From: Gemmatimonadales bacterium | GTDB taxonomy: Bacteria; Gemmatimonadota; Gemmatimonadetes; Gemmatimonadales; GWC2-71-9 | Direction: 5' to 3' | Assembly: GCA_035601435.1 (NCBI GenBank) | Contig: DATNOH010000059.1 | Location: 6,748-70,747 of the forward strand | Length of the DNA stretch: 64,000 nucleotides | In this document: positions 1 to 64,000 of the stretch, piece after piece | Numbering within the stretch: position 1 is the stretch's first letter | Layout: each line of letters begins with the position of its first letter | Position numbers and translations under genes: made by a program | Notes under the pieces: model-generated | The model's database searches: none | What the model was told of the DNA's origin: nothing | The model's input: the letters and a program-made list of their open reading frames with translations, nothing else

Positions 1-532
1 AGTCGCGACCCTCGGCGCGGAGCCCGATGCGCCCGACCCGGTACTCCAGGCCTGCGCCGAAATTGCCGGCGAACTTGGTCCAGGTGTCAGTGGCACCGAG
101 TTGATGCACGCTAATGGCGCCCGCCCCGCCCAACAGATAGGGACTGAGGGTGGCGGAGCCGGCCTGAATCGGATAGCGCAACACGACTGCCGCGTCGTAG
201 GTGAACTTGTTGAACTTCCCCCGGCCCGGCAGCGCGGCGCCACGGACGCTGTCCTGCGCCCAGCTGCCGCTGGCACGGATGCCGACATTGCGCTGCAGCC
301 ACGCGGTCCCGTCGATCGAGCCGATCCAGCCCAATCGCCAGTCGGCGGTACCCGCAGAGTTCAAATTGGCGGCGCCCGAAAGCCCGCCAAACCCGCCGCC
401 CAGCGTGAAGCGATCGGACCAGGAATTGACCGGCTCCGGGGCCGGCGTGCGGGCCTGGGCGCGGAGCGCGAGGGGCGCGCTCATTGCCACGCCCAGGGCC
501 ACGACGAGGTTGGAGACGAAACGCGGCGACAT
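1..532 (-). CDS. outer-membrane beta-barrel protein (porin/OMP_b-brl-like); C-terminal part lies beyond the window edge
   Basis: Own reverse translation from ATG at 530-532 (GGAGGA 4 nt upstream) gives MSPRFVSNLVVALGVAMSAPLALRAQA, a signal peptide. Gly/aromatic-rich alternating strands follow (TLGGGFGG, FAGNFGAGLEYRVG). Not in the ORF track because there is no stop inside the window. Confidence 0.55.
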   Translation of the reverse strand, partial: MSPRFVSNLVVALGVAMSAPLALRAQARTPAPEPVNSWSDRFTLGGGFGGLSGAANLNSAGTADWRLGWIGSIDGTAWLQRNVGIRASGSWAQDSVRGAALPGRGKFNKFTYDAAVVLRYPIQAGSATLSPYLLGGAGAISVHQLGATDTWTKFAGNFGAGLEYRVGRIGLRAEGRD

Positions 533-576
533 AGGTTCCTCCAATGGGTCAGAAGTAGAATGATGCCTGCTCAGCA

Positions 577-609
577 GTTCATGAATGAACTATATCCCGG
601 GAAAGTTCC
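577..609 (-). promoter_or_regulatory. 33-bp conserved element, copy A (GGAACTT-N14-TCATT with GTTCAT-N2-ATGAAC palindrome)
   Basis: The minus strand reads GGAACTTTCCCGGGATATAGTTCATTCATGAAC, ending 44 nt upstream of the OMP ATG at 532. 21/33 positions are identical to the copies at 3375-3407 and 63508-63540. Confidence 0.5.
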
Positions 610-638
610 GGGGAACTTCCTAACCATCTCGATCATTG

Positions 639-652
639 GTTCATTTATGAAC
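639..652. promoter_or_regulatory. GTTCAT-N2-ATGAAC palindrome, copy B
   Basis: GTTCATTTATGAAC is a perfect 6-2-6 inverted repeat 30 nt upstream of the rhodanese ATG (682). It lacks the GGAAC-N14 arm of copies A, C and D. Confidence 0.4.
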
Positions 653-681
653 GATTATCGAACCCTGGAGAGGAGCGACGC

Positions 682-1089
682 ATGACGCCACCAGCGGCAC
701 CCGACCCGGCGAACGCCACGCCGGACGAGGGGCCCCCAGTATCGGGCCTGACCGCCCAGCAGGCGCACGAGCTGGTGGCGGCCGGTCGCGGCGCGCTGGT
801 CGACACCCGCGACCGGCGGTTGTTCGACAACGCGCACGCGGCGGGCGCGCTGTCACTGCCGCTCGCCACCATCGAAGCCGCCCAGGGGCATGCGCCCGCG
901 GGTCTGCTGCCGCCCGATCGCAAGATCATCCTGTACTGCGCGTGAGTGGATGAGCGCACAAGCGCCCGGGCGGCGCGACGGCTGATCGCGGCGGGATACG
1001 ATGAGCGCAACGTCGCCGTGCTGCTCGGCGGCATTCGCGCCTGGCATCAGGCGGGGTACCCGCTCCAGAAGTGGACCGATGGCGCATGA
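682..1089 (+). CDS. rhodanese-like domain protein interrupted by an in-frame TGA at 943-945 (selenocysteine candidate or pseudogene)
   Basis: The ORF track ends at ...KIILYCA-TGA. The same frame stays open for 47 more codons (VDERTSARAARRLIAAGYDERNVAVLLGGIRAWHQAGYPLQKW), which complete a rhodanese fold. The TGA sits inside the catalytic loop C-A-*-V-D-E-R. Confidence 0.6.
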
Positions 1090-1125
1090 GCCGCGCCGTC
1101 GCGGTATGAGCATCGCCGCGATACT

Positions 1126-2508
1126 TTGCGCTTCATGGTCGACGTCCTAACCGCCCTGCGCGAAGGGCTCGCGCCTCATTACACCGTCGAGCGGGAGATC
1201 GGCGCCGGCGGCATGGCGCGTGTGTTCCTCGCCGCAGAACGCCATCCGCCGCGCAAGGTGGCGGTGAAGGTGATGAACCCCGAGGTCGCCGGGTCCGAGT
1301 TTCGCGAGCGCTTCATCCGGGAAGTCGAGCTCACGTCGCGGCTCAGCCACCCGCACATCGTGCCGATTCTCGCCGCGGACGAATGCCTGTTCGTGCCGGA
1401 TGGTCCCGACGGCCTGTGCTACTACGTGATGCCCTACATCGAGGGCGAGTCGTTGCGAGCCCGCCTGGAGCGGGAGCAGCGGCTGCCCCTCGAGCAGGCG
1501 GTGCGCATTGCTCTCGAGGTCGCCGATGCCCTGTCCTACGCACACGCGCAGGGCATCATCCATCGCGACATCAAGCCCGAAAACATCCTCCTGTCGGGAG
1601 ATCACTCCTGGGTGGCGGACTTCGGCATCGCCCGCGCGATCAGTGCCGCGGGCGGCCACACGCTCACGGGGGGCCACCCGGTGGGCTCGCTGGCCTACAT
1701 GAGCCCTGAGCAGCTGATGGGGAGCCGCGCCATCGATGCGCGCACCGACGTGTACAGCTTGGGGGGCGTGCTGTACGAGATGCTGGTCGGCGAGGCGCCA
1801 TTCCTGGGACTCACCGGTGGCTCACCGCGCGGCGGCACGGCCCTCGACAAGGTGCTGCGCGCGCAAGGCGTGAGCCACCGCAGCGAGCGGGCCGTCAAGG
1901 AGACTGTCGCCCGCGCGCTCGCGCCCGAGCCAGGCGACCGTTTCGGATCTGTCGACGAGCTCGCGACCCGCCTCCGCGACGCGGTAAGCCGACGGCTGGT
2001 CCTGCGGCTGCCGCAGGCGCGCTGGAAGGTGGCGCTGCTGGGCGTAGTCACGCTCGCGGCGCTGGGCGTGGCGGCGGTGGCGCTGCTGGGCAAGCGCCCC
2101 CCGGCACTCGACCCGAGGCGCGTCGTGGTCGCGGGGTTCGAAGACCTCTCGGGCGACTCGACCCTCGCCCCGTTGGGCCGCATCGCGGCCGATTGGCTCA
2201 CGCAGGCGCTGGCACGACGCGGTGGGCTGGAGGTCGTGCCCGGCGCCGGTACCGGCCATCTCCAGCCCGCGGACATCCGAGCCCTGGCCGCCCAGACCGG
2301 GGCGGGGACGGTGATCTCGGGAACGTACTACCGTGAAGGGGACTCGGTCTTTTTCCACGTGCAGGTCATCGACGCGGCGCGGGGTACGCTGCGGCGTGGC
2401 GTGGAGCCGGTTGGTGCGCCGCGGCGAGCGCCCACCCAAGGGGCCGAGGCGCTGGGCTACCGCCTCACCGCCTTGTTCGACACGCTGTTTCCCCGCACCA
2501 ACGACTGA
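1126..2508 (+). CDS. serine/threonine protein kinase with TM segment and C-terminal periplasmic domain
   Basis: Hanks kinase motifs GAGGMARVF, VAVK, HRDIKPENILL, DFGIAR, SPEQ. TM helix VALLGVVTLAALGVAAVALL. TTG start at 1126; alternative ATG at 1135. Confidence 0.9.
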   Translation: MRFMVDVLTALREGLAPHYTVEREIGAGGMARVFLAAERHPPRKVAVKVMNPEVAGSEFRERFIREVELTSRLSHPHIVPILAADECLFVPDGPDGLCYYVMPYIEGESLRARLEREQRLPLEQAVRIALEVADALSYAHAQGIIHRDIKPENILLSGDHSWVADFGIARAISAAGGHTLTGGHPVGSLAYMSPEQLMGSRAIDARTDVYSLGGVLYEMLVGEAPFLGLTGGSPRGGTALDKVLRAQGVSHRSERAVKETVARALAPEPGDRFGSVDELATRLRDAVSRRLVLRLPQARWKVALLGVVTLAALGVAAVALLGKRPPALDPRRVVVAGFEDLSGDSTLAPLGRIAADWLTQALARRGGLEVVPGAGTGHLQPADIRALAAQTGAGTVISGTYYREGDSVFFHVQVIDAARGTLRRGVEPVGAPRRAPTQGAEALGYRLTALFDTLFPRTND

Positions 2509-2522
2509 CGCCACACATCAAT

Positions 2523-3365
2523 TCACAGGGTGAACCCGACTCCCACGCCGACGGACGACACGTGGTCGCGGTAGAATTCGCCGTACGGCGCCGGCCCCGT
2601 GTATCCCTTGAGCAGCACGCTCCACCGCCTGCCGGACCCGAGCGCGACGTCCGGGTCGCCGAGCTCGAGACCGGTCACCACGCTCCACCCCACCTGCCAC
2701 TTGTGATCCTCCGACGCTTTGGCATCCAACCCCGCCACGAGGCGTCCCGTAGCGAACCTGCCGAGTCGTACCAACGCCCGGGGCTGGCGGTATTCCACGC
2801 CGCCATGCAGCACGCCGGGTTTCAGATCGGCCGGCGAGTGGGCGAAGATGTACGCCCCGCCGCCATACACCCGCCAGCGGGACGCTTCACTGGCCACGAG
2901 GAGCTCGGCCGCCTGGAACGTCAGATCCACCCGCTGCGCGTGGTTGTGGACCAGGTACTCGTCGCCCAGGTGGGAGCTCTGGTGGTACACACGGAAGCGG
3001 GTCGCGAAGCTGCCGCGCCGGTACGTGATCGGCAAGCCGACGAGGTAGTCGGTGTTCAGCAGGTCGGTGGTCGAGGACTGCATGTTGAACTCGGAAAACA
3101 CGCCCGCAGCGATCGCTACCTGCCAGTCCCGCCCGCGCACGAGGCCGATGGTCTGCCCGAACCCGACGCTTCCCAGGCGCGACGCTAGACGAGTCGAATG
3201 GGCCCACAGGTACGTCGCGAAGAATTGCGGCTCCTGGGGATCCGCCAGGAGCGGCTCGAACACGACCCTCTCGGTCCCCGCCCCATCCGTCGGCGCCTGA
3301 GCGCCGATCCCCCGGGAGCCCACGAGCGCCGCCATGAGCAGCGCGCCGACTAGTTTGGTCTTCAT
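2523..3365 (-). CDS. secreted outer-membrane beta-barrel protein (DUF1207-like)
   Basis: Signal peptide MKTKLVGALLMAALVGSRGIGAQA. FEPLLADPQEPQF motif, alternating beta pattern, C-terminal aromatic end GVGVGFTL. The family name is from memory and was not searched. Confidence 0.65.
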   Translation of the reverse strand: MKTKLVGALLMAALVGSRGIGAQAPTDGAGTERVVFEPLLADPQEPQFFATYLWAHSTRLASRLGSVGFGQTIGLVRGRDWQVAIAAGVFSEFNMQSSTTDLLNTDYLVGLPITYRRGSFATRFRVYHQSSHLGDEYLVHNHAQRVDLTFQAAELLVASEASRWRVYGGGAYIFAHSPADLKPGVLHGGVEYRQPRALVRLGRFATGRLVAGLDAKASEDHKWQVGWSVVTGLELGDPDVALGSGRRWSVLLKGYTGPAPYGEFYRDHVSSVGVGVGFTL

Positions 3366-3374
3366 GGTGTTTAG

Positions 3375-3407
3375 TGCATTAATGAACTATGTTGCGTGGG
3401 AGTTCCC
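3375..3407 (-). promoter_or_regulatory. 33-bp conserved element, copy C
   Basis: The minus strand reads GGAACTCCCACGCAACATAGTTCATTAATGCAC, ending 9 nt upstream of the DUF1207-like ATG (3365). Confidence 0.5.
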
Positions 3408-3576
3408 GTCCCGGCGGTGCCCGCCAACCGGTGAGTCGCGATGTCTGCGCGGCATCGGGCCGTCCGCCCTAACGCCAAGCATCACAACATGTTGCCCTTG
3501 ATGAGCCGGCGCCCGCAAGCCGCTCCCTTGTGACACGGACCACCGTAGTGAATCGTGTGGGCCCGCATACTGTTCC

Positions 3577-5502
3577 ATGGTCGCGCCTATGGCCTTACGG
3601 ATCCTGTTGTTGGAAGACGTGCCGGCGGACGCCGCGCTGCTCGAACGCCACCTGTCCAGGTCGGGATTGGAGTTCGTCAGCGAGCGGGTAGACACGCGCG
3701 CCCGCTTCGAAGAGGCGCTGCGGGACTTCGTGCCGGATATCATCCTGTCCGACCACGGCCTCCCGGGGTTCGACGGAGCCGCGGCGCTCGCGCTGGTCAA
3801 CGAACGCTTCCCCACCCTTCCGGTCATTCTGGTTACGGGCTCGCTCAACGAGGAAAAAGCGGTCGAGTTCATGAAGGCGGGCGCCGCCGACTACATCCTG
3901 AAGGACCACCTGACCCGACTGCCCGAGGCCATCCGGCGCGCCCTGCGGGAACGGCTGCTGCGCGAGGAGCGCGAGCAAGCCGTCGCCGCGCTACGGGCGT
4001 CGGAAGCCCAGTACCGCTCGATGTTCGAGAGCACACCGTATCCCATGTGGGTCTTCGACCTGGAGACGCACCGCGTGCTGGCGGTGAACGGCGCCGCGAT
4101 CAAGCATTACGGGTACTCGCGCGACGAGTTCCTGGCGCTGCGCATCGAGGACCTGCGTCCGCCCGAGGATGTCCCGGCCCTGCTGCGACACCTCGAGACC
4201 ATGCCCTCCGAATATCACAACGCCGGTACGTGGCGGCATCGCAGGAAGGACGGGACGCTCATCGAGGTGGAGACCAGCGGTCACGGAATCACGTTTGCCG
4301 GCCGGCGGGCGGAGCAAGTCGTGATCAACGACGTAACGGAGCGAAAGCGGCTCGAGGAGCAGTTCCGCCAGGCGCAGAAGATGGAGGCCGTAGGGCGTCT
4401 CGCGGCCGGAGTGGCGCACGACTTCAACAATCTCCTGACCGCGATCCTGGGCACGACCGACCTGATGCTCGAGGACATGCAGGCGGACGATGCCGATCGC
4501 GAAGGCCTGCTCGACATCCGGAGCGCGTCGGAGCGGGCCGCCGTGCTGACGCGGCAGCTGCTCACGTTCAGCCGCCAGCAGGTGGTGTCTCCCCAGGTGC
4601 TGCGCCTGAACGAACTCGTCCTGGAGCTGGAAAAGCTGCTGCGCCGTCTGCTGGGCGAGGACGTGGCGATCCGGGTCGGGGTCGCACCCGATTGCGGGGC
4701 CGTGAAGGCCGACCCGGGCCAGCTCGAGCAGGTCATCGTGAATCTCGCGGTGAACGCGCGTGATGCGATGCCGAATGGTGGACGCCTCACGATCGAAACA
4801 AAGAACGTCGATCTCGACGCCGAGTATCCCACCGATCGGGTCACCATTCCCGCGGGGCGCTACGTCATGCTGGCCGTCACCGATACGGGGACGGGGATGG
4901 ACGCGCAAACCAAGGCCCGGATCTTCGAGCCATTCTTCACGACGAAGCCCGTCGGCAAGGGAACCGGGCTGGGCCTCGCTACGGTGTACGGCGCGGTGAA
5001 GCAGAGCGGCGGATACATCTGGCTGTACAGCGAAGTGGGACAAGGCACGAGCTTCAAGATCTACCTGCCGCGGATCGACGCCGCGGAGCCGCAAGCGGCG
5101 GCGGCCGAGGCGGCGGTGCCGCTCGACGGCTCCGAGACGGTGCTAGTCGCCGAGGACGAAGACGCGGTGCGCCAGATCATCGAAAAGGCGCTTCAGGCGC
5201 GGGGGTACACTGTGATGGTCGCACGGGGCGGAACCGAGGCCCTCGCCATCGCGGGCCGCCATGCCGGGCAGATCGACCTCCTGGTGACCGACGTGGTGAT
5301 GCCGGACATGAACGGGCGGGCCCTGTCCGAGCGCCTGACGCACGTGCGACCCACGATCAAGACGCTGTATCTGTCCGGTTACACCGACGACGCGATCCTG
5401 CATCACGGTGTCCTGGAAGAGGGCGTCGCCTTCCTGCAGAAACCGTTTTCGCTCGGAGCGTTGGCGCGCAAGGTCCGCGAAGTGATCGAGGCCCGCCCCT
5501 GA
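3577..5502 (+). CDS. hybrid sensor histidine kinase (REC-PAS-HisKA-HATPase-REC)
   Basis: N-terminal receiver (RILLLEDVP...ILSDHGLPGFDG). PAS (YRSMFESTPYPMWVFD). H-box VAHDFNNLL. N/G boxes NARDAMP, DTGTGMD, GTGLGLA. C-terminal receiver (VLVAEDE...LVTDVVMPDMNG). Confidence 0.92.
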   Translation: MVAPMALRILLLEDVPADAALLERHLSRSGLEFVSERVDTRARFEEALRDFVPDIILSDHGLPGFDGAAALALVNERFPTLPVILVTGSLNEEKAVEFMKAGAADYILKDHLTRLPEAIRRALRERLLREEREQAVAALRASEAQYRSMFESTPYPMWVFDLETHRVLAVNGAAIKHYGYSRDEFLALRIEDLRPPEDVPALLRHLETMPSEYHNAGTWRHRRKDGTLIEVETSGHGITFAGRRAEQVVINDVTERKRLEEQFRQAQKMEAVGRLAAGVAHDFNNLLTAILGTTDLMLEDMQADDADREGLLDIRSASERAAVLTRQLLTFSRQQVVSPQVLRLNELVLELEKLLRRLLGEDVAIRVGVAPDCGAVKADPGQLEQVIVNLAVNARDAMPNGGRLTIETKNVDLDAEYPTDRVTIPAGRYVMLAVTDTGTGMDAQTKARIFEPFFTTKPVGKGTGLGLATVYGAVKQSGGYIWLYSEVGQGTSFKIYLPRIDAAEPQAAAAEAAVPLDGSETVLVAEDEDAVRQIIEKALQARGYTVMVARGGTEALAIAGRHAGQIDLLVTDVVMPDMNGRALSERLTHVRPTIKTLYLSGYTDDAILHHGVLEEGVAFLQKPFSLGALARKVREVIEARP

Positions 5503-6998
5503 CGGAGCTGCCCCTCGTCGCCCGGGCGCGGGGGCACGGTGACCGACCGGCGATCATCGCCGGCGAGGGCACGTTCAGCTATCGCGACCTGCTCGACGCC
5601 TCGGCGAGCGTCGCCCAGTGCCTGCTCGCCGGGCGCAGCGACCTCGGGGAGGCCCGGGTCGCCTTCCTCGCCCCTCCCGGCTTTCACCACGTCGCCACCC
5701 AGTGGGGGATCTGGCGGGCCGGCGGCATCGCCGTTCCGCTCGCCGTCTCTCACCCGCCCGCGGAGCTCGCCTATGTGATCCGCGATTCCGAGGCCGAGAC
5801 TGTCGTCGTGCACTCCGATTTCGCCGCCATGATGCAGGTGGTGCACCTGCCGCCGGCGACGCGAACCGTCACGACCGACGACGCGGTGGGTACCGCTCCC
5901 CGCTCCCCGCTCCCCGTACTGGCGGACGGGCGGCGGGCCATGATGGTCTACACCAGCGGCACGACGGGCAAGCCCAAGGGCGTGGTGACGACGCACGCGA
6001 ACATCGCGGCTCAGGTCACCAGCCTCGTTACGGCTTGGGAATGGCGGGCGGACGATTGGATCCTGCTCGTGCTGCCGCTCCATCACGTGCACGGGATCAT
6101 CAACGTCCTCAGCTGCGCCCTGTGGGCCGGAGCGCGCTGCGAGATGCTAGCGAAGTTCGACGCGGAGCACGTCTGGGGCCGCATCGCCGCCGGCGAGCTG
6201 ACCCTGTTCATGGCGGTCCCCACCATTTACGGAAGGTTGATCACGGCCTGGGACGGCGCCGCGCCCGAGCGGCGCCTCGAATGGTCGGCCGGCTGCGCCC
6301 GGCCCCGGATGCGGCTCATGGTCTCGGGATCGGCGGCGCTGCCGGTGCAGCGCCTCGAGCGGTGGCGCGAGATCAGCGGCCACGTCCTGCTCGAGCGCTA
6401 CGGCATGACCGAGATCGGCATGGCACTCGGCAACCCGCTGCACGGCGAGCGGCGACCGGGATGCGTGGGCACGCCGCTGCCCGGTGTGGAGGTGCGTCTG
6501 GTGGACGATGCGGGCCGGGCCGTGCCCGCAGGCACGCCCGGCGAAATCGAGGTGCGCGGCGCAACGGTGTTTCTCGAGTACTGGCGGCAGCCGGACGCGA
6601 CCGCCGAGGCGTTCAGGGACGGCTGGTTCCGCACCGGCGACGTCGCCGTGCTCGAAACCGGGTCGTACCGCATCCTCGGCCGCTCGAGTGTGGACATCAT
6701 CAAGACCGGCGGCTTCAAAGTGTCGGCGCTCGAGGTGGAGGAGGTGCTGCGGACGCACCCGGCGATCGCGGAGTGCGCCGTGGTGGGCGTGGAGGATCCC
6801 GAGTGGGGCGAGCGCATCTGCGCCGCAGTCGAGCGGCGTGGTGAAGCCGAATTGACGCTCGCCGTCCTGCAGGCGTGGGCCAAAGATCGTCTCGCACCCT
6901 ACAAGATTCCGCGCGCGCTCCGCTCGGTAGGTGCGCTGCCGCGGAACGCCTTGGGTAAGGTCACCAAGGGCGAGGTGGCGAAGCTCTTCACTGCTTAA
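5499..6998 (+). CDS. acyl-CoA synthetase, malonyl-CoA synthetase (MatB/ACSF3)-like; proposed CTG start overlapping the upstream TGA
   Basis: AMP-binding motif MVYTSGTTGKPKGV and DIIKTGGFKVSALEVE. The ORF track starts at GTG 5775, but the same frame encodes a typical N-terminus (TELPLVARARGHGDRPAIIAGEGTFSYRDLL...) back to 5499. There is no in-frame ATG/GTG/TTG between 5280 and 5775. The minimal safe CDS is 5775-6998. Confidence 0.8.
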   Translation: MTELPLVARARGHGDRPAIIAGEGTFSYRDLLDASASVAQCLLAGRSDLGEARVAFLAPPGFHHVATQWGIWRAGGIAVPLAVSHPPAELAYVIRDSEAETVVVHSDFAAMMQVVHLPPATRTVTTDDAVGTAPRSPLPVLADGRRAMMVYTSGTTGKPKGVVTTHANIAAQVTSLVTAWEWRADDWILLVLPLHHVHGIINVLSCALWAGARCEMLAKFDAEHVWGRIAAGELTLFMAVPTIYGRLITAWDGAAPERRLEWSAGCARPRMRLMVSGSAALPVQRLERWREISGHVLLERYGMTEIGMALGNPLHGERRPGCVGTPLPGVEVRLVDDAGRAVPAGTPGEIEVRGATVFLEYWRQPDATAEAFRDGWFRTGDVAVLETGSYRILGRSSVDIIKTGGFKVSALEVEEVLRTHPAIAECAVVGVEDPEWGERICAAVERRGEAELTLAVLQAWAKDRLAPYKIPRALRSVGALPRNALGKVTKGEVAKLFTA

Positions 6999-7140
6999 GT
7001 GTCAAGGAGCTGTCAAAGTTCGGCGAATCCTCTTGTGAGGTCCCGGGCGGGCCGGCATGTTCGGCCTCTACACGGGAACGTTCCGACCCCCGGTCGCCTG
7101 CCGCCAGCGTTCACCGACACTTCCCACATCGGAGGCGACG

Positions 7141-8664
7141 ATGACGTCTGTTCGTCACGCGCCAGCGCGTGCGGTGCTGGTGCTGGCGCTTTGCGGCTCC
7201 CCTTCCGGCCTGGCGGCGCAATACTCGCGGTCGGCGCTCGATCCCATCACCAGTGCCGTGATGAAGCACCCCATCACCACGTCCTCGAGCGTGGCGCGGG
7301 ACCACTTCCTCCAGGGCCAGCGGGAATTCGATCTGGGCCGGTTCATCGACGCGAACGTGCACTTCAACGAAGCCGTTGCGGCCGATCCGAGCTTCGCGTT
7401 CGCGTACTTGAACGCCGCGTTTACCGCCAACTCGCTCGAAGAGTTCAAGCGCAATCTCGCGTTGGCCGAGCAGCACGCCGCGGCCGCCTCGGAGGCCGAG
7501 CGGCTGCAGATCCAGATGGCGCGCAAGGGATTCGACAATGATCTGGCAGGGCAGCTCGCGCTGGGGAAGCAGCTGGTGGAGAAGTATCCCGACAGCCCGC
7601 GCGCCTGGCTCGCCCTCGCCGGAGCCCAGATTGGGTTGAACAAGAACGAGGACGGGCGTGCCTCGATCGGGAAGGCGTTGGAGCTCTCGCCCAAGCTGTA
7701 CGTGGCGCACGCCACCATGGGGAACGACTACATCTTCGGGGAGCCGCGCGACTTTACGAAGGCGCTCGCGCACATGCAGGAAGCGGAAGCACTGGCGCCG
7801 GATGAGTCCAATGCGCACCTCCTCGTCGGCGATGCCTACCGGGCACAGCGCAATCTCGAGAAAGCCCGCGATGAGTACATGCGGGGCCACGAGCTCGATC
7901 CCAGGAGTGCCGCGCTGCTCGTGAAGGCTGGGCACGCCAACACGTTCCTGGGCGACTACGCGGCGGCGCGCGCCGATTACGATTCCGCCATGGCCGTGGG
8001 ACGGGCAAATGAAAAAGCCGCCTACGCTCCGTTCCGAGCCTACGTCAGCGTGTACGCAGGCGATCCCGAGGCGGCGATCACCGAGCTCAATCGGTTGGTC
8101 GCGTCCGTGGACGGCATGAGAGTCCCGGACCCGAAAGCCAACAAGGTCGCCGCGCTCACGAACGTCGTGGTCATCGCGACTCATACGCGCAACCGTGCGG
8201 CGGCGGAGCAAGCCCTGAAGCAGCTCGAGCCGCTGCTCATGCAACAGGCCGACGAAGCAGGCAACGCGGCGTTCCGGCGGGGACAACAGGCGACGATCGC
8301 ATACCTCGAAGGGTGGACCGCTGCGCGCCGCGGGGACTATGCGTCGGCCCAGCAGCAGGCCGACCGCATCAACCAGCTACTCGCCCCAGACGCGAACCCA
8401 CGGAAGCTCGAGCCGATGCACCAACTGGTGGGATTCATCGCGCTCTATCAGGGCAAGTACGATGAAGCGGCCGCACACCTGCGGCAGGGCAATCTGTTGG
8501 ACCCGTACATCAAGTATCAGTTCGCGGTCGCGACGGAGGGCGCGGGCGATGCCGCGCAGGCCAAGAAGCTGTTCCGCGAGATCGCCGACTACAACTTCAA
8601 TGCCTTGGGCTTCGCCCTGGTGCGAAAGGAGGCGCAACAGAAGGCTGGCAAGTCGGCGCTCTAG
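7141..8664 (+). CDS. secreted tetratricopeptide-repeat (TPR) protein
   Basis: GGAGG 6 nt upstream of ATG 7141. Signal peptide MTSVRHAPARAVLVLALCGSPSGLAAQ. Repeated A/L/Y-rich 34-aa helical repeats. The ORF-track start at 7057 is probably an over-extension. Confidence 0.8.
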   Translation: MTSVRHAPARAVLVLALCGSPSGLAAQYSRSALDPITSAVMKHPITTSSSVARDHFLQGQREFDLGRFIDANVHFNEAVAADPSFAFAYLNAAFTANSLEEFKRNLALAEQHAAAASEAERLQIQMARKGFDNDLAGQLALGKQLVEKYPDSPRAWLALAGAQIGLNKNEDGRASIGKALELSPKLYVAHATMGNDYIFGEPRDFTKALAHMQEAEALAPDESNAHLLVGDAYRAQRNLEKARDEYMRGHELDPRSAALLVKAGHANTFLGDYAAARADYDSAMAVGRANEKAAYAPFRAYVSVYAGDPEAAITELNRLVASVDGMRVPDPKANKVAALTNVVVIATHTRNRAAAEQALKQLEPLLMQQADEAGNAAFRRGQQATIAYLEGWTAARRGDYASAQQQADRINQLLAPDANPRKLEPMHQLVGFIALYQGKYDEAAAHLRQGNLLDPYIKYQFAVATEGAGDAAQAKKLFREIADYNFNALGFALVRKEAQQKAGKSAL

Positions 8665-8685
8665 GGGCCACGGCGGCTATCGACG

Positions 8686-9066
8686 TCATGCGTCGTAGGA
8701 GTCGCCCCAGCCCACGTCGAACACGCCGCCGCACTTCCCGCAGCGCATGTTGAGGGGCCCTTTCGCGAGCGGCGCTCGCGCGTGGCATTGCGGGCACACG
8801 CCATAGCGGGCACCCCAGCTGTGGGGCAGTTGCCGCGCGTTGCCGGGTCGCGGAACGATCGCCCAGACGCCGGGCGCTCGGCCCGTCATCTGCAGCGCAG
8901 CGCGCGGCACGTTGACGACGCGCTGGTTCACGTCCAGGACCGCGTCGGTGGTTGTCACTCGGAGCACCCGATACCATGCCCCGCGCCGTAGCGGGACGCT
9001 GGCATCGGAGCGTAACCGTGCCCACTGGCTGCCGCTCACTTTAAGCCTCCTTGTTGTCGAGAACAT
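8686..9066 (-). CDS. uncharacterised protein with C-terminal CxxC...CxxC zinc ribbon (paralog 1)
   Basis: MFSTTRRLKV...PLRRGAWYRV...YGVCPQCHARAPL...MRCGKCGGVFDVGW. About 45% identical over the core to the product of 26101-26457. The ORF-track 262-aa form overlaps the amidase, so I trimmed it to the ATG at 9064-9066. Confidence 0.6.
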   Translation of the reverse strand: MFSTTRRLKVSGSQWARLRSDASVPLRRGAWYRVLRVTTTDAVLDVNQRVVNVPRAALQMTGRAPGVWAIVPRPGNARQLPHSWGARYGVCPQCHARAPLAKGPLNMRCGKCGGVFDVGWGDSYDA

Positions 9067-9134
9067 CGGCGATTGTAGGCGCACTGGCGGGTGACGGCTG
9101 TCACGCGTTGCCGGGTCGGTCGCGGATGAGCAGC

Positions 9135-10553
9135 TTACCGGCTCGTCGCGTCGCGAAGCAGCGGCGGATGGCCGATGGGATGGCGCTGCTGGACGTGCGA
9201 TGCCAGGGCCAGCAGCGCCTCCTCGCCGAACGGCTTGCCGACGATCTGCAGACCCACCGGCAGCCCGTCGGGATCGACCCCGCAGGGTACCGAGGCAACC
9301 GGAAGACCGCTGAGACTCAACACGAACGTGGGCGCGATCCAGTCGACGTATGTCTCCATTTTCTTGCCGGCCACCGTTTCGGGATAATTCTGGTCCACCG
9401 GGAAGGGGGGGACCGCCATGCAGGGGGTGAGCAGGTGGTCGAACTTCCCGAAGAACTCGCGGAACAGATGCCACATGCGGCCGCGCGCCGCCTCAGCGGC
9501 GCCCAGGTCACGGCTCGTCGTGTCGAGCCCGGCGCGAATGTTACCCGCGACGTTGGCTCCGAATCGGTCCAGCTGGTCCATCCGCGGGAACATCTGCGCG
9601 ACGAACCACAACCCGCGTAGCGCGAGGAACGCCTTCCGCCCGAACGACAGGTCGAGCTCGATTTCGTCGACTTCCGCGCCGAGCTCACCGAGTCCGACGG
9701 CCGCCCGGCGGCACACTCGCTCGATGGCGGGATCGATCCCGATCCCGGCGATGTCGGGGCAGTAAGCAACTCGTAAGCCTTGCGGGATGGCGCGGCCCGC
9801 CGCGGCCACGAAGTTGCGGCCGGCGGTGGGCTGCGAGAGTGGAGAGAGGGAGCTCGGACCCGCTACGGCCTGGAGCATCAGAGCCACGTCCTGGGCGGTG
9901 CGGGCCATGGGGCCTTCGACTTGGAGCGTGTCCCACGCCCAGTCCGCTGGATAGGTCGGGATCAGCCCGATCGACGGCCGGAGCCCCACCACGCCGCAGA
10001 ACGACGCGGGGATGCGGAGCGACCCGCCCAGGTCCGTCCCCTCGGCGAGCGTGATCATCCCGGTGACGAGCCCCGCCGCCCCGCCGCCCGTCGAGCCGCC
10101 GGCGCTGCGCGTCGGGTCCCACGGGTTGCGCGTGCGGCCGAACACTTCGTTGAAGGTGTTCCCACCCGCGGCGAACTCGGGACAGTTCGTTTTTCCGAGA
10201 ATCACCGCACCCGCCTCCCGCAGCCGCCGCACCACCAGGGCATCCTCGGTGGGCACGTGATCCCGGTAAAGGGCCGACCCGTACGTCGTGCGGAGGCCCG
10301 CGACGGGCGTCACGTCCTTGATGCCGACCGGCAGGCCCGCCAGCAGACCCACCTCCTCGCCGCGCACCAGCCGCAGCTCGAGCTCGCCGGCCTGGTCGAG
10401 CGCCCGGGGGTTGAGCGTGACGACGGCGTTGACGGCGGGGTTGAAGCTCTCGACCCGCGCCAGGCACGCTTCGACCACCTCGACCGGCGACACCTCGCGC
10501 GACCGGACCAGCCGCGCGAGCTCAGTGGCGGAGCGCTCCGCTAGATCTTCCAT
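9135..10553 (-). CDS. amidase (amidase-signature family, GatA-like)
   Basis: AS motif GGSTGGGAAGLVTG and the conserved KD..PVAG region. Start taken at MEDLAERSATELARLV; it overlaps the upstream stop by 13 nt. Confidence 0.88.
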   Translation of the reverse strand: MEDLAERSATELARLVRSREVSPVEVVEACLARVESFNPAVNAVVTLNPRALDQAGELELRLVRGEEVGLLAGLPVGIKDVTPVAGLRTTYGSALYRDHVPTEDALVVRRLREAGAVILGKTNCPEFAAGGNTFNEVFGRTRNPWDPTRSAGGSTGGGAAGLVTGMITLAEGTDLGGSLRIPASFCGVVGLRPSIGLIPTYPADWAWDTLQVEGPMARTAQDVALMLQAVAGPSSLSPLSQPTAGRNFVAAAGRAIPQGLRVAYCPDIAGIGIDPAIERVCRRAAVGLGELGAEVDEIELDLSFGRKAFLALRGLWFVAQMFPRMDQLDRFGANVAGNIRAGLDTTSRDLGAAEAARGRMWHLFREFFGKFDHLLTPCMAVPPFPVDQNYPETVAGKKMETYVDWIAPTFVLSLSGLPVASVPCGVDPDGLPVGLQIVGKPFGEEALLALASHVQQRHPIGHPPLLRDATSR

Positions 10554-11338
10554 TCTCCCACGAACGCGACCGTGCGGCAGAATGCGGCCTCGCCTCCTTT
10601 GAACTTCCACGGGAAGCAGCCGACGATGAGGCGCTTGTTCTGGAGCTCGGGCGCCTCGATTTCGCCGCCCAGGTTCTCGATGTGGATGCAGTCCTTCGGG
10701 AACAGCGCGTTGTGGGTGAGCTGGTAGGCGGAGTCGGGGAACATCTTATCCACCGCGGCCTTGCCGCCGAATTTTTGCTCCGCCTTGGCGCGCACCTTGT
10801 CGCACTGGCCGTGGGCACCCTTACCCAGGAAGCGCCCGATCGGCAGGTTCATCGGGTGGTCGGTGGACACGCAGTCGACACCCCACACATGGATCTTCTT
10901 CTCCAGCAACCACGGCACCAGATCGGGATGCGCGCCGGGGTGATAGTGGTAGTAGCGCTCCTCGTCCGGCGTGGCGCCGAAGTCCGCGTAGCGATGCCAT
11001 CCCGTGTGCAGCAGCAGGAGGTCACCCGGTTTCACCTGGACTCGCTGCTCGATCATTTGCGGCGTGTAGACCGCCAGCTCGTCCATTTCGTCCCGCAGGT
11101 CCACGATCACGCCCGGGCCGCACAACCAATCGAGCGGCAGCTCGTCGATCGTCTTGCCGGCCGTGACGAAGTGGCGCGGCGCGTCGAGATGCGTGCCCAT
11201 GTGGTTCGAGGTCATGATGTACTGAGCGTTCACCCCGTGCTCTGCTTTGCGCTTGATGTATTTGACCTCGAACGGCGGGTAATAGGGCCAGAAGGAGCTG
11301 CGCTCGTTCAGGGGTTGGGAGAGGTCGTAGATCTTCAT
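10541..11338 (-). CDS. cyclase-family protein (kynurenine/arylformamidase-like)
   Basis: HMGTHLDAPRHF matches the HxGTHxDxPxH motif of the putative cyclase family. Start at MKIYDLSQPL. The upstream Arg-rich extension in the ORF track is rejected. Confidence 0.82.
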   Translation of the reverse strand: MKIYDLSQPLNERSSFWPYYPPFEVKYIKRKAEHGVNAQYIMTSNHMGTHLDAPRHFVTAGKTIDELPLDWLCGPGVIVDLRDEMDELAVYTPQMIEQRVQVKPGDLLLLHTGWHRYADFGATPDEERYYHYHPGAHPDLVPWLLEKKIHVWGVDCVSTDHPMNLPIGRFLGKGAHGQCDKVRAKAEQKFGGKAAVDKMFPDSAYQLTHNALFPKDCIHIENLGGEIEAPELQNKRLIVGCFPWKFKGGEAAFCRTVAFVGEWKI

Positions 11339-11378
11339 GGGCTCCTCGATCCCCGGGCTCGCACCCGGGGTCAGTTGT

Positions 11379-12254
11379 TTACGCCTTCTCTGCACGTTCG
11401 AACGCGCGCGCCAGCGCGCGGCGCGTGAGCACGGCAACGAGCCGACGGCGGTAGGCGGCCGACGCATGGATGTCGGAAGGCGGATCGATATCGCGCGTGG
11501 CCGCCGCCTCCCCCGCGGCGCGCAACAGCTCGGCCGACGGGGTCTGGCCGGAGAGCCCCTTCCCTGCCTCGGTTGCGAGCACCGGCCCATCGCCCACGCT
11601 CAGCAAGCCGATCCGCGCCTCCTTGCACCGACCGCGCGGGTCGAGCGTCACGATGGCTGCGACCCCGACCAGGGCGTAGTCCCCGTGGCGGCGCGCCAGT
11701 TCGAGAAACGCGGTGCCGCTCGAGGCGGGGAGCGGCGGGACTGCGATCTCGACCAGCAGCTCGCCCGGCTCGAGCGCCGTCTCGAGCATGCCCTTGAAGA
11801 ACTCACCCGCCGGAATCGAACGCTCGCCGCTGGAGCTCTTGGCCCGAAACCGCGCGTCGAGCGCCAGCATCACCGCCGGCAGCTCGGCCGACGGATCGGC
11901 ATGGGCGATGCTGCCTCCAATGGTCCCCCGGTTCCGGATCTGCGGGTGCGCGATGGAGGGCATCGCTTCGGCGAGCAGCGGCGCCGCGCGCGCAACCACG
12001 TCGCTCCGCTCGACTGCCCGCTGGCGCGTCATGGCGCCGAGCGCGACGCCCCCTGATTCGGCGCGCACGTACGCAAGCTCGGAAACCCCGTTGAGGTCCA
12101 CGAGCACCGCGGGCCGGGCCAGCCGGAAGTTCATCGCGGGAATGAGGCTCTGGCCGCCCGCCAGCGGCTTCGCTTCGCCACCGTGCTCGGCCAAGAGCGC
12201 CAGGGCCTCGTCCACCGTGGCCGGCGTGAAATACTCGAACGCCGCGGGCTTCAC
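11379..12254 (-). CDS. molybdo-hydroxylase FAD-binding (medium, CoxM-like) subunit, set 1
   Basis: MKPAAFEYFTPATVDEALALLAEHGGEAKPLAGGQSLIP is typical of the FAD_binding_5 N-terminus. GTGA overlap with the large subunit. Confidence 0.88.
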   Translation of the reverse strand: MKPAAFEYFTPATVDEALALLAEHGGEAKPLAGGQSLIPAMNFRLARPAVLVDLNGVSELAYVRAESGGVALGAMTRQRAVERSDVVARAAPLLAEAMPSIAHPQIRNRGTIGGSIAHADPSAELPAVMLALDARFRAKSSSGERSIPAGEFFKGMLETALEPGELLVEIAVPPLPASSGTAFLELARRHGDYALVGVAAIVTLDPRGRCKEARIGLLSVGDGPVLATEAGKGLSGQTPSAELLRAAGEAAATRDIDPPSDIHASAAYRRRLVAVLTRRALARAFERAEKA

Positions 12255-14593
12255 GCGTTCATCAGCTCGAACAGGCGGTTGGGGCTGAGCGGGATCTCGC
12301 AGATCTCCAATCCCGAGCCGGCGAGCGCGTCCTCGACCGCCTGGGCGAACAGCGGGCCGGTCGGAATGGCACCGGCTTCGCCCACGCCTTTCGCGCCCAC
12401 GGGGTTCAGCGGCGAGCGGGTTTCCCGGTGGGTCGTCTCTATGTTTGGGACGTCGGTCGCGGTCGGGAGCAGGTAGTCCATGAACGAAGCGTTGAGCAGC
12501 TGTCCCTCCTCGTCGTACACGAGCTGCTCATAGAACGCGTTGCCGATGCCGTGCGCCACGCCGCCCTGAATCTGGCCCTCCACGATCATCGGGTTGATCA
12601 CGCGGCCGCAGTCGTGCACGACGACGTAGCGCTTGATCTCGACCTGCGCCGTCTCGGCGTCCACTTCGACGAGCATCGCGTGGACGCCGTTCGCGGTGCT
12701 GCCGCGGTCGGGCCCGAAGTACGCGGTGGCCTCGAGGCCAGGCTCGCTGCCGGGCCGCACGGCACCGCGCAGCGGATTCGCCTTCAGCGCGAGCGCGCCG
12801 AGCGCGATGCCAGCCTTGGGGTCGCCGCGCACATGCACCCGCCCGCCGTCGAGCACGAGGTCGGCCGGCGTCGCCTTTAGCTCGCGACTGGCGAGGTCCA
12901 GGATTTTCTCTCGGACTCGGGCAGCCGCCGCGTGACAGGCGCTGCCCGCCACCACCGCGCCGCGACTGGCGAACGTGCCGGTGCCCCAGTGAAACTCCCG
13001 CGTATCGCCCGTGATCACGTGGACGTCTGTTACGTCCACACCCAGCACCTCGGCCACGATCTGCGCGAACACCGTGAAGTGCCCCTGCCCCTGGGTACCC
13101 ACGCCGGTCGCCAGCCGCACGCGGCCGCTCGGCTCGATGGTGACCCGCGCGCCCTCGTAGGGGCCGATCCCCGTCCCTTCGACGTAGCACACCACGCCGA
13201 TCCCGACGTGACGCCCCGCCGCCTTGAGCCGTGGCTGCTCCTCTCGGACGAAGCGCTTGTAGTCGATGACCTCGAGCGCCTGGTCGAGCGCGGGCGCGTA
13301 GTCGCCGCTGTCGTAGGTGAGGGGCGCGGAGTCCTGGAACAGGATCTCGTTGTTGAACGGGAACTGATCGGGCCGGAGCAGGTTCGTGCGGCGAATCTCG
13401 ACACGGTCGATCCCCAGCTCCTTGGCCGCAAAATCCAGGAGCCGCTCGATCACGAATACGCCGTGCTGGCGCCCCGCGCCCCGCACCGGCGTAACGATTG
13501 TCTTGTTCGTGAAGACCGCGGTGAACTCGCTCTCGTAGCTCGGGATGTCGTACGGCCCAAGGAGGGTGCACTGGCTGTTGATCGGCACCGTGAGGCCGTA
13601 GGGATCGTAGGCACCAGTGTCGTGCAAGAATACGTCCTTCACACCGAGGATCTTGCCCTCCTTCGTTACCGCGAGCTCGGCATCGTGGATCTGACCGCGC
13701 TCCTGTGTCGTGGCGAAAAAATTCTCCTGGCGGTCTTCGGTCCACTTGACCGGGCGCCCCAGCCGCATGGCCGCCCACGGTACGAGCACTTCCTCGGGAT
13801 AGAACATCATGATCTTCGGCCCGAAGCCGCCGCCCACGAACGGCGCCACCACGCGCACCTGCGATTCGAGCAGGCCAAGCAACTGGGCGAGGCCGTTCCG
13901 GATGGGGATGGGCGCCTGTGTGGTATCCCACACCGTCAGCTCTTCGGCGCGCGAGTCCCAATGCGCCACGACGGCGCGGTTCTCGATCGCGGCCGACGCA
14001 CCGCGATCGTAGCGGAACCGTCGCTTGATGACCGCGTGCGCGCGGGCTTTAGCGGCCGCCCAGTCGCCTTTTCGCTGCACTACATGCGCCGCGAGGTTGG
14101 AAGGCAGCTGGTCGTGCACGCGGGGGGCCCCCGGGCCGAGTGCGGCCTCGAGCTCCACGGCGGCGGGAAGCGGCTCGGCCTCCACCACTATGTCGTCCAG
14201 CGCGTCTTCGGCCAGATACCGGCTCTCCGCCACGACCATCGCGATGGGCTCGCCCACGTGGCGCAGCTTGTCTTTGGCGAGCGGAACCTGAGTGCAGGAG
14301 TTGAAGACGAGGCCGGGGATGGGAGGAGGCGGCACGAGCAGCGGACCGGGGCGCCAGTAGTCGCCCAGGTCGACCGCCGTGTAGACCGCCACGACTCCCG
14401 CGCGGCTGCGAGCGGCGGACGCGTCGACGCTCGAAAGCCGGGCGTGGGCGTGCTGGCTGCGGAGAAACGCCACGTGCAGCAGGCCGTCGAGCCGCACGTC
14501 GTCCACGAACAGCGCGCGTCCGGTGAGGAGCCGCGCGTCCTCGTTGCGACGGACGCGCTCGCCGATCCCGCTAGGCGCGCGCTGCCGCGCCAC
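12251..14593 (-). CDS. molybdopterin-binding large subunit (CoxL form-II-like / aldehyde oxidase-XDH family), set 1
   Basis: 780 aa. N-terminal RNEDARLLTG...FVDD. The loop PVRGAGRQ resembles the AYRGAGR form-II CoxL signature. C-terminal GVGEAGAIP. Confidence 0.9.
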   Translation of the reverse strand: MARQRAPSGIGERVRRNEDARLLTGRALFVDDVRLDGLLHVAFLRSQHAHARLSSVDASAARSRAGVVAVYTAVDLGDYWRPGPLLVPPPPIPGLVFNSCTQVPLAKDKLRHVGEPIAMVVAESRYLAEDALDDIVVEAEPLPAAVELEAALGPGAPRVHDQLPSNLAAHVVQRKGDWAAAKARAHAVIKRRFRYDRGASAAIENRAVVAHWDSRAEELTVWDTTQAPIPIRNGLAQLLGLLESQVRVVAPFVGGGFGPKIMMFYPEEVLVPWAAMRLGRPVKWTEDRQENFFATTQERGQIHDAELAVTKEGKILGVKDVFLHDTGAYDPYGLTVPINSQCTLLGPYDIPSYESEFTAVFTNKTIVTPVRGAGRQHGVFVIERLLDFAAKELGIDRVEIRRTNLLRPDQFPFNNEILFQDSAPLTYDSGDYAPALDQALEVIDYKRFVREEQPRLKAAGRHVGIGVVCYVEGTGIGPYEGARVTIEPSGRVRLATGVGTQGQGHFTVFAQIVAEVLGVDVTDVHVITGDTREFHWGTGTFASRGAVVAGSACHAAAARVREKILDLASRELKATPADLVLDGGRVHVRGDPKAGIALGALALKANPLRGAVRPGSEPGLEATAYFGPDRGSTANGVHAMLVEVDAETAQVEIKRYVVVHDCGRVINPMIVEGQIQGGVAHGIGNAFYEQLVYDEEGQLLNASFMDYLLPTATDVPNIETTHRETRSPLNPVGAKGVGEAGAIPTGPLFAQAVEDALAGSGLEICEIPLSPNRLFELMNA

Positions 14594-15065
14594 AGGCGAG
14601 TCTCACGGCCGCGACGATGTTCTGGTAACCAGTGCAGCGACACAGATTCCCGGAGAGCGCCTCGCGGATCTCGCGCTCGTCCGGGTCGGGATGGTCGCGC
14701 AGGAACGGCACCAGCGTCATGAGGACGCCCGGCGTGCAGAAGCCGCACTGCAACCCATGGGCCTCGCGAAACGCCGCCTGGAGCGGATGCAGCGCATCGC
14801 CCCCCCCCAAGCCGTCCGACAAACCCTCGACTGTCGCGACGTCGTGCCCATCCGCTTGGACGGCGAACATCAAGCAGGAGCGCACCGCCTCGCCGTCCAA
14901 CAGCACCGTACAGGCGCCGCACACGCCGTGCTCGCACCCGACGTGCGTGCCGGTGAGTCCGAGCTCGTGGCGCAGGAAGTCGGAGAGGAGCAGTCGCGGC
15001 TCCACCGTCCGCTCGTGGCGCACGCCGTTGACCGTGCAGACCAGCGTCGTTATCAAGGTCCGCAA
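14571..15065 (-). CDS. (2Fe-2S)-binding small subunit (CoxS-like), set 1
   Basis: CTVNG...GCEHGVCGACTV...CGFCTPG...NLCRCTGY cysteine clusters. Start inferred at TTG 15063-15065 (alternative TTG at 15054-15056). The ORF-track 499-aa form is an antisense over-extension. Confidence 0.85.
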   Translation of the reverse strand: MRTLITTLVCTVNGVRHERTVEPRLLLSDFLRHELGLTGTHVGCEHGVCGACTVLLDGEAVRSCLMFAVQADGHDVATVEGLSDGLGGGDALHPLQAAFREAHGLQCGFCTPGVLMTLVPFLRDHPDPDEREIREALSGNLCRCTGYQNIVAAVRLACGAAARA

Positions 15066-15110
15066 CGTTACGCCCTGGCCGGGAGTGCAGCAAGGCGACA
15101 GAATTCCACC

Positions 15111-17336
15111 ATGAAGCGTCGCGAAGCACTCGCCAAGCTCACCGGCCGCGAGCGGTACGTGGACGATCTGCCGCTCGAAGGCTTCCTCTGGGGCATGACG
15201 GTGCGCAGCCCGGCGCCCCGCGGCCGCGTCACCGCGATCCGGTTCGGCAAGGACGTCGACTGGTCTCAGTTCGTCGTAGTGGACCACCGCGACATCCCGG
15301 GACCGAACGTCGTAGCCCTGATCGAGGAAGATCAGCCGGTGCTCGCGGCCGGCTATGTGCGCCACGTGCACGAGCCCGTGCTGCTGCTCGCGCACCCGTC
15401 GCGCGAGGCGGTGCGGCGCGCCGTCCGCTCGGTCGAGGTGGTAGTCGGGCCCGAGCCGGCCGCCCTCGACTTCCGTGTCCCGCCCGCCCCAGAGCAGATC
15501 CAATACGGCAGCGACAACGTCATCAAGCATCTCAAGATCGAGAAGGGCGATGTGGAGCGCGCGCTCGCCGGGGCGCCGGTAGTGGTCGCCGGAACGTACG
15601 AGACCGGCGCCCAGGAGCACGTCTACCTCGAGACCCAGGGGATGATCGCCCAGCTCGAGGGAGACGTACTGGTGGTGAAGGGCTCGATGCAGTGCCCCTA
15701 CTATGTCCTCAAGGCGCTGCAGCACGCGCTCACGCGTGACGCGACGCGAGTCCGCGTGATCCAGACGCCCACCGGCGGCGGCTTCGGCGGCAAGGAAGAA
15801 TTCCCATCTCACATCGCCCTGCACGCTGCGCTGCTCGCGCTGAAAAGCGGCCGGCCGGTGAAGCTGATCTATGACCGCGGTGAGGACATGGCCGCGACCA
15901 CCAAGCGGCACCCCGCGCTGGTGCGCCACCGCACCGGGCTCACGCGCGACGGCCGGCTCGTAGCGCAGGACATCGAGGTGGTGATCGATGGCGGCGCGTA
16001 CGTGACCCTGTCTCCGGTCGTGCTGTCGCGCGCGATCATCCATGCCGCCGGGCCGTACGCGTGCGAGCACGTGCGCATCACCGGGCGCGCGATGTTCACG
16101 AACGCCGTGCCGTTCGGGGCGTTCCGCGGCTTCGGCGCCCCCCAGTCACAGTTCGCGGGCGAGCGACACATGGACGTGATCGCGGCGACCATCGGGATCG
16201 ACCCGGTCGAGCTGCGGCGCATCAATTTGCTCAGAGACGGCCAGACGACCGCCACCGGTCAGGTGATCCGAGACGGCGCCGATCGCCTGGCCGTGATGGA
16301 GCGGGCCCTCGAGCTGTCCAGCTACCGGGACAAACAACGGGAGCACGCCGCGTTCAACGCCACGCACCCGACGCTCCGCCGCGGCTCGGGGCTCGCCACG
16401 TTCTATCACGGCGCCGGGTTCACGGGCGGCGGTGAGGTGGCGCTCCAGTCGCGGCTACGCGTGGCGGGCCGCCCGGACGGCGGGGTCGAAGTGTTGAGCG
16501 CCAACATCGAGATGGGCCAGGGCACGCTCACGGTGTTTACCGAGCTCGCGGCGACACGGCTCGGCTTGGCGCCGGAAGACGTGACCATCGCCGAGGCCGA
16601 CACCGGCCGGGTCCCGAACTCCGGGCCCACGGTCGCGTCCCGCACCACGATGATCGTGGGCGGCCTGATCGAGCGCGCGGCCGATGATCTGCGCCGCCAT
16701 GTGGGCCTCGACGATTCGGCCCGCGGCGCAGCGGTGAAGCAGTCAATCCAACGGTGGCACCGCGAGCACCCCGGGGAGCCTCTGTTCGGCGAAGCGGCCT
16801 ACGAGAAGCCCCCCGGCATTGTGTGGGACGACCAGACGTACCGTGGTGACGCCTACGGCGCGTTCGCGTGGGCCGCGTACGTCGCAGAGGTGGAGGTCGA
16901 CCTGCGGACGTACACCACTCGCGTGATCGACTTCGTGGCGGTGCAGGAGGTGGGCAAAGTGCTGAACCCGACGCTCGCCAAGGGACAGGTCCAGGGTGGC
17001 GTGGTCCAGGGAATCGGCTGGGCGCTCATGGAGGAGTGTAAGTGGCGGGACGGGGCGATGGCGAACAATCAGCTCACCAACTACCTGATCCCGACTTCCC
17101 ACGACGTCCCCCCCGTGAGGGTCGCGTTCCTCGAGAACCCATACCCGCACGGCGCGGGTGGCGCGAAGGGGTTGGGCGAGCTGCCGATCGACGGTCCGGC
17201 GCCCGCGATTCTGAACGCGGTGGCACGCGCCACGGGCGCCGAGCCGCGCGCTATCCCCCTCACGCCAGAAAATCTGATGGAGCTCTTGGATGGTCAGGCC
17301 AAGGTAGGGGCGCAGCATGCTGCGCCCCTACGGTAA
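15111..17336 (+). CDS. xanthine dehydrogenase-type molybdopterin-binding subunit, set 2
   Basis: MKRREALAKLTGRERYVDDL start. The active-site stretch FGAFRGFGAPQSQFAGE is typical of XDH/aldehyde oxidase. Adjacent to urate-pathway genes. Confidence 0.9.
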   Translation: MKRREALAKLTGRERYVDDLPLEGFLWGMTVRSPAPRGRVTAIRFGKDVDWSQFVVVDHRDIPGPNVVALIEEDQPVLAAGYVRHVHEPVLLLAHPSREAVRRAVRSVEVVVGPEPAALDFRVPPAPEQIQYGSDNVIKHLKIEKGDVERALAGAPVVVAGTYETGAQEHVYLETQGMIAQLEGDVLVVKGSMQCPYYVLKALQHALTRDATRVRVIQTPTGGGFGGKEEFPSHIALHAALLALKSGRPVKLIYDRGEDMAATTKRHPALVRHRTGLTRDGRLVAQDIEVVIDGGAYVTLSPVVLSRAIIHAAGPYACEHVRITGRAMFTNAVPFGAFRGFGAPQSQFAGERHMDVIAATIGIDPVELRRINLLRDGQTTATGQVIRDGADRLAVMERALELSSYRDKQREHAAFNATHPTLRRGSGLATFYHGAGFTGGGEVALQSRLRVAGRPDGGVEVLSANIEMGQGTLTVFTELAATRLGLAPEDVTIAEADTGRVPNSGPTVASRTTMIVGGLIERAADDLRRHVGLDDSARGAAVKQSIQRWHREHPGEPLFGEAAYEKPPGIVWDDQTYRGDAYGAFAWAAYVAEVEVDLRTYTTRVIDFVAVQEVGKVLNPTLAKGQVQGGVVQGIGWALMEECKWRDGAMANNQLTNYLIPTSHDVPPVRVAFLENPYPHGAGGAKGLGELPIDGPAPAILNAVARATGAEPRAIPLTPENLMELLDGQAKVGAQHAAPLR

Positions 17337-17340
17337 GCGA

Positions 17341-17814
17341 ATGCCCGCAATCGCCATCACCTTCACCCTCAACGGCTCACCGGTGACGGTCGACGTGGAT
17401 CCCGCCGCCCGCCTGCTCGACACGCTCCGTTATCAACTCACGCTCACCGGCACCAAAGAGGGTTGCGGCGAGGGCGAGTGCGGGGCCTGCACCGTGTACC
17501 TGGACGGCTTGCCGGTGAACTCGTGCCTCGTACCCACCTACCAGGTGCGGGGGCATCGGGTGGAGACCGTGGAGTCGCTCGACCCCGGCGCGCTCGAGCC
17601 GTTCGAGCGATGCGGCGCCACACAGTGCGGGGCCTGCACTCCCGGCGTCGTGATGACGGCGTGGTGGATCCGCGAGCATCCCGAGCTGCTCGAGACGCAC
17701 GACACCCGCGAGCTGATGGCAGGAAATCTCTGTCGCTGCACGGGATATGACGGGATCATCGACTCGGTGAAGGAAGCGCTCGAGGCAAGGGGAAAGGGGA
17801 AGCGGGAAGGGTGA
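17341..17814 (+). CDS. (2Fe-2S)-binding subunit, set 2
   Basis: MPAIAITFTLNGSPV...GCGEGECGACTV...CGACTPG...NLCRCTGY. An alternative ATG at 17317 would overlap the upstream gene by 20 nt. Confidence 0.88.
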   Translation: MPAIAITFTLNGSPVTVDVDPAARLLDTLRYQLTLTGTKEGCGEGECGACTVYLDGLPVNSCLVPTYQVRGHRVETVESLDPGALEPFERCGATQCGACTPGVVMTAWWIREHPELLETHDTRELMAGNLCRCTGYDGIIDSVKEALEARGKGKREG

Positions 17815-18641
17815 ACGTCTTATTGCCTGCGAGCCTACCCGAGGCTCTGAACCAGCTCGCGAGTGACGCCACGGCGGTCCCGATGGCCGGCGGGACCGAC
17901 CTCCTGGTGCACTGGCCGGTCCGCCTCGAGGCGCACGAGCGAACCTACGTAGACCTGTCCCGGCTCGACTCCCTGAAGCCGCTGCGCTGGACCGAGGACG
18001 AGTTGACCCTCGGCGGGCTCACGACGTATTGGGACGTCATCCTGGACGCGCGCGCGCGTGCAGAGTTGCCGCTGCTGGTAGACGCCGCACGTCAGGTAGG
18101 AGCGATTCAGATCCAGGCGCGCGGCACGTGGGCCGGGAACATCGTCAACGCCTCGCCCGCGGCAGACGGCGTGCCGGTCCTGATGGCCTACGACGCGGTC
18201 GTTGTGCTCGAATCCCGCAGCGGCCGGGAGGAGGTCCCGCTCGACCGGTTTTATGCGGGCTACAAACAAATGAAGCGCCGGACCGATCAGCTGGTGGTGG
18301 GGATCCGGATCCCACGGCGCCGCTACACCTACCAGGTGTTCGAGAAGATCGGGGCGCGGCGGGCCCAGGCGATTGCCAAGGTCGGCTTGGCCGTCACTTG
18401 CTCCGGCGCCGGCTGGCGGGTAGTGGCGGCGAGCGTCGCGCCCACCATCCGCCGCTGCCCGGCAGTCGAGCGGCTGCTCGAGGCCGGGATCCCAATCGCA
18501 TCCCCGGAAGCCCTCTTGCCCGCCATCGCGCAGGATGTGGCTCCAATCGACGACATTCGCTCGAGCGCCGATTACCGCACCCGCGTGATGGCACGGGTGC
18601 TGTATCACGACTTGCGGGACTTTTGGGGAAAGCGGGCGTGA
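17811..18641 (+). CDS. FAD-binding subunit, set 2
   Basis: VPMAGGTDLLV...TWAGNIVNASPAADG...IDDIRSSADYR. GTGA overlap with the FeS subunit. Confidence 0.88.
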   Translation: MNVLLPASLPEALNQLASDATAVPMAGGTDLLVHWPVRLEAHERTYVDLSRLDSLKPLRWTEDELTLGGLTTYWDVILDARARAELPLLVDAARQVGAIQIQARGTWAGNIVNASPAADGVPVLMAYDAVVVLESRSGREEVPLDRFYAGYKQMKRRTDQLVVGIRIPRRRYTYQVFEKIGARRAQAIAKVGLAVTCSGAGWRVVAASVAPTIRRCPAVERLLEAGIPIASPEALLPAIAQDVAPIDDIRSSADYRTRVMARVLYHDLRDFWGKRA

Positions 18642-19735
18642 CGCCGCTTCCCGGGCGCCGCCCGATCCATACCGCGTATGTCGGCGCGCATCTGTTCCGG
18701 GCAAGGCTCGCCGCCGAATGGGGCGAGCTGGCGCTCAAGACCCTGGCCGACTGTGCCCCCGATGCCGCTGGGCTCACCGCCGCACTCGACTACCAGGTGG
18801 ACGAGCGCATGTTCGCGCGCTTGAAAGAAAAGCTCCGGCGCGAGCCCATCGAGGATCTCCGGATCGACTTCGAGGACGGGTTCGGCAACCGCTCGGATCA
18901 GGAGGAGGACGCGGCGGCGCAGTCGGCCGGTGCGGAGGTCGCGTCCGGTTTGGCCCGAGAGGCCGTGCCGGCGTTCCTGGGCATCCGGATCAAGGCCCTC
19001 GGGGCCGAGCGAGCCACGCGGGCGAGCCGCACACTCGATCTGTTCGTGAGGTCGCTCGTGGAACGCAGTGGGGGGAAGCTCCCCGCGCATTTCACGGTAA
19101 CGCTGCCGAAGGTGGCGAACGCCGAGGAAGTGGCTGCTCTGGTGCGCCTGCTCGAAGAACTCGAGTCGCGGCTCCGTCTCGAGGCGGGCGCTCTCACGCT
19201 CGAGTTGATGGTCGAGACGCCGCGGGCGCTGCTCGGTCCCGACGGCCGCTGCCCGCTCCCGGCGCTCGTGGCCGCGGCGCGCGGCCGCTGTGTCGGCGTG
19301 CACTTCGGGGTGTACGACTACTCCGCGGCGCTGGAGATCGCGCCTTCGCATCACGGCCTGCGGCATCCGGCCTGCGAACACGCGCGCCAGGTCATGCAGG
19401 TCGCGCTCGCCGGGACCGGGGTCGCCCTGTCGGCCGGGTCGACCAACATGCTGCCCGTCGCACCACGCGACCACTTGCTCCGCGCGTGGCGACTGCACTT
19501 CCAGGATGTGCGGCACTCGCTCGTGAGCGGCTTCTACCACGGATGGGACCTGCACCCCGCGCAACTGGTGACGCGGTACAGCGCGGCTTACGGATTCTAC
19601 AGGGAGTGTCTGGAATCCACGGTCGGGGCCGTGCTCGAGGACCCGGCGGTCCGCGGGGTGCGCGCCAGCCTGGTCCAACGGGCGCTCGATTGTGGGGCGA
19701 TCAGTGACGCAGAAGCGAGCGCGGCGCTACCGTAG
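18638..19735 (+). CDS. HpcH/HpaI aldolase / citrate-lyase-beta (CitE)-like TIM-barrel protein
   Basis: EDLRIDFEDGFG, LELMVETPRAL and VHFGVYDYSAAL resemble the D-x-E-D / IET / GxxD metal-substrate motifs of CitE/HpcH enzymes. GTG start in a GTGA overlap with the FAD subunit. Family assignment is from motif memory only. Confidence 0.6.
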   Translation: MTPLPGRRPIHTAYVGAHLFRARLAAEWGELALKTLADCAPDAAGLTAALDYQVDERMFARLKEKLRREPIEDLRIDFEDGFGNRSDQEEDAAAQSAGAEVASGLAREAVPAFLGIRIKALGAERATRASRTLDLFVRSLVERSGGKLPAHFTVTLPKVANAEEVAALVRLLEELESRLRLEAGALTLELMVETPRALLGPDGRCPLPALVAAARGRCVGVHFGVYDYSAALEIAPSHHGLRHPACEHARQVMQVALAGTGVALSAGSTNMLPVAPRDHLLRAWRLHFQDVRHSLVSGFYHGWDLHPAQLVTRYSAAYGFYRECLESTVGAVLEDPAVRGVRASLVQRALDCGAISDAEASAALP

Positions 19736-20923
19736 CGGCGCGCCCGCACGAATCCATTTCCCGAGAAGCTCGCGTTCTTCTGGAGTCATCCCCGTCAAAT
19801 TGCCGAGCGGCATCGTCTGCGCGTCGACCGCGACGGCGAGGATGCGGGGCGCGTTGGCCCGAATCTGGTCCGGGGTGTCGAGCAGCACGCCCAGCGGCGC
19901 GGCGGGAATCCCCGGCGTCGTGGGCGCGCTCGAGTGACAGCCGGCGCAGCGGCGCGCGACGATCAGACGCACGTCCGCGAACGAGACCTGAGCGCCGCTG
20001 CTCGACGCACCCGGGCCCGATCGTGGTGCCGTCACGAGCGCGAGCGCCACCAGTGCGAGCCCGGCGGCGGGCAGCATCCAGACGTTCTTCCGGCCCTGGT
20101 TCCTCAAGTTGAACCAATGACGCGTCGCAACCCCGATGACCGCCAGCCCCGCAAGGATCGCCCAGTTGAGCCGGTGACCGTAGGTCGCGGGGTAGTGGCT
20201 GCTCACCATGATGAACAGCACCGGAAGCGTGAGATAGTTGTTGTGGAGCGACCGCAGCGCCCCCTGCTTGCCGCGCGCCGCGTCGGGGGCGCGACCCGCG
20301 GCGAGCGCGGCGACCATATCCCGTTGGGCCGGAATGATGACCATGAGCACGTTGGCCGCCATGATCGTGCCGATCGCGGCTCCGACATGGAGGTAGGCCG
20401 CGCGCGGGCTCAGCAGCTGGGACAGTCCCCACGCCAGGGCCGTGGCAAGCGCGAACAGCGTCGCGCCCAGGGCGAGCGGCCTGGGTCCGAGCGGCGAGCG
20501 GCACAGGGCGTCGTACACGACCCAGCTGACGATCAGCGTCCCGACCCCCGCCGCCACACCCGCACCTGGTGACAGCCGCGCGACCCGGGGATCGACCAGA
20601 AACGACGCCGCGCCCAGGTAGTAGACCAGCACGAGCAACGCGAACCCCGTGAGCCAGGTGGCGTACGCCTCCCACTTGAACCAGTGGAGCGTACGGGGGA
20701 GGTCTCCGGGAGCCACCGTGTACTTCACCACGCGGTAGAACCCGCCGCCGTGCACCGACCAGAGCTCACCAGCGACGCCGGGCTCCTGACGCTCGGGTGG
20801 AGGCGGGGCGAGCCGGCCGTTCAGCCAGTTGAAATAGAAGGACGTGCCGATCCAGGCGATACCCGTGATCACGTGGGCCCAGCGGAGCGCGAGGTTGAGC
20901 CACTGCTCGAGGTGGGCGCTCAC
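19727..20923 (-). CDS. puuD: urate hydroxylase PuuD (membrane urate oxidase with C-terminal cytochrome c)
   Basis: WAHVITGIAWIGTSFYFNWL N-terminus, multiple TM helices, C-terminal CAGCH haem-c motif. Sits in a uricolysis cluster. Confidence 0.8.
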   Translation of the reverse strand: MSAHLEQWLNLALRWAHVITGIAWIGTSFYFNWLNGRLAPPPPERQEPGVAGELWSVHGGGFYRVVKYTVAPGDLPRTLHWFKWEAYATWLTGFALLVLVYYLGAASFLVDPRVARLSPGAGVAAGVGTLIVSWVVYDALCRSPLGPRPLALGATLFALATALAWGLSQLLSPRAAYLHVGAAIGTIMAANVLMVIIPAQRDMVAALAAGRAPDAARGKQGALRSLHNNYLTLPVLFIMVSSHYPATYGHRLNWAILAGLAVIGVATRHWFNLRNQGRKNVWMLPAAGLALVALALVTAPRSGPGASSSGAQVSFADVRLIVARRCAGCHSSAPTTPGIPAAPLGVLLDTPDQIRANAPRILAVAVDAQTMPLGNLTGMTPEERELLGKWIRAGAPLR

Positions 20924-20935
20924 GGGGGGCGCGGC

Positions 20936-21274
20936 TCAGCTGCCGCGGTAGGTCGTGTAGCCGAACGGGCTGACGAGCAGCGGGACGTGATACTGCTCGG
21001 CATCGCGAATCTCGAACACGATCTCGACGAACGGATGGAACGGCGCGACGCCCAGCGCCGCGAAGTACGCGCCCGTGTCGAAGCGCAGGCGGTACGTACC
21101 GGCGGGAGACTTCAGGTCGCCGGGGAGCAGGTTCGCGACGCGCCCGTTGGTGTCGCTCCGGGTGGTCGCGAGCTCGGCCCAACCGTCGCCGGAGCGGCGC
21201 GCCAACGAGACCGAGACGCCCGCCGCGGGGCGTCCCCGCGCGATGTCCAGGATGTGAGTCGTGATGCCGCTCAT
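20936..21274 (-). CDS. uraH: 5-hydroxyisourate hydrolase (transthyretin-like)
   Basis: 112 aa. ITTHILDIARGRPAAGV start and the diagnostic C-terminal YTTYRGS. Confidence 0.92.
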   Translation of the reverse strand: MSGITTHILDIARGRPAAGVSVSLARRSGDGWAELATTRSDTNGRVANLLPGDLKSPAGTYRLRFDTGAYFAALGVAPFHPFVEIVFEIRDAEQYHVPLLVSPFGYTTYRGS

Positions 21275-21789
21275 GAGACCACCAGTCTATCGAGTCGGAG
21301 CCGTGTGATCTTTGCCTGCTCTTCCGCCGCGACGCGCAGCTCAGTGGCGGGATCGTTCGTGAGACGACCGCGCAGCGCGCCGAGCATCTCGTCGGCCGTC
21401 CGGCCCGTGGCGCAGATCAGGAACACGTGCCCGAACCGCTCCTCATAGGTGCGATTTCCCTGCGCCAACGCGGCGAGCGTCGCTTCGGTCGCGCCGTTCG
21501 CTCCCGCCTGCTCGCGCCCCGCCCAGTCCGTCACGGCCTCCGCCCGGGCGCCGATGCGGGGGTGCGCGGCGAACGCCTCGAGCCAGTCGGCGCGCCCCAG
21601 GCTCCACCACACCCGCTCCGCCGCCGCCAGCAGCTCGGCGTCGCTCGCGAAGGGGCGCGCCGCGAGCATCCCGTCCACCCAGTGCCGCGCGCTGCAGCAA
21701 CGGTGCAGCGCCGCCCGGGCGCGCTCTTCGGACAGCGCGTTGAGATAACTCGCGCTCACGCGAGTCGTTACGTTGCCACCTTTCCCCAC
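21271..21789 (-). CDS. uraD: OHCU decarboxylase
   Basis: AFAAHPRIG...FGHVFLICATGRTADEML motifs. ATGA overlap with uraH. An alternative GTG start at 21759 avoids overlap with alc. Confidence 0.88.
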   Translation of the reverse strand: MGKGGNVTTRVSASYLNALSEERARAALHRCCSARHWVDGMLAARPFASDAELLAAAERVWWSLGRADWLEAFAAHPRIGARAEAVTDWAGREQAGANGATEATLAALAQGNRTYEERFGHVFLICATGRTADEMLGALRGRLTNDPATELRVAAEEQAKITRLRLDRLVVS

Positions 21790-22778
21790 ACCCGGAGCCG
21801 CGCAACTCCGCCATCGGGGAAAATGTTCAGCCGCACGTGGGTGACCGGCTCGCGCTTCCCGGGCGGGACGGCCAGGCGGTGACGCGCATTGGCCCGCAGC
21901 GTCGTCCGGGCAACGAGCTCCCGCCAGGGAGCCCCGTCAGGCGGCGCGCCTCTGCCCGGGACGTCGCACCCCTCGAGACTCGCGCTCTCGGGGAAATTGC
22001 CCTTGAAGTGGGTGGTGTCCAGGTCGACGCGCTCGATCACACCCCGGCGGCCGAGGCGCAGCACCACCCAATCGTGACCGGGCCCGCGCCGGCGCCGCGT
22101 CTCCCACCCGTCGCCCATGTCGCGGGACGGTCCCGGCATGATCAGGTTCAACGGCTCGCTGAAGAACTGATCGCTCGTGGCGAGCGGCACGCCGCCGTGC
22201 TCCACCGCGGCGAGATCGACGGTGCGCCGCGCCGTTGCGATTCTCTGCCAGTCGGGCCGGGCCTCGCCCCAAAGGCGCAGCCGCGCCACGCCGCCGTCGG
22301 GATAGATCTTGAGCCGCACGTGCGTAACGGCCGCATCACTCGCGACGGCGAACTCGTTCTCGGTGTGGCCGGCGAGGGGCGAGCGCGGCAACAACTCCAC
22401 GAACGCGAGATCCAGCGTGCGCAGCGCTCGAGCGGTCACGCGGAGCTCGCCCGACAGCTGCGCCGCGTCGAGCGAGCAGGCGGCTGGATGATTTCCCCGG
22501 AAGTGGGCGGTATCGACGGTGACCACGCGAATCGCGCCCGGAATGCCGAGCCGGACGAGGCACCAGTCGTAGCCGCCCTCGGGGCCACGCCGGCGGCGGG
22601 TTTCCCACCCGTCCATCCATTTCCCACGATCGGTGTACTTGCCCTCGATGAACACGGCTCCCCCGGCCGCAAGCAGGCTGTGCCTCGGCGCAAAGAATTC
22701 GTCCGACGCGGCGAGCGCCCGCCCGCCCACTCGCGCGGCGGCGAGATCGATCAAGCCTTCGTGTGTCACCGCTGCCAT
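21768..22778 (-). CDS. alc: allantoicase
   Basis: Two internal repeats, each with DL...GG...SDEFF/SDQFF and WETRRRR. Start at MAAVTHEGLIDLAA. Confidence 0.88.
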   Translation of the reverse strand: MAAVTHEGLIDLAAARVGGRALAASDEFFAPRHSLLAAGGAVFIEGKYTDRGKWMDGWETRRRRGPEGGYDWCLVRLGIPGAIRVVTVDTAHFRGNHPAACSLDAAQLSGELRVTARALRTLDLAFVELLPRSPLAGHTENEFAVASDAAVTHVRLKIYPDGGVARLRLWGEARPDWQRIATARRTVDLAAVEHGGVPLATSDQFFSEPLNLIMPGPSRDMGDGWETRRRRGPGHDWVVLRLGRRGVIERVDLDTTHFKGNFPESASLEGCDVPGRGAPPDGAPWRELVARTTLRANARHRLAVPPGKREPVTHVRLNIFPDGGVARLRVWGKVAT

Positions 22779-24109
22779 CTGCCCATCGCCCCCCCCTGAA
22801 ACGCCCCTCCCTCGTACACGCACCTGCCCCGCACGAAAGTCTGGCGCACGACGCCCTTGAGTACCATCCCCGCGTACGGGGTGACCGGATGGCGCTGGCG
22901 CAGGCGGTCCGGGACGACTGTGAACGTTGCCTCGGGATCGAACACGATGAGGTCGGCATCGCGCCCGGGCGCGATCCGTCCCTTACGCGCGAAGCCCGCG
23001 AGCTCGGCCGGTCGCGTAGCGCACCAGCGAGCGAGATCTCCCAGGTCGCTGCCGCGGTCGCGCGCTCCGGTCCAGGTGGCGGCGAGCCCCAGTTCGAGCG
23101 ATGCGATCCCGCCCCATGCCCGCACGAAGTCGCCCGTCTCGAGGCACTTGAGGGCCGGAGGCGCAGGCGAGTGGTCGCTCGCCACGAGGTCGAGGGTCCC
23201 TTGGGCGAGGCCGTCCCACAGCTGCTCCCGGTTGCTCCGCTCGCGGATCGGCGGGGCGCATTTCCAGGCGGTGGCACCGTCCAGGATCTCCTCCGCGGCG
23301 AACGTGAGATAGTGCGGGCACGTCTCGGCTGTGACCGGGAGCCCGGCACGCCGCGCATCGTGCAGCCGGCCGAGCGTCTCGGCGGCCGAGACATGCACAA
23401 TGTGAACGCGGCAGCCGGTTTCGCGACAGAGCCCGAGCATCAGGTCCACCGCCTCGAGCTCCGCGGTGCGAGGGCGTGAGGCGAGATACGAGCCATAGCG
23501 TCGCGGATCACTATCGCGCGACGGCGCGGCGCGCGCGATGGGGCCAGGGAGCTCGGCGTGCACCAGCAGCGGCAGCCCGAGTGCGGCGAGCTTGGTCATC
23601 GCGGGCCGCAGCTGAGCCTCCCCCACCGGAGGGAACTCGTCGATCCCCGACGGCACGAGGAAGCACTTGAAGCCGCGCACGCCCGAGCGGGCCAGGGGCG
23701 CGAGCTGGTCGGTGTTGCCCGGCACCACACCGCCCCAGAAGGCATAGTCGACGGTGGCACGACCCGCGGCCGCTCGCGCCTTCTGCTCCAACGCGGGCGT
23801 CGTCGTGGTAACCGGAATGCTGTTCAGCGGCATGTCGACGATGGTGGTCACGCCACCCGCCGCGGCGGCGCGGGTCGCCGTCTCGAACCCCTCCCATTCG
23901 GTCCGGCCCGGCTCGTTCACGTGCACGTGCGCATCCACGGCGCCGGGCAGCAGCGCGGCGTCTCCCACGTCCAGACGCCGCGCCGCGTCGGGCCCGCCCC
24001 CGTGCTCGTGGACCGCGGTGATCACACCGTCGGTGACAGCGACCGCGGCGGGTGCAATGCCATCCTGGGTGACGACGCGTGTACTAAGAATGACGAGATC
24101 GGTGCTCAG
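22766..24109 (-). CDS. allB: allantoinase (cyclic amidohydrolase); proposed CTG start in a CTGA overlap
   Basis: PGAVDAHVHVNEPGRTEWEGFETATRAAAAGGVTTIVDMP. Homology begins at STDLVILSTRVV, immediately after CTG 24107-24109. The nearest canonical in-frame start is GTG 24199, which would add 30 Arg-rich codons overlapping the PP2C gene. Confidence 0.85.
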   Translation of the reverse strand: MSTDLVILSTRVVTQDGIAPAAVAVTDGVITAVHEHGGGPDAARRLDVGDAALLPGAVDAHVHVNEPGRTEWEGFETATRAAAAGGVTTIVDMPLNSIPVTTTTPALEQKARAAAGRATVDYAFWGGVVPGNTDQLAPLARSGVRGFKCFLVPSGIDEFPPVGEAQLRPAMTKLAALGLPLLVHAELPGPIARAAPSRDSDPRRYGSYLASRPRTAELEAVDLMLGLCRETGCRVHIVHVSAAETLGRLHDARRAGLPVTAETCPHYLTFAAEEILDGATAWKCAPPIRERSNREQLWDGLAQGTLDLVASDHSPAPPALKCLETGDFVRAWGGIASLELGLAATWTGARDRGSDLGDLARWCATRPAELAGFARKGRIAPGRDADLIVFDPEATFTVVPDRLRQRHPVTPYAGMVLKGVVRQTFVRGRCVYEGGAFQGGAMGRWQR

Positions 24110-24993
24110 CTTGCATCCTTCGGCAACGTCCGCCCCACCAGCACGGTGACATTGTCCGTGCCTCCGGCGTCGAGGGCATCGCGCAGCAGGTCCTCGCACA
24201 CCTGTTGCGCCGAGGTCATCGCGAGGAGGCGCTCGCGGATGCGGCTGTCGGGAACGTGCTTCGTGAGGCCGTCGCTGCACAGGAGGCCTACGTCGCCCCA
24301 GTGCTGCTGCATGTGCGTGACGATGGGTGCGGTCTGCGGTCCCCCCAAGGAGCTCGACAGCACGTTGGCGAAGGGTGATTTCAGGGTTTCGCTGCGGCGG
24401 AACACGCCCCGATCGACCAGATCCTGCGCCAGCGTCTGGTCGCGCGAGACCTGCATCAGCTCGCCGTTCCGGAACAGGTAGCAGCGGCTGTCCCCCACCT
24501 GGAGGAGATAGCCGCGCGGCCACACGCCGATCCACAACGTGAGCGTCGTCGCCATGTGCGCTTCCAGCGGACCCGTGGGACTGTTGGCCTGAATGTCCTC
24601 GTGCACCCGTAGCGCCGCTTCTTCGAGCGCCCGCGGGAAGCGCTCTTCGTCGGCGGGGTCGACCGAGTAGTAGCAGTGTATCGCCCGGGTCACGTAGCGC
24701 GTGATCGCGCCGACCGCCAGCCGACTCGCCTCTTCGCCGGCTGCGGCGCCACCTACGCCATCCGCGACCATGGCGACGAACGCCAGGCGCTCGGTGTCCT
24801 GCCACAAGAGATCCGACGTGGGGAGGCTCGTGAGATGCACCTGCATCCGCTTGTGAAGCGAGGAGATGAGAAAATGGTCCTGGTTCTCGCGCCGGACTTT
24901 GCCGGGATGGGTGACGCCATAGACGTCGATCTCATCGTCGCGGGGCTTGCGACCAATGGAAACCGCGGACGCGGCGGGATCAGACGCTCGCAT
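24106..24993 (-). CDS. PP2C-family serine/threonine phosphatase
   Basis: YGVTHPGKVRRENQDHF, MVADGVGG, LLCSDGL and GGTDNVTVLV are the PPM motifs. Confidence 0.9.
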   Translation of the reverse strand: MRASDPAASAVSIGRKPRDDEIDVYGVTHPGKVRRENQDHFLISSLHKRMQVHLTSLPTSDLLWQDTERLAFVAMVADGVGGAAAGEEASRLAVGAITRYVTRAIHCYYSVDPADEERFPRALEEAALRVHEDIQANSPTGPLEAHMATTLTLWIGVWPRGYLLQVGDSRCYLFRNGELMQVSRDQTLAQDLVDRGVFRRSETLKSPFANVLSSSLGGPQTAPIVTHMQQHWGDVGLLCSDGLTKHVPDSRIRERLLAMTSAQQVCEDLLRDALDAGGTDNVTVLVGRTLPKDAS

Positions 24994-25174
24994 GGAGATT
25001 ACCTCCTACCTCTAGTCTAGTGGCGTTCCAGTGACCCGCCAGCGCCACACTCCCCGCCTGCGAGAAAACCTACCGTTTCAGAGATTCTGCGGTTTTACGC
25101 ACGGGCGCGTCAGGGGCGCGCACCAAAAAGCGGCGCGGCCTCCCGTGTTCGCACCACTATTCGACTTCGTCGAG

Positions 25175-25189
25175 TGGCACCAGTCTTGC
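25175..25189 (+). promoter_or_regulatory. sigma-54-type promoter (-24 TGGCAC / -12 TTGC)
   Basis: TGGCACcagtcTTGC matches TGGCAC-N5-TTGC exactly. It is intergenic, correctly oriented, and about 50 nt upstream of the GTG at 25239. Confidence 0.45.
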
Positions 25190-25238
25190 GAACTGTTGCG
25201 CCAGACAGCCGGTTCGGCACGCACGATCGAGGGAAGCA

Positions 25239-25823
25239 GTGAACGAAGGTCGCAAGCGGATCGTCCGCATCGTAGTCGCTGCCCTGGGCCTGACGGCGTT
25301 GCTGGCCCTGCAGCCTGAGTCCGTTCGTCTCGTCGAGTCGGCGTGGGCGCGGAGCGCGGGTGGAGCGGCGCACGCGGCAGTCGTGCGACGGCTGATCCTG
25401 TCCGACCAGGCCCGCCGCTTTCTGGCGCTCCAGTATCGCTCGTATCCCACCGAATTCATGGGCTGCATGATCGGCGAGACGCGGGGCAGCGTCGTTCTGG
25501 TACGGCGCATCGCCCCGGCCGACGTCGAGCCCAAACACTCCACTCCCACGCGGGTCGTCCCGCACCAGACGTGCGAGGACGCCGGGTGGTCGGGGACAGT
25601 GGGCATGATCCACAGCCATCCGGGCGGCGAGCGTTGCTGGTACTATTTCCCGACGACCCAAGTCGCCAGCTCGGACGGCCAATCGTTCGCGAGCCAGCCC
25701 TATCCAGTGGATGCAATCATGTGCGGTGACCACGTGGTGTGGATCAACCGCAACATGGTGGAGGCGCAACTGTCGCTCGCGGTAGATACCGTCGGCCAGG
25801 GTTTCGCGCCGGTAGCACGGTGA
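25239..25823 (+). CDS. membrane-anchored/secreted JAB/MPN-like (JAMM-type) protein
   Basis: N-terminal hydrophobic segment IVRIVVAALGLTALLAL. PTEFMGCMIGE...VGMIHSHPGG...SSD resembles the E...HxH...S..D JAMM layout, but with a longer spacer. Tentative. Confidence 0.5.
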   Translation: MNEGRKRIVRIVVAALGLTALLALQPESVRLVESAWARSAGGAAHAAVVRRLILSDQARRFLALQYRSYPTEFMGCMIGETRGSVVLVRRIAPADVEPKHSTPTRVVPHQTCEDAGWSGTVGMIHSHPGGERCWYYFPTTQVASSDGQSFASQPYPVDAIMCGDHVVWINRNMVEAQLSLAVDTVGQGFAPVAR

Positions 25824-25853
25824 CGTGGGCGGCGCGAGCTCCGGGCACTCTCT

Positions 25854-26045
25854 ATGGACGATCCTCGCTGCGACTTCTACGACTGGGTGAGCCATACCAG
25901 GTGTGATCAGCCAGCACGGTGGGTGACGGGTCAGAAGTCACAGGACAGAGGACGTCACGAGCGATATTATTGTGACAGGCATCGGCCGCCCCGGGCGCAT
26001 CTCATCGGCGCGCCGGGCGCCGCGCAGGATCCCAAGGCACGATGA
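25854..26045 (+). CDS. possible small Cys/His protein (63 aa)
   Basis: C-x10-C...YYC-x2-H arrangement (RCDFYDWVSHTRCDQPARW...RYYCDRH). Lower-GC stretch with weak coding signal. Confidence 0.3.
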   Translation: MDDPRCDFYDWVSHTRCDQPARWVTGQKSQDRGRHERYYCDRHRPPRAHLIGAPGAAQDPKAR

Positions 26046-26100
26046 CGGAATAGGGAATTCGCGACGCTGGCATTACGGTGGACCTGACACGAGCGGGGCA

Positions 26101-26457
26101 ATGACGCCGAGGCGCTACTGGGCTCGGCTGCGAGCGGACATCGACCGCCCGCTGCGCCGTGGCGCGTGGTACCAAGTGAAGAAGCTGGGTCCGCGTGAGG
26201 CGCTGCTCGACGTCGGCGGCGAAGCCGTGGACGTCCCGCGGCCGGTCCTCGACATCGTCAGCCAACCGCCGCACCGCTGGTCCGTCGTGCCGCGTCCCAA
26301 GAACCCGGCCCGGTTTCCCGGGGTGACCGAGTACGGGGTGTGCCCCAACTGCCGCGAGCGCGTGCCGCTCACCGAACGCCTGGCGTCGCTGCGCTGCCGG
26401 CACTGCAACGAAGTGTTCGACGTCGCCTGGGAAGAGCAGTACTTCCAGGGCGTCTAG
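26101..26457 (+). CDS. uncharacterised zinc-ribbon protein (paralog 2 of 8686-9066)
   Basis: MTPRRYWARLRADIDRPLRRGAWYQV...VPRPKNP...YGVCPNCRERVPL...LRCRHCNEVFDVAW. Start trimmed to ATG 26101. Confidence 0.6.
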   Translation: MTPRRYWARLRADIDRPLRRGAWYQVKKLGPREALLDVGGEAVDVPRPVLDIVSQPPHRWSVVPRPKNPARFPGVTEYGVCPNCRERVPLTERLASLRCRHCNEVFDVAWEEQYFQGV

Positions 26458-26699
26458 GCCAGTCCCAATCGGCGCTGCAGGTGCGCCTGCACCGGCGGCG
26501 TGATGATCCCCCGTGTGACCGCATCCGCGAGCGCCGCGGTCGTGGCCGCGCGATCGGCGTCGATGCCCTTCTCCCGTAGCTCCTGAATGATCCGGGCGAG
26601 CCGGCTGTCGTACTCCTGCGGCTTGAGTTTTTCGGCATCCGACACCTGCTTCAGCTTCTCCAGCTCCTGCACAAAGCGCGCGATTGTGACCGGTGCCAT
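26454..26699 (-). CDS. small helical hypothetical protein (81 aa)
   Basis: GGAGG 7 nt upstream of ATG 26697-26699. MAPVTIARFVQELEKLKQVSDAEKL... No recognisable motif. Confidence 0.5.
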   Translation of the reverse strand: MAPVTIARFVQELEKLKQVSDAEKLKPQEYDSRLARIIQELREKGIDADRAATTAALADAVTRGIITPPVQAHLQRRLGLA

Positions 26700-26817
26700 T
26701 GACAACCTCCGTTGGGGTCCCAGGCACATCAATCTAACCCGCAGGCGTGAGTCGGCTTGAGGTTTGACTTCCCTCCCTGGCTCCATTAGCCTGGGAGTCC
26801 CCCGAACCGGAAGGGCG

Positions 26818-27816
26818 ATGGCGAACGAAGCGGCATGGGCAGCGCGCCTGGCGCGCTACAAGGGCCCCGAGCTCAAGCGGAGCGTCTGGCAGCTCGCCAG
26901 CGCGGCGGCGCTGTTCGCCGGCGCGTGGGCGCTCATGTATCAGAGCCTGCGCGTCGGTTACTGGCTCACCCTGGTGTTGGCCGTGCCCGCGGCCTTCTTC
27001 CTCATCCGCCTGTTCATCATCCAGCACGACTGCGGCCACGCCGCGTTCTTCCGGTCGACCCGGGCGGCCGACATCGTCGGCTCGATCCTCGGCGTCCTCA
27101 CGCTCACGCCATACCACTATTGGAAGAAGACCCACGCGCTGCACCACGCCACCTCGGGCAACCTCGAGCACCGCGGGTTCGGCGACATCGACACCCTGAC
27201 GGTGGACGAGTACCTCGCCCGGTCGCGCTGGGAGCGGTTCAAGTATCGCGTGTATCGCCATCCGGTCGTGCTGTTCGGGGTGGGCGCGGTGCTGCACTTC
27301 TTCGTGCGACACCGGATTCCGACCATCGTGCCGCGCGAGTGGACGCGCGAGCGGCGCAGCATCTTCTGGACGGACGTGGGACTGGCAACGCTGATCGCCC
27401 TAATGGGGACCCTCGTGGGGTTCCGCGAGTTCGCGCTGGTCCAGCTTCCCGTTACGCTCCTGTCCACGTCGCTCGGCGTGTGGCTGTTCTACGTCCAGCA
27501 CCAGTTCGAGCCGACGTACTGGGAGCACGACGAGCGCTGGGCCTACGACGCCGCGGCGCTACAGGGCAGCTCGTATTACCGTCTGCCCAGGCTGCTCCAG
27601 TGGGCCACAGGGAACATCGGGCTCCACCACATTCACCACCTACACCCGCGGATCCCCAACTATCGCCTCCAGCAGGCGCTCGACGATCACGCCGAGCTGC
27701 GCCAGGTCCCGACGCTGACGCTGTGGGAAAGCTTCCGCTGCGTCCGTCTCACGTTGTGGGACGAGCGGCGGCGGAAGCTGGTGCCGTTCGCGGCGGTGAA
27801 AAGAGGAGAGACCTAA
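26818..27816 (+). CDS. membrane fatty-acid desaturase
   Basis: Three His boxes: HDCGH, HALHH, HHIHH. Hydrophobic helices. Start at MANEAAWAARLARYKG (GGAAGG upstream). Confidence 0.88.
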   Translation: MANEAAWAARLARYKGPELKRSVWQLASAAALFAGAWALMYQSLRVGYWLTLVLAVPAAFFLIRLFIIQHDCGHAAFFRSTRAADIVGSILGVLTLTPYHYWKKTHALHHATSGNLEHRGFGDIDTLTVDEYLARSRWERFKYRVYRHPVVLFGVGAVLHFFVRHRIPTIVPREWTRERRSIFWTDVGLATLIALMGTLVGFREFALVQLPVTLLSTSLGVWLFYVQHQFEPTYWEHDERWAYDAAALQGSSYYRLPRLLQWATGNIGLHHIHHLHPRIPNYRLQQALDDHAELRQVPTLTLWESFRCVRLTLWDERRRKLVPFAAVKRGET

Positions 27817-27835
27817 AGAACCGGTAGGACAGTCA

Positions 27836-28669
27836 TCACCGGCAGCCCACCTTGCCCGCCCCGCTGCCGCGGCTCACTCCCCCACCGAACGCGCTCTTCA
27901 GACGCCGCAGCGACGACGCCGGGCTGACCGGCGAGATCCCCGTGAACGCCGTCCCGACGCCCAGCGCGAGTGTCCACTTGGGCGACGCCGCCGACAGACC
28001 GACACTGCCGTCGAGCACGAGGGCCAGAGAGCCCGTCAGTACGTGGCTCGCCCCGGCGCTCAGGACGCGACTCAGGGCCTGCGTCGAATCCGACCGTCCG
28101 ACATCGGCATCGAGCGAGACGTCCGCCGCCCAGCGGCGTGAGATGTCGTAGCCGGCCTCGGCGCGCAGGGACGTCGCGTGGGGGGCGGCGAGCGTGGATT
28201 GCGCGGAAGGCCCACTGACGCTGCGGCTCGCGTCGGCGGAGACGCGGAGCCGCCGGCTCGGCGACACCCCGGCGCCCAGATCGAGCCCGACCGAGGTTGC
28301 TCCGCTGCCAAGCCCGCACGCCGCGTTCCCCGCCGGCACCACGACGGTGAGCGCAGCCGCCACCGCCGGCGAACCGGGCGTCGCGAATGCGTGGAAGGCA
28401 TCAGCGGTGAGCGGCACGTCGCCCAACCCGCTGCTCGACACCGTACGTCCACTGATCACGTCGGAGACGTGCACCTCGGCGGGCATGGCCGAAAGACCGA
28501 GCCAGGGAGTCACCTGATACCGCACGACACCGGTGAGCGCCTGCTCGGTGCGGGAATCGCTGAGCTTCGCGCTGCCGACCGTGGCGCCCGCCGTGACGGG
28601 CGCCTGGGCCGCGAGCGACGCGGCGCCGAGCGCGGCGCAGAACGTGAGACAGCCGAGGAGCGAACGCAT
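27836..28669 (-). CDS. secreted Ala/Ser/Gly-rich putative outer-membrane protein
   Basis: Signal peptide MRSLLGCLTFCAALGAASLAAQA. Alternating beta-like pattern. Start trimmed to ATG 28667-28669. Confidence 0.6.
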   Translation of the reverse strand: MRSLLGCLTFCAALGAASLAAQAPVTAGATVGSAKLSDSRTEQALTGVVRYQVTPWLGLSAMPAEVHVSDVISGRTVSSSGLGDVPLTADAFHAFATPGSPAVAAALTVVVPAGNAACGLGSGATSVGLDLGAGVSPSRRLRVSADASRSVSGPSAQSTLAAPHATSLRAEAGYDISRRWAADVSLDADVGRSDSTQALSRVLSAGASHVLTGSLALVLDGSVGLSAASPKWTLALGVGTAFTGISPVSPASSLRRLKSAFGGGVSRGSGAGKVGCR

Positions 28670-28835
28670 CTCTACACTGTAACACTGGGGGCCGGTGACG
28701 CCGGTCACGGGACAATGGTCGCCCACCCGTGGGCGCAAGTTGGAACGGTTACTTCTCGTGCACTCGCTTGGTCTTCACCGTTGAGAGCGCGGCAGAGAAA
28801 GCCGTAGCCTCCCGCCATGTCACCTTGGAGGATCA

Positions 28836-29336
28836 ATGAAGCGAACAGCAGCAAGGCTGACCACGAGCGTCACGCTGGCGTTAGGGCTTGCGCTTGCGAC
28901 CGCCACCGCAGTCGCCGCCCAGAAGCCGGCGCATGGGCAACCATCAGCGCATGCAGCCAACGCAAACCACCCGTCCAACGTTGATCGGGATCGAGCCAAG
29001 GACCTCGATCGATTCCGCGGCGTCGCGAAAAAGCTCGGCACGACCCCGGACGCCCTCGAGACTGAGTACTTGGCGGCACGCCAGACGAACCCGAAGCTCA
29101 CGCACGGCCAGTTCGTCGCCGCCAACATGGTGGCGCACAACTTGAGCGCGAAGAATCCGAACATCACCACTCAGGCGATCCTGGACGGGCTGAAGAGCGG
29201 CAAGAGCATCGGCCAGACGCTCCAGAGCCTGGGGCTGAGTGAAAAGGAAGCCAAGGAAGCGGAGGCGAGCGCCAAGCGCGAGGCGAAGCAGGCCGAGCAC
29301 GAGAAGGATGAGGCCGCGAAGACCGGCGGCCACTAA
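28836..29336 (+). CDS. secreted hypothetical protein with Lys/Glu-rich tail
   Basis: GGAGGA upstream. Signal peptide MKRTAARLTTSVTLALGLALATATAVAAQ. Confidence 0.7.
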   Translation: MKRTAARLTTSVTLALGLALATATAVAAQKPAHGQPSAHAANANHPSNVDRDRAKDLDRFRGVAKKLGTTPDALETEYLAARQTNPKLTHGQFVAANMVAHNLSAKNPNITTQAILDGLKSGKSIGQTLQSLGLSEKEAKEAEASAKREAKQAEHEKDEAAKTGGH

Positions 29337-29341
29337 CAGCA

Positions 29342-29375
29342 CAGCGGGCACGCTCGATCTCGAGCGTGCCCGCTG
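29342..29375. terminator. bidirectional terminator hairpin between convergent genes
   Basis: Perfect 16-bp arms CAGCGGGCACGCTCGA / TCGAGCGTGCCCGCTG separated by 2 nt. Lies 6 nt after the stop at 29336 and 21 nt before the stop at 29397. Confidence 0.6.
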
Positions 29376-29396
29376 CGTCACGCGACCGGCGTTGGC

Positions 29397-29912
29397 TCAG
29401 CCGCGCAGTGCGGCGAACAGTCCGAGGACGGCGATGACGACACCCAGCGCGATCTTGACCGCGGCGGCGGTCGCGCGACCCACCACGGCGCCCCACCCTA
29501 CGCGCACCGCCGTCCCCGGTGTGCGGGACAGCGAGTACTCGAACACTACCGCGCCGGCGAACGAACCGAGGAACGCGCCGATCACGCTCCCGACAATGGG
29601 CACGGGCACCCCCATCGTGGCGCCGACGATCCCGCCGACCAGCGCGCCCCACGCCGACCGGCGCGAGCCGCCGTACGTCCGTGCGAAGCGAAATCCCAGC
29701 CACCACTCGATGATCTCGCCCAGGAAAGCGAGGCCCAGAGCGACTCCCATGGTCGCGACCCCGACCGAGCGGAAGTCCGTGAGCCAGCCATAGCCGACGA
29801 TCCCGGCCACCATGAGCCACAGCCCGGGCAGACCGAGGGGAACGAGCAGCAGCCCGAACATGGTGCAGACGCCGAGCAGCAGGACGGGAAGGACGTGACT
29901 CATGGTCTCCAA
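29397..29912 (-). CDS. DUF456-family integral membrane protein
   Basis: Gly/Ala/Val-rich helices, including the YGGSRRSAWGALVGGIVG...GSVIGAFLGSFAGAVVFE pattern. TTG start at 29912 or ATG at 29903. Confidence 0.7.
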   Translation of the reverse strand: METMSHVLPVLLLGVCTMFGLLLVPLGLPGLWLMVAGIVGYGWLTDFRSVGVATMGVALGLAFLGEIIEWWLGFRFARTYGGSRRSAWGALVGGIVGATMGVPVPIVGSVIGAFLGSFAGAVVFEYSLSRTPGTAVRVGWGAVVGRATAAAVKIALGVVIAVLGLFAALRG

Positions 29913-29929
29913 TACCGTATCATCTTCTC

Positions 29930-30418
29930 ATGGGCGACAAGAGCATGGAACAGCTGCGCTCGCTCTTGAAGAGCTACGAGGAGCGCAGCGCGAAGTTGCA
30001 GGTCGGCGTGAAACCTGCGACGCAGGACGAAGGGGAGCGACGCCGCCGGGCCTGCGGCGATCGTCTGCGCACCGTCGTGCGATCGGTGCTGGACCGGTTC
30101 ATGGACGCGCTCAAGAACGCCGGCCACGACGCTGCCATCGAAGACGAGACTGCAACCACAGGCGCGTACCCCACGGTGGCGCTCATCTTCACGCCGCGCA
30201 CGCCTGCGGGCACCGCGCTCGCCTCCACGCTGACGTTCAAATGCGATCCCCGGCGCGGCATCGCGGTGGCGCGTGACATCAAGCCCTCCCCGACCAAGGG
30301 CCGGGCGGTCACGAGCAGCACCGACCGCATCGGGACGATGAAAGTGGAAGCCGTGTCGGTGGAATGGGTCGACACCAAGACCCTCAGCTTCATCGAGGCC
30401 GTGCTCAAGGTCAACTGA
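29930..30418 (+). CDS. hypothetical protein (162 aa)
   Basis: Single clean ORF with GC3-rich codons. No motif recognised. Confidence 0.55.
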   Translation: MGDKSMEQLRSLLKSYEERSAKLQVGVKPATQDEGERRRRACGDRLRTVVRSVLDRFMDALKNAGHDAAIEDETATTGAYPTVALIFTPRTPAGTALASTLTFKCDPRRGIAVARDIKPSPTKGRAVTSSTDRIGTMKVEAVSVEWVDTKTLSFIEAVLKVN

Positions 30419-30480
30419 GTGTCTTGACCGGCCGGGGCTCCTCCCCTACCGTGGACCGTCTCCAACCCCTTGAGGCGACG

Positions 30481-31113
30481 ATGGGCGTGCGCTCCGGCGG
30501 GCTATCCGCCTTTCTGGTCTTGCTGGTGGTGTCGGCTTGCGGCGGCGGCAGGCGCAGCGTGCTCGTGCCCCCGACGCTCGACCTGCGGACCTATGGGAGG
30601 CTCGGTCTCGTCACCTTCACGGTGGAGAACGCTAAAGGCTCGCTCCACGAGTTCGCGACCGAGCGGTTCTCCGAGGACATGCTGGCGGCGCAACCCGGCA
30701 TCGAAGTGCTCGAGCTCGGCACGCAGGACAGCTTACTGCGCCGTGTCGGGGAGAACGACCTGGGCATCGCCGCGGCCCAGGAGCTCGGCAGGCAGCGCGA
30801 GGTCGGCGCCGTGTTCGCGGGCCATCTCAAGGTCACGAATCCCAAGGGGACGGGCGGACTCGCGGGGCTCGTGACCCCGCATCTCGAAGCCACCGTGAGG
30901 GTGGACCTCACGGTGCGGCTGCTGTCGACTCGGTCGGGGGCCACCCTGTGGCGCTCGAGTGCCTGGGCGACCGAGCGGGTCGGCCACGTGGCGCTGGTGG
31001 GCGGCCAGCTCGACTTCTCCGCCAAGGATCCTAAAGAGGCGTACGGGCCGCTGGTGAACACGCTCATCCGTCTCGTAACGCAGGACATGCGGTCGACGTG
31101 GCAACGGCAGTGA
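30481..31113 (+). CDS. putative lipoprotein
   Basis: MGVRSGGLSAFLVLLVVSACGG carries a lipobox (VSAC). Start trimmed from the ORF-track 30364. Confidence 0.7.
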   Translation: MGVRSGGLSAFLVLLVVSACGGGRRSVLVPPTLDLRTYGRLGLVTFTVENAKGSLHEFATERFSEDMLAAQPGIEVLELGTQDSLLRRVGENDLGIAAAQELGRQREVGAVFAGHLKVTNPKGTGGLAGLVTPHLEATVRVDLTVRLLSTRSGATLWRSSAWATERVGHVALVGGQLDFSAKDPKEAYGPLVNTLIRLVTQDMRSTWQRQ

Positions 31114-31130
31114 CCGGATAGATTCCGGTC
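31112..31130. terminator. hairpin spanning convergent stop codons
   Basis: GACCGGA-tagat-TCCGGTC, a 7-bp stem that includes the TGA of both convergent genes. Confidence 0.3.
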
Positions 31131-32004
31131 AAGACGCGCGCGCGATTTCCTCGAAGTCGCGCGGCGACAGCTCGAGCAGTGCCGCGGCTACGTTCTCTTC
31201 CAGGTGCTTCACGCTCGACGTCCCGGGGATCGGGAGCATCACGGGCGAGCGTCGCAGCAGCCACGCGATCGCCACCTGCGCGGGCGTCGCGTGCAGCCAG
31301 GCCGCGACCCTGGCGAGGGGCCCCTCGGCGCGCAGCGCCGCCCCGGCACCGAGCGGATACCACGGCAGGAAGGCCAGCCGCTCGCGCTCGCAGTGGTCGA
31401 GCACAGCCTCGTGCTGCCGGTCTGTGGGGCTATAGCGGTTCTGCACCGAGACGATCGGCATGATCTTCTGCGCACGCTCGATGTCGGCGACCGGGACCTC
31501 CGACAGGCCGACGTGTCGGATTTTCCCCTCATCCTGCATCCGCTTAAATGTGCCAAGTTGGTCCGCGAGCGGCACGGCGGGATCGATGCGGTGCAACTGA
31601 TACAGGTCGACGCGCTCGACCTTCAGCCGGCGCAGACTGCCTTCCAGCGCGGTGCGGAGGTGCTCCGGTCGCCCGTTCGTCTTCCACTGGTCGGGGCCCG
31701 GCCGCACGAAGCCGGCCTTGGTGGCGATCACCAGCCCCGCCGGGTAGGGGTAAAGCGCTTCCGCGATGAGTCGCTCGCTCACCTCCGGGCCGTAGGAGTC
31801 GGCGGTATCGATCAGGTTGACCCCGAGCTCGACGGCCCGGCGCAGCACGGCGATCGCCTCGCGCCGGTCCCGCGGCTCACCCCATATCCCCTTGCCGGTA
31901 AGGCGCATGGCGCCGAAGCCGAGGCGGTGGACGGGCAGGTCGCCGCCCAGCAGAAAGGTGCCGCTCCGGGCGGCGGAAGCCGAGGTTTCACTTGTTGAAG
32001 TCAT
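31129..32004 (-). CDS. aldo/keto reductase
   Basis: [10 protein letters not shown]...[12 protein letters not shown]...GLSEV...[13 protein letters not shown], typical AKR motifs. Confidence 0.9.
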
Positions 32005-32065
32005 GCGTTAGGAACCCGTCGGACGGTGTGCCGGTTCCGGTGGCGACGGCGCCACAGGCACGTCG

Positions 32066-32506
32066 TCAGCGCACCCCCGCCCCCCGCGCCGCCGCGAGCC
32101 TCGCCTGCTGCTCGGCCGAGAGCGTGTTCTTGATGTTGATCAGCAGCGACATGTGGGCGCGCTTCACCTCGCGCTCCACGCCCAGAACCTCGTCCACCTG
32201 CGCCAGCGCCGCGGCCTGATCGACGGCGGGCTTCTCGAGGAGCGACGCGAGACGCTGCGACTGCTCCTGCATGCGCCACTGCAGGTCCACCACCTTGCTC
32301 TGAAAGTCCTGGATCGCCTTGGTGATGGTGGAGCGTTGCTCGGGACGGAGCCCGATGTCCTGCTGATGCTGCATCACCAGCTCCGGCGGAAACAGCGCGC
32401 GCGCGAGCGGATCCTCGGGAGCTTGCGGCGGTTGCTGCGCACCCGCCGCCGTCGCGACGACGAGCAGAGCCAACGTCGGAGCCCAGCACGTCCGAGATGC
32501 TTTCAC
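32066..32506 (-). CDS. periplasmic Spy/CpxP-like (LTxxQ-type) protein
   Basis: GGAGG 5 nt upstream of GTG 32504-32506. Signal peptide KASRTCWAPTLALLVVATAAGAQ. Helical Q/E-rich body with LSAEQQARL. Third gene of the ECF sigma operon (GTGA overlap). Confidence 0.65.
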   Translation of the reverse strand: MKASRTCWAPTLALLVVATAAGAQQPPQAPEDPLARALFPPELVMQHQQDIGLRPEQRSTITKAIQDFQSKVVDLQWRMQEQSQRLASLLEKPAVDQAAALAQVDEVLGVEREVKRAHMSLLINIKNTLSAEQQARLAAARGAGVR

Positions 32507-32850
32507 AGAATCCTCCGATCGAGACCCCTGGGTCCGAGCTGCGGGACACTGCGCAGCAGCTCGACGCCCGGGAGCTTGAGCAGGAAATCGGTGGGCGCTT
32601 GCCACCGTACGGTCGCGAGATCGATCACCAGACGGTCGTTCTTCTGTACACGCCAGGTCGAGGCGACTACCACGGCTATCACCGCGACGACCACCACGGC
32701 GGCGAGCCCCAGGTCGCGGCGGCGCGGCACGCCCGCCCGGCGAGCGCGCGCCGCAGCAACGGTCGCCTGGAACGACGGGCTGGCGGCTGCGTCTTTCCGG
32801 CGCAACGCCGCGAAGGCCTTGTTGAGGTGCTGATCGTCGCGCTCGATCAT
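32503..32850 (-). CDS. anti-sigma factor-like single-pass membrane protein
   Basis: Lies directly downstream of the ECF sigma (ATGA overlap). One TM helix, LGLAAVVVVAVIAVVVAS. Confidence 0.65.
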   Translation of the reverse strand: MIERDDQHLNKAFAALRRKDAAASPSFQATVAAARARRAGVPRRRDLGLAAVVVVAVIAVVVASTWRVQKNDRLVIDLATVRWQAPTDFLLKLPGVELLRSVPQLGPRGLDRRIL

Positions 32851-33362
32851 TCTGGCTCCTCCTCCAGCAGCTTCTTGAGCGCGGCCTTGCCACGCTCGTA
32901 GTGGGTGCGGGCGGTGCCCAAAGACACTCCCGCGACAGCGGCCGCCTCGGCGATCGTCAGGTCCTCGTAGAACACCAGATGGAGGACCTGGCGCTGGCGC
33001 GCCGACAATCGCCCGAGCGCGCGCATCAGCCGGGCCGTTTCGTCGGCGCCGACGAGCGCCGTCGCGGGATCGGGCCTGCCGTCCACCGCCTCCGGGCCGA
33101 GCAGTAACGACGCGAGCGGAATCCAGCGCCGCAGCGCGGCCCGCCGTCGCACTTCGCGCGCCGTCCGCGCGATCACGCCGAATACGAACGTACGGAGGCT
33201 CGAGCGTCCGTCGAAGCGCGCGCGGCCGTCCAGGAGCTTCAAGTAGCTCGCCTGGAGCACGTCCTCGGCCGCGCTCCGATCCCAGCCGCAGCAGCTCAGC
33301 GCCCAGCCGAACGCGGCGGCGTGCAGCTGCTCGAGCTCGGCCGTCAGGTCGGCAGGTGACAT
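32847..33362 (-). CDS. ECF-type RNA polymerase sigma-70 family factor
   Basis: Region 2 (DVLQASYLKLL...FRTFVFGVIARTARE) and region 4 HTH (LSARQRQVLHLVFYEDLTIAEAAAVAGVSLGTARTHYERG). Confidence 0.9.
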   Translation of the reverse strand: MSPADLTAELEQLHAAAFGWALSCCGWDRSAAEDVLQASYLKLLDGRARFDGRSSLRTFVFGVIARTAREVRRRAALRRWIPLASLLLGPEAVDGRPDPATALVGADETARLMRALGRLSARQRQVLHLVFYEDLTIAEAAAVAGVSLGTARTHYERGKAALKKLLEEEPE

Positions 33363-33477
33363 GTCGCTATCGACTATTGAGTGTCTGCGCGGGCTCGACT
33401 ATATGACACTGCGTGGTCGGGCCCGATGTCCCGGATGCGGCTTGCCGATGAACGTTGCGACTGCTTCAGCGCTGACG

Positions 33478-34149
33478 TCAGCTGGGGCGAATCGAGTAGT
33501 CTAACGGGAGAGTAACATGCACCCGCACCGCCTGCCCGTGCATCCGAGCGGGGCGGAAATGCGCGGTGAGGATCCACGCGCGGCTTGGCGTATCGAACGC
33601 GGGATTGGGGCTGTCGACGATCTCGATTGAGCGGGGTTCGGCGCGCCCCAGCGTGTCGACGATCGCGGCGATTACCACGCGACCCTGAATACCTGCTCGC
33701 CTCAGGAGAGTTGGGTAGGGCGCGGGTGGGGCTGATAGTAAGGCGGGGCGCTCCTCCACCACCGCTTCCGAGTACACGATGTCCTCCGGAGGCACGACGC
33801 CGTCCGCACGCCCACCCTCGACCCCAATCCCGCGGTAGTCCTTCGGATCGAAGTGCTCCTCCAGATCGAGCGGCGGAACGGTCGTGGGGATCACCGTCGT
33901 CACGACGACGGTCTGGAACCCCCGCAGCGGCTCGGCGAGCAGCACCGGCTGCGGGTCGGGCACTTTCGGCTCGGAGGTAAGCAGCACGACGGTCGTGTCG
34001 AGCTTGACGGTCGTGTCGCCTGGCCCGCGGTGGAGCGTGCCGTACAGAGCCCCAACGATCAGCGCGGTGTGCAACGCCAGCGACACCACACCGACCAATA
34101 GCGCTTTCGGGCGCCTCCTTCTGTTGGTCTCGAACAGGGGGAGATCCAC
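33478..34149 (-). CDS. TonB-family energy transducer
   Basis: N-terminal TM anchor, Pro-rich linker, C-terminal YPTLLRRAGIQGRVVIAAIVDTLGR...RPARMHGQAV TonB_C pattern. Confidence 0.85.
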   Translation of the reverse strand: MDLPLFETNRRRRPKALLVGVVSLALHTALIVGALYGTLHRGPGDTTVKLDTTVVLLTSEPKVPDPQPVLLAEPLRGFQTVVVTTVIPTTVPPLDLEEHFDPKDYRGIGVEGGRADGVVPPEDIVYSEAVVEERPALLSAPPAPYPTLLRRAGIQGRVVIAAIVDTLGRAEPRSIEIVDSPNPAFDTPSRAWILTAHFRPARMHGQAVRVHVTLPLDYSIRPS

Positions 34150-34155
34150 GAGTCC

Positions 34156-34362
34156 TCAGGTCCAGGTAACGTGAGCCTGGAGCCGCGGCGGGCGTTCCGC
34201 CTCGACAGTGACTGGCGCCAGCTTCCCACCCCACCACACCGTATCGGGTGAGCACACGGGTGAAGTGTCGTACGGCCGGCGTACCTCGGCGACCGCCATC
34301 CGGGCGACGCACCCGTATCCCACCGTCATCAATACTCCCAGCGCTAGCGCGTACAGGCGCAT
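34156..34362 (-). CDS. small hydrophobic-N-terminus protein upstream of tonB (68 aa)
   Basis: MRLYALALGVLMTVGYGC... Ends 6 nt before the tonB start. Weak evidence. Confidence 0.35.
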   Translation of the reverse strand: MRLYALALGVLMTVGYGCVARMAVAEVRRPYDTSPVCSPDTVWWGGKLAPVTVEAERPPRLQAHVTWT

Positions 34363-34497
34363 GCAATTCCCCTCTGAGCTCGAGTCATGCCGTCGTGCAT
34401 GCCAATGACCAGTTTGGGCTACGTATTGTTCCCGCAGGTGGTCGCGAAGTGGAGGTGTTGACGACATCCTGACACCGACGAATCGTCGGCGCGTGTG

Positions 34498-36141
34498 CTA
34501 CGCGTCGCCGACCTCGCGCCGGTGCAGCTGCCGCACGGTCTCGATGGTATCAGATTGGTCCGGGCCTTTGTCCGGGCGGTAACGCACGACGCGCGCGAAG
34601 CGCAACGCCAGACCACCCGAATAGGTGGGGCTCGCCTGGATGCCGTTGAACGCGACCTCCACGACCAGCTCGGGCCTTACGTACACCACGTGAGCGTCGC
34701 GTCGGGTCTCGAGCTCGAGCAGCTTGGCCGTCTGCCACTCGAGCATTTCGTCCGTCATCCCCTTGAACGTCTTCCCCAGCATCACGAACCCGCCCGCGTC
34801 CGCATCGCGGGCGCCGAGGTGGAGGTTCGAGAGCCGGCCGCGGCGGCGGCCATGGCCCCATTCGGCGGCGAGTACGATCAGGTCGAGTGTGTGGGCGGGC
34901 TTCACCTTGAGCCAGGCCGCGCCGCGCGCGCCCGCGTCGTAGTGCGCGCCTAGCGCTTTTGCCATCAGCCCTTCCTGGCCCGCCGCGATCGCCCGATCGA
35001 AGAACGCCGCGGCTTCGCCCGCGTCCGAGGTCACGAGGCGGGGCACCCGCTGCCCGGCCGGTACGGCCGCCGCGAGGGCGGCGAACCGCCGGGCGTACGG
35101 CTCGTCCAGGAGCGACGCGCCGTCGGCATGGAGCAAGTCAAAGAAGAACGGCGCGAGCGGCAGCTCGGCGCGCAGCCGTGCGACATCGAGCTTCCGCCCG
35201 AAGCGGCGCATCGTCGCCTGGAACGGCAGGGGCGTGCCGTCCGGACGCAGCGCGATCGCTTCCCCGTCAAGGATCGCGTCGTTGAGTGGCAGCCGGCGGA
35301 CCGCTTCGACGACCTCGGGCACCGCGGGCGTGACGTCGTTGAGCTGACGGGAAAACACGCGCACCTCATCGCCCGACTTGTGGACCTGGATGCGCGCACC
35401 GTCGAGCTTGTGCTCGAAGGCCGCCTCGCCGCCCAGGCGTGTCAGGGCGTCGGCCACGTCATCAGCGGCCTGGGCCAGCATCGGCTGGATCGGGTGGAAC
35501 AGCTCCACGCGAAAGCTCGTGAGGCCCGCCGCTCCCTGGGTAAGGGCGGCCCGGGCGACGCGACCCAGGTCGGCGGCGAGCATCGTCGCGCGGCGGACCG
35601 TCTCCCCGGCGAGGCCGGCCGCCCTCGCGACCGCCTCGGTCACGAGTCCCTCGAGCGCTCCTTGACGCAGCTCACCCATGAGCAGGCGCAGCAAGAATTC
35701 CTGCTCCTCGGCGGTCGCCCGGGTGAGCAGGTCACTTAGTATCCGTTCCTTTTCTCGAGCGGAGCCCTTACCAGTCGCATTCGCGAGGCGTTGCAGCGCC
35801 GCATCCAGTGCGTCGAGCTCGAGGGTGGGAGCGTCGGTCGCGTCCTCGGGCTTTACGGCCTGCAGGGCGGCGTAGCCGATGCCGAGCCGCCCCTGGCGGA
35901 GGGAGCCCGACAGGAAAGCGACCGCGATCTCGATCTCTTCCGGGCTCGCGCGTTTCAGCAGGTCGGCGAGGAGCTCGATCTTGGCGAGACGACCTCTCGT
36001 GGCCGCGACACGGCGCGAGGTCTGGACCAGCTCTTGGAACAACACGACACCCGTGCCGGCGTTAGAGGACCACATCGCCGCCCGGATCGGTGCCGCGCAA
36101 GCGTTCCAGCCGACCGAGTAGAACGCCTCCCGCTCGGTCAA
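34498..36141 (-). CDS. ATP-dependent DNA ligase (Lig1/LigB type with N-terminal DNA-binding domain)
   Basis: Adenylation motif I EHKLDGARIQVH; also LDGEAIA, FFFDLL, EGLMAKAL, WLKVK. TTG start at 36141; alternative ATG at 36075. Confidence 0.9.
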   Translation of the reverse strand: MTEREAFYSVGWNACAAPIRAAMWSSNAGTGVVLFQELVQTSRRVAATRGRLAKIELLADLLKRASPEEIEIAVAFLSGSLRQGRLGIGYAALQAVKPEDATDAPTLELDALDAALQRLANATGKGSAREKERILSDLLTRATAEEQEFLLRLLMGELRQGALEGLVTEAVARAAGLAGETVRRATMLAADLGRVARAALTQGAAGLTSFRVELFHPIQPMLAQAADDVADALTRLGGEAAFEHKLDGARIQVHKSGDEVRVFSRQLNDVTPAVPEVVEAVRRLPLNDAILDGEAIALRPDGTPLPFQATMRRFGRKLDVARLRAELPLAPFFFDLLHADGASLLDEPYARRFAALAAAVPAGQRVPRLVTSDAGEAAAFFDRAIAAGQEGLMAKALGAHYDAGARGAAWLKVKPAHTLDLIVLAAEWGHGRRRGRLSNLHLGARDADAGGFVMLGKTFKGMTDEMLEWQTAKLLELETRRDAHVVYVRPELVVEVAFNGIQASPTYSGGLALRFARVVRYRPDKGPDQSDTIETVRQLHRREVGDA

Positions 36142-36152
36142 TCACCGGCCCT

Positions 36153-36578
36153 TCAAGGTGCGAGGATCTTCCGGACGTTCGAGAGGATCGCCTCGAGCTG
36201 GCTGTCCACCCGGCGTTTTTCGAACAGCCGGCCGCGCAGCCAGGCGATGAGGGACCGCGGGGCCCACACGTCCCGCACCGTCACTGCGGTCGCTTCCGCG
36301 GCTCGGTCGAGCCGAAAGAACGTCTTCCAGCCGTTCCGCTCACCGCGCTCCACCCAGCCGAACGTCGTCGGCGGCGTGAAGTCCACGACCTCGAACTCGG
36401 TCATGCGCTGACCGAACCGCACTTTGAACCGCACGCCCTTCCTGAGGGGCTTTTCGCTCTGGGTTCCGGCGCATCCAGGGAGCCATTCCGCCATGCGACT
36501 CGGGTCGGTGAGCAGGGCGAACACCCGCTCGATCGACACGGGGACAGTCTGGATGACAGTTCGACTGACAGGGCGCAT
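36153..36578 (-). CDS. SRPBCC (START/polyketide cyclase-like) family protein
   Basis: IQTVPVSIERVFALLTDPSRMAEWLPG, typical of the SRPBCC N-terminus. 141 aa. Confidence 0.75.
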   Translation of the reverse strand: MRPVSRTVIQTVPVSIERVFALLTDPSRMAEWLPGCAGTQSEKPLRKGVRFKVRFGQRMTEFEVVDFTPPTTFGWVERGERNGWKTFFRLDRAAEATAVTVRDVWAPRSLIAWLRGRLFEKRRVDSQLEAILSNVRKILAP

Positions 36579-36634
36579 GAACGGGGCTCGAGGGTTGGTC
36601 TAGGCTCGCACCCCAATGCAGCGGTGTCAACCGG

Positions 36635-37162
36635 CTAACGCGTGAGCACGGGCAGATAGGCCTTCCACGGGCCTACGGCCGCCGTGTACTGCTTTGCCAT
36701 CACGCGCGAGATCTGAGCGATGTGGCCCAGGTCGTGAACCACCCAGGACGCGAGCAGCTGCGAGAGCGTCACCTGACCCAGCTCGGGATGTCGGCCGCGC
36801 AGCGCCAGCTGCTCCGGGGTCAGGTGCCACTGCCGCAGCGTCGCGACACCCTCGGCGCGCAGCTCGGCGAATCGATCCAGCAGCCGCTGGAGCGACCAGC
36901 CGACGAAGCGCCGCGCCTGCGCGAACCGGTCGAACGGCTCGAACGGCTGCGCTTCCCCCCTTGTGAGGATGATGTTCGCTCGCGGGATCCAGTCGGTTTC
37001 TTCGCCGTGAATCAGGTGGCCGACCACATCCTGCGGGCTCCACGTGTCGGGACCCTCGTTGGCTCTGGTCCAGGGAGAGGGGAGCCCGGCGAGCAGCTCT
37101 CGCAGGGTGGCGGGAGTCCGGGTGAGGACTGCCATGCCTTCGCCGACATTGAATTCCATCAC
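36635..37162 (-). CDS. DinB-superfamily protein
   Basis: TPATLRELLAGL...WSPQDVVGHLIHGEETDW...VVHDLGHIAQI, the His triad pattern of the DinB/YfiT fold. GTGA overlap with the upstream kinase. Confidence 0.8.
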   Translation of the reverse strand: MMEFNVGEGMAVLTRTPATLRELLAGLPSPWTRANEGPDTWSPQDVVGHLIHGEETDWIPRANIILTRGEAQPFEPFDRFAQARRFVGWSLQRLLDRFAELRAEGVATLRQWHLTPEQLALRGRHPELGQVTLSQLLASWVVHDLGHIAQISRVMAKQYTAAVGPWKAYLPVLTR

Positions 37163-39411
37163 AGGTTCATCCGTTTCAGAAAGGCGGTGTAGCGCGGCTC
37201 ATCCCGCACGGCGTCGAAGATCGGGTCGACTTTCATGTACGTGAGCCAGCCCCGCCGGTCTTCGTACGCGCGGTCGAGCCAGTGGAACACCTGGTCCAGG
37301 TTCTTCAAGCCAAGATGCGCAATACAGAACGCGACCGGTGTCACGTAGCGCTCGCGCGCGCGGGCTTCGAGCTCGGCGACGATGGCCTCCGCCTCGCGAC
37401 GCCGCCCGCTCAGAGCCAGCACGTAGGCCACGCCCGCGGTCGCGTACGACAGGTCGGGTGAGAGGGTAATCGCCTCGCGGAACGCGTGCTCCGCTTCGGC
37501 GTAGGCGCCCTGTTGCGTCAGCACCAGGCCGAGGACCCGATAGGTGTCTTCCGACGTGGGGTTCACCGCGACGGCGCGGCGCAGATGGTACAGCGCCTGG
37601 TCGTAGCGGCGTGTGTAGTAACTCAGCCAGCCCACGCCGCGCCGGACGGAGAGCGACGACGGGTCGAGCTCGAGCGCCGTCAGCGCTTCGGTCATCGCCT
37701 GCTCCGCCTGCCCGTTCACGAGGAGAACGAACGAATACCAGTGGTGCGCCGTGGCAAAGCCCGGGTTCAGCTCGAGCGCTCGGGTGTACTGGCGCATCGC
37801 TCCCGGCCAATCCCAGTCGTGCACGTGCAGCACCCAGGCGAGCGACGTGTGCGCCTCGGGCAAGCTCTCATCCAGGGCCAGCGCCTTGAGCGCGTATTCG
37901 CGCGCTAGCCGGTACCCCTCGGTGACCGGCACGCTGCGGTAATCCACCTGGAGCGCGTACGCGTCCGAGAGACCGGAGTATGCCAGCGCGTAGTCGGGAT
38001 CGTGATCGATCGCCTGCTTGAAGAAGGAAATCGACTCGAGCACGCCCTGCTGGCTGCGCTTGTTCCAGCAGTAGCGGCCCTTCAGGTACAGCGAATACGC
38101 CTCGAGGTTGTGGGTGTAGCGCTGCGGCGGAGGGTCGGCGATGTCGGCCAGGAACGTGGTGCGCAGCGTACTGACGATGGTGCGGGCGATCTCGTCCTGG
38201 ATCGCGAACACGTCGTCCAGCGTCCGATCGTAGCGCTCCGACCAAAGCGCGCGTCCGTCCTCGGCGGCGGCGAGCTGCGCCGTGATGCGCAGCCGGTCGC
38301 CCGACTTCCGTACCGTCCCTTCCAGCACGGCGGAGACGCCGAGCAGCGCGCCGATCGCGCGGATGTCCTGCGGCTTTCCCTTCAGGGCGAAGGCGGACGT
38401 GCGAGAGGCGATGCGCAGGCCGTCGACCTTGGCGAGCGCGTTGATCAGCTCGTCGCTGATGCCATCGCTCAGATATTCGTTCTCCGGATCGGCGCTGGCG
38501 TTCACGAACGGCAGCACCGCAATGGATCGTGTCCTGCCGACGAGCGACGGTACGGCCCGGGGTCGCGTGTCTGCCAGGGCCGCCGTGAACTCCGCGACGG
38601 TCGGGAACCGGTCCGCCGGCGCCTTCGCGAGGGCGCGCTGGAGCGCTTGCTCGACCGCCGCCGGCGCGTCCGGCCGATGCGCGCGGAGCGGCGGGGGCGG
38701 CTGGCTCAGGTGCAGCGCGATGATGGCGCGGGCGCTCGTCCCTGAAAACGGCGGCGCCCCGGCCAGCATTTCGTAGATCACGCAAGCGAGCGCGTACTCG
38801 TCGCAGCGCCCGTCCAGCTCGCGATCGCCCGCCGCTTGCTCGGGACTCATGTAATCGGGCGTCCCGATGGCGAGCCCGACCTCGGTGACGTGGTCGCCAC
38901 CCGCCTGGAAGACGGCGCGCGCGATCCCGAAGTCGGCGAGCACCGCGTGCCCGTCGACGAGGAGCACGTTTTCTGGCTTGACGTCCCGGTGAACGAACCC
39001 CTCGCGATGCGCGTAGTCGAGTCCCGCGCCCAGCTCGGGCGCGATGCGCAGGGCATCCTCGAGCGAGAGCCGCTTCTCGCGCACGAGGCGCTCGCGCAGC
39101 GATTCGCCGCGCACGTACGGCATCACGTAGTAGAGGGATCCCGCCGCCTGTCCGGAATCGATGAGTGGAAGCACGTGGGGGTGGGTGAGCCGCGCGGCGA
39201 TCGCGATCTCTCGCAGGAACCGCTCCGCGCCGATCGCGGCCGCGACGTCGGACCGCAGCACCTTGATCGCGACCTGGCGGCTGTGCCGGAGGTCCTCGGC
39301 GACGTACACGGTGGCCATGCCGCCCCGGCCCAGCTCACGCTCGATCGTGTAGCGGTCGCCGAGGTCGGCCGAGAGTGCTTCCCGCACGCGCTCCAGCGAG
39401 GCACGCTCCAT
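37159..39411 (-). CDS. serine/threonine kinase with central TolB-N-like segment and C-terminal TPR repeats
   Basis: GRGGMATVY, AIKVL, HRDVKPENVLL, DFGIAR, SPEQ. Then IAVLPFVNASADPENEYLSDGISDELI. Then multiple TPR units. Confidence 0.92.
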   Translation of the reverse strand: MERASLERVREALSADLGDRYTIERELGRGGMATVYVAEDLRHSRQVAIKVLRSDVAAAIGAERFLREIAIAARLTHPHVLPLIDSGQAAGSLYYVMPYVRGESLRERLVREKRLSLEDALRIAPELGAGLDYAHREGFVHRDVKPENVLLVDGHAVLADFGIARAVFQAGGDHVTEVGLAIGTPDYMSPEQAAGDRELDGRCDEYALACVIYEMLAGAPPFSGTSARAIIALHLSQPPPPLRAHRPDAPAAVEQALQRALAKAPADRFPTVAEFTAALADTRPRAVPSLVGRTRSIAVLPFVNASADPENEYLSDGISDELINALAKVDGLRIASRTSAFALKGKPQDIRAIGALLGVSAVLEGTVRKSGDRLRITAQLAAAEDGRALWSERYDRTLDDVFAIQDEIARTIVSTLRTTFLADIADPPPQRYTHNLEAYSLYLKGRYCWNKRSQQGVLESISFFKQAIDHDPDYALAYSGLSDAYALQVDYRSVPVTEGYRLAREYALKALALDESLPEAHTSLAWVLHVHDWDWPGAMRQYTRALELNPGFATAHHWYSFVLLVNGQAEQAMTEALTALELDPSSLSVRRGVGWLSYYTRRYDQALYHLRRAVAVNPTSEDTYRVLGLVLTQQGAYAEAEHAFREAITLSPDLSYATAGVAYVLALSGRRREAEAIVAELEARARERYVTPVAFCIAHLGLKNLDQVFHWLDRAYEDRRGWLTYMKVDPIFDAVRDEPRYTAFLKRMNL

Positions 39412-39470
39412 AGATGACCAAAGCTATCCGGGCTTGCGCCCGGCGTCAGCGGGTCGTTGTTTCTCGAACG

Positions 39471-39656
39471 ATGCGCCGAACCGTGGTCTTCCTCGCGCCG
39501 CTCCTCACTGCGCCGCTCCAGGCTCAGGAGCGCACCGTCGTCTTCACGAACGTCCGCGTCATCCCGATGGACCGGGAGCGCGTCATGGCGGCGATTCTGG
39601 TGTTAGGGGCACGTCGCATCCGGCGGTCCGACGCACTATCCACAACAGGAGCGTGA
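39471..39656 (+). pseudogene. remnant of an amidohydrolase N-terminus (about 60 codons)
   Basis: MRRTVVFLAPLLTAPLQAQERTVVFTNVRVIPMDRERV looks like the signal peptide plus first strand of secreted amidohydrolases. The frame then stops after 61 codons, and the next gene starts at 39664. Confidence 0.4.
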
Positions 39657-39663
39657 GACGTCC

Positions 39664-40764
39664 ATGTTCCGACGCATTGGTTTCGCCGGTCTCCTAATCC
39701 CCGCAGCGCTCGCCGCCCAAGCGACGCCCTGCATTTCCCGGCGCTCAGGGAGCGTTCCTGCCGCGTACGCTGACGTAGTAGCCCGCGAGCGTACACTCGT
39801 GTGCCAGCGACTGGCGACCAGGATCCCCGGGGTGCAGGTGGCCGTGGCGGTGAATGGGAAGCTGGTATGGTCTGAGGGGTTCGGTTACGGCGACGCGGAG
39901 CGCCAGCAGCCCGTCACGCGCGAGACGCAGTTCCGGATCGGGAGCGTATCGAAGCCGCTCACGGCCACCGCCGTCGCCCTGTTGTACGAGCAGGGGAAGC
40001 TCGACCTCGACGTACCGGTGCAACGTTACGTGCCGTCGTTCCCGGACAAGGGCTACCCCATCACCACCCGGCAGCTCGCCGGCCACCTCGCCGGCATCCG
40101 GCATTACAAGGACCAGGAGTTTTTCTCGAACCGCCACTACGCCCGCGTGCTCGACGGGCTCAAGATCTTTCAGGACGATTCGTTGCTGTTCCCGCCCGGC
40201 ACGCGCTTCTCGTATACGAGCTACGGCTGGAATCTCGTCTCTGCGGTGGTGGAGGGCGCGTCGGGGGACAACTTCCTGCACTACATCTCGGCGCACGTGT
40301 TTCGCCCGCTCGGTCTGACCCACACAGCCCCCGACCGCGTGGACAGCCTGATACCCGGCCGCACCCAATTCTACGATCGCGACAGCGCGGGGAGTTTTCA
40401 CATCGCCCCCGCGGTGGACAACAGCTACAAGTGGGCGGGCGGTGGGTTCGTCTCCAGCGCCGAAGACCTGGTGAAGTTCGGGTCCGCGCTGCTCCAGCCT
40501 GGCTTCCTGAAGCCGGAGACGCTGGATCTCTTGTTCACGTCGCAGCGCACCAGCGCGGGGGAGGAGACGGGGTACGGAATCGGCTGGTTCCTGAGGACCG
40601 ACAGCCTAGGACACCGCTGGGCGTTCCACGGCGGCGGCTCGGTGGGCGGGACGGCGGCCTTCGGCCTGGACCGTGACTCCCGAGTGGTCGTCGCCATCCT
40701 CGCGAATCTGTCGAATGCACCGCTCGACGCCGCCCAGGAGATTGAAGCAGCGTTCGACCACTAA
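39664..40764 (+). CDS. serine hydrolase, beta-lactamase (class C)/PBP4-like family
   Basis: Signal peptide. S-x-x-K motif FRIGSVSKPLTA. YTSYGWN (Y-x-N). Confidence 0.88.
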   Translation: MFRRIGFAGLLIPAALAAQATPCISRRSGSVPAAYADVVARERTLVCQRLATRIPGVQVAVAVNGKLVWSEGFGYGDAERQQPVTRETQFRIGSVSKPLTATAVALLYEQGKLDLDVPVQRYVPSFPDKGYPITTRQLAGHLAGIRHYKDQEFFSNRHYARVLDGLKIFQDDSLLFPPGTRFSYTSYGWNLVSAVVEGASGDNFLHYISAHVFRPLGLTHTAPDRVDSLIPGRTQFYDRDSAGSFHIAPAVDNSYKWAGGGFVSSAEDLVKFGSALLQPGFLKPETLDLLFTSQRTSAGEETGYGIGWFLRTDSLGHRWAFHGGGSVGGTAAFGLDRDSRVVVAILANLSNAPLDAAQEIEAAFDH

Positions 40765-40849
40765 GGGCGCCATCTCCGTCGTCCGTGAACTTGCTCATTC
40801 GCGCGCGGTCGAGCTAGCTTGGGCGCGCAAGGAAGCGCGAGGAGATTCC

Positions 40850-41365
40850 ATGAGCGCCATCGATGACGCACAACAGGCCAACCGGCGTTTTGCCCAAGAC
40901 TTTCGGCTGGGCCAGGTGCCCATGCGCCCCGCCAAGAAGCTCGCCATCGTCGCCTGCATGGACGCGCGCCTAATGATCGAGCCCGCGTTGGGTTTGGAAA
41001 CCGGAGACGCCCACATCATCCGCAACGCGGGCGGCATCGTGACGGAAGACGCGATCCGCTCGCTCTTGATTTCGCACCACCTGTTGGGCACCGAAGAGTG
41101 GATGATCGTCAATCACACCGACTGCGGGATGCTCACCTTCAAGGAAGAGGAGCTGGTCGCGAAACTGCGCGCGCAATCAGACGAGACGCCGGTCACCCCG
41201 GTCCACTTCCACGCGTTCCGCGACTTGGAGGAGAACGTGCGGCACCAGATCCGGAAGGTGCGGTCACACCCCTGGGTGCCGAGCGATATCCGGGTGCGGG
41301 GGTTCATCTACGATGTTGGGACTGGCGCGTTGAACGAGGTCGCGGAGGCGGTCACAGCCTCATGA
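40850..41365 (+). CDS. beta-class carbonic anhydrase
   Basis: IVACMDARL...GDAHIIRNAGG...IVNHTDCGM zinc ligand pattern (C, D/R, H, C). GGAGA upstream of ATG 40850. Confidence 0.88.
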   Translation: MSAIDDAQQANRRFAQDFRLGQVPMRPAKKLAIVACMDARLMIEPALGLETGDAHIIRNAGGIVTEDAIRSLLISHHLLGTEEWMIVNHTDCGMLTFKEEELVAKLRAQSDETPVTPVHFHAFRDLEENVRHQIRKVRSHPWVPSDIRVRGFIYDVGTGALNEVAEAVTAS

Positions 41366-41837
41366 GGGCCCCCTCGTGCTCGAGCAGCCAGCGCTTGCGA
41401 TCCAACCCCCCGCCGAAGCCGGTGAGTGATCCGTCCGCTCCCACGACGCGATGGCAGGGCACGATGATCGGGATCGGGTTTCTGCCATTGGCGGCGCCCA
41501 CGGCGCGGGTGGCCCGCACATCCCCCAAGCGGCGCGCCAGCTCGCTGTAGCTCAGCGTCGCGCCGTACGGGATGGCGCGCAAGGCCTCCCACACGCGGCG
41601 TTGGAACGGCGTACCGGCGGGCTCCAGTGGAACAGCGAACGTCGTGCGTCTCCCGGCGAAATATTCGGCGAGCTGCTCGCATGCTCGGGCGAGAACGGCA
41701 TTCGCGGGCCCGCGTCCGTCATTCGCCGGAGCACACGTGACTTCCCCCTTGCCCGGAAACCACACACCGGTGAGCGCGGAGTCGGACGCGGTGAGCAGGA
41801 GCTCGCCGATCGGACTTTCGAACCGGGTCGCTACCAT
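41352..41837 (-). CDS. ogt: methylated-DNA--protein-cysteine methyltransferase
   Basis: Active site IPIIVPCHRVV plus the FQRRVWEALRAIPYG helix. Start at MVATRFESPIGEL. Confidence 0.92.
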   Translation of the reverse strand: MVATRFESPIGELLLTASDSALTGVWFPGKGEVTCAPANDGRGPANAVLARACEQLAEYFAGRRTTFAVPLEPAGTPFQRRVWEALRAIPYGATLSYSELARRLGDVRATRAVGAANGRNPIPIIVPCHRVVGADGSLTGFGGGLDRKRWLLEHEGALMRL

Positions 41838-41839
41838 CC

Positions 41840-42349
41840 CTAGGCCGTCTTCCAGGCGCCGAGCAGGCGCCGGAGCAACACCAGCTGCCCCAGGTGATAG
41901 GAGTTGTGATCGGCGAGGACGAGCGCCTCGCGCAGCGGTGTCTGTCCGGTGCCGTGCGGGATGCGGGCAAACAGGTCCGTGGCCGGGTCGCGCACCAGTC
42001 GTTGCATGGCCAGCAGGTCGTGCTTCACCTGGGCGACGCTCTTGTCCCACGCCGTGGCATCTGGGGGCGCGTCGCTCGCGGGCCAGTAACCCGCCGGCCA
42101 CTCTGGTGAGACGTGCTTCGCGCTCTTCGTGAACTCGAGGATATCCCACTGCGAGATGCGGATGTGCTCGAGCAGGCGCCAGGGCGTGAACGGCTGGCCG
42201 GAGGGTTTCACGCCCCGGAGCTGGGGCGGCCAGTCGGCGAGCGCGTCCTCGAGCTTGACGTGAGCGTGACCGCCGTCGAGCAGCTCGACGAGGTGGTCCC
42301 GGAGCGCGCGCTGGGGATCGGGGCGACGAGGCTTGCCTTTGACCGCCAT
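41840..42349 (-). CDS. DinB-superfamily protein
   Basis: RLLEHIRISQWDILEF...LADHNSYHLGQLVLLRR. Stop is 2 nt before the ogt start. Confidence 0.75.
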   Translation of the reverse strand: MAVKGKPRRPDPQRALRDHLVELLDGGHAHVKLEDALADWPPQLRGVKPSGQPFTPWRLLEHIRISQWDILEFTKSAKHVSPEWPAGYWPASDAPPDATAWDKSVAQVKHDLLAMQRLVRDPATDLFARIPHGTGQTPLREALVLADHNSYHLGQLVLLRRLLGAWKTA

Positions 42350-42359
42350 GGAGTCCGCG

Positions 42360-43430
42360 TCAGCCTGCGTCGTGCTTGCGCCGCTTGTCCCGGTAGAGCG
42401 CGCGGTCGGCTCGGTCCAACAGGCCGGCCACCGAGCCGAGTGTGCTCGCCTTGTGGGCCGCGAAGCCGAGGCTGATCGAGAGCTGATAGGGTCGTGCGCC
42501 GCGGCGGTTGAAGTCGCGCACCTGCCGCTTCAGCCGCTCGGCGAGCACCTCGGCGCTTTCGGGTCCCGAGTGTCGCACCAGCACGGCGTACTCGTCGCCG
42601 CCGATCCGGGACACCAGGTCCGAGTCGCGGAACGTCTGCCGCAACAGGGCGGCGGTGTCGCGCAAAGCCCGATCGCCTCCCGCGTGGCCGGCCGTGTCGT
42701 TTACGCCCTTCAGGTCGTCCAGGTCGGCGAATGCCACGAGCAGCGTCTCATTGCCGCGGCGCGCGAGACGCAGATCGCGGGTCGCGAGCGTCAGGAAGCC
42801 ACGCCGGTTGTACAGCCCCGTCAAATCGTCCACGAGGGCCAGATCGAGCAGCGCGGAATGGAGGCGGTTCCGCTCGATCGCGAGCCGGAGGGCGTGCGCG
42901 AGGACCGGCCCGTCGACCTCACCTTTCACCAGGAAGTCTTGCGCCCCGGCGCGCACGGCTTCGAGGCCGTTGCGCTCGTCTTCGGCGTCCGAGAGAAACA
43001 GGAACGGGGTGGCGGGCGCCAGCGCCCGGAGCTCCGTGAAGGTCGCGAAGCCGCGGCGCGCGGAGAGCGACATGGCCAAGAGGACCACGTCGACGCCGCC
43101 TTTGGCCAGCCGGCCGAGCGACGCTTGCGGCGCTGTGGCTGCCACGCTGAATCGGTCGGGATCGGCGCCGGCCAGGAGGTCGCGCACGCGACGCGCTTCG
43201 TCCTCCCGGTCGCTGACGACGAGGACGACAACCTTGTCGCCGCGGGCCGCTGACTGGCGCCGGCTCGGGGGCTGGCGCCGATCGGTGGCCCGGCGGCGTT
43301 CGACCTGGTTGCGCCGCTCCTCGTCGAGCGAGATCACTTCCAGACGACGCTCGCCCAAGCGACGATCGTTGTCACTGCGGCGGGGCGGCAGGAGCCGCCG
43401 GTCTACTCTACTGTGCTCGCGTGCGACCAT
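42360..43430 (-). CDS. response-regulator diguanylate cyclase (REC-GGDEF) with Arg-rich (D/E)RR-repeat N-terminus
   Basis: Receiver (VVVLVVSDRED...). GGDEF domain with RIGGDEYAV active site and RxxD-like I-site region. N-terminal 65 aa rich in DRR/ERR. Confidence 0.9.
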   Translation of the reverse strand: MVAREHSRVDRRLLPPRRSDNDRRLGERRLEVISLDEERRNQVERRRATDRRQPPSRRQSAARGDKVVVLVVSDREDEARRVRDLLAGADPDRFSVAATAPQASLGRLAKGGVDVVLLAMSLSARRGFATFTELRALAPATPFLFLSDAEDERNGLEAVRAGAQDFLVKGEVDGPVLAHALRLAIERNRLHSALLDLALVDDLTGLYNRRGFLTLATRDLRLARRGNETLLVAFADLDDLKGVNDTAGHAGGDRALRDTAALLRQTFRDSDLVSRIGGDEYAVLVRHSGPESAEVLAERLKRQVRDFNRRGARPYQLSISLGFAAHKASTLGSVAGLLDRADRALYRDKRRKHDAG

Positions 43431-43552
43431 GCCCGTGCCTTGGTGGCCGGTGCATGGAAATTGGGGGCAATGCCCCCGCTACACAATCGACGCGATGAAG
43501 CCTTGGCCCGCGCGCAGCGTTACCTTCTGGGGAGTGTCACGGGAGACCCGTC

Positions 43553-44113
43553 GTGGAGCCGACTGCAGTGTCGCCGTTCAGTGCCTGGGAAAACTTCTAC
43601 GTCATCGTCGGCTCGTCCGCGGCGGCGCTGACGGGTCTGCAATTCGTGGTGGTCGTCCTTGGGGCCGAGGCGCGCTCAATTCGCGGCCCCGAGCTGGGCG
43701 CGTTCGGCACGCCCACGATCGTGCATTTCTGCGCTGTCTTGCTCATCTCGGCGATCATCAGTGTGCCATGGCACGCCGTCTCGAGCGCCGGCCTCGCCCT
43801 CGGCGCAAGCGGCGTGGCGGGAATCCTGTACATGCTGGTCGTCATCAAGCGGGCGCGCGGACAGGCGGCCGGGCAGAAGGGATACAAGCCAGTGATGGAA
43901 GACTGGCTCTGGCATACAGCCTTTCCCTTCATCGCTTACGTGACGCTCCTGGTGGCATCGATCACGCTGCGACAAGACCCCCTCCGGTCGCTCCTGGTGA
44001 TCGCCGCGACGGCGCTAGTCCTGCTGTTTGACGGCATCCACAACGCGTGGGACGCCGTCACCTACATCGCTACGCAGCAGCCGCGACACACGGAGGGCCC
44101 TCCCGGCGAGTAA
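43553..44113 (+). CDS. integral membrane protein of unknown function
   Basis: Five or six hydrophobic helices (FYVIVGSSAAALTGLQFVVVVLG, IVHFCAVLLISAII...). Confidence 0.65.
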   Translation: MEPTAVSPFSAWENFYVIVGSSAAALTGLQFVVVVLGAEARSIRGPELGAFGTPTIVHFCAVLLISAIISVPWHAVSSAGLALGASGVAGILYMLVVIKRARGQAAGQKGYKPVMEDWLWHTAFPFIAYVTLLVASITLRQDPLRSLLVIAATALVLLFDGIHNAWDAVTYIATQQPRHTEGPPGE

Positions 44114-44136
44114 TAAAGAGACGCAGATTCGGAGCC

Positions 44137-44439
44137 ATGGCTACCCAACGCAAGAATCGCCGAGCAAAATCCGAACGACGCGGCGAGGCTGATCGCCGCA
44201 ATGAGCAGACGCCCGTCGAGCTCGAGCGCCGGAAGGGCGGCCCGCGCCGTAGCGGGCTCAAGCGGCGGATGGAGCTGGAAACGGCGAGCGATCAGATCCA
44301 CGCGGCCCTCGGTCTACTGACCTACGCCCTGGATCAGGGGATACTGCTCGACGTGGACCGGTGGCTGCTCGAGACCGCGGCCGCGCGGTTGCGGCTGGCG
44401 GTCGAGCAGCTGGGCGAGGAGACGGGCGAGGCCACCTAA
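44137..44439 (+). CDS. small basic protein with (D/E)RR repeats
   Basis: GGAG upstream. MATQRKNRRAKSERRGEADRRNEQTPVELERRKGGPRRSGLKRR, then a helical tail. Confidence 0.5.
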   Translation: MATQRKNRRAKSERRGEADRRNEQTPVELERRKGGPRRSGLKRRMELETASDQIHAALGLLTYALDQGILLDVDRWLLETAAARLRLAVEQLGEETGEAT

Positions 44440-44470
44440 CGCCGCCGGACTTCGACCGGGCCCTGATGGC

Positions 44471-45361
44471 TCAGGGTGCGGGGACGATCGTGATGGCCGT
44501 GACCGGATGGATCTCCCAGGCCGTCGCCCGCCAGTTCTGGGCGCCTCCCGGATGCGTATTCTCCGCTTGCGCTTTGTGCTCGGCGTCGAACATCAGCCAG
44601 CCACGCACCTTCACCCAACGCCCCTCGATGGTCTGCTGGAGCGTCGCCGTCGACCAATCGATGCCTTGGGCGTTCAGCGCGGCACGCCAACGGGGCGTCA
44701 CCTCGACGATGACCCGCCGGATGGAGGCGGTGTCACTCGGGCTCAGCGTGAGCTCGATGTGGCTGTCGCGGTGGACCGGATCCCCCAGCCTGCAGTTGGT
44801 GGTCTCAGTCCGGCCGCCCGGAATCACGCGGAACACGTAGGCGCTGATCTCCGCCGCCTTGGTCTCGTCGAACCGAGCCGCGTCGTCGGTGCTGGGCGCG
44901 AGCATCGCGGCCAACGTGACGGCGCTGTCGGTGTCGGCGTCCCGGGGATCCGCACTGCGGTTCTTGAAACGGTTCAGCGCGCTGACGTTGTGGGGTTTCG
45001 CGTTGCCTGAATCCGGGCAACCGTCGAAATCCCCCGGCGCCACCGACACCGTCGCCGGGGCCGGCACGAAGGTGTGAGGCACCGTGGGCTGGTGTAGCTC
45101 CGTCGGATCGACCAGTCGCACAAAACGCTCCCACACCCAGCCTACGTCCTCGGTCTGCGTACGCACACGCACGTAGCCCGCTTGATGGCCATCGTCGAGC
45201 AGCGTGACTGCGTCGCCGGCCTCGAGCACGGCCAGCTTGTCCGCCCCGCTCGAGGGGCCGCTCCGCAGAGTGGCGTTCCGCGTGAGGATTCCGACTTGCT
45301 GGGTGTTCGCGGCCGGGACCACCAGTACCAGCGCCGCGACGACGAGGGCGACCTGCCGCAC
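44471..45361 (-). CDS. secreted SH3-domain protein
   Basis: GGGGAGG 5 nt upstream of GTG 45359-45361. Signal/TM segment RQVALVVAALVLVVPAANT. Bacterial SH3 pattern ATLRSGPSSGADKLAVLEAGDAVTLL...GYVRVRT...GWV. Confidence 0.7.
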   Translation of the reverse strand: MRQVALVVAALVLVVPAANTQQVGILTRNATLRSGPSSGADKLAVLEAGDAVTLLDDGHQAGYVRVRTQTEDVGWVWERFVRLVDPTELHQPTVPHTFVPAPATVSVAPGDFDGCPDSGNAKPHNVSALNRFKNRSADPRDADTDSAVTLAAMLAPSTDDAARFDETKAAEISAYVFRVIPGGRTETTNCRLGDPVHRDSHIELTLSPSDTASIRRVIVEVTPRWRAALNAQGIDWSTATLQQTIEGRWVKVRGWLMFDAEHKAQAENTHPGGAQNWRATAWEIHPVTAITIVPAP

Positions 45362-45454
45362 GGGGACCTCCCCTCTACAAGAAAACCTTGAACGCAGTGC
45401 CGATAGCGCGATCTTTTCGTGGATGGTAATGCTGGAGCACACGATCGAGGTGAA

Positions 45455-45781
45455 TCACCGGACGATCACTCGATATCCCCCTTCCCCATCGTCCAAGCCC
45501 CACTCCACCACCATCCCCCGCAGCTCCCCCTGCAGCAGGGTCTTCACCAGCCCGCGCAGCACCGGCCCGCTGGTCGAGCCTTTGCCTTTTCCCGTGATGA
45601 TATGGACGACCGCGCCAGCCTTCCGACGTCGCCAACTCTCGAGGAACGCGCGCACCGCGGACCGCGCTTCGACCGCGCCGAACCCGTGTAGATCGAGCTC
45701 GGCATCGGCGCGCGCATCGAGCAATTGGTCGCGCGAGTCGAACGCGGGATGCCCACGTCGTCCACGTCTACCCACGTTCAC
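45455..45781 (-). CDS. Smr-domain protein
   Basis: ELDLHGFGAVEARSAVRAFL...VVHIITGKGKGS...PVLRGLV, the Smr signature (LDLHG, TGKG). Confidence 0.85.
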   Translation of the reverse strand: MNVGRRGRRGHPAFDSRDQLLDARADAELDLHGFGAVEARSAVRAFLESWRRRKAGAVVHIITGKGKGSTSGPVLRGLVKTLLQGELRGMVVEWGLDDGEGGYRVIVR

Positions 45782-45813
45782 CTTCGCCTTGCGGCCCGAG
45801 ACGCGTCACCCGA

Positions 45814-45966
45814 TCAGCACCCCACCCAGTCCCCGGTTACGCCGCGCCACACGTACGGCGAGGTCAGAGTAGCGTCGAGGCCGAGGTACACCTGGGCACA
45901 GGCGGGGCTGGAGAGCCCAAGCGCCGGAAGGAGAGCCGCGGCGACGAACAGCCGAAGGCTAAGCAT
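45814..45966 (-). pseudogene. 50-codon fragment resembling the N-terminus of a Gcw_chp/TIGR02001-type outer-membrane protein
   Basis: MLSLRLFVAAALLPALGLSSPACAQVYLGLDATLTSPYVWRGVT, then TGA. This is a signal peptide plus the first conserved strand only. Confidence 0.35.
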
Positions 45967-46047
45967 CGAGGCCGGGAATGTGGGCTCCGGGGCCAGCGGC
46001 CGCAATCGGTGCTCGGGGCTCGACCCGTGGCTATTTTCAACTCCACC

Positions 46048-47037
46048 ATGATCCGCACGCTGCTCCTCGCACTCGGGCTCGCATGGCCACATGTCAATCC
46101 GGAGGTCGTGAAACTCGCAACCAACGTATTCGCGGTGATTCGGCGCGAGCCACTGGGCCTCGCGGTGAATTCCAACTCGTTGTTGATCATCGGGGATAGT
46201 GACGTGGTCGTGGTGGACGCGCAGTTCACGCGACTCGCCACGCTCGAAACAATCGCCGTCATCCGCCACCTCACCCCGAAGCCGGTCGGGGTGGTGATCA
46301 ATACGCACTGGCACGACGATCACGTGGCCGGGAACCAGGTGTATCGAGACTCGTTCCCCAGCGTCCGGTTCGTGATGCAGGCCAACACCGCCGCCGATTT
46401 CGCGACGCTCGGCGCGAGGAACCGGACCGCTACGGTGCAGGGCGCGCCTCCGGTGGCAGATCGCTACACGCGGCTCCTGAACCTGGGATTGGGAATCGAC
46501 AGCACCCCCGTCTCTGAAGTCGAGCGAGCTTCGGTCGCGAGCGCGCTCCGCATCATCCGCCAGTACGTGGCCGAAGCGCCGGGGTTCAGGGCCATCGCGC
46601 CCGACGACACCGTAGACCATCGGTTGACGCTGCGCCGGGGCAAGACCATCATCGACGTCCGCTGGTTTGGCTGTGGCAATACGCGTGGTGACTTGGTCAT
46701 TCACCTCCCCGTGCAGCGGATCCTGGCGACGGGCGACCTCGTGGTGGCGCCCGTTCCGTTCGCCTTCAACGCCTATCCCGCGACGTGGCCGGGCGTGCTG
46801 GACTCGCTCATCGCACTCGCGCCGAGCATCATCGTCCCGGGGCACGGCCCGGTGATGCGCGATGTGCGGTACGTGCGGATGGTTCGTGACATGCTCATCG
46901 CGGCGCGGACCGATACGCTGCTCGACGTCTTCCGACGCCGCATCGCAGGCGACGAGAAGTGGATGAACTACCTGTTTAAGAATTTCTTCCTACGCCCGAC
47001 GGTGGCACGCACTCGCGAGCAACCGAGCTGCCCGTGA
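46048..47037 (+). CDS. MBL-fold metallo-hydrolase
   Basis: INTHWHDDHVAGN (HxHxDH) and a later PGHGPV. ATG 46048 is preferred over GTG 46009. Confidence 0.88.
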   Translation: MIRTLLLALGLAWPHVNPEVVKLATNVFAVIRREPLGLAVNSNSLLIIGDSDVVVVDAQFTRLATLETIAVIRHLTPKPVGVVINTHWHDDHVAGNQVYRDSFPSVRFVMQANTAADFATLGARNRTATVQGAPPVADRYTRLLNLGLGIDSTPVSEVERASVASALRIIRQYVAEAPGFRAIAPDDTVDHRLTLRRGKTIIDVRWFGCGNTRGDLVIHLPVQRILATGDLVVAPVPFAFNAYPATWPGVLDSLIALAPSIIVPGHGPVMRDVRYVRMVRDMLIAARTDTLLDVFRRRIAGDEKWMNYLFKNFFLRPTVARTREQPSCP

Positions 47038-47058
47038 GACGGGTGGCCGCGCGACCCC

Positions 47059-49110
47059 CTACCTCCGACGCTTCGATCCGAGCAGCGAATGCTTCACGAC
47101 GCTGTCCGGCACGCTGTCCCCATGCCGCAGCGTGAACACCGCCTTGCGCCGCAAGCCGAGATCGAGCTCCACCACCAGGTGACTGTGGTCGCGCGCCACC
47201 CGCCACGCACGCGACGCTTTCGGTACCCCTCCGCCGATGACGGCTCGGGCCGCGGTGATCACGGCCTCCGGCGGCTCGGCGATCGCCGCCAGCTGGGCGC
47301 AGGTGGCGCAGCGGCCGGACTGCTGCTCGAGATCGGCCGTGCACACTTGCCGCCCGCAGTAGCCGCAGGCGGCGCGATGCCGGGCGCACGCGTCTTTGCC
47401 GCACACCGGGCATGGCTCGACCTCATCGGAGGCGAAGAGGGCCATTGCCTCCTCCACACAGCCGGCCCGGTGTCGCGCGCACACCAGGCGCCGCGACGTG
47501 TCGGTGCGGCGCAAATGCTGCGAGCAATGCACCTGTCCGTCCACCACGCACACTGCCCGGTGCGCCGTGCATACCGACCTGCCGCAGCTCGCGCATTCCG
47601 TGACCTCATCCACGCCGACCGGCTCGTTCGTGCCGCCCTCGCAGTACTTGAGGCACGCCGAGCACAGACGCCGGCTTCCCTTCGGCGCATCCGCCCCGCT
47701 CTGCTCCGCGTGCCGGTTGCACACGACACGGCCGCAGCTGCCGCAGGGCGCGAGGCAGGCCGTGCAGGCGGTGTGCCCGTCCTCGGCACACACCCCCTCG
47801 TGCGCGGTGCAGTGCTGCAAGCGGCACGAAGCGCAGACGCGCACGTGCTCGTCACATGCCGGTTGCTCGTCCACGCGACAATGCGCAATGCCGTGTTCCG
47901 CGCAGAAATCCTCGCGGCAAACCGAGCACTGAGACGAGCACGCCTCACAGCCGCAGTGGTCGTGCCGGCAGATCACGAGGCTCGTCGGCGGCCGACCACA
48001 ATGCGGGCATGCCACGATCCAGGCGGCGGCACCGCTCAGCGACCGCTGTGCGTTGAACGCTGCGTGACGCCCATGCGCCGACTCGAGCTGCCACTCGGCA
48101 CGCTGCACCAAAACGGTCGCGTCGATGAGCTGTAAGGGATGCACCACGGCCTTCACCTGGCTGCGCCTGATCTCCTCGGCGCGGCGGCGCTCGGCGAGCG
48201 CCGTGACGGTGCCAATGGCCTCAGGGTCCGACTGCTCCTTCAGGATCGACTCGAAGTAGCGGTCCAGGCGGCCGAGCTCGGTGGCGAGCGCTTGCTCCGC
48301 CGCCGCGCGCCGCGCGGCCACTCGCTCCGCCGACTTTTCCTGGAGATGAATCAAGAGGAGCCGCAGCAGGTCTCCGGGCTCCCGGGCTGGGACGCGCGCG
48401 GCCTTACCTGCTTCCGACGGGTCCGCGGGCTCCGTCCGCCCCGCCTCGAGGTCCCGGAATGCGGCCGCGACATCGTCACTTACTTGGGCGCCGGCCGAAA
48501 GGTCGTAGACGTCGCTTTCGACCACGGCTTCCTCGACTCCCGCTCCAGCCCGCAACACCACGCGCGCGACCAGTCGCCCCACCGGATGCAGGGCCACCCG
48601 CGCCGTGCTCACTTTGCCTGTTCCGTTCCGCACGGGAATCGGCAGGCCGACTTCGCTACCGTCCCCCCGCTCGTCTCGGGAGGGGGGGACAGGGGGTGAC
48701 GACGGCGCGATCAAACCGAGCGACAGGCGCGCCGCGCGCGTCCGAATCGCCTCGATCAACTGCGACACGAACGGACTGCCGAGCACGGCAATCTCGGCGT
48801 CCGGGGCTCGCTCGAGCGCGGCGAGCGAGAACGCCACGCTCAAGCGCTCGCGATCCCTGAAAAACGCCCGCTCGCCCTGGGGCAAGCTCAACCGGGAGTG
48901 ATCGGGGCCGAGTGCGGACTGTTTCACGCCGGCGAGCACGCAGTAGCGCTCCAGCAGCGGCCGGATACGCGCATCGGCGAGCGGATCGGCCTCGGCGACC
49001 TCGGCACGCCCGTTTACGGGCAGCCGCCGAGCCGCGGGCTTACCCGCGCTCTTCGGGCGCTGCTTGCGCTGGGTCTTGCGCTGCGGCTTGCGAGGCGGGC
49101 GGCGTTTCAC
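47059..49110 (-). CDS. 683-aa protein: basic N-terminus, unknown roughly 330-aa domain, then a tandem Cys/His zinc-module array (38 Cys)
   Basis: GTG start in a GTGA overlap with the SNF2 stop. MKRRPPRKPQRKTQRKQRPK. Residues 368-604 hold six C-x2-C-x4-C-x2-H units (e.g. CSVCREDFCAEH, CASCRLQHCTAH, CASCGRSVCTAH, CPVCGKDACARH). Confidence 0.85.
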   Translation of the reverse strand: MKRRPPRKPQRKTQRKQRPKSAGKPAARRLPVNGRAEVAEADPLADARIRPLLERYCVLAGVKQSALGPDHSRLSLPQGERAFFRDRERLSVAFSLAALERAPDAEIAVLGSPFVSQLIEAIRTRAARLSLGLIAPSSPPVPPSRDERGDGSEVGLPIPVRNGTGKVSTARVALHPVGRLVARVVLRAGAGVEEAVVESDVYDLSAGAQVSDDVAAAFRDLEAGRTEPADPSEAGKAARVPAREPGDLLRLLLIHLQEKSAERVAARRAAAEQALATELGRLDRYFESILKEQSDPEAIGTVTALAERRRAEEIRRSQVKAVVHPLQLIDATVLVQRAEWQLESAHGRHAAFNAQRSLSGAAAWIVACPHCGRPPTSLVICRHDHCGCEACSSQCSVCREDFCAEHGIAHCRVDEQPACDEHVRVCASCRLQHCTAHEGVCAEDGHTACTACLAPCGSCGRVVCNRHAEQSGADAPKGSRRLCSACLKYCEGGTNEPVGVDEVTECASCGRSVCTAHRAVCVVDGQVHCSQHLRRTDTSRRLVCARHRAGCVEEAMALFASDEVEPCPVCGKDACARHRAACGYCGRQVCTADLEQQSGRCATCAQLAAIAEPPEAVITAARAVIGGGVPKASRAWRVARDHSHLVVELDLGLRRKAVFTLRHGDSVPDSVVKHSLLGSKRRR

Positions 49111-51272
49111 GCGGCGTCAGCCTGGATGTCCATGAGCACCATGGGCAGGCGGTCCACTTGCGCGACGAGGGTGATGACCCGCCCGGTACTGGTCATGCCG
49201 CTGAGCCGCACCGGTGCTCCGGGTTCAGGCTGCTCGCCCTCCACCCCGATCGGCTCGATCGACTCGAGCGCCTCGAGCACGTCTTTCAGGTGCAAGCCGA
49301 GCCGCAGGCGCTTCGTGTCCCATCCGGGCGCTTTGACGACCTGGCTGGTGCCGAGCCCGAGTCGTAGCCGTCCGGGGACAGACAACGTCTCGAACCGGCG
49401 TTCGAGCCGCATGGCGTTGTCGTCCGGCGCAATGAGAGAGTTGAGCTGTTCCTGTTCCTTGGCTATCGCGCCGCTCGTTTCGATGTCGGCTCCAAGGACT
49501 GCCACCCGGCGCGCGAAGTCTTCCTCGCTGTCGGCCGCGAGCCATTCTTCCGCCAGCCGGCCTTCGAACCTCTGGGCACCGCCGAATTCGCCCAGGATCA
49601 GATCCAGCTCGCCGACTACCAGCTCGAACAGCTTGATCTTCTGGTCGAGCAGCTGGAGGATGTACGACTCGATGGTCCCCGCCGCGGCCAGGTTCACGAT
49701 GTGGACCTCGCGCTTCTGCCCGATGCGGTGCAGCCGGCCGATGCGCTGCTCCACCACCATGGGGTTCCACGGCAGGTCGTAGTTCACCAGCACGTTGCAG
49801 AACTGGAGGTTGCGTCCTTCGCTGCCGGCGCGCGTCGCAATCAGCACGCTGCGCTCGTCATCGTGGAAGGCGCGGATGCGCTTATCCCGCTCGGCGGTAG
49901 AGTGAGCACCCCAATACACGATCGGCTGGCGGCCGAGTTTTTTGACGCGCTCTTCTATCAGCTGAATAGTCGGCCGGTGGTCGCTGAAGATCACCAGCCG
50001 GTCGGGCGTCTCCTTCAGCAGCTTGGTCAGCACGTCCAACTTGGCGTGCGTCTTGATGCCTTCCGCCCGTTTGGCGAGCTGCTTCGCGATGGCGCGGTAC
50101 TGGGGGCTGATGCGGTCGCTCTCGGCCAAGTGCCCGAGCGATTCAGCGAGCGCGCGCGACGAGGAGCACAGCCGTTGCCGCAAGTGGATGAGGGCCAGCT
50201 GCAAAATGCCCTTCTTGGTACGCCGGCCTGGTGCCCCCTCCTCCGGCTCTTCCTGCTCCGCCGGCTTGATGAAGCCTTCTTGATACAGCCGTCTGAGAAA
50301 TTCAGTGGTGCGTTGGTACAGGTCCGCCTCGGCGCGCGTGAGCTTCACTTCCGGGTGGCGCGGCCGGCGGGGCGGCAGATCCAGGTCGTCGACCACGCTC
50401 GAGCGCCGGGTGCGGATCATCACCTCCTGCGTCAGCGCGCGTAGCGCTTCGGGATCACGCGGCTGACGGTGGTCGCCCGACACCAGGTGCTCGGCCTTGA
50501 ACTCCTGCCAGGTGCCGAGCTGTCCGGGCCGGAGCAGCGTGATGAGGTTGTACAGCTCGCGCAGGTCGTTCTGGAGCGGCGTGGCGGTGAGCAGCAGGAT
50601 GAAATCGCGCTCGATTTTCTCGATGAACTGATAGGTCGCGCCGCGGTGACTCTTCACCTTGTGCGCCTCGTCCACGATCACCAGGTCCCAGCGGTGCCGC
50701 AGGATCTCCTCGGCGTGCCGGCGCGTGCGCGCGCGATCGTGCGAGATGATCGCTTTGGTGACGCGTGGCCAGTCGTCGGGATCGGTCGGGGCCTCGAAGC
50801 GCTCGAAGAATTTCTCCTCGAGCTCCCCCTGCCACTGGCCCACCAGCGAGGCAGGCGTGAGGATCAGCGCGCGCCGGGCCAGGCCGCGGATCGCGAGCTC
50901 TTTGTAAATGATGCTCGCCTCGATCGTCTTACCGAGGCCCACCTCGTCGGCCAGGATGGCGCGGCCGCCCATGTCGCGCAGCACCCGCTGGGCCACGTCG
51001 ATCTGGTGGGGCAGCTCCTTGATGGCGTTGGCGTCGAGTGTAATCAGCCGGTCGAACCCGGGAACGAGCGCGATCCGTTCGGCCTCGCGCCGCAGCTCGT
51101 ACCAGGCGCGCTCGGCCGGCGGCTGCTGGAGCGCATCGACGAACAGTTTCAGGGACCGTTCGTCGACCGCCCAGGACTCGTCGGGCAGGGGCTGGGGTAG
51201 CGTCACGCGATCGGCTCGAGAGGTCGGGGGACGCAATATAGGGAATCCGAGACGCGGGAGGGGCCCCCTCAT
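49107..51272 (-). CDS. SNF2/RapA-like family helicase (DEAH ATPase + helicase-C) with about 170-aa C-terminal extension
   Basis: Motifs ILADEVGLGKTIEA (I), LVIVDEAHKVK (II), LLLTATPLQN (III), LIATRAGSEGRNLQ (V), WNPMVVEQRIGRLHRIGQ (VI). Confidence 0.92.
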   Translation of the reverse strand: MRGPLPRLGFPILRPPTSRADRVTLPQPLPDESWAVDERSLKLFVDALQQPPAERAWYELRREAERIALVPGFDRLITLDANAIKELPHQIDVAQRVLRDMGGRAILADEVGLGKTIEASIIYKELAIRGLARRALILTPASLVGQWQGELEEKFFERFEAPTDPDDWPRVTKAIISHDRARTRRHAEEILRHRWDLVIVDEAHKVKSHRGATYQFIEKIERDFILLLTATPLQNDLRELYNLITLLRPGQLGTWQEFKAEHLVSGDHRQPRDPEALRALTQEVMIRTRRSSVVDDLDLPPRRPRHPEVKLTRAEADLYQRTTEFLRRLYQEGFIKPAEQEEPEEGAPGRRTKKGILQLALIHLRQRLCSSSRALAESLGHLAESDRISPQYRAIAKQLAKRAEGIKTHAKLDVLTKLLKETPDRLVIFSDHRPTIQLIEERVKKLGRQPIVYWGAHSTAERDKRIRAFHDDERSVLIATRAGSEGRNLQFCNVLVNYDLPWNPMVVEQRIGRLHRIGQKREVHIVNLAAAGTIESYILQLLDQKIKLFELVVGELDLILGEFGGAQRFEGRLAEEWLAADSEEDFARRVAVLGADIETSGAIAKEQEQLNSLIAPDDNAMRLERRFETLSVPGRLRLGLGTSQVVKAPGWDTKRLRLGLHLKDVLEALESIEPIGVEGEQPEPGAPVRLSGMTSTGRVITLVAQVDRLPMVLMDIQADAA

Positions 51273-51280
51273 GCTCCCCC

Positions 51281-51904
51281 CTAGTGGTCTGAGGCAGCTC
51301 CATCGTACACCCGCCGGAACTCGATCGAGCGCCCGCGCCTTCCTTCGAAGCCGACGATCACGTACAGCTGCTTCCCATCCTGCGAGCGAAGGTAGTCCTC
51401 CGTAACCTTCCCTCCACCCGAGACCTTGCGCTCGACGACGAAGTCGTTTCCCTGCCAGCGGCCTCTTGTCTCGACATCCCCGCCGCCTTCTACCTTCTGG
51501 GTGACCTTCCGGCCGTCGCTGTAGAGAACCAGCGGCGCGTTGCCATCCAACGCAAACGCCACGCTCGAATCAGTCTCGGCGATCGTAAGCGCGGCGGGCG
51601 CATCGAACGCGAGCTGCATCGTCTGGTGCATCCGCTGACGCTGCTCGTCGCTCAATCCGCTGCCCGCCCCACCACCCCGGCCCCGGCCGAAGCCTCCGCG
51701 TCCACCATAACCACCGCGCGACCGGCCCCCGCGCGGCTCGTCGCCGCTCGAGTCCCGCACCTGCAGCATGTCCCGAGGGTGATCACTCTGCGCGGCATTC
51801 AACGCCCATTGCCCGGAGAGATCCGGGTGGACGACCGACGTAGTCGCGGCGGCGCTGCCGAGGGCAACGACTCCGCACAGAGCGACCGCTGTCGTCAGGT
51901 GCAT
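51281..51904 (-). CDS. secreted protein with RGG/Gly-Arg-rich low-complexity insert
   Basis: Signal peptide MHLTTAVALCGVVALGSAAA. GDEPRGGRSRGGYGGRGGFGRGRGGGAGSG, then a beta-rich C-terminal domain. Stop is 8 nt before the SNF2 ATG. Confidence 0.7.
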   Translation of the reverse strand: MHLTTAVALCGVVALGSAAATTSVVHPDLSGQWALNAAQSDHPRDMLQVRDSSGDEPRGGRSRGGYGGRGGFGRGRGGGAGSGLSDEQRQRMHQTMQLAFDAPAALTIAETDSSVAFALDGNAPLVLYSDGRKVTQKVEGGGDVETRGRWQGNDFVVERKVSGGGKVTEDYLRSQDGKQLYVIVGFEGRRGRSIEFRRVYDGAASDH

Positions 51905-52085
51905 TGCCCAACCTCCCTGATGATGGCTAGTCGCTTGTTTATACGAACTCGATCCCTCGGAGGTTGAACGTCCAGCCGCACTCAGCGACCGCGGAACGCC
52001 ACACGTATCCCTGTCGGTGACGAGAGCGTCGTCAACGATTCAGTACGGAACTGGCGTTCGGGGAGTCTCGTTCGTGGTCGACAAG

Positions 52086-52253
52086 ATGCGGCAGGCATTG
52101 CCGGCGGCCCTCGCGGTTCCGGCACTGTGGGTGAGTACCGTGGCCTTTCCGATCACGGGCCTGTTGTACTGTGCGGCGATAGTCGCGCTCGACGGCATTG
52201 AGCGGGTCGCGCGCCGGCTGAGAGTCGCCCCGCGATCGCGCGACGACTCGTGA
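52086..52253 (+). CDS. possible small membrane protein (55 aa)
   Basis: MRQALPAALAVPALWVSTVAFPITGLLYCAAIVAL... lies within the ORF-track entry 52017-52253. Weak evidence. Confidence 0.25.
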   Translation: MRQALPAALAVPALWVSTVAFPITGLLYCAAIVALDGIERVARRLRVAPRSRDDS

Positions 52254-52257
52254 TCGC

Positions 52258-52896
52258 CTATTCCCGGTAGAGCGTCGGGAACTGCTGCTGCAACCGTTTC
52301 AGCTTTGGCAAGTCGTTGAAGGCGATGTAGGGCTGGTCGGTGTGGTTGGCCAGATAGTTCTGATGATAGTCCTCGGCGGCATAGAACCGCTCGAACGGCA
52401 CCACCTGGGTGACGATCGGACCGGAGAATACACCAACCTTGCTCAACTGAGCGATGTAGGCCTGCGCCGTCTGCTTCTCCGTTTCGTTTGAGTAGAAGAT
52501 CACCGAACGGTACTGGCTCCCCACATCCGGACCCTGGCGGTTCAGCTGTGTCGGATCGTGCGCCACCGAAAAGAAGACCCGCAGCAGCTCGCTGTAGGAG
52601 ATCTGCGACGGATCATACGTGATCTTCACCGACTCGGCATGCCCCGTCGCGCCGGTGCTCACGATCTCGTATCGTGCCGTGGCCGAGCCTCCGCCGGAGT
52701 AACCGGAGACGACGCTCTCGACGCCCTTCACATGCTTGAACACGGCGTCCACGCCCCAGAAGCATCCGCCCGCCAGCACGGCGACTTGCTCGCCCTTGGC
52801 TGGCGTAACGCGCGGCGCGGCCGCGTATGCCGGGATCTGTGCCCGAGCAGTGTTCACGGCCAGAAGTCCGGCCACGACGCCAAGGAGTCTCTTCAT
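52258..52896 (-). CDS. msrA: peptide-methionine (S)-S-oxide reductase, secreted form
   Basis: Signal peptide, then the catalytic GGCFWGVDAVF, GHAESVKITYDP and HDPTQLNRQGPDVGSQYRS. Confidence 0.92.
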   Translation of the reverse strand: MKRLLGVVAGLLAVNTARAQIPAYAAAPRVTPAKGEQVAVLAGGCFWGVDAVFKHVKGVESVVSGYSGGGSATARYEIVSTGATGHAESVKITYDPSQISYSELLRVFFSVAHDPTQLNRQGPDVGSQYRSVIFYSNETEKQTAQAYIAQLSKVGVFSGPIVTQVVPFERFYAAEDYHQNYLANHTDQPYIAFNDLPKLKRLQQQFPTLYRE

Positions 52897-53032
52897 ACCG
52901 AAAGCTAACGCTCCCTGATCGAGTGTAGTTCCGTGCGTCTCGTAAACTACGCTGCGAGCCGTCTTTGGCCATGTCGGTGCGCCCGCGCGCGTCGCGTGGT
53001 AGTATCGTGAGTCCCCGTCCTGACGGTGCCCG

Positions 53033-53806
53033 ATGCCGCTTTTGCCGCCCCGACCCTACCTCTTGAACGAGCTGACCTGGAAGACCGTGCGCGACACGCG
53101 CTACGAGGTCGCGGTGCTGCCGTGGGGCGCAACCGAGGCGCACAATTTCCACCTTCCATACACGACCGACAACATCGAGACCGAGCGGATTGCGGCCCTG
53201 GCGGCGGGGTACGCGTGGGAGCGAGGTGCGCGGGTGGTCGTGCTCCCGCTCGTGCCGTTTGGCGTGAACACGGGACAACTCGACATTCCCCTCTGCCTCA
53301 ACCTGAACCCTAGCACCCAGTCCCTCGTGTTGCGCGATCTCGCGGCGTCGCTGGCGGGTCAGGGCATCTCCAAGCTCGTTATCCTGAACGGCCACGGCGG
53401 CAACGACTTCCGCCAGATGATCCGGGAGCTGCAGCCCGCGGTGTCTCTCTTCCTCTGCACCGTCAATTGGTACCAGGTGGTGGACCCGAAGGCGTTCTTC
53501 GCGGACCTGGGAGACCACGCGGGGGAGCTCGAGACGAGCGTAATGCTCCACTTCGCGCCAGAGCTGGTGCGGCCGTTGTCGGAGGCGGGCCCCGGGCGCG
53601 CGCGCCGGTTCACGATCGCGGGTCTCAAAGCAGGGTGGGCGTGGGCGCCGCGTCAGTGGCGCCAGGTGACGGACGACACCGGTGTCGGGAACCCCGCGGC
53701 CGCCACCGCGGAGAAGGGACGGAAGTACGTGGAGGCGGTGAGCGAGAAGATCGGCGGCTTCCTAGTGGAGCTCGCGAAGGCTGATACGGCGCGGATGTAC
53801 GAATGA
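53033..53806 (+). CDS. creatininase-family amidohydrolase
   Basis: AVLPWGATEAHNFHLPYTTD...VILNGHGGN...GDHAGELETS, the metal-ligand pattern of the creatininase family. Confidence 0.85.
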   Translation: MPLLPPRPYLLNELTWKTVRDTRYEVAVLPWGATEAHNFHLPYTTDNIETERIAALAAGYAWERGARVVVLPLVPFGVNTGQLDIPLCLNLNPSTQSLVLRDLAASLAGQGISKLVILNGHGGNDFRQMIRELQPAVSLFLCTVNWYQVVDPKAFFADLGDHAGELETSVMLHFAPELVRPLSEAGPGRARRFTIAGLKAGWAWAPRQWRQVTDDTGVGNPAAATAEKGRKYVEAVSEKIGGFLVELAKADTARMYE

Positions 53807-54555
53807 GCGAGGGCGTCCTCGTCGAAGCCTGCGTCGACTCCATCGAATCCGCGCTCGCCGCCGTGCGAGGTGGCGCGCACGGGATCGAGCTGTGCGCCAA
53901 CCTGGTGGAGGGCGGCACGACACCCTCAGCGGGCACGCTCGCCGTGTGCCGTGAGCGACTCGACATCCCGATCCACGTGCTGGTTCGGCCCCGGGGCGGT
54001 GACTTCCTCTACACGGCCGCCGAATTCACGGTCATGCTTGAAGACATCCGGCGGGCCAAGCAAGCGGGCGCGGAGGGCGTTGTGACGGGCGCGCTGCGCG
54101 CGGACGGAGAGATTGATACTGACCGCACGCGCGAGCTCATCGGCGCGGCGCGGCCGTTGCGGGTGACGTTTCACCGCGCGTTCGACGTATGCCGCGATCC
54201 TGCCGCCGCGCTCGAGGCGCTCATCGTCCTCGGCGTGGACCGCGTGCTCACCTCGGGCCAAGCCGCAACCGCACCCCAGGGCGCGAAGGCAATTGCCCGA
54301 CTCGTGCGGCAGGCGGCGGGCCGGACCGCGATTCTCCCGGGGGGCGGCATCGCGGAGGACAACGTGGCCGCGTTGGTGCGCGCGACCGGCGTGACTGAGG
54401 TACATCTCACGGGCGCGGTGACGCACCAGAGCGCCATGACCTTTCGCGCACCGAAGGTCGAGATCGGAAGCGCGGCGCCGCGCAGCGAATACGAGTGGAA
54501 TGTGACCGACGCTGAGGTGATTCGGCGGGTGGTGGCTAAGCTGGGTGCTCCCTGA
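53803..54555 (+). CDS. cutC: copper homeostasis protein CutC
   Basis: VEACVDSIESALAAVRGGAHGIELC...GGTTPS...VLVRPRGGDFLY...RVLTSG. ATGA overlap with the upstream gene. Confidence 0.88.
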   Translation: MSEGVLVEACVDSIESALAAVRGGAHGIELCANLVEGGTTPSAGTLAVCRERLDIPIHVLVRPRGGDFLYTAAEFTVMLEDIRRAKQAGAEGVVTGALRADGEIDTDRTRELIGAARPLRVTFHRAFDVCRDPAAALEALIVLGVDRVLTSGQAATAPQGAKAIARLVRQAAGRTAILPGGGIAEDNVAALVRATGVTEVHLTGAVTHQSAMTFRAPKVEIGSAAPRSEYEWNVTDAEVIRRVVAKLGAP

Positions 54556-54563
54556 TCCCCCTC

Positions 54564-55739
54564 CTACGCTCGAGGGGCGTCGATCATCAGCCGCACTTGC
54601 GCCAGTAGCTCGCTCGCAGTCCAGGGCTTGGTGACGAACGCCACGGCCGGATCCTGGCCGACGGTCTTCCGAAAATTCGGCGCGGGAAAGCCGCTCATGA
54701 ACAGCACGCTCAGCCCGCGCGACTCTCCCCTGATGACCTCATACATGTCGAACCCGCTGAGTTTGGGCATCACGACGTCGGTGATGATGAGCCGGAGGTC
54801 CGCGCGGTGGGCACGGAAGGCGTCGAGTCCCTGCTCGCCGTCCACGGCCGTGAACACCCGGTAACCGACCTTCGAGAGTAGCTGCTGCGCCGCCACGCGC
54901 ATCGTCTGATCGTCCTCCACCAAGAGGATCGACTCCGTTCCGCCGGGTAGACCTTCATCGGGGGTCTCGACCTCCGACATCCCCTGATCGCGCAGCGCCG
55001 GGAAGTAGACCTTGACCGTGGTCCCCTGCCCCACCTCGCTGTAGATGTGGAGGTATCCGCGGTGCTGCTTTACGAGGCCGTACGCCATGGACATACCCAG
55101 GCCGGTACCGACGCCCACGGGCTTGGTGGTGAAGAACGGCTCGAAGACCCGAGCCAACGTCTGCGCGTCCATCCCCACGCCGGTGTCGCTCAGCGCCACG
55201 CTGACGTAAGATCCCGGCTCGACCCAGGCGTGCAGCGGCCGATCGGCCGCGCCCAGCCGCGCGCGCCGCACTTCGACGTGCAGCGTGCCGCCCTTCGGCA
55301 TGGCATCACGGGCGTTGGTGACGAGGTGCAGCAGGATCTGCTTCACCGCCGCGGGATCGGCTTCGACCACGCCGCCTTCCTCGTCCGCCTCGAACTGCAC
55401 TTCGATGCCGGCCGGAAGGTCGCGGCGCAGGGTGTCGAGCGCATCGCGCACGAACTCGGTGAGGATCAAGGGATGCAGGTCGAGCACGCGGTGGCGGCTG
55501 AAGCCCAGGAGCCGTTGCGCCAGCTCCGTGCCGCGCTGGGCCGTGAGTTTCAGCTCGTCGATGTCGCGGTTGGAAGGCAGCGACTGGGCCAGGGCGGCGG
55601 TGCGGGCCAGGATCGCAGTGAGCAGCTCGTTGAACTGCTGGGCAATGGCGCCCGTCAGCCGGCCGATCGTCTCCATCTTCTCGGCCTGCTTCAACGCCCG
55701 CTCGCGCGCGAGCTGCGCCGCGACGTCCTCGGCGGTCAT
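54564..55739 (-). CDS. cytoplasmic hybrid histidine kinase (HisKA-HATPase-REC)
   Basis: N box NARDAMP, DTGVGMD, GTGLGMS. C-terminal receiver ILLVEDD...ITDVVMPKLSG...KPW. No TM segment. Confidence 0.9.
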   Translation of the reverse strand: MTAEDVAAQLARERALKQAEKMETIGRLTGAIAQQFNELLTAILARTAALAQSLPSNRDIDELKLTAQRGTELAQRLLGFSRHRVLDLHPLILTEFVRDALDTLRRDLPAGIEVQFEADEEGGVVEADPAAVKQILLHLVTNARDAMPKGGTLHVEVRRARLGAADRPLHAWVEPGSYVSVALSDTGVGMDAQTLARVFEPFFTTKPVGVGTGLGMSMAYGLVKQHRGYLHIYSEVGQGTTVKVYFPALRDQGMSEVETPDEGLPGGTESILLVEDDQTMRVAAQQLLSKVGYRVFTAVDGEQGLDAFRAHRADLRLIITDVVMPKLSGFDMYEVIRGESRGLSVLFMSGFPAPNFRKTVGQDPAVAFVTKPWTASELLAQVRLMIDAPRA

Positions 55740-55900
55740 CGGCCTCCTTAATAGGCAACCGCGTCGGCGGCGTCAAGCGGTGCGAAGCCGCAACGTGAGC
55801 TTGCAGGCCCCCAGGTCCGCTCGACGCTGCAACAGCACCTTGCCGCGTGAGCAAAGGTAGCAACGGACGTGCGGAGACTATCTCGTAGTGTGGGCCTGGC

Positions 55901-56131
55901 TCAGATGGGCTCGGGCACAAAGTAGCCGACCAAGAATGTGAGGATGGTAGTCATCGCCGAAGCCACTTCTCCCGTGATCTTCACTGCACCCGTCAGAACG
56001 AACGTGTTGATGATCCAGACCAAAACTACGGAGAGCGCGCCCGCAAGCGCGCCAGCGCCAACCTTCCGCGACGGCAGATATGACGTCTTGCCACCGGGTA
56101 GCGGTGGCCTGCCTTGACTTGCACCGTTCAT
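55901..56131 (-). CDS. small two-helix membrane protein (76 aa)
   Basis: GGAGGAG upstream. GAGALAGALSVVLVWIINTFVL and ASAMTTILTFLVGYFV helices. Lower-GC island. Confidence 0.5.
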   Translation of the reverse strand: MNGASQGRPPLPGGKTSYLPSRKVGAGALAGALSVVLVWIINTFVLTGAVKITGEVASAMTTILTFLVGYFVPEPI

Positions 56132-56342
56132 AGCTCCTCCTGCGCTTGGACATGCCCGGTCGAACCCGATTACTCAGCACGTCTGCCATAATAGGAAACC
56201 GACGAGCCGGGCGAAACACCATTTTAACGACGGCAGCTCGTTTCAGAGCCTCCGATCTTGAAATCCGCTCTTTTCAAGGAGGTGTTGATGAAATGGTGCA
56301 GTTTATCGAGTAGGGCGGCCGAGAACGATCTAGATTCCCTGT

Positions 56343-59225
56343 ATGGACTTCGACCCCCTTCCCCAACAGCGGCTGGCCATCGAAGCGCCGCTCGGCCCCA
56401 TGCTCGTGGTCGCGGGGCCGGGCGCGGGGAAGACCTTCTGTCTCATCGCCCGTATCAACCATCTCATCGACCGGCGAGGGCTGGCGCCCGAGCGCATCTG
56501 CGCCGTCACGTTCACGAACCGGGCGGCCGAAGAGATCGCCGTGCGCTTGAAGCACACCCTCGGGGAGCGTGCGGAGGCGATCACGCGAGGCACGATCCAC
56601 GCGCTCTGCCTCGCCCTGCTGCGAGAGTACGCCGAGGCGGCAGGCCTGCGCAAAGGGTTCGGCGTGGCCGATGAGCAGTATCAGAAGGTCATTTTGGGTC
56701 GGCTGCACGTGCCGCTCGAGCAGCGCGGGTCGCTCCTGAACCGGTTCAGCCGGCACCGCGTGCAGAAGCAGGACTACGAGCTCACGACCGACGACGCGCG
56801 CCTGTATCGCGAGTACACGGCCTGGCTCGCGCACCGTAACATGCTGGATTTCGACGACCTGGTCGCGAAGGCCGAAGAGCTGCTACGCGCTCGAGGGGAC
56901 ATCGCCGATGCGATCGCGGCGCGCTGGGACTACCTCCTAGTGGACGAGTTTCAGGACGTGAACGCGGTCCAGTACGACCTGTTGAAACGCCTGGCGGCGC
57001 CACATGGCAACTTCTTCGCGGTGGGCGACGACGAGCAGTCGATCTTCACCTGGACGGGGGCGGATCCCTACGTGCTCGTCCGCTTCAGCCGCGACTACGA
57101 GATCGAGCGGCCTATCGTGCTCGACAAGAATTGCCGCTGCTCGCGCCAAATCTTCGAGACCGCGCGGCGCGTGCTGGCGCAGAATCCTCAGCTGTTCGAG
57201 AAGCAGCTCAGCGCGGAGCAGGAGTCGGAGTACGAGGTGGCCGCATTCGCGTTCCGCGACGAAGAAGAAGAAGCCTCGTGGCTGCTCGAGGACATCCTGG
57301 CCGACCGCACGGCGGCCGGCCTGGGATGGGGCGATTATGCGGTGTTGTACCGCCGGCACAAGGTCGGCGAGTACCTCGAGGGACGCCTGGTGCGAGAGGG
57401 AATTCCCTGCCGGCTGGCGCGCGGCCGCTCGCTGGTGGAGGACGACGTCATCAAGTATGTGGTCGCCGCGCTTCGCATCGTACGCGACCCCGGCGATTCC
57501 GTGGCACTCGAGGCGTTCGCGCGCTGCGTGCTCTCGGCGCATTTCCTCCAGGAAGTCGAGGGCGCGATCGGGAGCTCCGGCGATTTCCTCGCTTCAGTCC
57601 GCGCCCTCGCCCGCCGCCGGCCCGCCCACGACCCCGACACCAAGAAACTGTGGCGGCTCGTGTTTCAGGTGGAGAATCTTCGCGCCCTGGCGCGCTCGCA
57701 CCGCGCGCTGGCGCCGCTGGTGAATGAGATCCTGTCGCAAAGCGTCGGCCCATACAGGAACGCCCTCGAGGAGCGATACGACGAGCTCACCGATCCGGCG
57801 GCCATCCCCGAAGCCGTGCGGCTCGCTGACGAACTCGCAGCCGCGATCTCAGCGGACCGGAACATCGTGATCCCGCCACAGGGAGGCGTGGAGATTGCGT
57901 TGCGAGGCATGCTCATCGCAGCGGGCATCCGTCATGTGCAGACCTCCACCAACCTCCACCAACCTCCACCAACCACACCCTCCGCTCTCGTTCTCTTTAA
58001 GGCCCTCCAGCTGTTGCACGCCAAGGAGCTCGACACCCCGCTCGAGCGCTACGTCACGTTCGATTTGGAAACGACGGATAAGGACGTAGACGTTTGCGAG
58101 GTCGTCGAAGTCGGCGCGGTACGAGTGGTGGGCGGGGAAATCGTGGACCGGTTCCACACCCTGGTGAAGCCGTACCGTCCGATCACTCCCGGGGCGACCA
58201 AGGTGCACGGGTACACCGATGCCGCCGTGCGCGAAGCCCCCTCCTTTGCCGAAGTCTGGCCCGCATTCCGAGCCTTCATGGGCGACGACGTCCTCATCGC
58301 GCACAACGGCCAGCACTTCGACATCCCGGTGCTGCGCCGGCTGGCGGCGGGGCGGGACGGCGTGGACAGCCTGGTGTTTTACGACACCCTGCCGCTGGTT
58401 CGCTCGCTCTCGCGCGACAGCGCCAAGCTCGAGGACCTGGCCCTGCGCTTCGGCATCGACGCCGGCCGGACGCATCACGCGCTGGACGACGCGGTCACGC
58501 TGGCCCGGGTGTATCGCGAGCTGGAGCGCCTGCGGGGTATTCGGGCACGCAAGGCGGTGCTGGTAAACCTGCTCGACTATCTGGGGCTCGGCTTGGCGTT
58601 GGAGCCGCAAGCCAAGAGCGGCGAGCGGGACATGCTCTTCAAGCTCGCGAAGTTCTACACGCTGGGCCGATACAGCGATGCACTCGCGTTCTACGAGATG
58701 GAGCGGGAGCGCACCGGCGGCGACCCGGCCCCTCCCGTGGACGAGGTGATCCGGCGGCTTGGCGGGCGCGCGCTCATGACCCGGCTCCGGGCCGAGCCCG
58801 ATCCAGAGCAGCGCTACCCCGCGGCGGTGGCCCGGCTGCGGGCGCTGATGGAGGAGGATTCACCCCAAACGCTCGAGGAGAGCGTCGACCGCCTCCTCGG
58901 CCGCATCGCGCTCTCCACGTCGGATGGCATCGAGGTTGCGCCCGATCGCATCAACCTGCTCACGCTGCATTCGACCAAGGGCCTGGAGTTTTCGCGCGTG
59001 TACATCGTAGGACTGGAGGATTACCAGATTCCCGGGTTACGCGAGACCAAGGAGAACCGTCAGGCCGAGATCGAGGAGGCGCGGCGGCTCGTGTACGTTG
59101 GGATGACGCGGGCGCAGGACCGGCTGGTACTGACGCGTGTCGAGAGGCGCTTCGGGATGGAGGCGGGGGGATCGAGCTTCCTGGAAGAAATGGGGTTGGG
59201 AGCTGAGGCGGTGGGAACGGAGTGA
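56343..59225 (+). CDS. UvrD/Rep-family (SF1) helicase with an embedded DnaQ-like DEDDh 3'-5' exonuclease domain
   Basis: Helicase motifs VVAGPGAGKT, LLVDEFQDVN, AVGDDEQSIFTWTGA, then TLHSTKGLEFSRVYIVG and LVYVGMTRAQDRL at the C-terminus. Between them lie Exo I VTFDLETTD, Exo II AHNGQHFDIPVL and Exo III HHALDDA (about 58045-58540). An in-frame TAG 12 nt upstream fixes the ATG. Confidence 0.9.
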   Translation: MDFDPLPQQRLAIEAPLGPMLVVAGPGAGKTFCLIARINHLIDRRGLAPERICAVTFTNRAAEEIAVRLKHTLGERAEAITRGTIHALCLALLREYAEAAGLRKGFGVADEQYQKVILGRLHVPLEQRGSLLNRFSRHRVQKQDYELTTDDARLYREYTAWLAHRNMLDFDDLVAKAEELLRARGDIADAIAARWDYLLVDEFQDVNAVQYDLLKRLAAPHGNFFAVGDDEQSIFTWTGADPYVLVRFSRDYEIERPIVLDKNCRCSRQIFETARRVLAQNPQLFEKQLSAEQESEYEVAAFAFRDEEEEASWLLEDILADRTAAGLGWGDYAVLYRRHKVGEYLEGRLVREGIPCRLARGRSLVEDDVIKYVVAALRIVRDPGDSVALEAFARCVLSAHFLQEVEGAIGSSGDFLASVRALARRRPAHDPDTKKLWRLVFQVENLRALARSHRALAPLVNEILSQSVGPYRNALEERYDELTDPAAIPEAVRLADELAAAISADRNIVIPPQGGVEIALRGMLIAAGIRHVQTSTNLHQPPPTTPSALVLFKALQLLHAKELDTPLERYVTFDLETTDKDVDVCEVVEVGAVRVVGGEIVDRFHTLVKPYRPITPGATKVHGYTDAAVREAPSFAEVWPAFRAFMGDDVLIAHNGQHFDIPVLRRLAAGRDGVDSLVFYDTLPLVRSLSRDSAKLEDLALRFGIDAGRTHHALDDAVTLARVYRELERLRGIRARKAVLVNLLDYLGLGLALEPQAKSGERDMLFKLAKFYTLGRYSDALAFYEMERERTGGDPAPPVDEVIRRLGGRALMTRLRAEPDPEQRYPAAVARLRALMEEDSPQTLEESVDRLLGRIALSTSDGIEVAPDRINLLTLHSTKGLEFSRVYIVGLEDYQIPGLRETKENRQAEIEEARRLVYVGMTRAQDRLVLTRVERRFGMEAGGSSFLEEMGLGAEAVGTE
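57943..57972 (+). repeat. perfect 10-bp x 3 tandem repeat (CCTCCACCAA) inside the helicase-exonuclease CDS
   Basis: cctccaccaa cctccaccaa cctccaccaa followed by cc. Encodes STNLHQPPPT in the linker before the exonuclease domain. Confidence 0.9.
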
Positions 59226-59241
59226 GCGGTTACGAAACCGC
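59226..59241. terminator. short hairpin between convergent genes
   Basis: GCGGTT-acga-AACCGC sits immediately after the TGA at 59225 and overlaps the stop of the minus-strand gene. Confidence 0.25.
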
Positions 59242-60852
59242 GGCGAGCCTCCCGTCCGCGGCACTCTTCACGTCATCCAGCGACGTCACGAACGCGGCAT
59301 AGACCGCGTCCGACCACCAGCCGCGGCATTTCTCGATCTCCGCGAGGGCCGCCTGGCGCGACAGCGCGGGCCGATAGGGGCGTGCAGTACTGAGCGCGTC
59401 GAACACGTCCACGATTCCTACGATCTGCGCCGCGATCGGGATCTCGTCGCCCCGCAGGCGGTCGGGATAGCCCGTCCCGTCATAGCGCTCGTGATGCCAG
59501 CGGATGATCGGCTTCAGGTCCCACGGGAATTCGACCGCGGCGAGCAGCTCCAGACCCCAGATCGGGTGCATCTGCACCACGGCGAACTCGTCCTGCGTGA
59601 GCGGGCCGGGCTTGTTGAGGATTTCGTGCGGCACGCGCACCTTCCCCAGGTCGTGGAGGTAGGCACCGAGGCGGATGGTCGTCTGGCTGGTGTCGTCGAG
59701 CCCGACGACCCGCGCCACGGCCATCGCGTGCTGTGCCACCCGCTCGCAATGGCCGAAGGTGTAGCTGTCCGTGGACTCGATCGACTGCCCCCACTCGAGC
59801 ACCACCGCGAAGTAGGTGGTTTCCAACTCGGACACTTTGCCGCCGACGTACACGAGGTCTACACGCGCGTCGAGCCGGCGGAACAAGCGGTGGGCGGCGT
59901 TCAGCAGGGTGAGCGCTTCCTGGTTCCGCCCCATCGCCTGGTACAACAGCGCCAGCTCGCACGACGCCTCCGCTTCGTGCAACACGGAGCCGGCGCTCAC
60001 CGCCAGCTCGATCGCCGAGCGCAAACGCGATTCGGCGAGCGCGGCGCGCCCCGTCTCGCGGTACACCATGCCGATGATGCGGTAGGCCTCGGACTTGTCG
60101 CTGCGGGCGTCGAGCTGGTCGAAAATGGCGAGGGCAGCCTCGGCGTTGAGCCGCGCGTCCTCGTAGCGCCCCCGCACGACGTGCACTTCGGCGTGATTCA
60201 CCAGGCACTGCCCCTGCAGGTGCGCGTCGCCCGCCCGCTCGGCGATCTCGTAGCTCTGTTGGAAGTAGCCCTCGGCTCGCTCGTACTGCCGGAGGTCGGT
60301 GTGCGCGATCCCCAGGTTGGCATACGCGATCGCGCAACCGTGCTCGTCATTCGAGGCCCGGTACGCCTCGAGGGAACCCTCGTAGTGCGCGACCGCCTCG
60401 TCCAAGTTCCCCTGGATGTTCGCCACGATGCCGAGGTTCTGCTCGACCCTGGCGCGCAGCTCGCGGCTCTCACCCCCTCGGGCCAGCGCCTGGAGGAAGT
60501 TACTGCGCGCGTCCTCGATCGCGCCGGTCTGCACGTCCAACCCGCCGAGCGTGTTCAGCGCTTCCGCGGCCAGCAGGTCGTTACCGGCGTCGCAGGCCAC
60601 GCTGTAGCTGCGGCGACACAGTTGGCGCGCTTCGGTCGACTCGTTGCGGAGATGGCGCATGACCGCCAGCCGACGCAGGGCCTCAGCCAGGATCGTCCGC
60701 TCCCCGGTGCGGTCCGCCGTGGCGATCGCCGCATCATAACAGCGGATCGCCTCGGGAATACACGCGGCCCGCTCGTGGGCACGCGCGTCGTGCAACAGGT
60801 CTGCCGCGCGGCGCGCCGCCGCGCGCGCGCCCGCCTGCCCGGTCGTCACCAC
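59230..60852 (-). CDS. TPR-repeat HD-GYP domain protein (putative c-di-GMP phosphodiesterase)
   Basis: C-terminal HD-GYP: GAYLHDLGK...HHERYDGTGYP...VDVFDAL. N-terminal roughly 330 aa of TPR-like repeats. GTG-GTG start (60850-60852 / 60847-49) overlaps the upstream TGA. The ORF-track 701-aa form is rejected. Confidence 0.85.
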   Translation of the reverse strand: MVTTGQAGARAAARRAADLLHDARAHERAACIPEAIRCYDAAIATADRTGERTILAEALRRLAVMRHLRNESTEARQLCRRSYSVACDAGNDLLAAEALNTLGGLDVQTGAIEDARSNFLQALARGGESRELRARVEQNLGIVANIQGNLDEAVAHYEGSLEAYRASNDEHGCAIAYANLGIAHTDLRQYERAEGYFQQSYEIAERAGDAHLQGQCLVNHAEVHVVRGRYEDARLNAEAALAIFDQLDARSDKSEAYRIIGMVYRETGRAALAESRLRSAIELAVSAGSVLHEAEASCELALLYQAMGRNQEALTLLNAAHRLFRRLDARVDLVYVGGKVSELETTYFAVVLEWGQSIESTDSYTFGHCERVAQHAMAVARVVGLDDTSQTTIRLGAYLHDLGKVRVPHEILNKPGPLTQDEFAVVQMHPIWGLELLAAVEFPWDLKPIIRWHHERYDGTGYPDRLRGDEIPIAAQIVGIVDVFDALSTARPYRPALSRQAALAEIEKCRGWWSDAVYAAFVTSLDDVKSAADGRLAAVS

Positions 60853-61376
60853 GCGATAACGTAGCTCGAGAAGTGGTTGACCTTCCCCGTGACGTACTTG
60901 CTGAACAGGTTGTCGAGCGACAGGAGGTAATAGAGGATCTGCAGGCCGTCCGTCGTGTACGCGATCCGCTTGGGGAGCAGCTTGCCGAGCAAACTGCAAT
61001 TCGCGTAGCTCATCGTGAGCGCGGCGGGCTGCTGGAACCGCAACCCCTCCGGCTGGAACTTGACGGCATTCACGCCCAGCCCGGTGGGCACGATCATCGT
61101 GATCGTCGTCGGCTGGCTGAGGGCGCCCTGCGGGATGACCAGTTTGTGGGGCCCCGCGCTGATGACGCCGCCCCCGATCCCAACCGTCTGCGTGGTCGAG
61201 GCATAGGGGAGGTTCGAGCACTTGAGCAGCCCCGTCGCCCCGAGCAGCGACCCAATGAGATCTGCCGAAGGCGGAGCGGGTTGCGGTGCGGTGGGCGAGC
61301 GATCGCCGCAGGCGGAGGCAAGCGCGAGCCCGCACACCAGGAAAATGCCGACTAGACGACGACGAGCGGCCTTCAT
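60846..61376 (-). CDS. lipoprotein of unknown function
   Basis: MKAARRRLVGIFLVCGLALASACGD carries a lipobox (LASAC). GGAAGG upstream of ATG 61374-61376. Confidence 0.7.
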   Translation of the reverse strand: MKAARRRLVGIFLVCGLALASACGDRSPTAPQPAPPSADLIGSLLGATGLLKCSNLPYASTTQTVGIGGGVISAGPHKLVIPQGALSQPTTITMIVPTGLGVNAVKFQPEGLRFQQPAALTMSYANCSLLGKLLPKRIAYTTDGLQILYYLLSLDNLFSKYVTGKVNHFSSYVIAW

Positions 61377-61550
61377 AGGCCTTCCATCTCCTCTAGGGCG
61401 TAGGGAGTTCGGAGGGAATGCACGGATCGACGGTTGGGCCGCCGAGTATGTCGGGTACAAAATGCACACATCCAGCCCGAGTCTCCGTGAGGACGGTCAC
61501 TCAGAAACCTGCTTTGCGTTTTTGGGCTTTTGGTGTTTGCTGCGATTCTC

Positions 61551-61574
61551 AGAAAGAAAGGGGTCGTGAGACCC
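61551..61574 (-). terminator. rho-independent terminator after the ROK gene
   Basis: The minus strand reads GGGTC-TCAC-GACCC followed by CTTTCTTTCT, 12 nt downstream of the stop at 61587. Confidence 0.5.
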
Positions 61575-61586
61575 GAGCGAGGGGCC

Positions 61587-62501
61587 TCAGCCGCTGGAGG
61601 GCCACAGCCAAGCCGCCCCTCGTACGCCGCTCGAATCACCGTGCGCGGCGCGCACGACGCGGGTGAGGACGGGATCTGAGCTTGCCCCGACGGCCAAGAC
61701 GTGGCGTGGCAGCAGCCCGGACGTCGCCTCCGGCAGGCCAGGAAGGTTCGACATGCCGCCCCCGAGCACGACGACATCGGGGTCGAGCACGTTGATCAAG
61801 GATGCGAGGGCGCGACTCAGTCGATCGTGGTAGCGCGCCAGGGTCGCCGTCGCGCCCGCGTCACCGCTCGCCGCAGCGCGCACGATCTCACGGCCGGACA
61901 CGGTGATCCCCGTCCGCTCGGTATGGTCGTGCTCGAATCCTGGGCCGGAAAGCCACGATTCGACGCAGCCGCGCTTCCCACAGTAGCACGGCGGACCGGG
62001 TTGCTCGTCGGGCGTAGCCCAGGGGAGCGGATTGTGCCCCCATTCGCCGGCAATAAGGTTCGCGCCCGGCAGACAGCGGCCGTCCAGCACGATCCCCCCG
62101 CCCACTCCCGTGCCGAGGATCACGCCGAACACCACCGGCGCTCCCGCGGCCGCTCCGTCGGTCGCCTCGGACAGCGCGAAGCAGTTCGCGTCGTTCATGA
62201 CCCGCACTGGGCGGCCCAGCCGTCCCGCGAGATCGCGCTCGAGCGCCTGGCCGTTGAGCCAGGTAGAGTTGGCGTTCTTCACGAGCCCCGTTTGGGGCAC
62301 CACGGTGCCGGGGATGCCGACGCCCACCGTGCCCGCGGCCCCGCCAGCGCGATCGAGCTCCCGCACCAGCGCCGCAATGGCGTCGAGGCATGCCGCATAA
62401 TCACGCGGGGTGGTCACGCGCAGGCGGGCGATCTCCTGACCGCCGGGCGACAGCGCGATCGCTTCGATCTTCGTGCCGCCCAAGTCGACGCCGATGCGCA
62501 C
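61587..62501 (-). CDS. ROK-family sugar kinase (N-acetylglucosamine kinase-like)
   Basis: MRIGVDLGGTKIE ATP motif, NDANCFALSE, and the zinc motif CYCGKRGCVE. Confidence 0.88.
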   Translation of the reverse strand: MRIGVDLGGTKIEAIALSPGGQEIARLRVTTPRDYAACLDAIAALVRELDRAGGAAGTVGVGIPGTVVPQTGLVKNANSTWLNGQALERDLAGRLGRPVRVMNDANCFALSEATDGAAAGAPVVFGVILGTGVGGGIVLDGRCLPGANLIAGEWGHNPLPWATPDEQPGPPCYCGKRGCVESWLSGPGFEHDHTERTGITVSGREIVRAAASGDAGATATLARYHDRLSRALASLINVLDPDVVVLGGGMSNLPGLPEATSGLLPRHVLAVGASSDPVLTRVVRAAHGDSSGVRGAAWLWPSSG

Positions 62502-62504
62502 GGG

Positions 62505-63491
62505 TTAGGCGGGGTACCAGTTCTTCTCCCAGGCATGCGGCTCGAGCTTGGAGAGCATGGCCGGCGCCAGCTGCCCCTTCTCCGCCGCCACGACGTTCTG
62601 GCGAACGTGGCCGCCGCGCCGCATCCCGGGAATGACCGTCGATACCAGAGGTGACGACAGACAGAAGCGCAGTGCCAGCTCCGGCAGGGTCTGGACCTGG
62701 TCATCCAGCAGGCGAGCCAGCGCCTTTCCCCTCCGCTCGACCTCGGCGCGACGGTCACCGGCGAAGTATTCCTCGCGCCAGTCGCCGGCCGGGAATACCG
62801 TGTCGGCCCGAATCTGACCGGTGAGCGCGCCTTCGTCGAACGGGACGCGTACGATCACGCCGAGCGGCTTGGTCTTGGCGAGCTTGAACAAGGCGCGTTC
62901 GGGGGAACGATCGTAGATGTTGTAGATCACCTGGGCCGTCTCGAAGATGGGGTCCTCGAGCACTCGCAGCGCGGTCTCGGGTGCATGATCGTTGATCGAA
63001 ATCCCCCAATGCAGGACCTTTCCTTCCCGCTTGAGACGCGCGATCTGCTCGTAGGAGGCCTGCCATTGCGGATTGTCCAGCCAGGCATCGTGCCACACGT
63101 GCAGCTGTTGCAGCGGCAAAGCCTCGACGCCCAGGTTCTTGAGTGATCGCTCCGTAGAAGCCGCGAGATGGCGGGCGGGAAACACGTCCGCGAGCGGTCT
63201 CTCGGCCTTGCCGGGCCATTCCTCGTTCTTGGGCGGCACCTTGCTGGCGACGACGACGCGACCGGCCCGGATGTCGGCGTTCAGCACCTCGCCGATGAGG
63301 CGCTCGCTGTGTCCATCCCCGTACGCCAGCGCGGTATCGAAGAACGTGATTCCGCGGTCCACAGCCTCGCGCAGCGCCTCGCGCCCTTGCTCATCGTCCA
63401 CGCCGCGCCATTGTGAGCCGCCCAGCCCCCAGCCACCAAGCCCGAGTTCGCTGACTGCGTAGCCTGTAGACCCGAGGGTCCTGCGTTTCAC
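62505..63491 (-). CDS. aldo/keto reductase
   Basis: GGAGGAG 5 nt upstream of GTG 63489-63491 gives VKRRTLGSTGYAVSELGLGGW, a typical AKR N-terminus. FFDTALAYGDGHSE. The ORF-track ATG at 63536 lies inside the conserved element. Confidence 0.88.
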   Translation of the reverse strand: MKRRTLGSTGYAVSELGLGGWGLGGSQWRGVDDEQGREALREAVDRGITFFDTALAYGDGHSERLIGEVLNADIRAGRVVVASKVPPKNEEWPGKAERPLADVFPARHLAASTERSLKNLGVEALPLQQLHVWHDAWLDNPQWQASYEQIARLKREGKVLHWGISINDHAPETALRVLEDPIFETAQVIYNIYDRSPERALFKLAKTKPLGVIVRVPFDEGALTGQIRADTVFPAGDWREEYFAGDRRAEVERRGKALARLLDDQVQTLPELALRFCLSSPLVSTVIPGMRRGGHVRQNVVAAEKGQLAPAMLSKLEPHAWEKNWYPA

Positions 63492-63507
63492 GTGCGCTCC
63501 TCCGGTG

Positions 63508-63540
63508 GGAACTTCCCGGCGGTATGGTTCATTCATGAAG
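63508..63540 (+). promoter_or_regulatory. 33-bp conserved element, copy D
   Basis: GGAACTTCCCGGCGGTATGGTTCATTCATGAAG lies between the AKR start (63491, minus) and a small plus-strand ORF starting at 63542. Confidence 0.5.
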
Positions 63541-63541
63541 C

Positions 63542-63688
63542 ATGACTCGGTACGCTACGCAATTCCGTCTGGTGGCCCAAGGGCTGGTCGACTACCTCGC
63601 CGGTATCGATCCCAGCGCCGTCGGGCTGGTCGCCGCGCTGCACATCCTGGTGCGGAGCCGAGGCGGGGATAGGCGTAACGCGCGATGA
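63542..63688 (+). CDS. possible 48-aa ORF (maybe a truncated regulator N-terminus)
   Basis: Own translation: MTRYATQFRLVAQGLVDYLAGIDPSAVGLVAALHILVRSRGGDRRNAR. GC3-rich codons. Below the ORF-track size cutoff. It would be nearly leaderless if copy D is a promoter. Confidence 0.3.
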   Translation: MTRYATQFRLVAQGLVDYLAGIDPSAVGLVAALHILVRSRGGDRRNAR

Positions 63689-63825
63689 ACATGCGCCGGG
63701 CGACACTGCGCCGCTAGATTCGCCGCGTGCCGCAGACAACAAACATCGTCACCCCACCCGATCAGGTAGTCAACTAGCCATTCGCTTCTCCCCTGCCCGC
63801 ACCACGGGAACATGCAGGCAATTTG

Positions 63826-63858
63826 ATTCATTACTGAACCGTACCGGGGGGCGGCAAC
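63826..63858 (-). promoter_or_regulatory. degenerate copy E of the conserved element
   Basis: The plus strand ATTCATTACTGAAC-N14-GCAAC keeps the palindrome core (TTCAnTAnTGAA) and the N14 spacing, but the GGAAC arm is degenerate (GTTGC on the minus strand). Confidence 0.25.
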
Positions 63859-63980
63859 GTGGTTTCGTGAAACTGTGGCGCGATCGAGACCGTCTCGTTG
63901 TCGATATGAGCCTAGCCCGAACGTCTAGTACAGAGCAGCAGTGCTTCACCCTTTATCAGACCGAAGGAGATTACCCCGTA

Positions 63981-64000
63981 TGCGCAGTCGTCTCTTCGCG
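63981..64000 (+). CDS. 5' end of a gene running off the window
   Basis: GGAGA 8 nt upstream of ATG 63981 (MRSRLFA...). Only 6 complete codons are visible. Confidence 0.3.

Follow-up and report, generated by a model that had tools for sequence, protein, structure and literature searches.

We found a short DNA element that recurs five times in a 64,000-nucleotide stretch of Gemmatimonadales DNA (the window, at its full length), always in front of a gene, and which we read, with a probability of roughly 60%, as the composite promoter-operator of one Gemmatimonadales regulon. Its first module, GGAAC-N17(18)-CATT, would be a -35/-10 pair of the ECF (group 4) sigma type, and its second, the inverted repeat GTTCA-N4-TGAAC, would serve as operator for a MarR-family winged-helix dimer. 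The proposed regulon, which we consider probable in this composition, includes outer-membrane beta-barrel and DUF1207 proteins, an RND efflux pump, DoxX, a rhodanese selenoprotein, pirin and a small ORF.

Copies of the element in the window and their target genes

The exact pair GGAAC-N17-CATT occurs five times in the window, which has a G+C content of 68%, against 0.17 occurrences expected, and none of 100 shuffles reached five. The palindrome GTTCATNNATGAAC, with up to two mismatches, is likewise present five times against 0.5 expected, a number that again no shuffle among 100 attained. The repeated element described in the initial annotation is thus real. All five copies of the pair are intergenic on a codon-bias gene map, each is aimed at the adjacent gene, and the palindrome accompanies the pair in every case (5/5; Table 1).

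Three full and two partial copies had been described at first. The sequences of A and D are exactly as given then, and by our own count, too, A, C and D agree at 21 of 33 positions. For copy C the quoted sequence is right, while its coordinates (reverse complement of 3375-3407) were one off; correspondingly, the distances to the start codon of 44 nt for A and 1 nt for D stand, and the 9 nt given for C measure 8 nt. Both supposedly partial copies, B and E, prove to be full, with pair and palindrome, and in place of a fragment at 63826-63858 there is the complete, in-register copy E, which begins upstream of it. The symmetrical sequence AAGTTCC-gg-GGAACTT at 603-618 is present as reported, and consists of the divergent GGAAC boxes of copies A and B, standing back to back.

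Table 1. Element copies, their target genes and the neighbouring regulator gene. Positions refer to the window unless another contig is named.
Feature	Position	Strand	Details
Copy A	577-609	-	GGAAC 605-609, CATT 584-587, palindrome GTTCATGAATGAAC 577-590
Copy A, pair GGAAC-N17-CATT	584-609	-	
Copy B, displaced arrangement	612-652	+	GGAAC 612-616, CATT 634-637 (pair spans 612-637), perfect palindrome GTTCATTTATGAAC 639-652, beginning one base after the pair
Copy C	3374-3406	-	GGAAC 3402-3406, CATT 3381-3384, palindrome 3374-3387, 1 mismatch
Copy C, pair GGAAC-N17-CATT	3381-3406	-	
Copy D	63508-63540	+	GGAAC 63508-63512, CATT 63530-63533, palindrome 63527-63540, 1 mismatch
Copy E	63807-63839	+	GGAAC 63807-63811, CATT 63829-63832, palindrome ATTCATTACTGAAC 63826-63839, 2 mismatches
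Copy E, full 33-bp sequence	63807-63839	+	GGAACATGCAGGCAATTTGATTCATTACTGAAC, in register
Outer-membrane beta-barrel gene	1-532	-	truncated by window edge; target of copy A
Rhodanese-related gene	682-1089	+	in-frame TGA 943-945, motif LYCA-U; target of copy B
DUF1207 protein gene	2523-3365	-	signal peptide; Pfam 7.5e-49; target of copy C
Conserved 48-aa ORF	63542-63688	+	target of copy D
Start of copy E target gene	63981-64000	+	counterpart in L119 366 aa, faint CzcB_C match
MarR gene	L115 18905-19366		

Copy A lies upstream of an outer-membrane beta-barrel gene, a homologue of which scores 27.4 bits with the OMP_b-brl model, just below the Pfam cut-off of 28.7 bits. Copy B faces the rhodanese-related gene, whose ATG is at 682. 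This gene has an in-frame TGA in its active-site loop (ILYCA-U-VDERTS), beyond which the reading frame continues, and the same split by TGA is found in six related loci. Its best NCBIfam model is rhodanese_LYCAU, 'rhodanese-related (seleno)protein' (5.4e-16, 58 bits, below the cut-off of 115 bits), and folding gave no convincing SECIS hairpin at this gene (z = 0.98); its product is probably a selenoprotein. The target of copy C had been called DUF1207-like, an assignment that the Pfam match confirms. Copy D ends 1 nt upstream of the ATG of the conserved 48-aa ORF, the mRNA of which is therefore probably leaderless, and a divergent AKR gene begins 16 nt away on the other side. This conserved ORF, of about 48-54 aa and with no Pfam match, also belongs to the regulon elsewhere (L026 2072-2203, L051 5703-5867, L073), directly upstream of marR in the latter two loci.

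Between copy E and the start of an MFP-like gene, which probably encodes a membrane-fusion protein, there are 141 nt. The leader between the two (63840-63980, 141 nt) shares the blocks GAAACTGTGGCGCGATCGAGACCGTCTCG, TGTCGAT and ACGTCTA with its counterpart in L018 and contains a perfect 13-bp palindrome, CGAGACCGTCTCG, at 63885-63897. It has no Rfam match; a role as second operator or as leader RNA is possible. An Rfam search of the whole window at gathering thresholds, and of both its ends at E <= 1, returned nothing relevant, and no tRNA or tmRNA genes were found in the window.

A putative ECF-type promoter

The pair GGAAC-N17-CATT is asymmetric, keeps a fixed spacing, and lies always upstream of a gene and aimed at it, as sigma factor boxes do. 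With moderate confidence we therefore regard it as a putative promoter with an ECF-type -35/-10 pair. The usual ECF -10 box follows the -35 box after 16-17 nt and has a CGT or GTC core, as in the promoters of sigmaW (TGAAAC-N16-CGTA) and EcfG (GGAAC-N16/17-CGTT); sigmaE promoters read GGAACTT-N16-TCAAA. A spacer of only 14 nt had been counted in the initial annotation and seemed too short; counted from GGAAC to the four-nucleotide -10 box, it comes to N17 and falls in the usual ECF range, so that this worry is gone.

The -10-like box is CATT, which has no CGT core; it stands at N17 in most copies and at N18 in the three in which GGAAC is displaced by one base, and it is unchanged where the operator does not cover it. 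Within copies A, C, D and E the box is part of the palindrome (GTTCATT). In the displaced arrangement of the rhodanese promoter (copy B), which is seen at six loci, the palindrome sits 8 bp further downstream, and the spacing GGAAC-N17-(T/C/G)CATT is nonetheless constant. The palindrome centre of this arrangement varies between loci (TTTA, GATA, CATA, and CTAA in contig L115): at window positions 644-647 and L115 positions 11492-11495, three of the four central bases differ (TTTA versus CTAA, read toward the rhodanese gene), and the arms are intact in both. The central TT, which forms the end of CATT, occurs by our own tally in 15 of 16 GGAAC-type copies chosen without regard to TT, against one of 22 palindromes at marR starts (Fisher p = 1.6e-8; these palindromes are described below). 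Conservation also extends to bases that were not selected for, namely a G just before GGAAC (31 of 37 copies) and a T at position 6 (28 of 37). Element position 18 is a T in every copy (37/37), although the base opposite it in the palindrome varies. The ATG of the small ORF follows CATT after 8 nt in the window and in L026 alike.

A scan of the three intergenic regions with the sigma70 consensus gave no sites, and a TTGACA box 17 bp upstream of the -10-like hexamer is present in no GGAAC-type copy. In the sampled DNA, GGAAC-N17-CATT was never seen without any palindrome, although two copies have a decayed right arm; such an absence is unusual for an independent sigma regulon. Judged by eye, the aligned copies do not fit sigma54, sigma28, sigma32 or Bacteroidetes-type (-33/-7) promoters. 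The sequence CTAAC (620-624) was considered as a degenerate GGAAC of copy B and discarded in favour of the exact pair at 612-637, which is kept in six loci. Two other ECF-like boxes, of the form GGAACT-N16-CGTT and with no palindrome, are located between genes at 52907-52932 (-) and 52047-52072 (+); msrA (52258-52896, Pfam PMSR 2.4e-60) follows one of them and a 59-aa ORF the other, and both are probably part of a regulon under another sigma factor.

The ECF sigma gene at 32847-33362 had been suggested as the source of the cognate factor. It matches the sigma70-ECF model and is part of an operon on the minus strand (32066-33362), together with a 115-aa ORF and a Metal_resist (Spy/CpxP-like) gene at 32066-32473. 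The element motif is absent upstream of this sigma gene and nothing links the gene to the element, which speaks against it as the cognate sigma. A search for ECF sigma factors in about 0.7 Mb of motif and MarR loci (blastp, and phmmer on six-frame ORFs, each with a single query and of limited sensitivity) retrieved only one, in L072, which is a homologue of the window's own ECF and has no evident connection to the element. Moreover, in the loci searched, no ECF sigma or anti-sigma gene was found that adjoins a motif locus or carries the motif upstream. The sigma factor for GGAAC/CATT is thus hypothetical. The initial proposal of an ECF promoter accordingly survives for the pair itself, whose spacing is kept when it is displaced from the palindrome, and falls for the sigma gene to which it had been tied.

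The palindrome and a conserved MarR subfamily

The strict pattern GGAAC-N12-T-N-GTTCATT-N-ATG-M-A was run against 185,579 species genomes and yielded 34 matches, which by our own rough estimate is about the number expected by chance. Fifteen of these lie in Gemmatimonadales, Gemmatimonadaceae or Gemmatimonadetes MAGs, and 14 of the 15 are intergenic and show extra similarity that had not been selected for (GGAACyTT...aTAGTTCATTCATGAAc); the remaining matches, in unrelated genomes, look like chance. Additional copies, found with a position matrix, are clustered in the motif-selected loci. Altogether 38 distinct GGAAC-type copies were collected, and where the downstream gene could be called, it is co-oriented and usually 1-60 nt away; nine distinct copies are in front of DUF1207 family genes. 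Orthologues of window copies were recognized in L005 (A and B), L115 (A), L026 (D, with the same 1-nt gap to the ATG) and L018 (E). Conservation in related genomes, which the initial annotation had named as a check, is therefore borne out by copies at orthologous positions in MAGs with diverged spacers. The stretch conserved among copies is confined to a core of about 33-40 bp.

Gene calling, clustering and Pfam searches in 14 loci picked by motif alone brought up the same families repeatedly: MarR, OMP_b-brl (to which window gene 1-532 belongs), DUF1207 (with window gene 2523-3365), two DoxX/SURF4-like families and pirin. The same MarR subfamily is encoded within 8 kb in eight of these 14 loci. 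The regulator matches Pfam MarR_2 (2.5e-13), its best relative in the PDB is a generic MarR (E = 1.9e-15), and no curated equivalog model matches the subfamily. Its members share the motif C-VRSNITQLVDRLEKDGLVRR, with an invariant Cys at the recognition helix.

With an alignment of these MarR proteins, 80 metagenomic loci (526 kb) were chosen by protein, not by motif. They hold 48 palindromes GTTCA-N4-TGAAC with at most one mismatch, against about five expected by our own estimate. About 22 of the 48 overlap the start of marR in the form TTGACC-N17/18-TAT(A/T)GT, followed directly by TCAnnnATGAAC, in which ATG-AAC is the Met-Asn start of marR. These palindromes span -10 to +6, and GGAAC is found at none of them. 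To judge from its sequence, this arrangement is a sigma70-type promoter with a leaderless gene and an autoregulatory operator, a combination typical of repressors that control their own gene. The marR transcripts of this subfamily seem to lack a leader; TTGACC-N17/18-TATTGT-N6-ATG, in which the start codon falls in the right arm of the operator, is found at L055 ~3260-3310, L069 ~1840-1890, L102 ~5950-6005 and some 20 other places. The GGAAC-bearing copies of the MarR-selected loci front other genes, often right behind the marR stop codon. Over 37 aligned copies the palindrome arms are conserved, the right arm TGAAC as well as the left, and the repeat is short and inverted, with half-site centres about 10 bp apart, which fits a winged-helix dimer. 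We infer that the palindrome is very probably the operator of a MarR-family repressor, predicted to bind there.

Two other readings of the palindrome were set aside. A 22-bp palindrome, striking in L024 and L010/L017, is not claimed, because over the 37 copies only one outer pair (16,37) exceeds permutation (p = 0.0065) and the remaining outer pairs do not. The Cheo box, a LexA SOS box of the GAAC/GTTC type, reads GAAC-N4-GTTC and precedes lexA, recA or uvr genes; our palindrome is ordered GTTC-N6-GAAC and has no SOS genes downstream.

No homologue of the motif-linked MarR is encoded within the window. A look-up with the window's DUF1207 protein led to contig L115, which is 99.6% identical to window positions 1-12138 and extends 7.5 kb past the left edge. 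There the OMP gene is followed by a gene for a 184-aa secreted protein, and a sixth element copy (GGAACCTTCCCCTTACATAGTTCATTACTGCAC) then heads MFP-RND-OMF-MarR-DoxX. The MarR gene, about 7 kb beyond the window edge, belongs to the same subfamily as the motif-linked MarR (hhalign probability 100%). Because the element also stands at the head of the operon that contains this gene, the window's five copies are probably controlled by a regulator encoded just beyond the window edge. The 184-aa gene between OMP and MFP was considered as a hidden sigma and rejected, as its product has a signal peptide and no Pfam match. In four other loci (L045 ~5450-5590, L093 ~671-830, L099 and L087) the MFP-RND-OMF genes between element and marR are deleted, and the 5' leader of the pump is joined to the final OMF codons (...GWPAARE-stop). 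The right arm of the palindrome is decayed in L045 and L093.

A composite model, its alternatives and known systems

In the composite promoter-operator that we propose, transcription would start about 6-8 nt after CATT, i.e. at the end of the 33-bp element. Such a start would leave the small ORF behind copy D without a leader, would give the OMP and rhodanese genes leaders of 30-50 nt with a Shine-Dalgarno sequence, and would result in very short leaders at some DUF1207 genes. The palindrome overlaps the -10 box and the predicted start in copies A, C, D and E; in copy B it lies just after the -10 box, across the predicted start. A bound repressor would thus block RNA polymerase, and its release by a signal could lead to expression of the targets. 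The presence of DoxX, pirin, rhodanese and an efflux pump among the targets, together with the invariant Cys at the recognition helix, hints at an electrophile, thiol stress or a toxic compound as inducer, which is our guess.

Among the alternatives, the least improbable is a sigma70 promoter with a MarR operator, in which nATAGT (element positions 16-21) would be the -10-like box, transcription would start at the A of the internal ATG, and GGAAC would bind a second transcription factor or act as an architectural element. The nATAGT hexamer occupies the exact place of TATTGT/TATAGT in the marR promoters, T18 and T21 in it never vary, 21 of 37 copies have A17, and a start 6 nt earlier than ECF geometry would have it is possible for the overlapping copies. 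We nevertheless consider this explanation unlikely. No GGAAC-type copy has a TTGACA-like box at the required distance, GGAAC would sit at -27 to -23, which is odd for an activator, and the central TT would be left unexplained. At the rhodanese promoter, moreover, the hexamer reads ATTGGT or ATTGCT and so lacks the A at position 2, even though GGAAC-N17-CATT is preserved there. A promoter that depends on an ECF sigma with no repressor, the palindrome being a by-product of -10 and start-site preferences, would agree with the classic GGAAC(TT) box and with the envelope-protein targets. It is very improbable in view of the equally conserved right arm TGAAC, the occurrence of the same palindrome at sigma70-type marR promoters that lack GGAAC, and the B arrangement, in which the palindrome is a separate unit downstream of CATT.

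A single regulator that binds three half-sites (GAAC-N14-GTTC-N6-GAAC) as a dimer of dimers or a tetramer, with the promoter elsewhere, was the second interpretation in the initial annotation. In its favour, GGAACT resembles the half-site TGAACT, and copies A, C, D and E all have the same spacing. The part of that interpretation which invoked a dimeric regulator on the GTTC/GAAC palindrome holds, and this regulator is most likely of the MarR family; the three-half-site scheme itself is quite improbable. GGAAC is missing at the regulator's own operator sites (the ~22 marR-start palindromes), it is shifted by 8 bp relative to the palindrome at the rhodanese promoter with N17 to CATT kept, it is off by 1 bp in three copies, and the centre-to-centre distance of 18 bp is off the helical repeat. 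That the element is short, palindromic, multi-copy and intergenic might suggest a dispersed repeat of the REP or MITE kind that takes no part in regulation. The chance of this is negligible: all copies face a gene, their flanks are dissimilar, orthologous positions are kept across MAGs with diverged spacers, the same gene families follow repeatedly, and no Rfam family matches.

The composite promoter-operator can be extended, tentatively, to a regulon in which an as yet unclassified alternative sigma factor of Gemmatimonadales reads GGAAC-N17-CATT and one MarR repressor gates every single promoter, a combination that we regard as possible and rather doubtful. If true, this would be a hard-wired two-key (AND) control over an envelope, efflux and thiol-stress programme, from which the repressor's own gene escapes via a separate, sigma70-type leaderless promoter. 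Gemmatimonadota are abundant in soil, and hardly any of their promoters or regulons have been defined experimentally. The element offers a candidate operator for a conserved MarR subfamily as well as a candidate consensus for an alternative-sigma promoter, and could provide compact, portable promoter and operator parts for Gemmatimonadota genetics. Furthermore, by linking DUF1207, DoxX/SURF4-like proteins, the 48-aa ORF and the LYCAU rhodanese selenoprotein to an RND pump, the regulon gives a hint of what these proteins do. A literature search on this element returned nothing relevant.

The predicted repressor-operator pair has its nearest parallels in MexR, which represses mexAB-oprM in Pseudomonas from the operator GTTGA-N5-TCAAC, and in MarR with marRAB in E. 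coli, both of them systems that control RND efflux pumps. Common to these systems and the one predicted here are a winged-helix MarR protein, a short inverted repeat with 5-bp arms on the promoter, autoregulation and an MFP-RND-OMF pump among the targets. In contrast to them, the operator here is GTTCA-N4-TGAAC, marR is found at the 3' end of the operon for the pump or accompanied by doxX alone, the regulon adds OMP, DUF1207, DoxX, pirin and the rhodanese selenoprotein, and the target promoters do not appear to be of the sigma70 type. The putative promoter resembles those of sigmaE in E. coli and AlgU in Pseudomonas (GGAACTT-N16-TCAAA or TCTGA) and of alphaproteobacterial EcfG (GGAAC-N16-17-CGTT) in its GGAAC(TT) -35 box, its spacer (N17 to a 4-nt -10 box), its tolerance of +/-1 bp and its envelope targets. 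It differs from them in the -10 box, which is CATT and not CGTx or TCAAA, in that no cognate sigma/anti-sigma operon or autoregulated copy was found in the loci searched here, and in that every copy is coupled to a probable repressor operator.

With respect to function, MhqR and YodB of the Firmicutes are comparable, MarR-type repressors of the DoxX-like MhqP, reductases and dioxygenases that govern quinone and electrophile regulons. As in those regulons, a MarR-type repressor with a conserved Cys is associated here with DoxX-family proteins and redox enzymes (pirin, and an aldo-keto reductase nearby), although phylum and operator are different, outer-membrane and efflux components are included, and the inducer is a guess. 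Our results thus describe a new regulon and a new motif in a little-studied phylum, built of known kinds of parts and with no new type of mechanism; the sole unusual feature is that an alternative-sigma promoter and a MarR operator seem always to come together.

Follow-up and report, generated by a model that had tools for sequence, protein, structure and literature searches.

Positions 682-1089 of the 64,000-nucleotide stretch of DNA analysed here (the window) very probably constitute one gene, encoding a 135-residue cytoplasmic single-domain rhodanese in which the in-frame UGA at 943-945 would be decoded as selenocysteine (Sec), a conclusion that we base on comparison of the gene with its relatives. 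Four of the features by which bacterial selenoprotein genes are recognized were found together at this locus, namely a conserved UGA column, coding evolution downstream of it, homologs with Cys in the same column, and a stem-loop that fits the bacterial SECIS (bSECIS) model. The initial annotation had presented the TGA as either a selenocysteine candidate or a fresh pseudogene; the first of these readings was borne out by the conserved TGA, by purifying selection on the codons that follow it, by the Cys homologs, and by the preservation of the hairpin at synonymous sites.

The frame upstream of the TGA ends ...PPDRKIILYCA, with codons CTG-TAC-TGC-GCG at 931-942 (L-Y-C-A) lying directly before it, and the same frame past the TGA reads VDERTSARAARRLIAAGYDERNVAVLLGGIRAWHQAGYPLQKWTDGA (47 codons). 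The earlier description of an ORF that stops after ILYCA and is followed by 47 in-frame codons completing a rhodanese therefore held in all its sequence statements (Table 1). With the stop replaced, the Pfam Rhodanese domain (PF00581) spanned the TGA, covering residues 24-123 at 46.5 bits against a cutoff of 22.2; gene callers took the 87-codon part as the entire protein. TGA is otherwise used as an ordinary stop in the window, as had been noted, terminating approximately 31 of the 57 GC3-supported ORFs. When the window was scanned for coding signal continuing past a TGA, only the rhodanese gene and one pair of same-frame neighbours were returned, and a scan for further TGA-split frames in the window and all loci added only same-frame neighbours and a gene of the CMD family on one metagenome contig (L095; see below).

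Table 1. Coordinates of the rhodanese gene, its proposed recoding signals, and the adjacent kinase gene in the window
Feature	Position	Strand	Basis
Shine-Dalgarno-like GGAGAGGAG	667..675	+	read from sequence; ATG 682 follows after 6 nt
N-terminal 87 codons of rhodanese gene, end I-I-L-Y-C86-A87	682..942	+	ORF translation
TGC, Cys86, probably the canonical catalytic rhodanese Cys	937..939	+	invariant in all homologs
In-frame UGA, proposed Sec88 codon (C-A-U dyad)	943..945	+	conserved TGA column
C-terminal 47 codons, remainder of rhodanese domain (VDERTSARAARRLIAAGY...LLGGIRAWHQAGYPLQKWTDGA / ...GGIRAWHQAGYPLQKWTDGA)	946..1086	+	translation, Pfam, dN/dS
Zone of suppressed synonymous change, codons +4 to +11	955..978	+	minor-codon fraction, dS
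Candidate bacterial SECIS hairpin, 5-bp stem GCGCC/GGCGC, apical loop CGGGC	962..976	+	fold and conservation
Real stop codon TGA of the 135-residue protein	1087..1089	+	read from sequence
Hanks-type Ser/Thr kinase, transmembrane segment, extracytoplasmic C-terminal part	1126..2508	+	Pfam Pkinase, 156 bits

Of 94 related loci, 93 (12 Gemmatimonadales species genomes and 80 soil metagenome contigs) have the TGA in this column and an uninterrupted frame after it, at 53-99% identity, a divergence that excludes their being copies of a single assembly artefact. Species-representative genomes, when scanned, yielded 13 loci, every one of them from a soil Gemmatimonadetes/Gemmatimonadales MAG; 12 carried the TGA at the column together with a conserved downstream frame, and the remaining one (L013) was degraded by a deletion. 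The metagenome scan confirmed 175 relatives, and the TGA was found in 80/80 of those kept. It was likewise present in all 78 distinct sequences of the clade and in three more distant relatives (L094, L095, and L097). Among the genomes matched, the predicted selenocysteine-type Gemmatimonadales clade is confined to that order. Of the 106 clusters obtained in a protein search, nearly all had approximately 87 residues and an (I/F)LYCA terminus. For the 78 distinct sequences, dN/dS was 0.28 upstream of the TGA and 0.235 over downstream codons +14 to +47, from which we conclude that the part downstream of the TGA is translated.

The best NCBIfam match of the window protein, and of every clade member tested, was NF041203 ("rhodanese_LYCAU", rhodanese-related (seleno)protein), which corresponds to "rhodanese-like form 3, CxU" (PMC13188914). 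Reviews list CxU rhodanese selenoproteins as predicted by bioinformatics (PMC13188914), in agreement with the earlier statement that rhodanese-related selenoproteins are an established family. The window protein scored 58.4 bits and five clade members 52-69 bits, below the curated cutoff of 115, and other relatives scored 43-94 bits (L096/P0242, 93.8; L097/P0259, 86.8). The clade and the NF041203 family have in common a single rhodanese domain, a length of ~126-135 residues, a literal L-Y-C-A-U, and often an end-to-end alignment, and the relatives nearer that model (L096 and L097) carry the same GCGCC...GGYGC hairpin after the TGA column. The Gemmatimonadales clade differs in that it falls below the cutoff, and so is left unnamed by the model, and in that it is always followed by a Ser/Thr kinase. 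Judged from these profile comparisons, the clade is a divergent, lineage-specific sister clade of the known predicted family. The NCBI records for these MAGs are truncated 84-85-aa "rhodanese-like domain-containing protein" entries, and approximately 100 database clusters stop at ...LYCA and are stored as 84-88-residue fragments.

Cys86 was invariant across all homologs and is likely the canonical catalytic Cys, with Sec88 likely being a second redox residue in an extended loop. In the broader of two profiles (A5), the Y-C of the family aligned with the Y-C (catalytic) of 6mxv, 1yt8, and 3tp9, and a two-residue insertion held the Sec/Cys column. In an AlphaFold model of the Cys homolog P0149 (pLDDT 89.9), the central strand ended at the Tyr and the Cys was the first residue after it, the strand being followed by a six-residue coil, C-T-C-L-D-E, and then a helix; the top Foldseek matches of this model were all rhodaneses (2hhg, 6mxv, 3tp9, and YgaP). 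The narrower profile (A3), in an ungapped alignment to 6mxv, instead put the Sec column at the canonical catalytic position, as did an ungapped count from the G-Y anchor, and this assignment was dropped after the A5 profile and the end of the model strand at the Tyr had been considered. Thus, the initial placement of the TGA two residues after the catalytic Cys agrees with the A5 profile and the P0149 model and disagrees with the A3 profile.

The family signature was Y-C-x-[U/C]-x-x-E-x-[T/S]-S, that is, Y-C-x-U in the TGA-containing members and Y-C-x-C in the Cys homologs. The initial annotation had further proposed a C-x5-R loop of the Cdc25/Acr2 length, and this part of the description failed: position +6 from Cys86 was R in 86% of the close clade and A, D, G, E, S, H, Y, or N in other members, and because the Arg of C-x5-R is variable the Cdc25/Acr2 analogy does not hold. 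The family shares the superfamily fold with the Cdc25/Acr2 C-x5-R phosphatases and arsenate reductases, but it has neither the conserved Arg nor a His before the Cys, and its loop is two residues longer than that of a canonical rhodanese, not one; the window protein reads C-A-U-V-D-E-R by chance. With canonical single-domain rhodaneses (GlpE 1GMX, PspE, YgaP, and Francisella 6MXV) the family shares the fold and probably the position of the catalytic Cys after the central strand ("..LYC"), whereas its active-site loop region is two residues longer and, in place of the canonical x-x-G-x-[R/T], carries Sec or Cys as a second redox residue at +2, with an invariant Glu at +5. The Bacillus halodurans protein BH2092 (PDB 3O3W/3NHV) aligned without a gap through the active site (TYCWGPACNGATKAA against ILYCtCpaEetSaaaa) and so has a loop of the same extended length; it also has a second Cys within that loop and is a structural match. 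BH2092 differs in that its second Cys is at +5, not +2, in that it has no Sec, and in its identity of only ~18-19% to the modelled homolog. The Cys86/Sec88 dyad would most likely cycle between thiol/selenol, Cys-persulfide, and Cys-Sec selenenylsulfide states, which would make the product a redox-active sulfurtransferase or a persulfide-handling protein.

The hairpin downstream of the TGA was present as the initial annotation had described it (arms GCGCC at 962-966 and GGCGC at 972-976, loop CGGGC at 967-971). It begins 16 nt past the UGA, the UGA-to-loop distance is 21 nt, and the hairpin folded alone at -9.3 kcal/mol. Single-sequence folds of 940-1010 (z = +1.1) and of 943-985 were no better than those of shuffled sequences, and such folding is uninformative here because the DNA is 68% G+C. 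An identical 15-mer, GCGCCCGGGCGGCGC, was found at 21708-21722 on the minus strand, in an OHCU decarboxylase gene, where it encodes R-A-R-A-A and the nearest TGA is out of frame; this second copy is a chance duplicate. The hairpin by itself thus proves nothing in GC-rich DNA, as the earlier caution that short GC hairpins are common had implied, and since it is at chance level within this genome its significance derives only from comparison with relatives. A search of Rfam gave no family at gathering scores, with only chance matches at E <= 10.

In that comparison the constraint lay at the RNA level. The minor-codon fraction in codons +4 to +11 was 0-0.03, against a median of 0.17 elsewhere in the gene, which made this the lowest 8-codon window of the gene (Mann-Whitney p = 5e-6), and dS was 0.11 over the hairpin zone versus ~0.5. 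The codons concerned are CGC ACA AGC GCC CGG GCG GCG CGA, including the rare ACA and CGA, and invariance was recorded for AGC (78/78), GCC (76/76), GCG (76/76 and 78/78), and CGA (78/78). The stem was 100% paired in 25 diverse sequences, both substitutions being G-U wobbles, and it was intact in all 41 distinct 60-nt segments, where the only stem changes were C to U, again giving G-U. The loop variants CGGGC, CGUGC, CGUGG, CGGGU, GGGGC, and GGUGC all fit N-G-[G/U]-G-N. The hairpin also followed the TGA in L094 (53% identity, with a Usp gene adjacent), in L095, and in L097 (a low-GC lipoprotein form). The forest-soil contig L095 carries two paralogs in tandem: the Sec form, with its TGA at 1883, has AGCGCCCGGGCGGCGC, whereas in the Cys paralog (TGT at 1488) the same peptide, S-A-R-A-A, is encoded as AGCGCGCGGGCCGCC, which cannot pair, so that the hairpin is absent.

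As summarised for bSECISearch, the bSECIS model specifies a loop of 3-9 nt, a stem of 4-16 bp, an energy of <= -7.5 kcal/mol, a G within the first two loop positions followed by G/U, and 16-37 nt from UGA to loop (PMC13188914). Measured against those constraints, the hairpin has a 5-nt loop, a 5-bp stem, a G at loop position 2 followed by G/U, a distance of 21 nt, and an energy of -9.3 kcal/mol, all within the ranges given there. It has in common with bacterial SECIS elements of the E. coli fdhF type a stem-loop in the coding sequence directly 3' of the UGA, a small apical loop with G then G/U, the spacing, and the energy; it differs from them in being minimal, with a 5-bp GC stem and no demonstrable lower stem or bulged U. 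We infer that with the ribosome at the UGA the 5-bp hairpin would stand just outside the mRNA channel, where it would recruit SelB-GTP-Sec-tRNA(Sec), and that Sec would then be inserted without termination.

Alignment of the homologs at the UGA column, which the initial annotation had proposed as a check, gave TGA in 93/94 loci, Cys in three full-length homologs, and a single genuine TGG. The three Cys homologs came from an exhaustive profile search (P0149, ...LYCTCLDEYTSARAA; P0228, ...TYCSCPAENTSAA; P0243, ...TYCSCPNEETSLAA) and have the motifs YCTC (P0149, with TGT confirmed in the DNA), YCSC (P0228), and YCSC (P0243); Cys aligned with the UGA column, a pattern by which bacterial selenoprotein genes are identified, was thus found. 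Trp stood at the column in three matches. In two of them (P0107/L094 and P0259/L097) the JGI proteins show Trp where the DNA has TGA, evidently through genetic code 4 calling on short contigs, and code-4 Trp entries of this kind could mislead analyses of Sec, Cys, and Trp at such columns. The third, L096 (ENA ERZ23498358, ~520), has a genuine TGG and retains the hairpin as GCGCC-GGUGC-GGCGC, reflecting either a recent Sec-to-Trp change or a sequencing or base error.

A TGG at the column with the hairpin still there is what might be expected if the UGA were read by a near-cognate tRNA (Trp or Cys) in a Sec-independent, hairpin-stimulated programmed read-through. That mechanism could also draw on the fact that Sec machinery was not demonstrated within the window and loci searched, where tblastn with approximate E. 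coli SelA, SelB, and SelD sequences and ARAGORN for tRNA-Sec found no selA, selB, selD, or tRNA-Sec in the 64-kb window or the 13 loci from genomes (L001-L013), and where the 10-kb flank upstream of the window likewise holds no sel genes. We nevertheless consider read-through of this type improbable, because full-length homologs have at this column, next to the invariant catalytic Cys, the chemical analogue of Sec, Cys, because the family is curated as a selenoprotein family, and because the loop sequence and spacing of the hairpin agree with the model for a SECIS of the SelB type; furthermore, L096 is a single 764-bp contig, and the genes of the other two "W" proteins have a TGA codon there.

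The synonymous-site constraint could in principle belong to an RNA element other than a SECIS, such as a more extended helix enclosing the UGA, or a signal acting on the kinase gene that follows. The RNAalifold consensus was indeed a longer, mutually exclusive helix (UGCGCG-UGA with CGGCGCG, 96.3% paired) containing one A-U/G-C compensatory pair, whereas no compensatory covariation was seen in the short stem, which is invariant apart from wobbles. The long helix, however, is broken in L005, L011, L012, L095, and L096, its loop is not conserved, and once the UGA occupies the A site it has to open, leaving 962-976 able to form the short hairpin. Given these breaks, and given that the long helix is impossible during UGA decoding, we retained it as a minor rival only. 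In addition, the constrained element goes with the TGA rather than with the kinase: L094, L095, and L097 contain it although they lack the kinase, and the Cys paralog does not contain it. A function other than that of a SECIS is accordingly very unlikely.

We regard as equally unlikely a split gene, in which translation would stop at the TGA and re-initiate at the adjacent GTG (946) to give two polypeptides that form one rhodanese fold. The TGA-GTG sequence could serve as a termination/re-initiation junction, GTG occupies codon +1 in 72/78 distinct sequences, and one gene caller gave the 47-aa piece as its own ORF (P0275); yet codon +1 is ATT, GCG, CCG, or CGG in L005, L009, L011, L012, L094, L095, and L097, and these members retain the TGA and the hairpin while being unable to start at +1. 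There is also no Shine-Dalgarno sequence or comparable purine run before GTG 946, the break would sit inside the active-site loop, and a split gene would leave the Cys homologs and the loss of the hairpin in the Cys paralog unexplained. Least credible of all, to the point of being negligible, is the fresh pseudogene of the initial annotation (a rhodanese gene recently lost to a nonsense mutation, or a base-call error), for a lone in-frame stop within an otherwise intact domain and one relative truly degraded by deletion (L013) are outweighed by the identical TGA on 93 of 94 independent contigs, at identities as low as 53%, by the purifying selection downstream (dN/dS of 0.235), and by the indexing of the exact 87-aa product in 38 blocks of the assembly collection.

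The predicted selenoprotein gene is linked to the kinase gene in all 81 of the 81 loci with enough sequence, the kinase lying directly downstream; its conserved start is TTG 1126 or ATG 1135, 37-46 nt past the rhodanese stop. In one genome (L012; DASSUS010000173.1, ~6255 onward) the rhodanese stop is missing and the frame continues into the kinase, which predicts a Sec-containing rhodanese-kinase fusion protein. The more distant L094, L095, and L097 are without the kinase. From this linkage the rhodanese would probably work with the co-transcribed membrane Ser/Thr kinase. More tentatively, the Sec-rhodanese may serve as a cytoplasmic redox or sulfane-sulfur sensor module of the adjacent kinase, with the state of its Cys-x-Sec pair gating signalling, a role that we consider possible but doubtful.

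Two arrangements around the gene pair were also observed. In most close relatives a ~45-nt spacer of fixed length (window 1087-1135) leaves the rhodanese stop TGA in the reading frame of the kinase ORF, and within the spacer is a conserved G(A/G)TACTTTGC motif, TTG 1126 included; the stop and the kinase ORF are not so arranged in L008-L010. The arrangement may reflect conservation of a start or regulatory signal and not another read-through. Upstream, an outer-membrane beta-barrel gene (2-589, minus strand) and the rhodanese gene diverge, and the promoter region between them contains the palindromic boxes GTTCAT-GA-ATGAAC (577-590) and GTTCAT-TT-ATGAAC (639-652), 62 bp apart. The arms of the boxes are conserved and their spacer is variable in the closer relatives L001, L002, L004, L013, L067, and L091, and the boxes are absent in L005-L012; by their layout they look like an operator pair for a regulator.

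Elsewhere, the L095 contig (ENA ERZ1758403, JX_forest_Scaff09262659) carries at 144-689 a CMD/AhpD-like gene with an in-frame TGA (381) after ...NGCVY, which would give CxxU, and a hairpin, CCGCUUC-GGG-GAAGCGG, 20 nt after that TGA. The resemblance suggests that the rhodanese and CMD genes of this contig may share a SECIS style. All but a few of 71 database entries for the CMD homologs stop at 79 residues, and the family is apparently recorded as truncated throughout. A protein search with this putative CMD selenoprotein gave no link to the rhodanese MAGs; its contigs belong to an unclassified "bacterium" MAG, DASSXJ01. The window itself contains a purine/urate catabolism cluster (11379-22823) with two molybdenum hydroxylase sets (MoCo-binding, 2Fe-2S, and FAD subunits), a membrane urate oxidase (Urate_ox_N), HIU hydrolase, OHCU decarboxylase, and allantoicase, in which no selenium-cofactor marker genes were seen. 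It also has a signalling-rich region (ORFs at 24106-24993 and 37159-39411 on the minus strand and 3577-5502 on the plus strand) that includes a PP2C phosphatase and a hybrid PAS histidine kinase/response regulator, together with a second ORF having, as judged by eye, a kinase-like start motif (...YTIERELGRGGMATVY).

The gene described here has been recorded as a fragment, and the curated model meant to rescue it misses this clade, so that an annotation error extends across the group. Its 15-nt stem-loop provides a clean SECIS test case, in that synonymous conservation and loss in the Cys paralog together pin down its predicted role. None of the papers in the literature collection searched linked Gemmatimonadetes/Gemmatimonadota with selenocysteine. 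The locus points to selenocysteine use in the Gemmatimonadales, a widespread soil order; our searches turned up no earlier publication on the trait there. That the gene is strictly paired with a kinase, and once fused to it, suggests a role for this predicted selenoprotein family. If the more tentative sensor reading is correct, the locus would show selenocysteine use by this abundant soil order, and would represent a selenoprotein-controlled kinase pair that is fused in at least one Gemmatimonadales genome.

Follow-up and report, generated by a model that had tools for sequence, protein, structure and literature searches.

Organization of the locus and conservation of the gene pair

The window analyzed here, a 64,000-nucleotide stretch of a Gemmatimonadales contig, contains two overlapping genes that encode an SNF2-family ATPase and, immediately downstream, a Cys-rich protein of an unannotated family (the partner). 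The features are as follows.

49107..51272, minus strand: SNF2-family ATPase gene, 721 aa, with a RapA/BrxHII/DrmD-like core (Pfam, PDB, hhalign, synteny).
49107..49110, minus strand: GTGA overlap, in which the GTG start of the Cys-rich ORF (49110-49108) lies over the SNF2 TGA stop (49109-49107; ...GCC GCG TGA AAC...).
47059..49110, minus strand: partner ORF, 683 aa plus stop, GTG start (ORF call and homologue searches).
48991..49110, minus strand: basic disordered N-terminal tail, residues 1-40, with 15 Lys/Arg (conserved in the alignment; pLDDT ~30).
48712..48966, minus strand: N-domain subdomain 1, residues 49-133, alpha+beta, putative counterpart of the RapA 'Spacer' (pLDDT >90; aligns with RapA 713-785).
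48625..48711, minus strand: variable low-complexity linker, residues 134-162, rich in Pro, Ser, Arg and Gly (low pLDDT; length varies in the alignment).
48040..48624, minus strand: N-domain subdomain 2, residues 163-357, apparently RapA CTD-like (HMM alignment to RapA 845-950; Foldseek).
47299..48009, minus strand: Cys/His array, residues 368-604 (Cys/His count, knuckle layout, orthologue conservation; AF2 strands).
47062..47298, minus strand: small C-terminal beta domain, residues 605-683, with GSKRRR as its basic tail (pLDDT 77-83, four strands).

Pfam analysis identified SNF2-rel_dom (2.6e-34) and Helicase_C (1.3e-20) in the upstream protein, and RapA was its best match among PDB sequences (1.5e-37). 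By hhalign, residues 80-552 aligned with RapA 148-635 and the RapA match was confined to that span. The NCBIfam RapA model (NF003426) gave 203.8 bits against a cut-off of 576, with slightly higher scores for DrmD and DpdE, and the protein fell below the curated cut-offs of all three; the PADLOC BrxH model matched it at 7.9e-69. No counterpart of the RapA C-terminal domains was detectable in this ATPase, and its residues 545-721 showed no similarity to either the RapA C-terminus or the partner N-domain. The 170 C-terminal residues could hold a Spacer-like domain, in which case the description 'split RapA' may be inexact.

In all Gemmatimonadota loci that include upstream DNA, the gene immediately before the Cys-rich gene was the SNF2 gene, and the same pairing was observed in L065, L066, L067, L072 and L073 (Planctomycete and other bacterial loci with recovered upstream DNA) as well as on haloarchaeal megaplasmids. 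The genes of L072, L073 and Halorhabdus pHTIA overlap by the same 4 nt, and, as read from the sequence, the Cys-rich gene is translationally coupled to the SNF2 gene. Across 60 loci, only the SNF2 and partner pair was conserved. It is widespread in soil Gemmatimonadota and sporadic in Planctomycetes, Actinobacteriota, Myxococcota and haloarchaeal plasmids. The initial annotation, which had focused on the Cys-rich region, missed this context, namely the coupling to an SNF2 ATPase and the apparent homology of the N-terminal part of the partner to RapA C-terminal domains. Rfam and tRNA scans found nothing, and a promoter and terminator scan was uninformative.

Likeness to RapA and evidence bearing on a defence role

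The N-domain was modelled as a 328-residue segment (residues 40-367) with a pLDDT of 90.7 and a pTM of 0.75. In subdomain 2 of this predicted model, two long helices are inserted into a beta sheet (E163-198, H245-292, H296-316 and E319-357). When the model was compared with the PDB by Foldseek, only four chains were found at E<=1e-3 and all of them were RapA (E 2.5e-6 to 4e-5, probability 1.00, ~320 aligned columns), with a TM-score of 0.3 and an rmsd of ~11 A; RapA had already ranked first for a low-confidence full-length model. In sequence comparisons, an N-domain profile searched against 177,635 PDB sequences returned RapA as the sole match at E<=10 (E about 1), in collinear order (5-35 to 713-743 and 148-246 to 845-950, the latter including the 'ELSRLE' motif of subdomain 2). 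Subdomain 1 aligned with RapA 713-785 by both hhalign and HMM and also lay inside the RapA Foldseek match, and hhalign of the N-domain against RapA matched the post-ATPase region at a probability of 4%. Given the low TM-score and weak sequence scores, the main basis of the RapA match is the 3Di alignment, made with a predicted model. On this basis, residues 40-367 of the partner look like a structural homologue of RapA, and the sequence matches point to its post-ATPase C-terminal domains. The published description of the RapA/BrxHII C-terminal domain fold agrees with the N-domain (PMC12839542).

Homologue searches with the N-domain profile were swamped by close Gemmatimonadota relatives, and a profile search with distant members gave 13 matches, all annotated as 'hypothetical'. 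A further lead was Pfam YqhG, at E 0.13 in one relative; in Bacillus, yqhG adjoins the SNF2 gene yqhH. This identity was dropped because only 1 of 31 members matched the model, and the literature was uninformative.

The ten window neighbours of the pair are housekeeping genes, including MsrA, creatininase, CutC, MBL, Smr and a GGDEF regulator, and the Gemmatimonadales pair has a partly syntenic chromosomal context in which identities track taxonomy. Judged by gene order, such a setting favours a RapA-like housekeeping role in Gemmatimonadales. In lineages other than Gemmatimonadota, an AAA+ ATPase, DUF1257/DUF2997, a radical-SAM protein or a kinase fusion accompanies the pair, and its halobacterial copies are carried on megaplasmids, next to genes for a restriction endonuclease and a DEAD/DEAH helicase. 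A search of the window and 64 loci found no AAA+, DUF1257, DUF2997 or radical-SAM gene. The accessory genes of these other lineages and the megaplasmid setting resemble a conflict system more than a housekeeping one.

The pair might accordingly be read as a conflict or defence module, in which a BrxHII/DrmD-type motor would act with a partner that senses foreign nucleic acid or a phage protein, without RNA polymerase. The sensor would then consist of the inactive-nuclease-like domain of the partner together with the zinc array. Besides the haloarchaeal neighbours, this reading could draw on the sporadic distribution across phyla and domains, the accessory genes of other lineages (the AAA+ ATPase is weakly IetA-like), a repeat number that is strongly variable, as in arms-race proteins, and SNF2 scores on the DrmD and BrxH models that equal those on RapA. 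In addition, BrxHII is the only other family known to possess the RapA-type pair of C-terminal alpha+beta domains, for which a nucleotide-sensing role has been proposed (PMC12839542). However, no PADLOC model matched the partner or the accessory proteins, and no nuclease was present near the window pair. With regard to type 3 BREX, BrxC and the BrxXI/PglX methyltransferase were absent among the ten neighbours; with regard to DISARM, the DrmD model scored 232.9 bits against a cut-off of 950 and no DrmA, DrmB or DrmC neighbours were found. The partly syntenic chromosomal setting, the taxonomic pattern of identities and the lack of any match in 50,697 phage records also argue against a defence module, which we consider rather unlikely.

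Repeat structure and probable metal binding of the Cys/His array

The Cys/His array is genuine, strongly conserved and under selection. Exact mapping placed 38 Cys and 15 His in residues 368-604, and a single Cys was found in the rest of the 683-aa protein, which bears out the initial count of 38 Cys in 237 residues. Given a Cys background of 0.61% (the mean over twelve other window genes), a 237-residue stretch would hold 38 or more Cys with a binomial probability of 2e-41. Homologue searches found 423 proteins at E<=1e-3 (328 cluster representatives). In 19 orthologues with 34-63% identity, 37 of the 38 Cys positions were conserved at 90% or more, and mean conservation was 0.98 for Cys, 0.79 for His and 0.49 for other residues. 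The conserved ligands of the array (37 Cys and 11 His, 48 in all) fall in ~24 CxxC/CxxH knuckles, 7-8 residues apart, and would correspond to ~12 predicted tetrahedral metal sites. The C-terminal beta domain was kept as far as the Halorhabdus protein and was absent from 588-aa variants and Planctomycete members.

All six of the motif strings listed at first were recovered, and C-x2-C-x4-C-x2-[HD] begins at residues 395, 426, 456, 506, 567 and 582. Their spacings are 31, 30, 50, 61 and 15 residues, and the head-to-tail arrangement is therefore limited to the last two modules; the term 'tandem' holds for these two, and the others have degenerate units (C-x2-D-x4-C-x2-[HC]) as well as linkers between them. 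The basic repeat is a 15-residue unit, C-x2-C-x4-C-x2-[H/C/D]-x3, with a 30-residue super-period, and the array is not a set of six separate modules. In distant relatives, the unit is repeated 20-25 times or more in uninterrupted tandem, a chain may contain as many as 115 Cys, and each unit carries exactly four ligands; this 15-residue repeat is the ancestral unit of the array. The window protein contains units that have diverged into alternating A and B types with linkers, and the two-unit super-period is also present in P0248 and P0392. The fourth ligand alternates between H and C/D in successive units, as seen in 41 pairs from six proteins, a small sample in which pairs are not independent. 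Copy number varies from 4 to >25 units across relatives (for example, 22 units and 85 Cys in P0248, and 25 units and 115 Cys in the Halorhabdus protein), and a 61-aa block of the array is present in some lineages and absent in others, which agrees with the earlier proposal of module duplication. At the DNA level, no tandem repeats were found beyond short matches of 70-79%; the duplications are therefore old, and a recent duplication was rejected.

The array is probably metal binding, with zinc as the most likely metal. The missing signal peptide, the basic N-terminal tail and the co-conserved His argue for intracellular metal binding. When the array was modelled by AF2 without metal, pLDDT values of 68-85 were obtained for residues 410-550, and short strands recurred at intervals of 7-8 residues; this predicted local fold is confident even without metal, which we counted for a metal-bound arm. 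With respect to class, Pfam returned no family at E<=1 for the whole Cys-rich protein, and NCBIfam, PADLOC and PDB sequence searches gave no match. The initial annotation was supported in so far as no curated bacterial family from these four sources covers the array. No paper describing a bacterial 15-residue Cys repeat or an SNF2 and Cys-rich pair was found in the literature.

The initial annotation had also suggested a likeness to AN1, cross-brace or B-box fingers, of which the cross-brace part appears reasonable because CX2CX4CX2H is the centre of both the AN1 ligand pattern (CX2-4CX9-12CX1-2CX4CX2HX5HXC; PMC9570247) and the piggyBac cross-brace finger (CX2CX11CX2CX4CX2HX4CX2C; PMC5861402). 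Membership of AN1 or B-box was rejected in view of the absence of Pfam matches at E<=1 and of the full patterns: regular expressions found no match in the window protein to the full AN1 pattern, to its C-terminal half or to B-box1/B-box2 spacing, no Pfam zf-B_box match was obtained, and a scan of 31 relatives for AN1 and other Pfam families gave no AN1 match. The full piggyBac motif was likewise absent. No Pfam zinc-ribbon match was observed for the window protein, one relative matched Zn_ribbon_9 at E 0.35, and ribbon-like Cys spacing was confined to the ends of the array (C368/C371...C381 and C601/C604).

The module list had implied another arrangement, in which each 15-residue C3H unit would bind one Zn as an independent mini-finger, giving a flexible beads-on-a-string nucleic-acid binder and no interleaved rod. 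A retroviral CX2CX4HX4C knuckle holds one Zn within 14 residues, which counts for this arrangement, as do the four ligands of every unit. On the other hand, the CX2C-X4-CX2H segment of AN1 and the piggyBac CRD feeds two different zinc sites (PMC9570247, PMC5861402). The AF2 model is a continuous meander of 3-residue strands, from which we infer that knuckles i and i+2 lie on the same edge, and this meander and the two-unit super-period both speak against separate beads. We regard mini-fingers as unlikely.

The ligands might instead bind iron (rubredoxin-type Fe(Cys)4 or Fe-S), and the array would then sense redox state or oxygen, or relay electrons, rather than be a structural zinc scaffold. 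As rubredoxin shows, Fe can be bound by CxxC pairs, and in distant relatives the cluster contains DUF1257/DUF2997 as well as radical-SAM activase-like genes. The cyanobacterial clustering of DUF1257 and DUF2997 with the ferredoxin fed7 (PMC4284462) was also counted for iron. However, these radical-SAM and DUF genes are missing from the window and all Gemmatimonadota loci, His accounts for about a quarter of the conserved ligands, as is typical of Cys3His and Cys2His2 zinc sites, and the core of the motif is one found in known zinc cross-brace fingers. Regular expressions for the ferredoxin-type CX2CX2CX3C, DnaJ CXXCXGXG and retroviral knuckle patterns found none of them in the window protein, and the corresponding readings were rejected. 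Iron binding thus seems very improbable. An artefact is a negligible prospect, whether it be GC-rich DNA read in antisense or out of frame (GC content is 68% in the window, and long spurious ORFs overlap on both strands) or a disulfide-rich secreted protein. The Cys/His pattern, N-domain and C-terminal domain persist in hundreds of homologues, at identities as low as 17-30%, which rules out the antisense or frameshift origin considered at the outset; moreover, the N-domain model is confident, and the gene lacks a signal peptide and shares an operon with a cytoplasmic ATPase.

Proposed mechanism and comparison with known systems

Taken together, we favour with moderate confidence a reading in which the array is the zinc arm of a non-catalytic partner subunit in a two-gene RapA-like Swi2/Snf2 machine; the metal, the docking and the target are inferred. 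By analogy with RapA, where the Spacer and CTD are covalently attached, the N-domain would dock on the SNF2 ATPase. The predicted array would form a beta-meander in which knuckle i pairs with i+2, that is, a concatenated cross-brace of 30-residue 2-Zn units. Together with the C-terminal beta domain and basic tails, it may act as a rigid arm whose length varies by lineage. This arm could bind a substrate (DNA, RNA, RNA polymerase or another protein) and, once bound, might target or gate ATP-driven remodelling. In RapA itself, Spacer residue D744 contacts the RNA polymerase beta' ZBD (PMC8501970), and the enzyme removes core RNAP from DNA after termination (PMC10334767).

Cys content of up to 115 per chain and a variable repeat number make the array a candidate new zinc-finger architecture. 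More tentatively, the family may represent a new zinc module, in which a concatenated cross-brace 'zinc rod' is carried on free-standing RapA C-terminal domains and forms a split remodeler with SNF2 in Bacteria and Archaea; this is possible, although we hold it with some doubt. Its length would be tuned by 15- or 30-residue units, with ~8 to >28 Zn per chain, and the rod might be used as a ruler or a multivalent nucleic-acid clamp. According to a 2026 survey, the two C-terminal domains of RapA have no homologues outside RapA and BrxHII. The RapA-like domains described here are on a separate protein, fused to a putative poly-zinc array and paired with an SNF2 motor, and such a separate carrier would offer a natural 'split' system for dissecting their role. 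If the zinc-rod reading is true, it would be the first functional handle on the RapA/BrxHII C-terminal domains.

Among known zinc fingers, AN1 (PF01428) resembles the array in the segment CX1-2CX4CX2H and the following His/Cys, but is a single 2-Zn domain in contrast with a continuous array. The motif of the piggyBac CRD includes CX2CX4CX2H-X4-CX2C, and the window protein fits CX2CX4CX2H-X3-4-CX2[CD] at four sites; the piggyBac cross-brace finger shows that such a unit can bind DNA. It is, however, a single domain of a eukaryotic transposase, and the likeness is at the motif level. BrxHII of type 3 BREX is a single ~940-aa polypeptide with a Tudor domain and no zinc array, and is accompanied by BrxC and a methyltransferase, neither of which lies near the window pair. 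E. coli RapA (HepA), a Swi2/Snf2 ATPase that recycles RNA polymerase, is the closest solved relative of the SNF2 core, and the partner N-domain is the only non-RapA protein in this analysis that matches its post-ATPase C-terminal region. RapA begins with a tandem Tudor N-domain; the hhalign match of the SNF2 protein starts at RapA residue 148. The Spacer and CTD by which the RapA family is recognized on the ATPase polypeptide have their apparent counterparts on the product of the next gene. Thus, RapA combines motor and C-terminal domains in one polypeptide without a zinc array or beta domain, whereas here they are divided between two gene products, and the partner carries a 237-residue array and a beta domain after its CTD-like domain.

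Cys/His array and its repeat architecture

The array lies in a Cys-rich protein (the partner) whose gene adjoins that of an SNF2-family ATPase:

47059..49110, minus strand: partner open reading frame, GTG start, 683 aa
47299..48009, minus strand: Cys/His array, corresponding exactly to partner residues 368-604
49107..51272, minus strand: SNF2-family ATPase gene, 721 aa, its TGA stop overlapped by the partner's GTG start

Recounting gave 38 Cys in residues 368-604, as the initial annotation had stated, together with 15 His, and only one Cys in the remainder of the partner. All six motif strings quoted there were also found, with C-x2-C-x4-C-x2-[H/D] starting at residues 395, 426, 456, 506, 567 and 582. 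Average Cys content in 12 other genes of the window was 0.61%, and finding 38 or more Cys in 237 residues by chance has a probability of ~2e-41. We identified 423 partner homologues at E<=1e-3 in a 90%-clustered collection and 328 representatives by profile search of a 50%-clustered library; all homologues with a source name were labelled 'hypothetical', and the majority came from Gemmatimonadota metagenome bins. Almost all Cys were invariant among 28 close relatives. In 19 orthologues (34-63% identity), mean conservation was 0.98 for Cys and 0.79 for His, against 0.49 for other residues, and the conserved array positions (37 of 38 Cys and 11 His) amounted to 48 ligands, which would be enough for 12 tetrahedral sites of a predicted metal. 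Such conservation indicates that the partner is a real protein under selection; an antisense artefact, which had been named as what could overturn the initial annotation, is excluded by the homologues and the Cys/His conservation. The array is real and more than a compositional curiosity.

Ligands occur in knuckles of the form C-x2-[C/H/D], and the spacing between successive first residues alternates between 8 and 7 residues. The unit is seen in its pure form in distant relatives, where C-x2-C-x4-C-x2-[H/C/D]-x3 repeats in tandem every 15 residues, with 22 units and 85 Cys in the family member P0248 and at least 25 units and 115 Cys in the Halorhabdus tiamatea plasmid protein; compared with this repeat, the units of the window protein have diverged. 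Its 'A' units (CxxC-x4-CxxH), 'B' units (CxxD-x4-Cxx[H/C]) and linkers ending in 'DEV' form a 30-residue super-period at 395-455, followed by 50-61-residue blocks. Comparison of 47299-48009 with columns 630-690 of the alignment of close relatives (A1) revealed an extra 61-residue block (7 Cys) in most relatives, including Gemmatimonadaceae ~40% identical, that is absent from the window lineage, an absence that looks like the loss of an entire block. No DNA-level repetition was found, so the duplications are ancient. The 588-589-aa variants P0282-P0298 (loci L031, L043, L051 and L052) and Planctomycetes P0395 and P0400 are natural variants that end directly after the penultimate module and have neither the last one nor the C-terminal beta domain; that domain is therefore dispensable in some lineages.

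Searches of the partner against Pfam, NCBIfam, PADLOC and PDB sequences at permissive thresholds gave no match. The likeness to AN1, cross-brace or B-box fingers proposed in the initial annotation held only in part: CX2CX4CX2H, common to the array, is the central, interleaved segment of the AN1 finger and the centre of the piggyBac DNA-binding cross-brace finger (CX2CX11CX2CX4CX2HX4CX2C), whereas full AN1, B-box and piggyBac patterns were not found in the partner, nor were ferredoxin, DnaJ or retroviral-knuckle patterns. AlphaFold2 without metal (pLDDT 68-85 for residues 410-550) predicted a meander of three-residue strands with a knuckle at the end of each, so that knuckles i and i+2 would share an edge. 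In P0248 and P0392 the fourth ligand alternates over two units (H, then C or D), with a same-class frequency of 0.37 at lag 1 versus 0.51 expected, and 0.70 at lag 2. On the basis of the motif identity with AN1/piggyBac, the meander and this alternation, we infer a concatenated cross-brace arrangement that would pair knuckle i with i+2 and bind two Zn per 30 residues. For the ligand pairing, independent sequential mini-fingers are an unlikely alternative. In BFVD, model m77991b91ccae matched predicted structures of uncharacterised giant-virus (Edafosvirus, Harvfovirus and Hyperionvirus) and phage proteins at E 6e-7 to 1e-3. Among them are a 'prokaryotic metallothionein' and a 'LIM domain containing protein', and the matches probably represent poly-Cys arrays of a similar kind.

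Homology of the N-domain to the RapA C-terminus

Residues 40-367 (the N-domain), modelled from a diverse 31-sequence alignment (mean pLDDT 90.7, pTM 0.75), form a small alpha+beta subdomain and a beta sheet with two long inserted helices. Among 350,542 PDB chains, Foldseek returned four matches at E<=1e-3, all of them Escherichia coli RapA (E 2.5e-6 to 4e-5, probability 1.00, ~320 aligned columns), the next having E>=0.02 and probability <=0.2; RapA had already ranked first with the low-confidence full-length model. RapA was also the sole match at E<=10 for the N-domain profile among 177,635 PDB sequences, with collinear segments (5-35 on RapA 713-743; 148-246 on 845-950, with an 'ELSRLE' motif), and hhalign placed the N-domain on RapA 713-785. 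Structural model and profiles together show that the N-terminal third of the partner is homologous to the C-terminus of RapA (Spacer and CTD), homologues of which have been reported only in RapA and BrxHII (PMC12839542). A Pro/Ser/Arg/Gly-rich low-confidence insertion between the two subdomains (48625-48711, residues 134-162) differs in length among close relatives, some of which have 'SPLSRRERGTGGE'-type extensions.

RapA was likewise the closest solved structure to the window SNF2 (1.5e-37), with the alignment confined to RapA 148-635; for the last 170 residues of the SNF2 protein, no match was found to the RapA C-terminus or to the partner.

SNF2-partner pair and its gene context

An SNF2 helicase (~55% to 88% identical to the window SNF2) lay directly upstream of the partner in every locus with upstream DNA among 64 recovered genome loci, while the other flanking genes varied. 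SNF2 and partner genes are also paired in very distant relatives:

Gene order in distant loci
L065: hypothetical, AAA+, SNF2, partner
L066: AAA+, SNF2, partner
L072 (Planctomycetes): hypothetical, AAA+, SNF2, partner
L073: hypothetical, AAA+, SNF2, partner
L067: Ser/Thr-kinase::SNF2 fusion, then partner
Halorhabdus tiamatea pHTIA: SNF2 (36% identical to window SNF2), partner, 4-nt overlap; partner at L076:5708-8995 (NC_021913.1), 1095 aa, 115 Cys, at least 25 units
Haloferax lucentense pSVX82-3 (L075): SNF2 gene ~2.4 kb upstream of array match; partner gene absent from plasmid gene table

The 1095-aa Halorhabdus protein belongs to the partner family (N-domain hhalign probability 94%). A restriction endonuclease gene lies downstream of it and a DEAD/DEAH helicase gene upstream, in a block that both plasmids share. 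The AAA+ ATPase upstream of SNF2 outside Gemmatimonadota (L065, L066, L072 and L073; ~500 aa) belongs to the classic CDC48/PAN/FtsH-like clade and is weakly IetA-like, and DUF1257 (Ycf35), DUF2997 and a small radical-SAM activase-like gene often lie downstream of the partner (L065, L066 and L070); none of these genes occurs in the window or any Gemmatimonadota locus. P0143 (metagenomic, 516 aa) is an apparent in-frame SNF2::partner fusion, joining the SNF2 C-terminus (to ~residue 688) to the partner from ~residue 31, which would put the domains back on a single chain in the order found in RapA; P0181, unlike P0143, looks like a frameshift read-through.

Two genes lie ~1.3 kb past the partner 3' end, beyond a convergent MBL gene, and show no conservation with the pair:

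45455-45781, minus strand: Smr-domain protein, 108 aa
44471-45442, minus strand: bacterial SH3 protein

Elsewhere, the window's sole strong AT-skew outlier (0.29 at 28-30 kb) coincides with ORF 28836-29336 (plus strand; 166 aa, signal peptide, Lys/Ala/Glu-rich).

Putative function and relation to known systems

We consider it fairly probable that the products of the two genes make up a split RapA-like machine. The N-domain would dock on the SNF2 motor in trans, and a rigid arm whose length varies by lineage would comprise the array with its predicted ~12 Zn, the C-terminal beta domain (pLDDT ~80, AlphaFold2) and basic tails (15 Lys/Arg among the first 40 residues at the N-terminus). This arm may bind a substrate, whether nucleic acid or protein (RNA polymerase, for example), and thereby target or gate remodelling. 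In RapA, Spacer D744 touches the beta' zinc-binding domain of RNA polymerase (PMC8501970), and after termination RapA strips core polymerase off DNA (PMC10334767). A RapA-like cellular role is favoured by the housekeeping neighbours in Gemmatimonadales (MsrA, creatininase, CutC, MBL, Smr and a GGDEF response regulator) and partial synteny between genomes. A defence or conflict system, suggested by BrxHII/DrmD-like scores of SNF2, the haloarchaeal megaplasmid and restriction-endonuclease setting, accessory AAA+ and kinase genes and variable repeat number, is conceivable but doubtful, since the partner and accessory proteins matched no defence model, neighbours in the window are ordinary and there was no phage match. 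An iron or redox role, for which the only hint is the presence of radical-SAM and DUF1257/DUF2997 genes near the pair in distant relatives, is highly improbable given His-rich ligand sets and missing Fe-S motifs.

Zinc-knuckle/cross-brace modules and RapA/BrxHII-type SNF2 systems are already known kinds; what is new here is an unannotated, predicted poly-zinc array, a free-standing RapA C-terminal module and a two-gene architecture conserved across Bacteria and Archaea.
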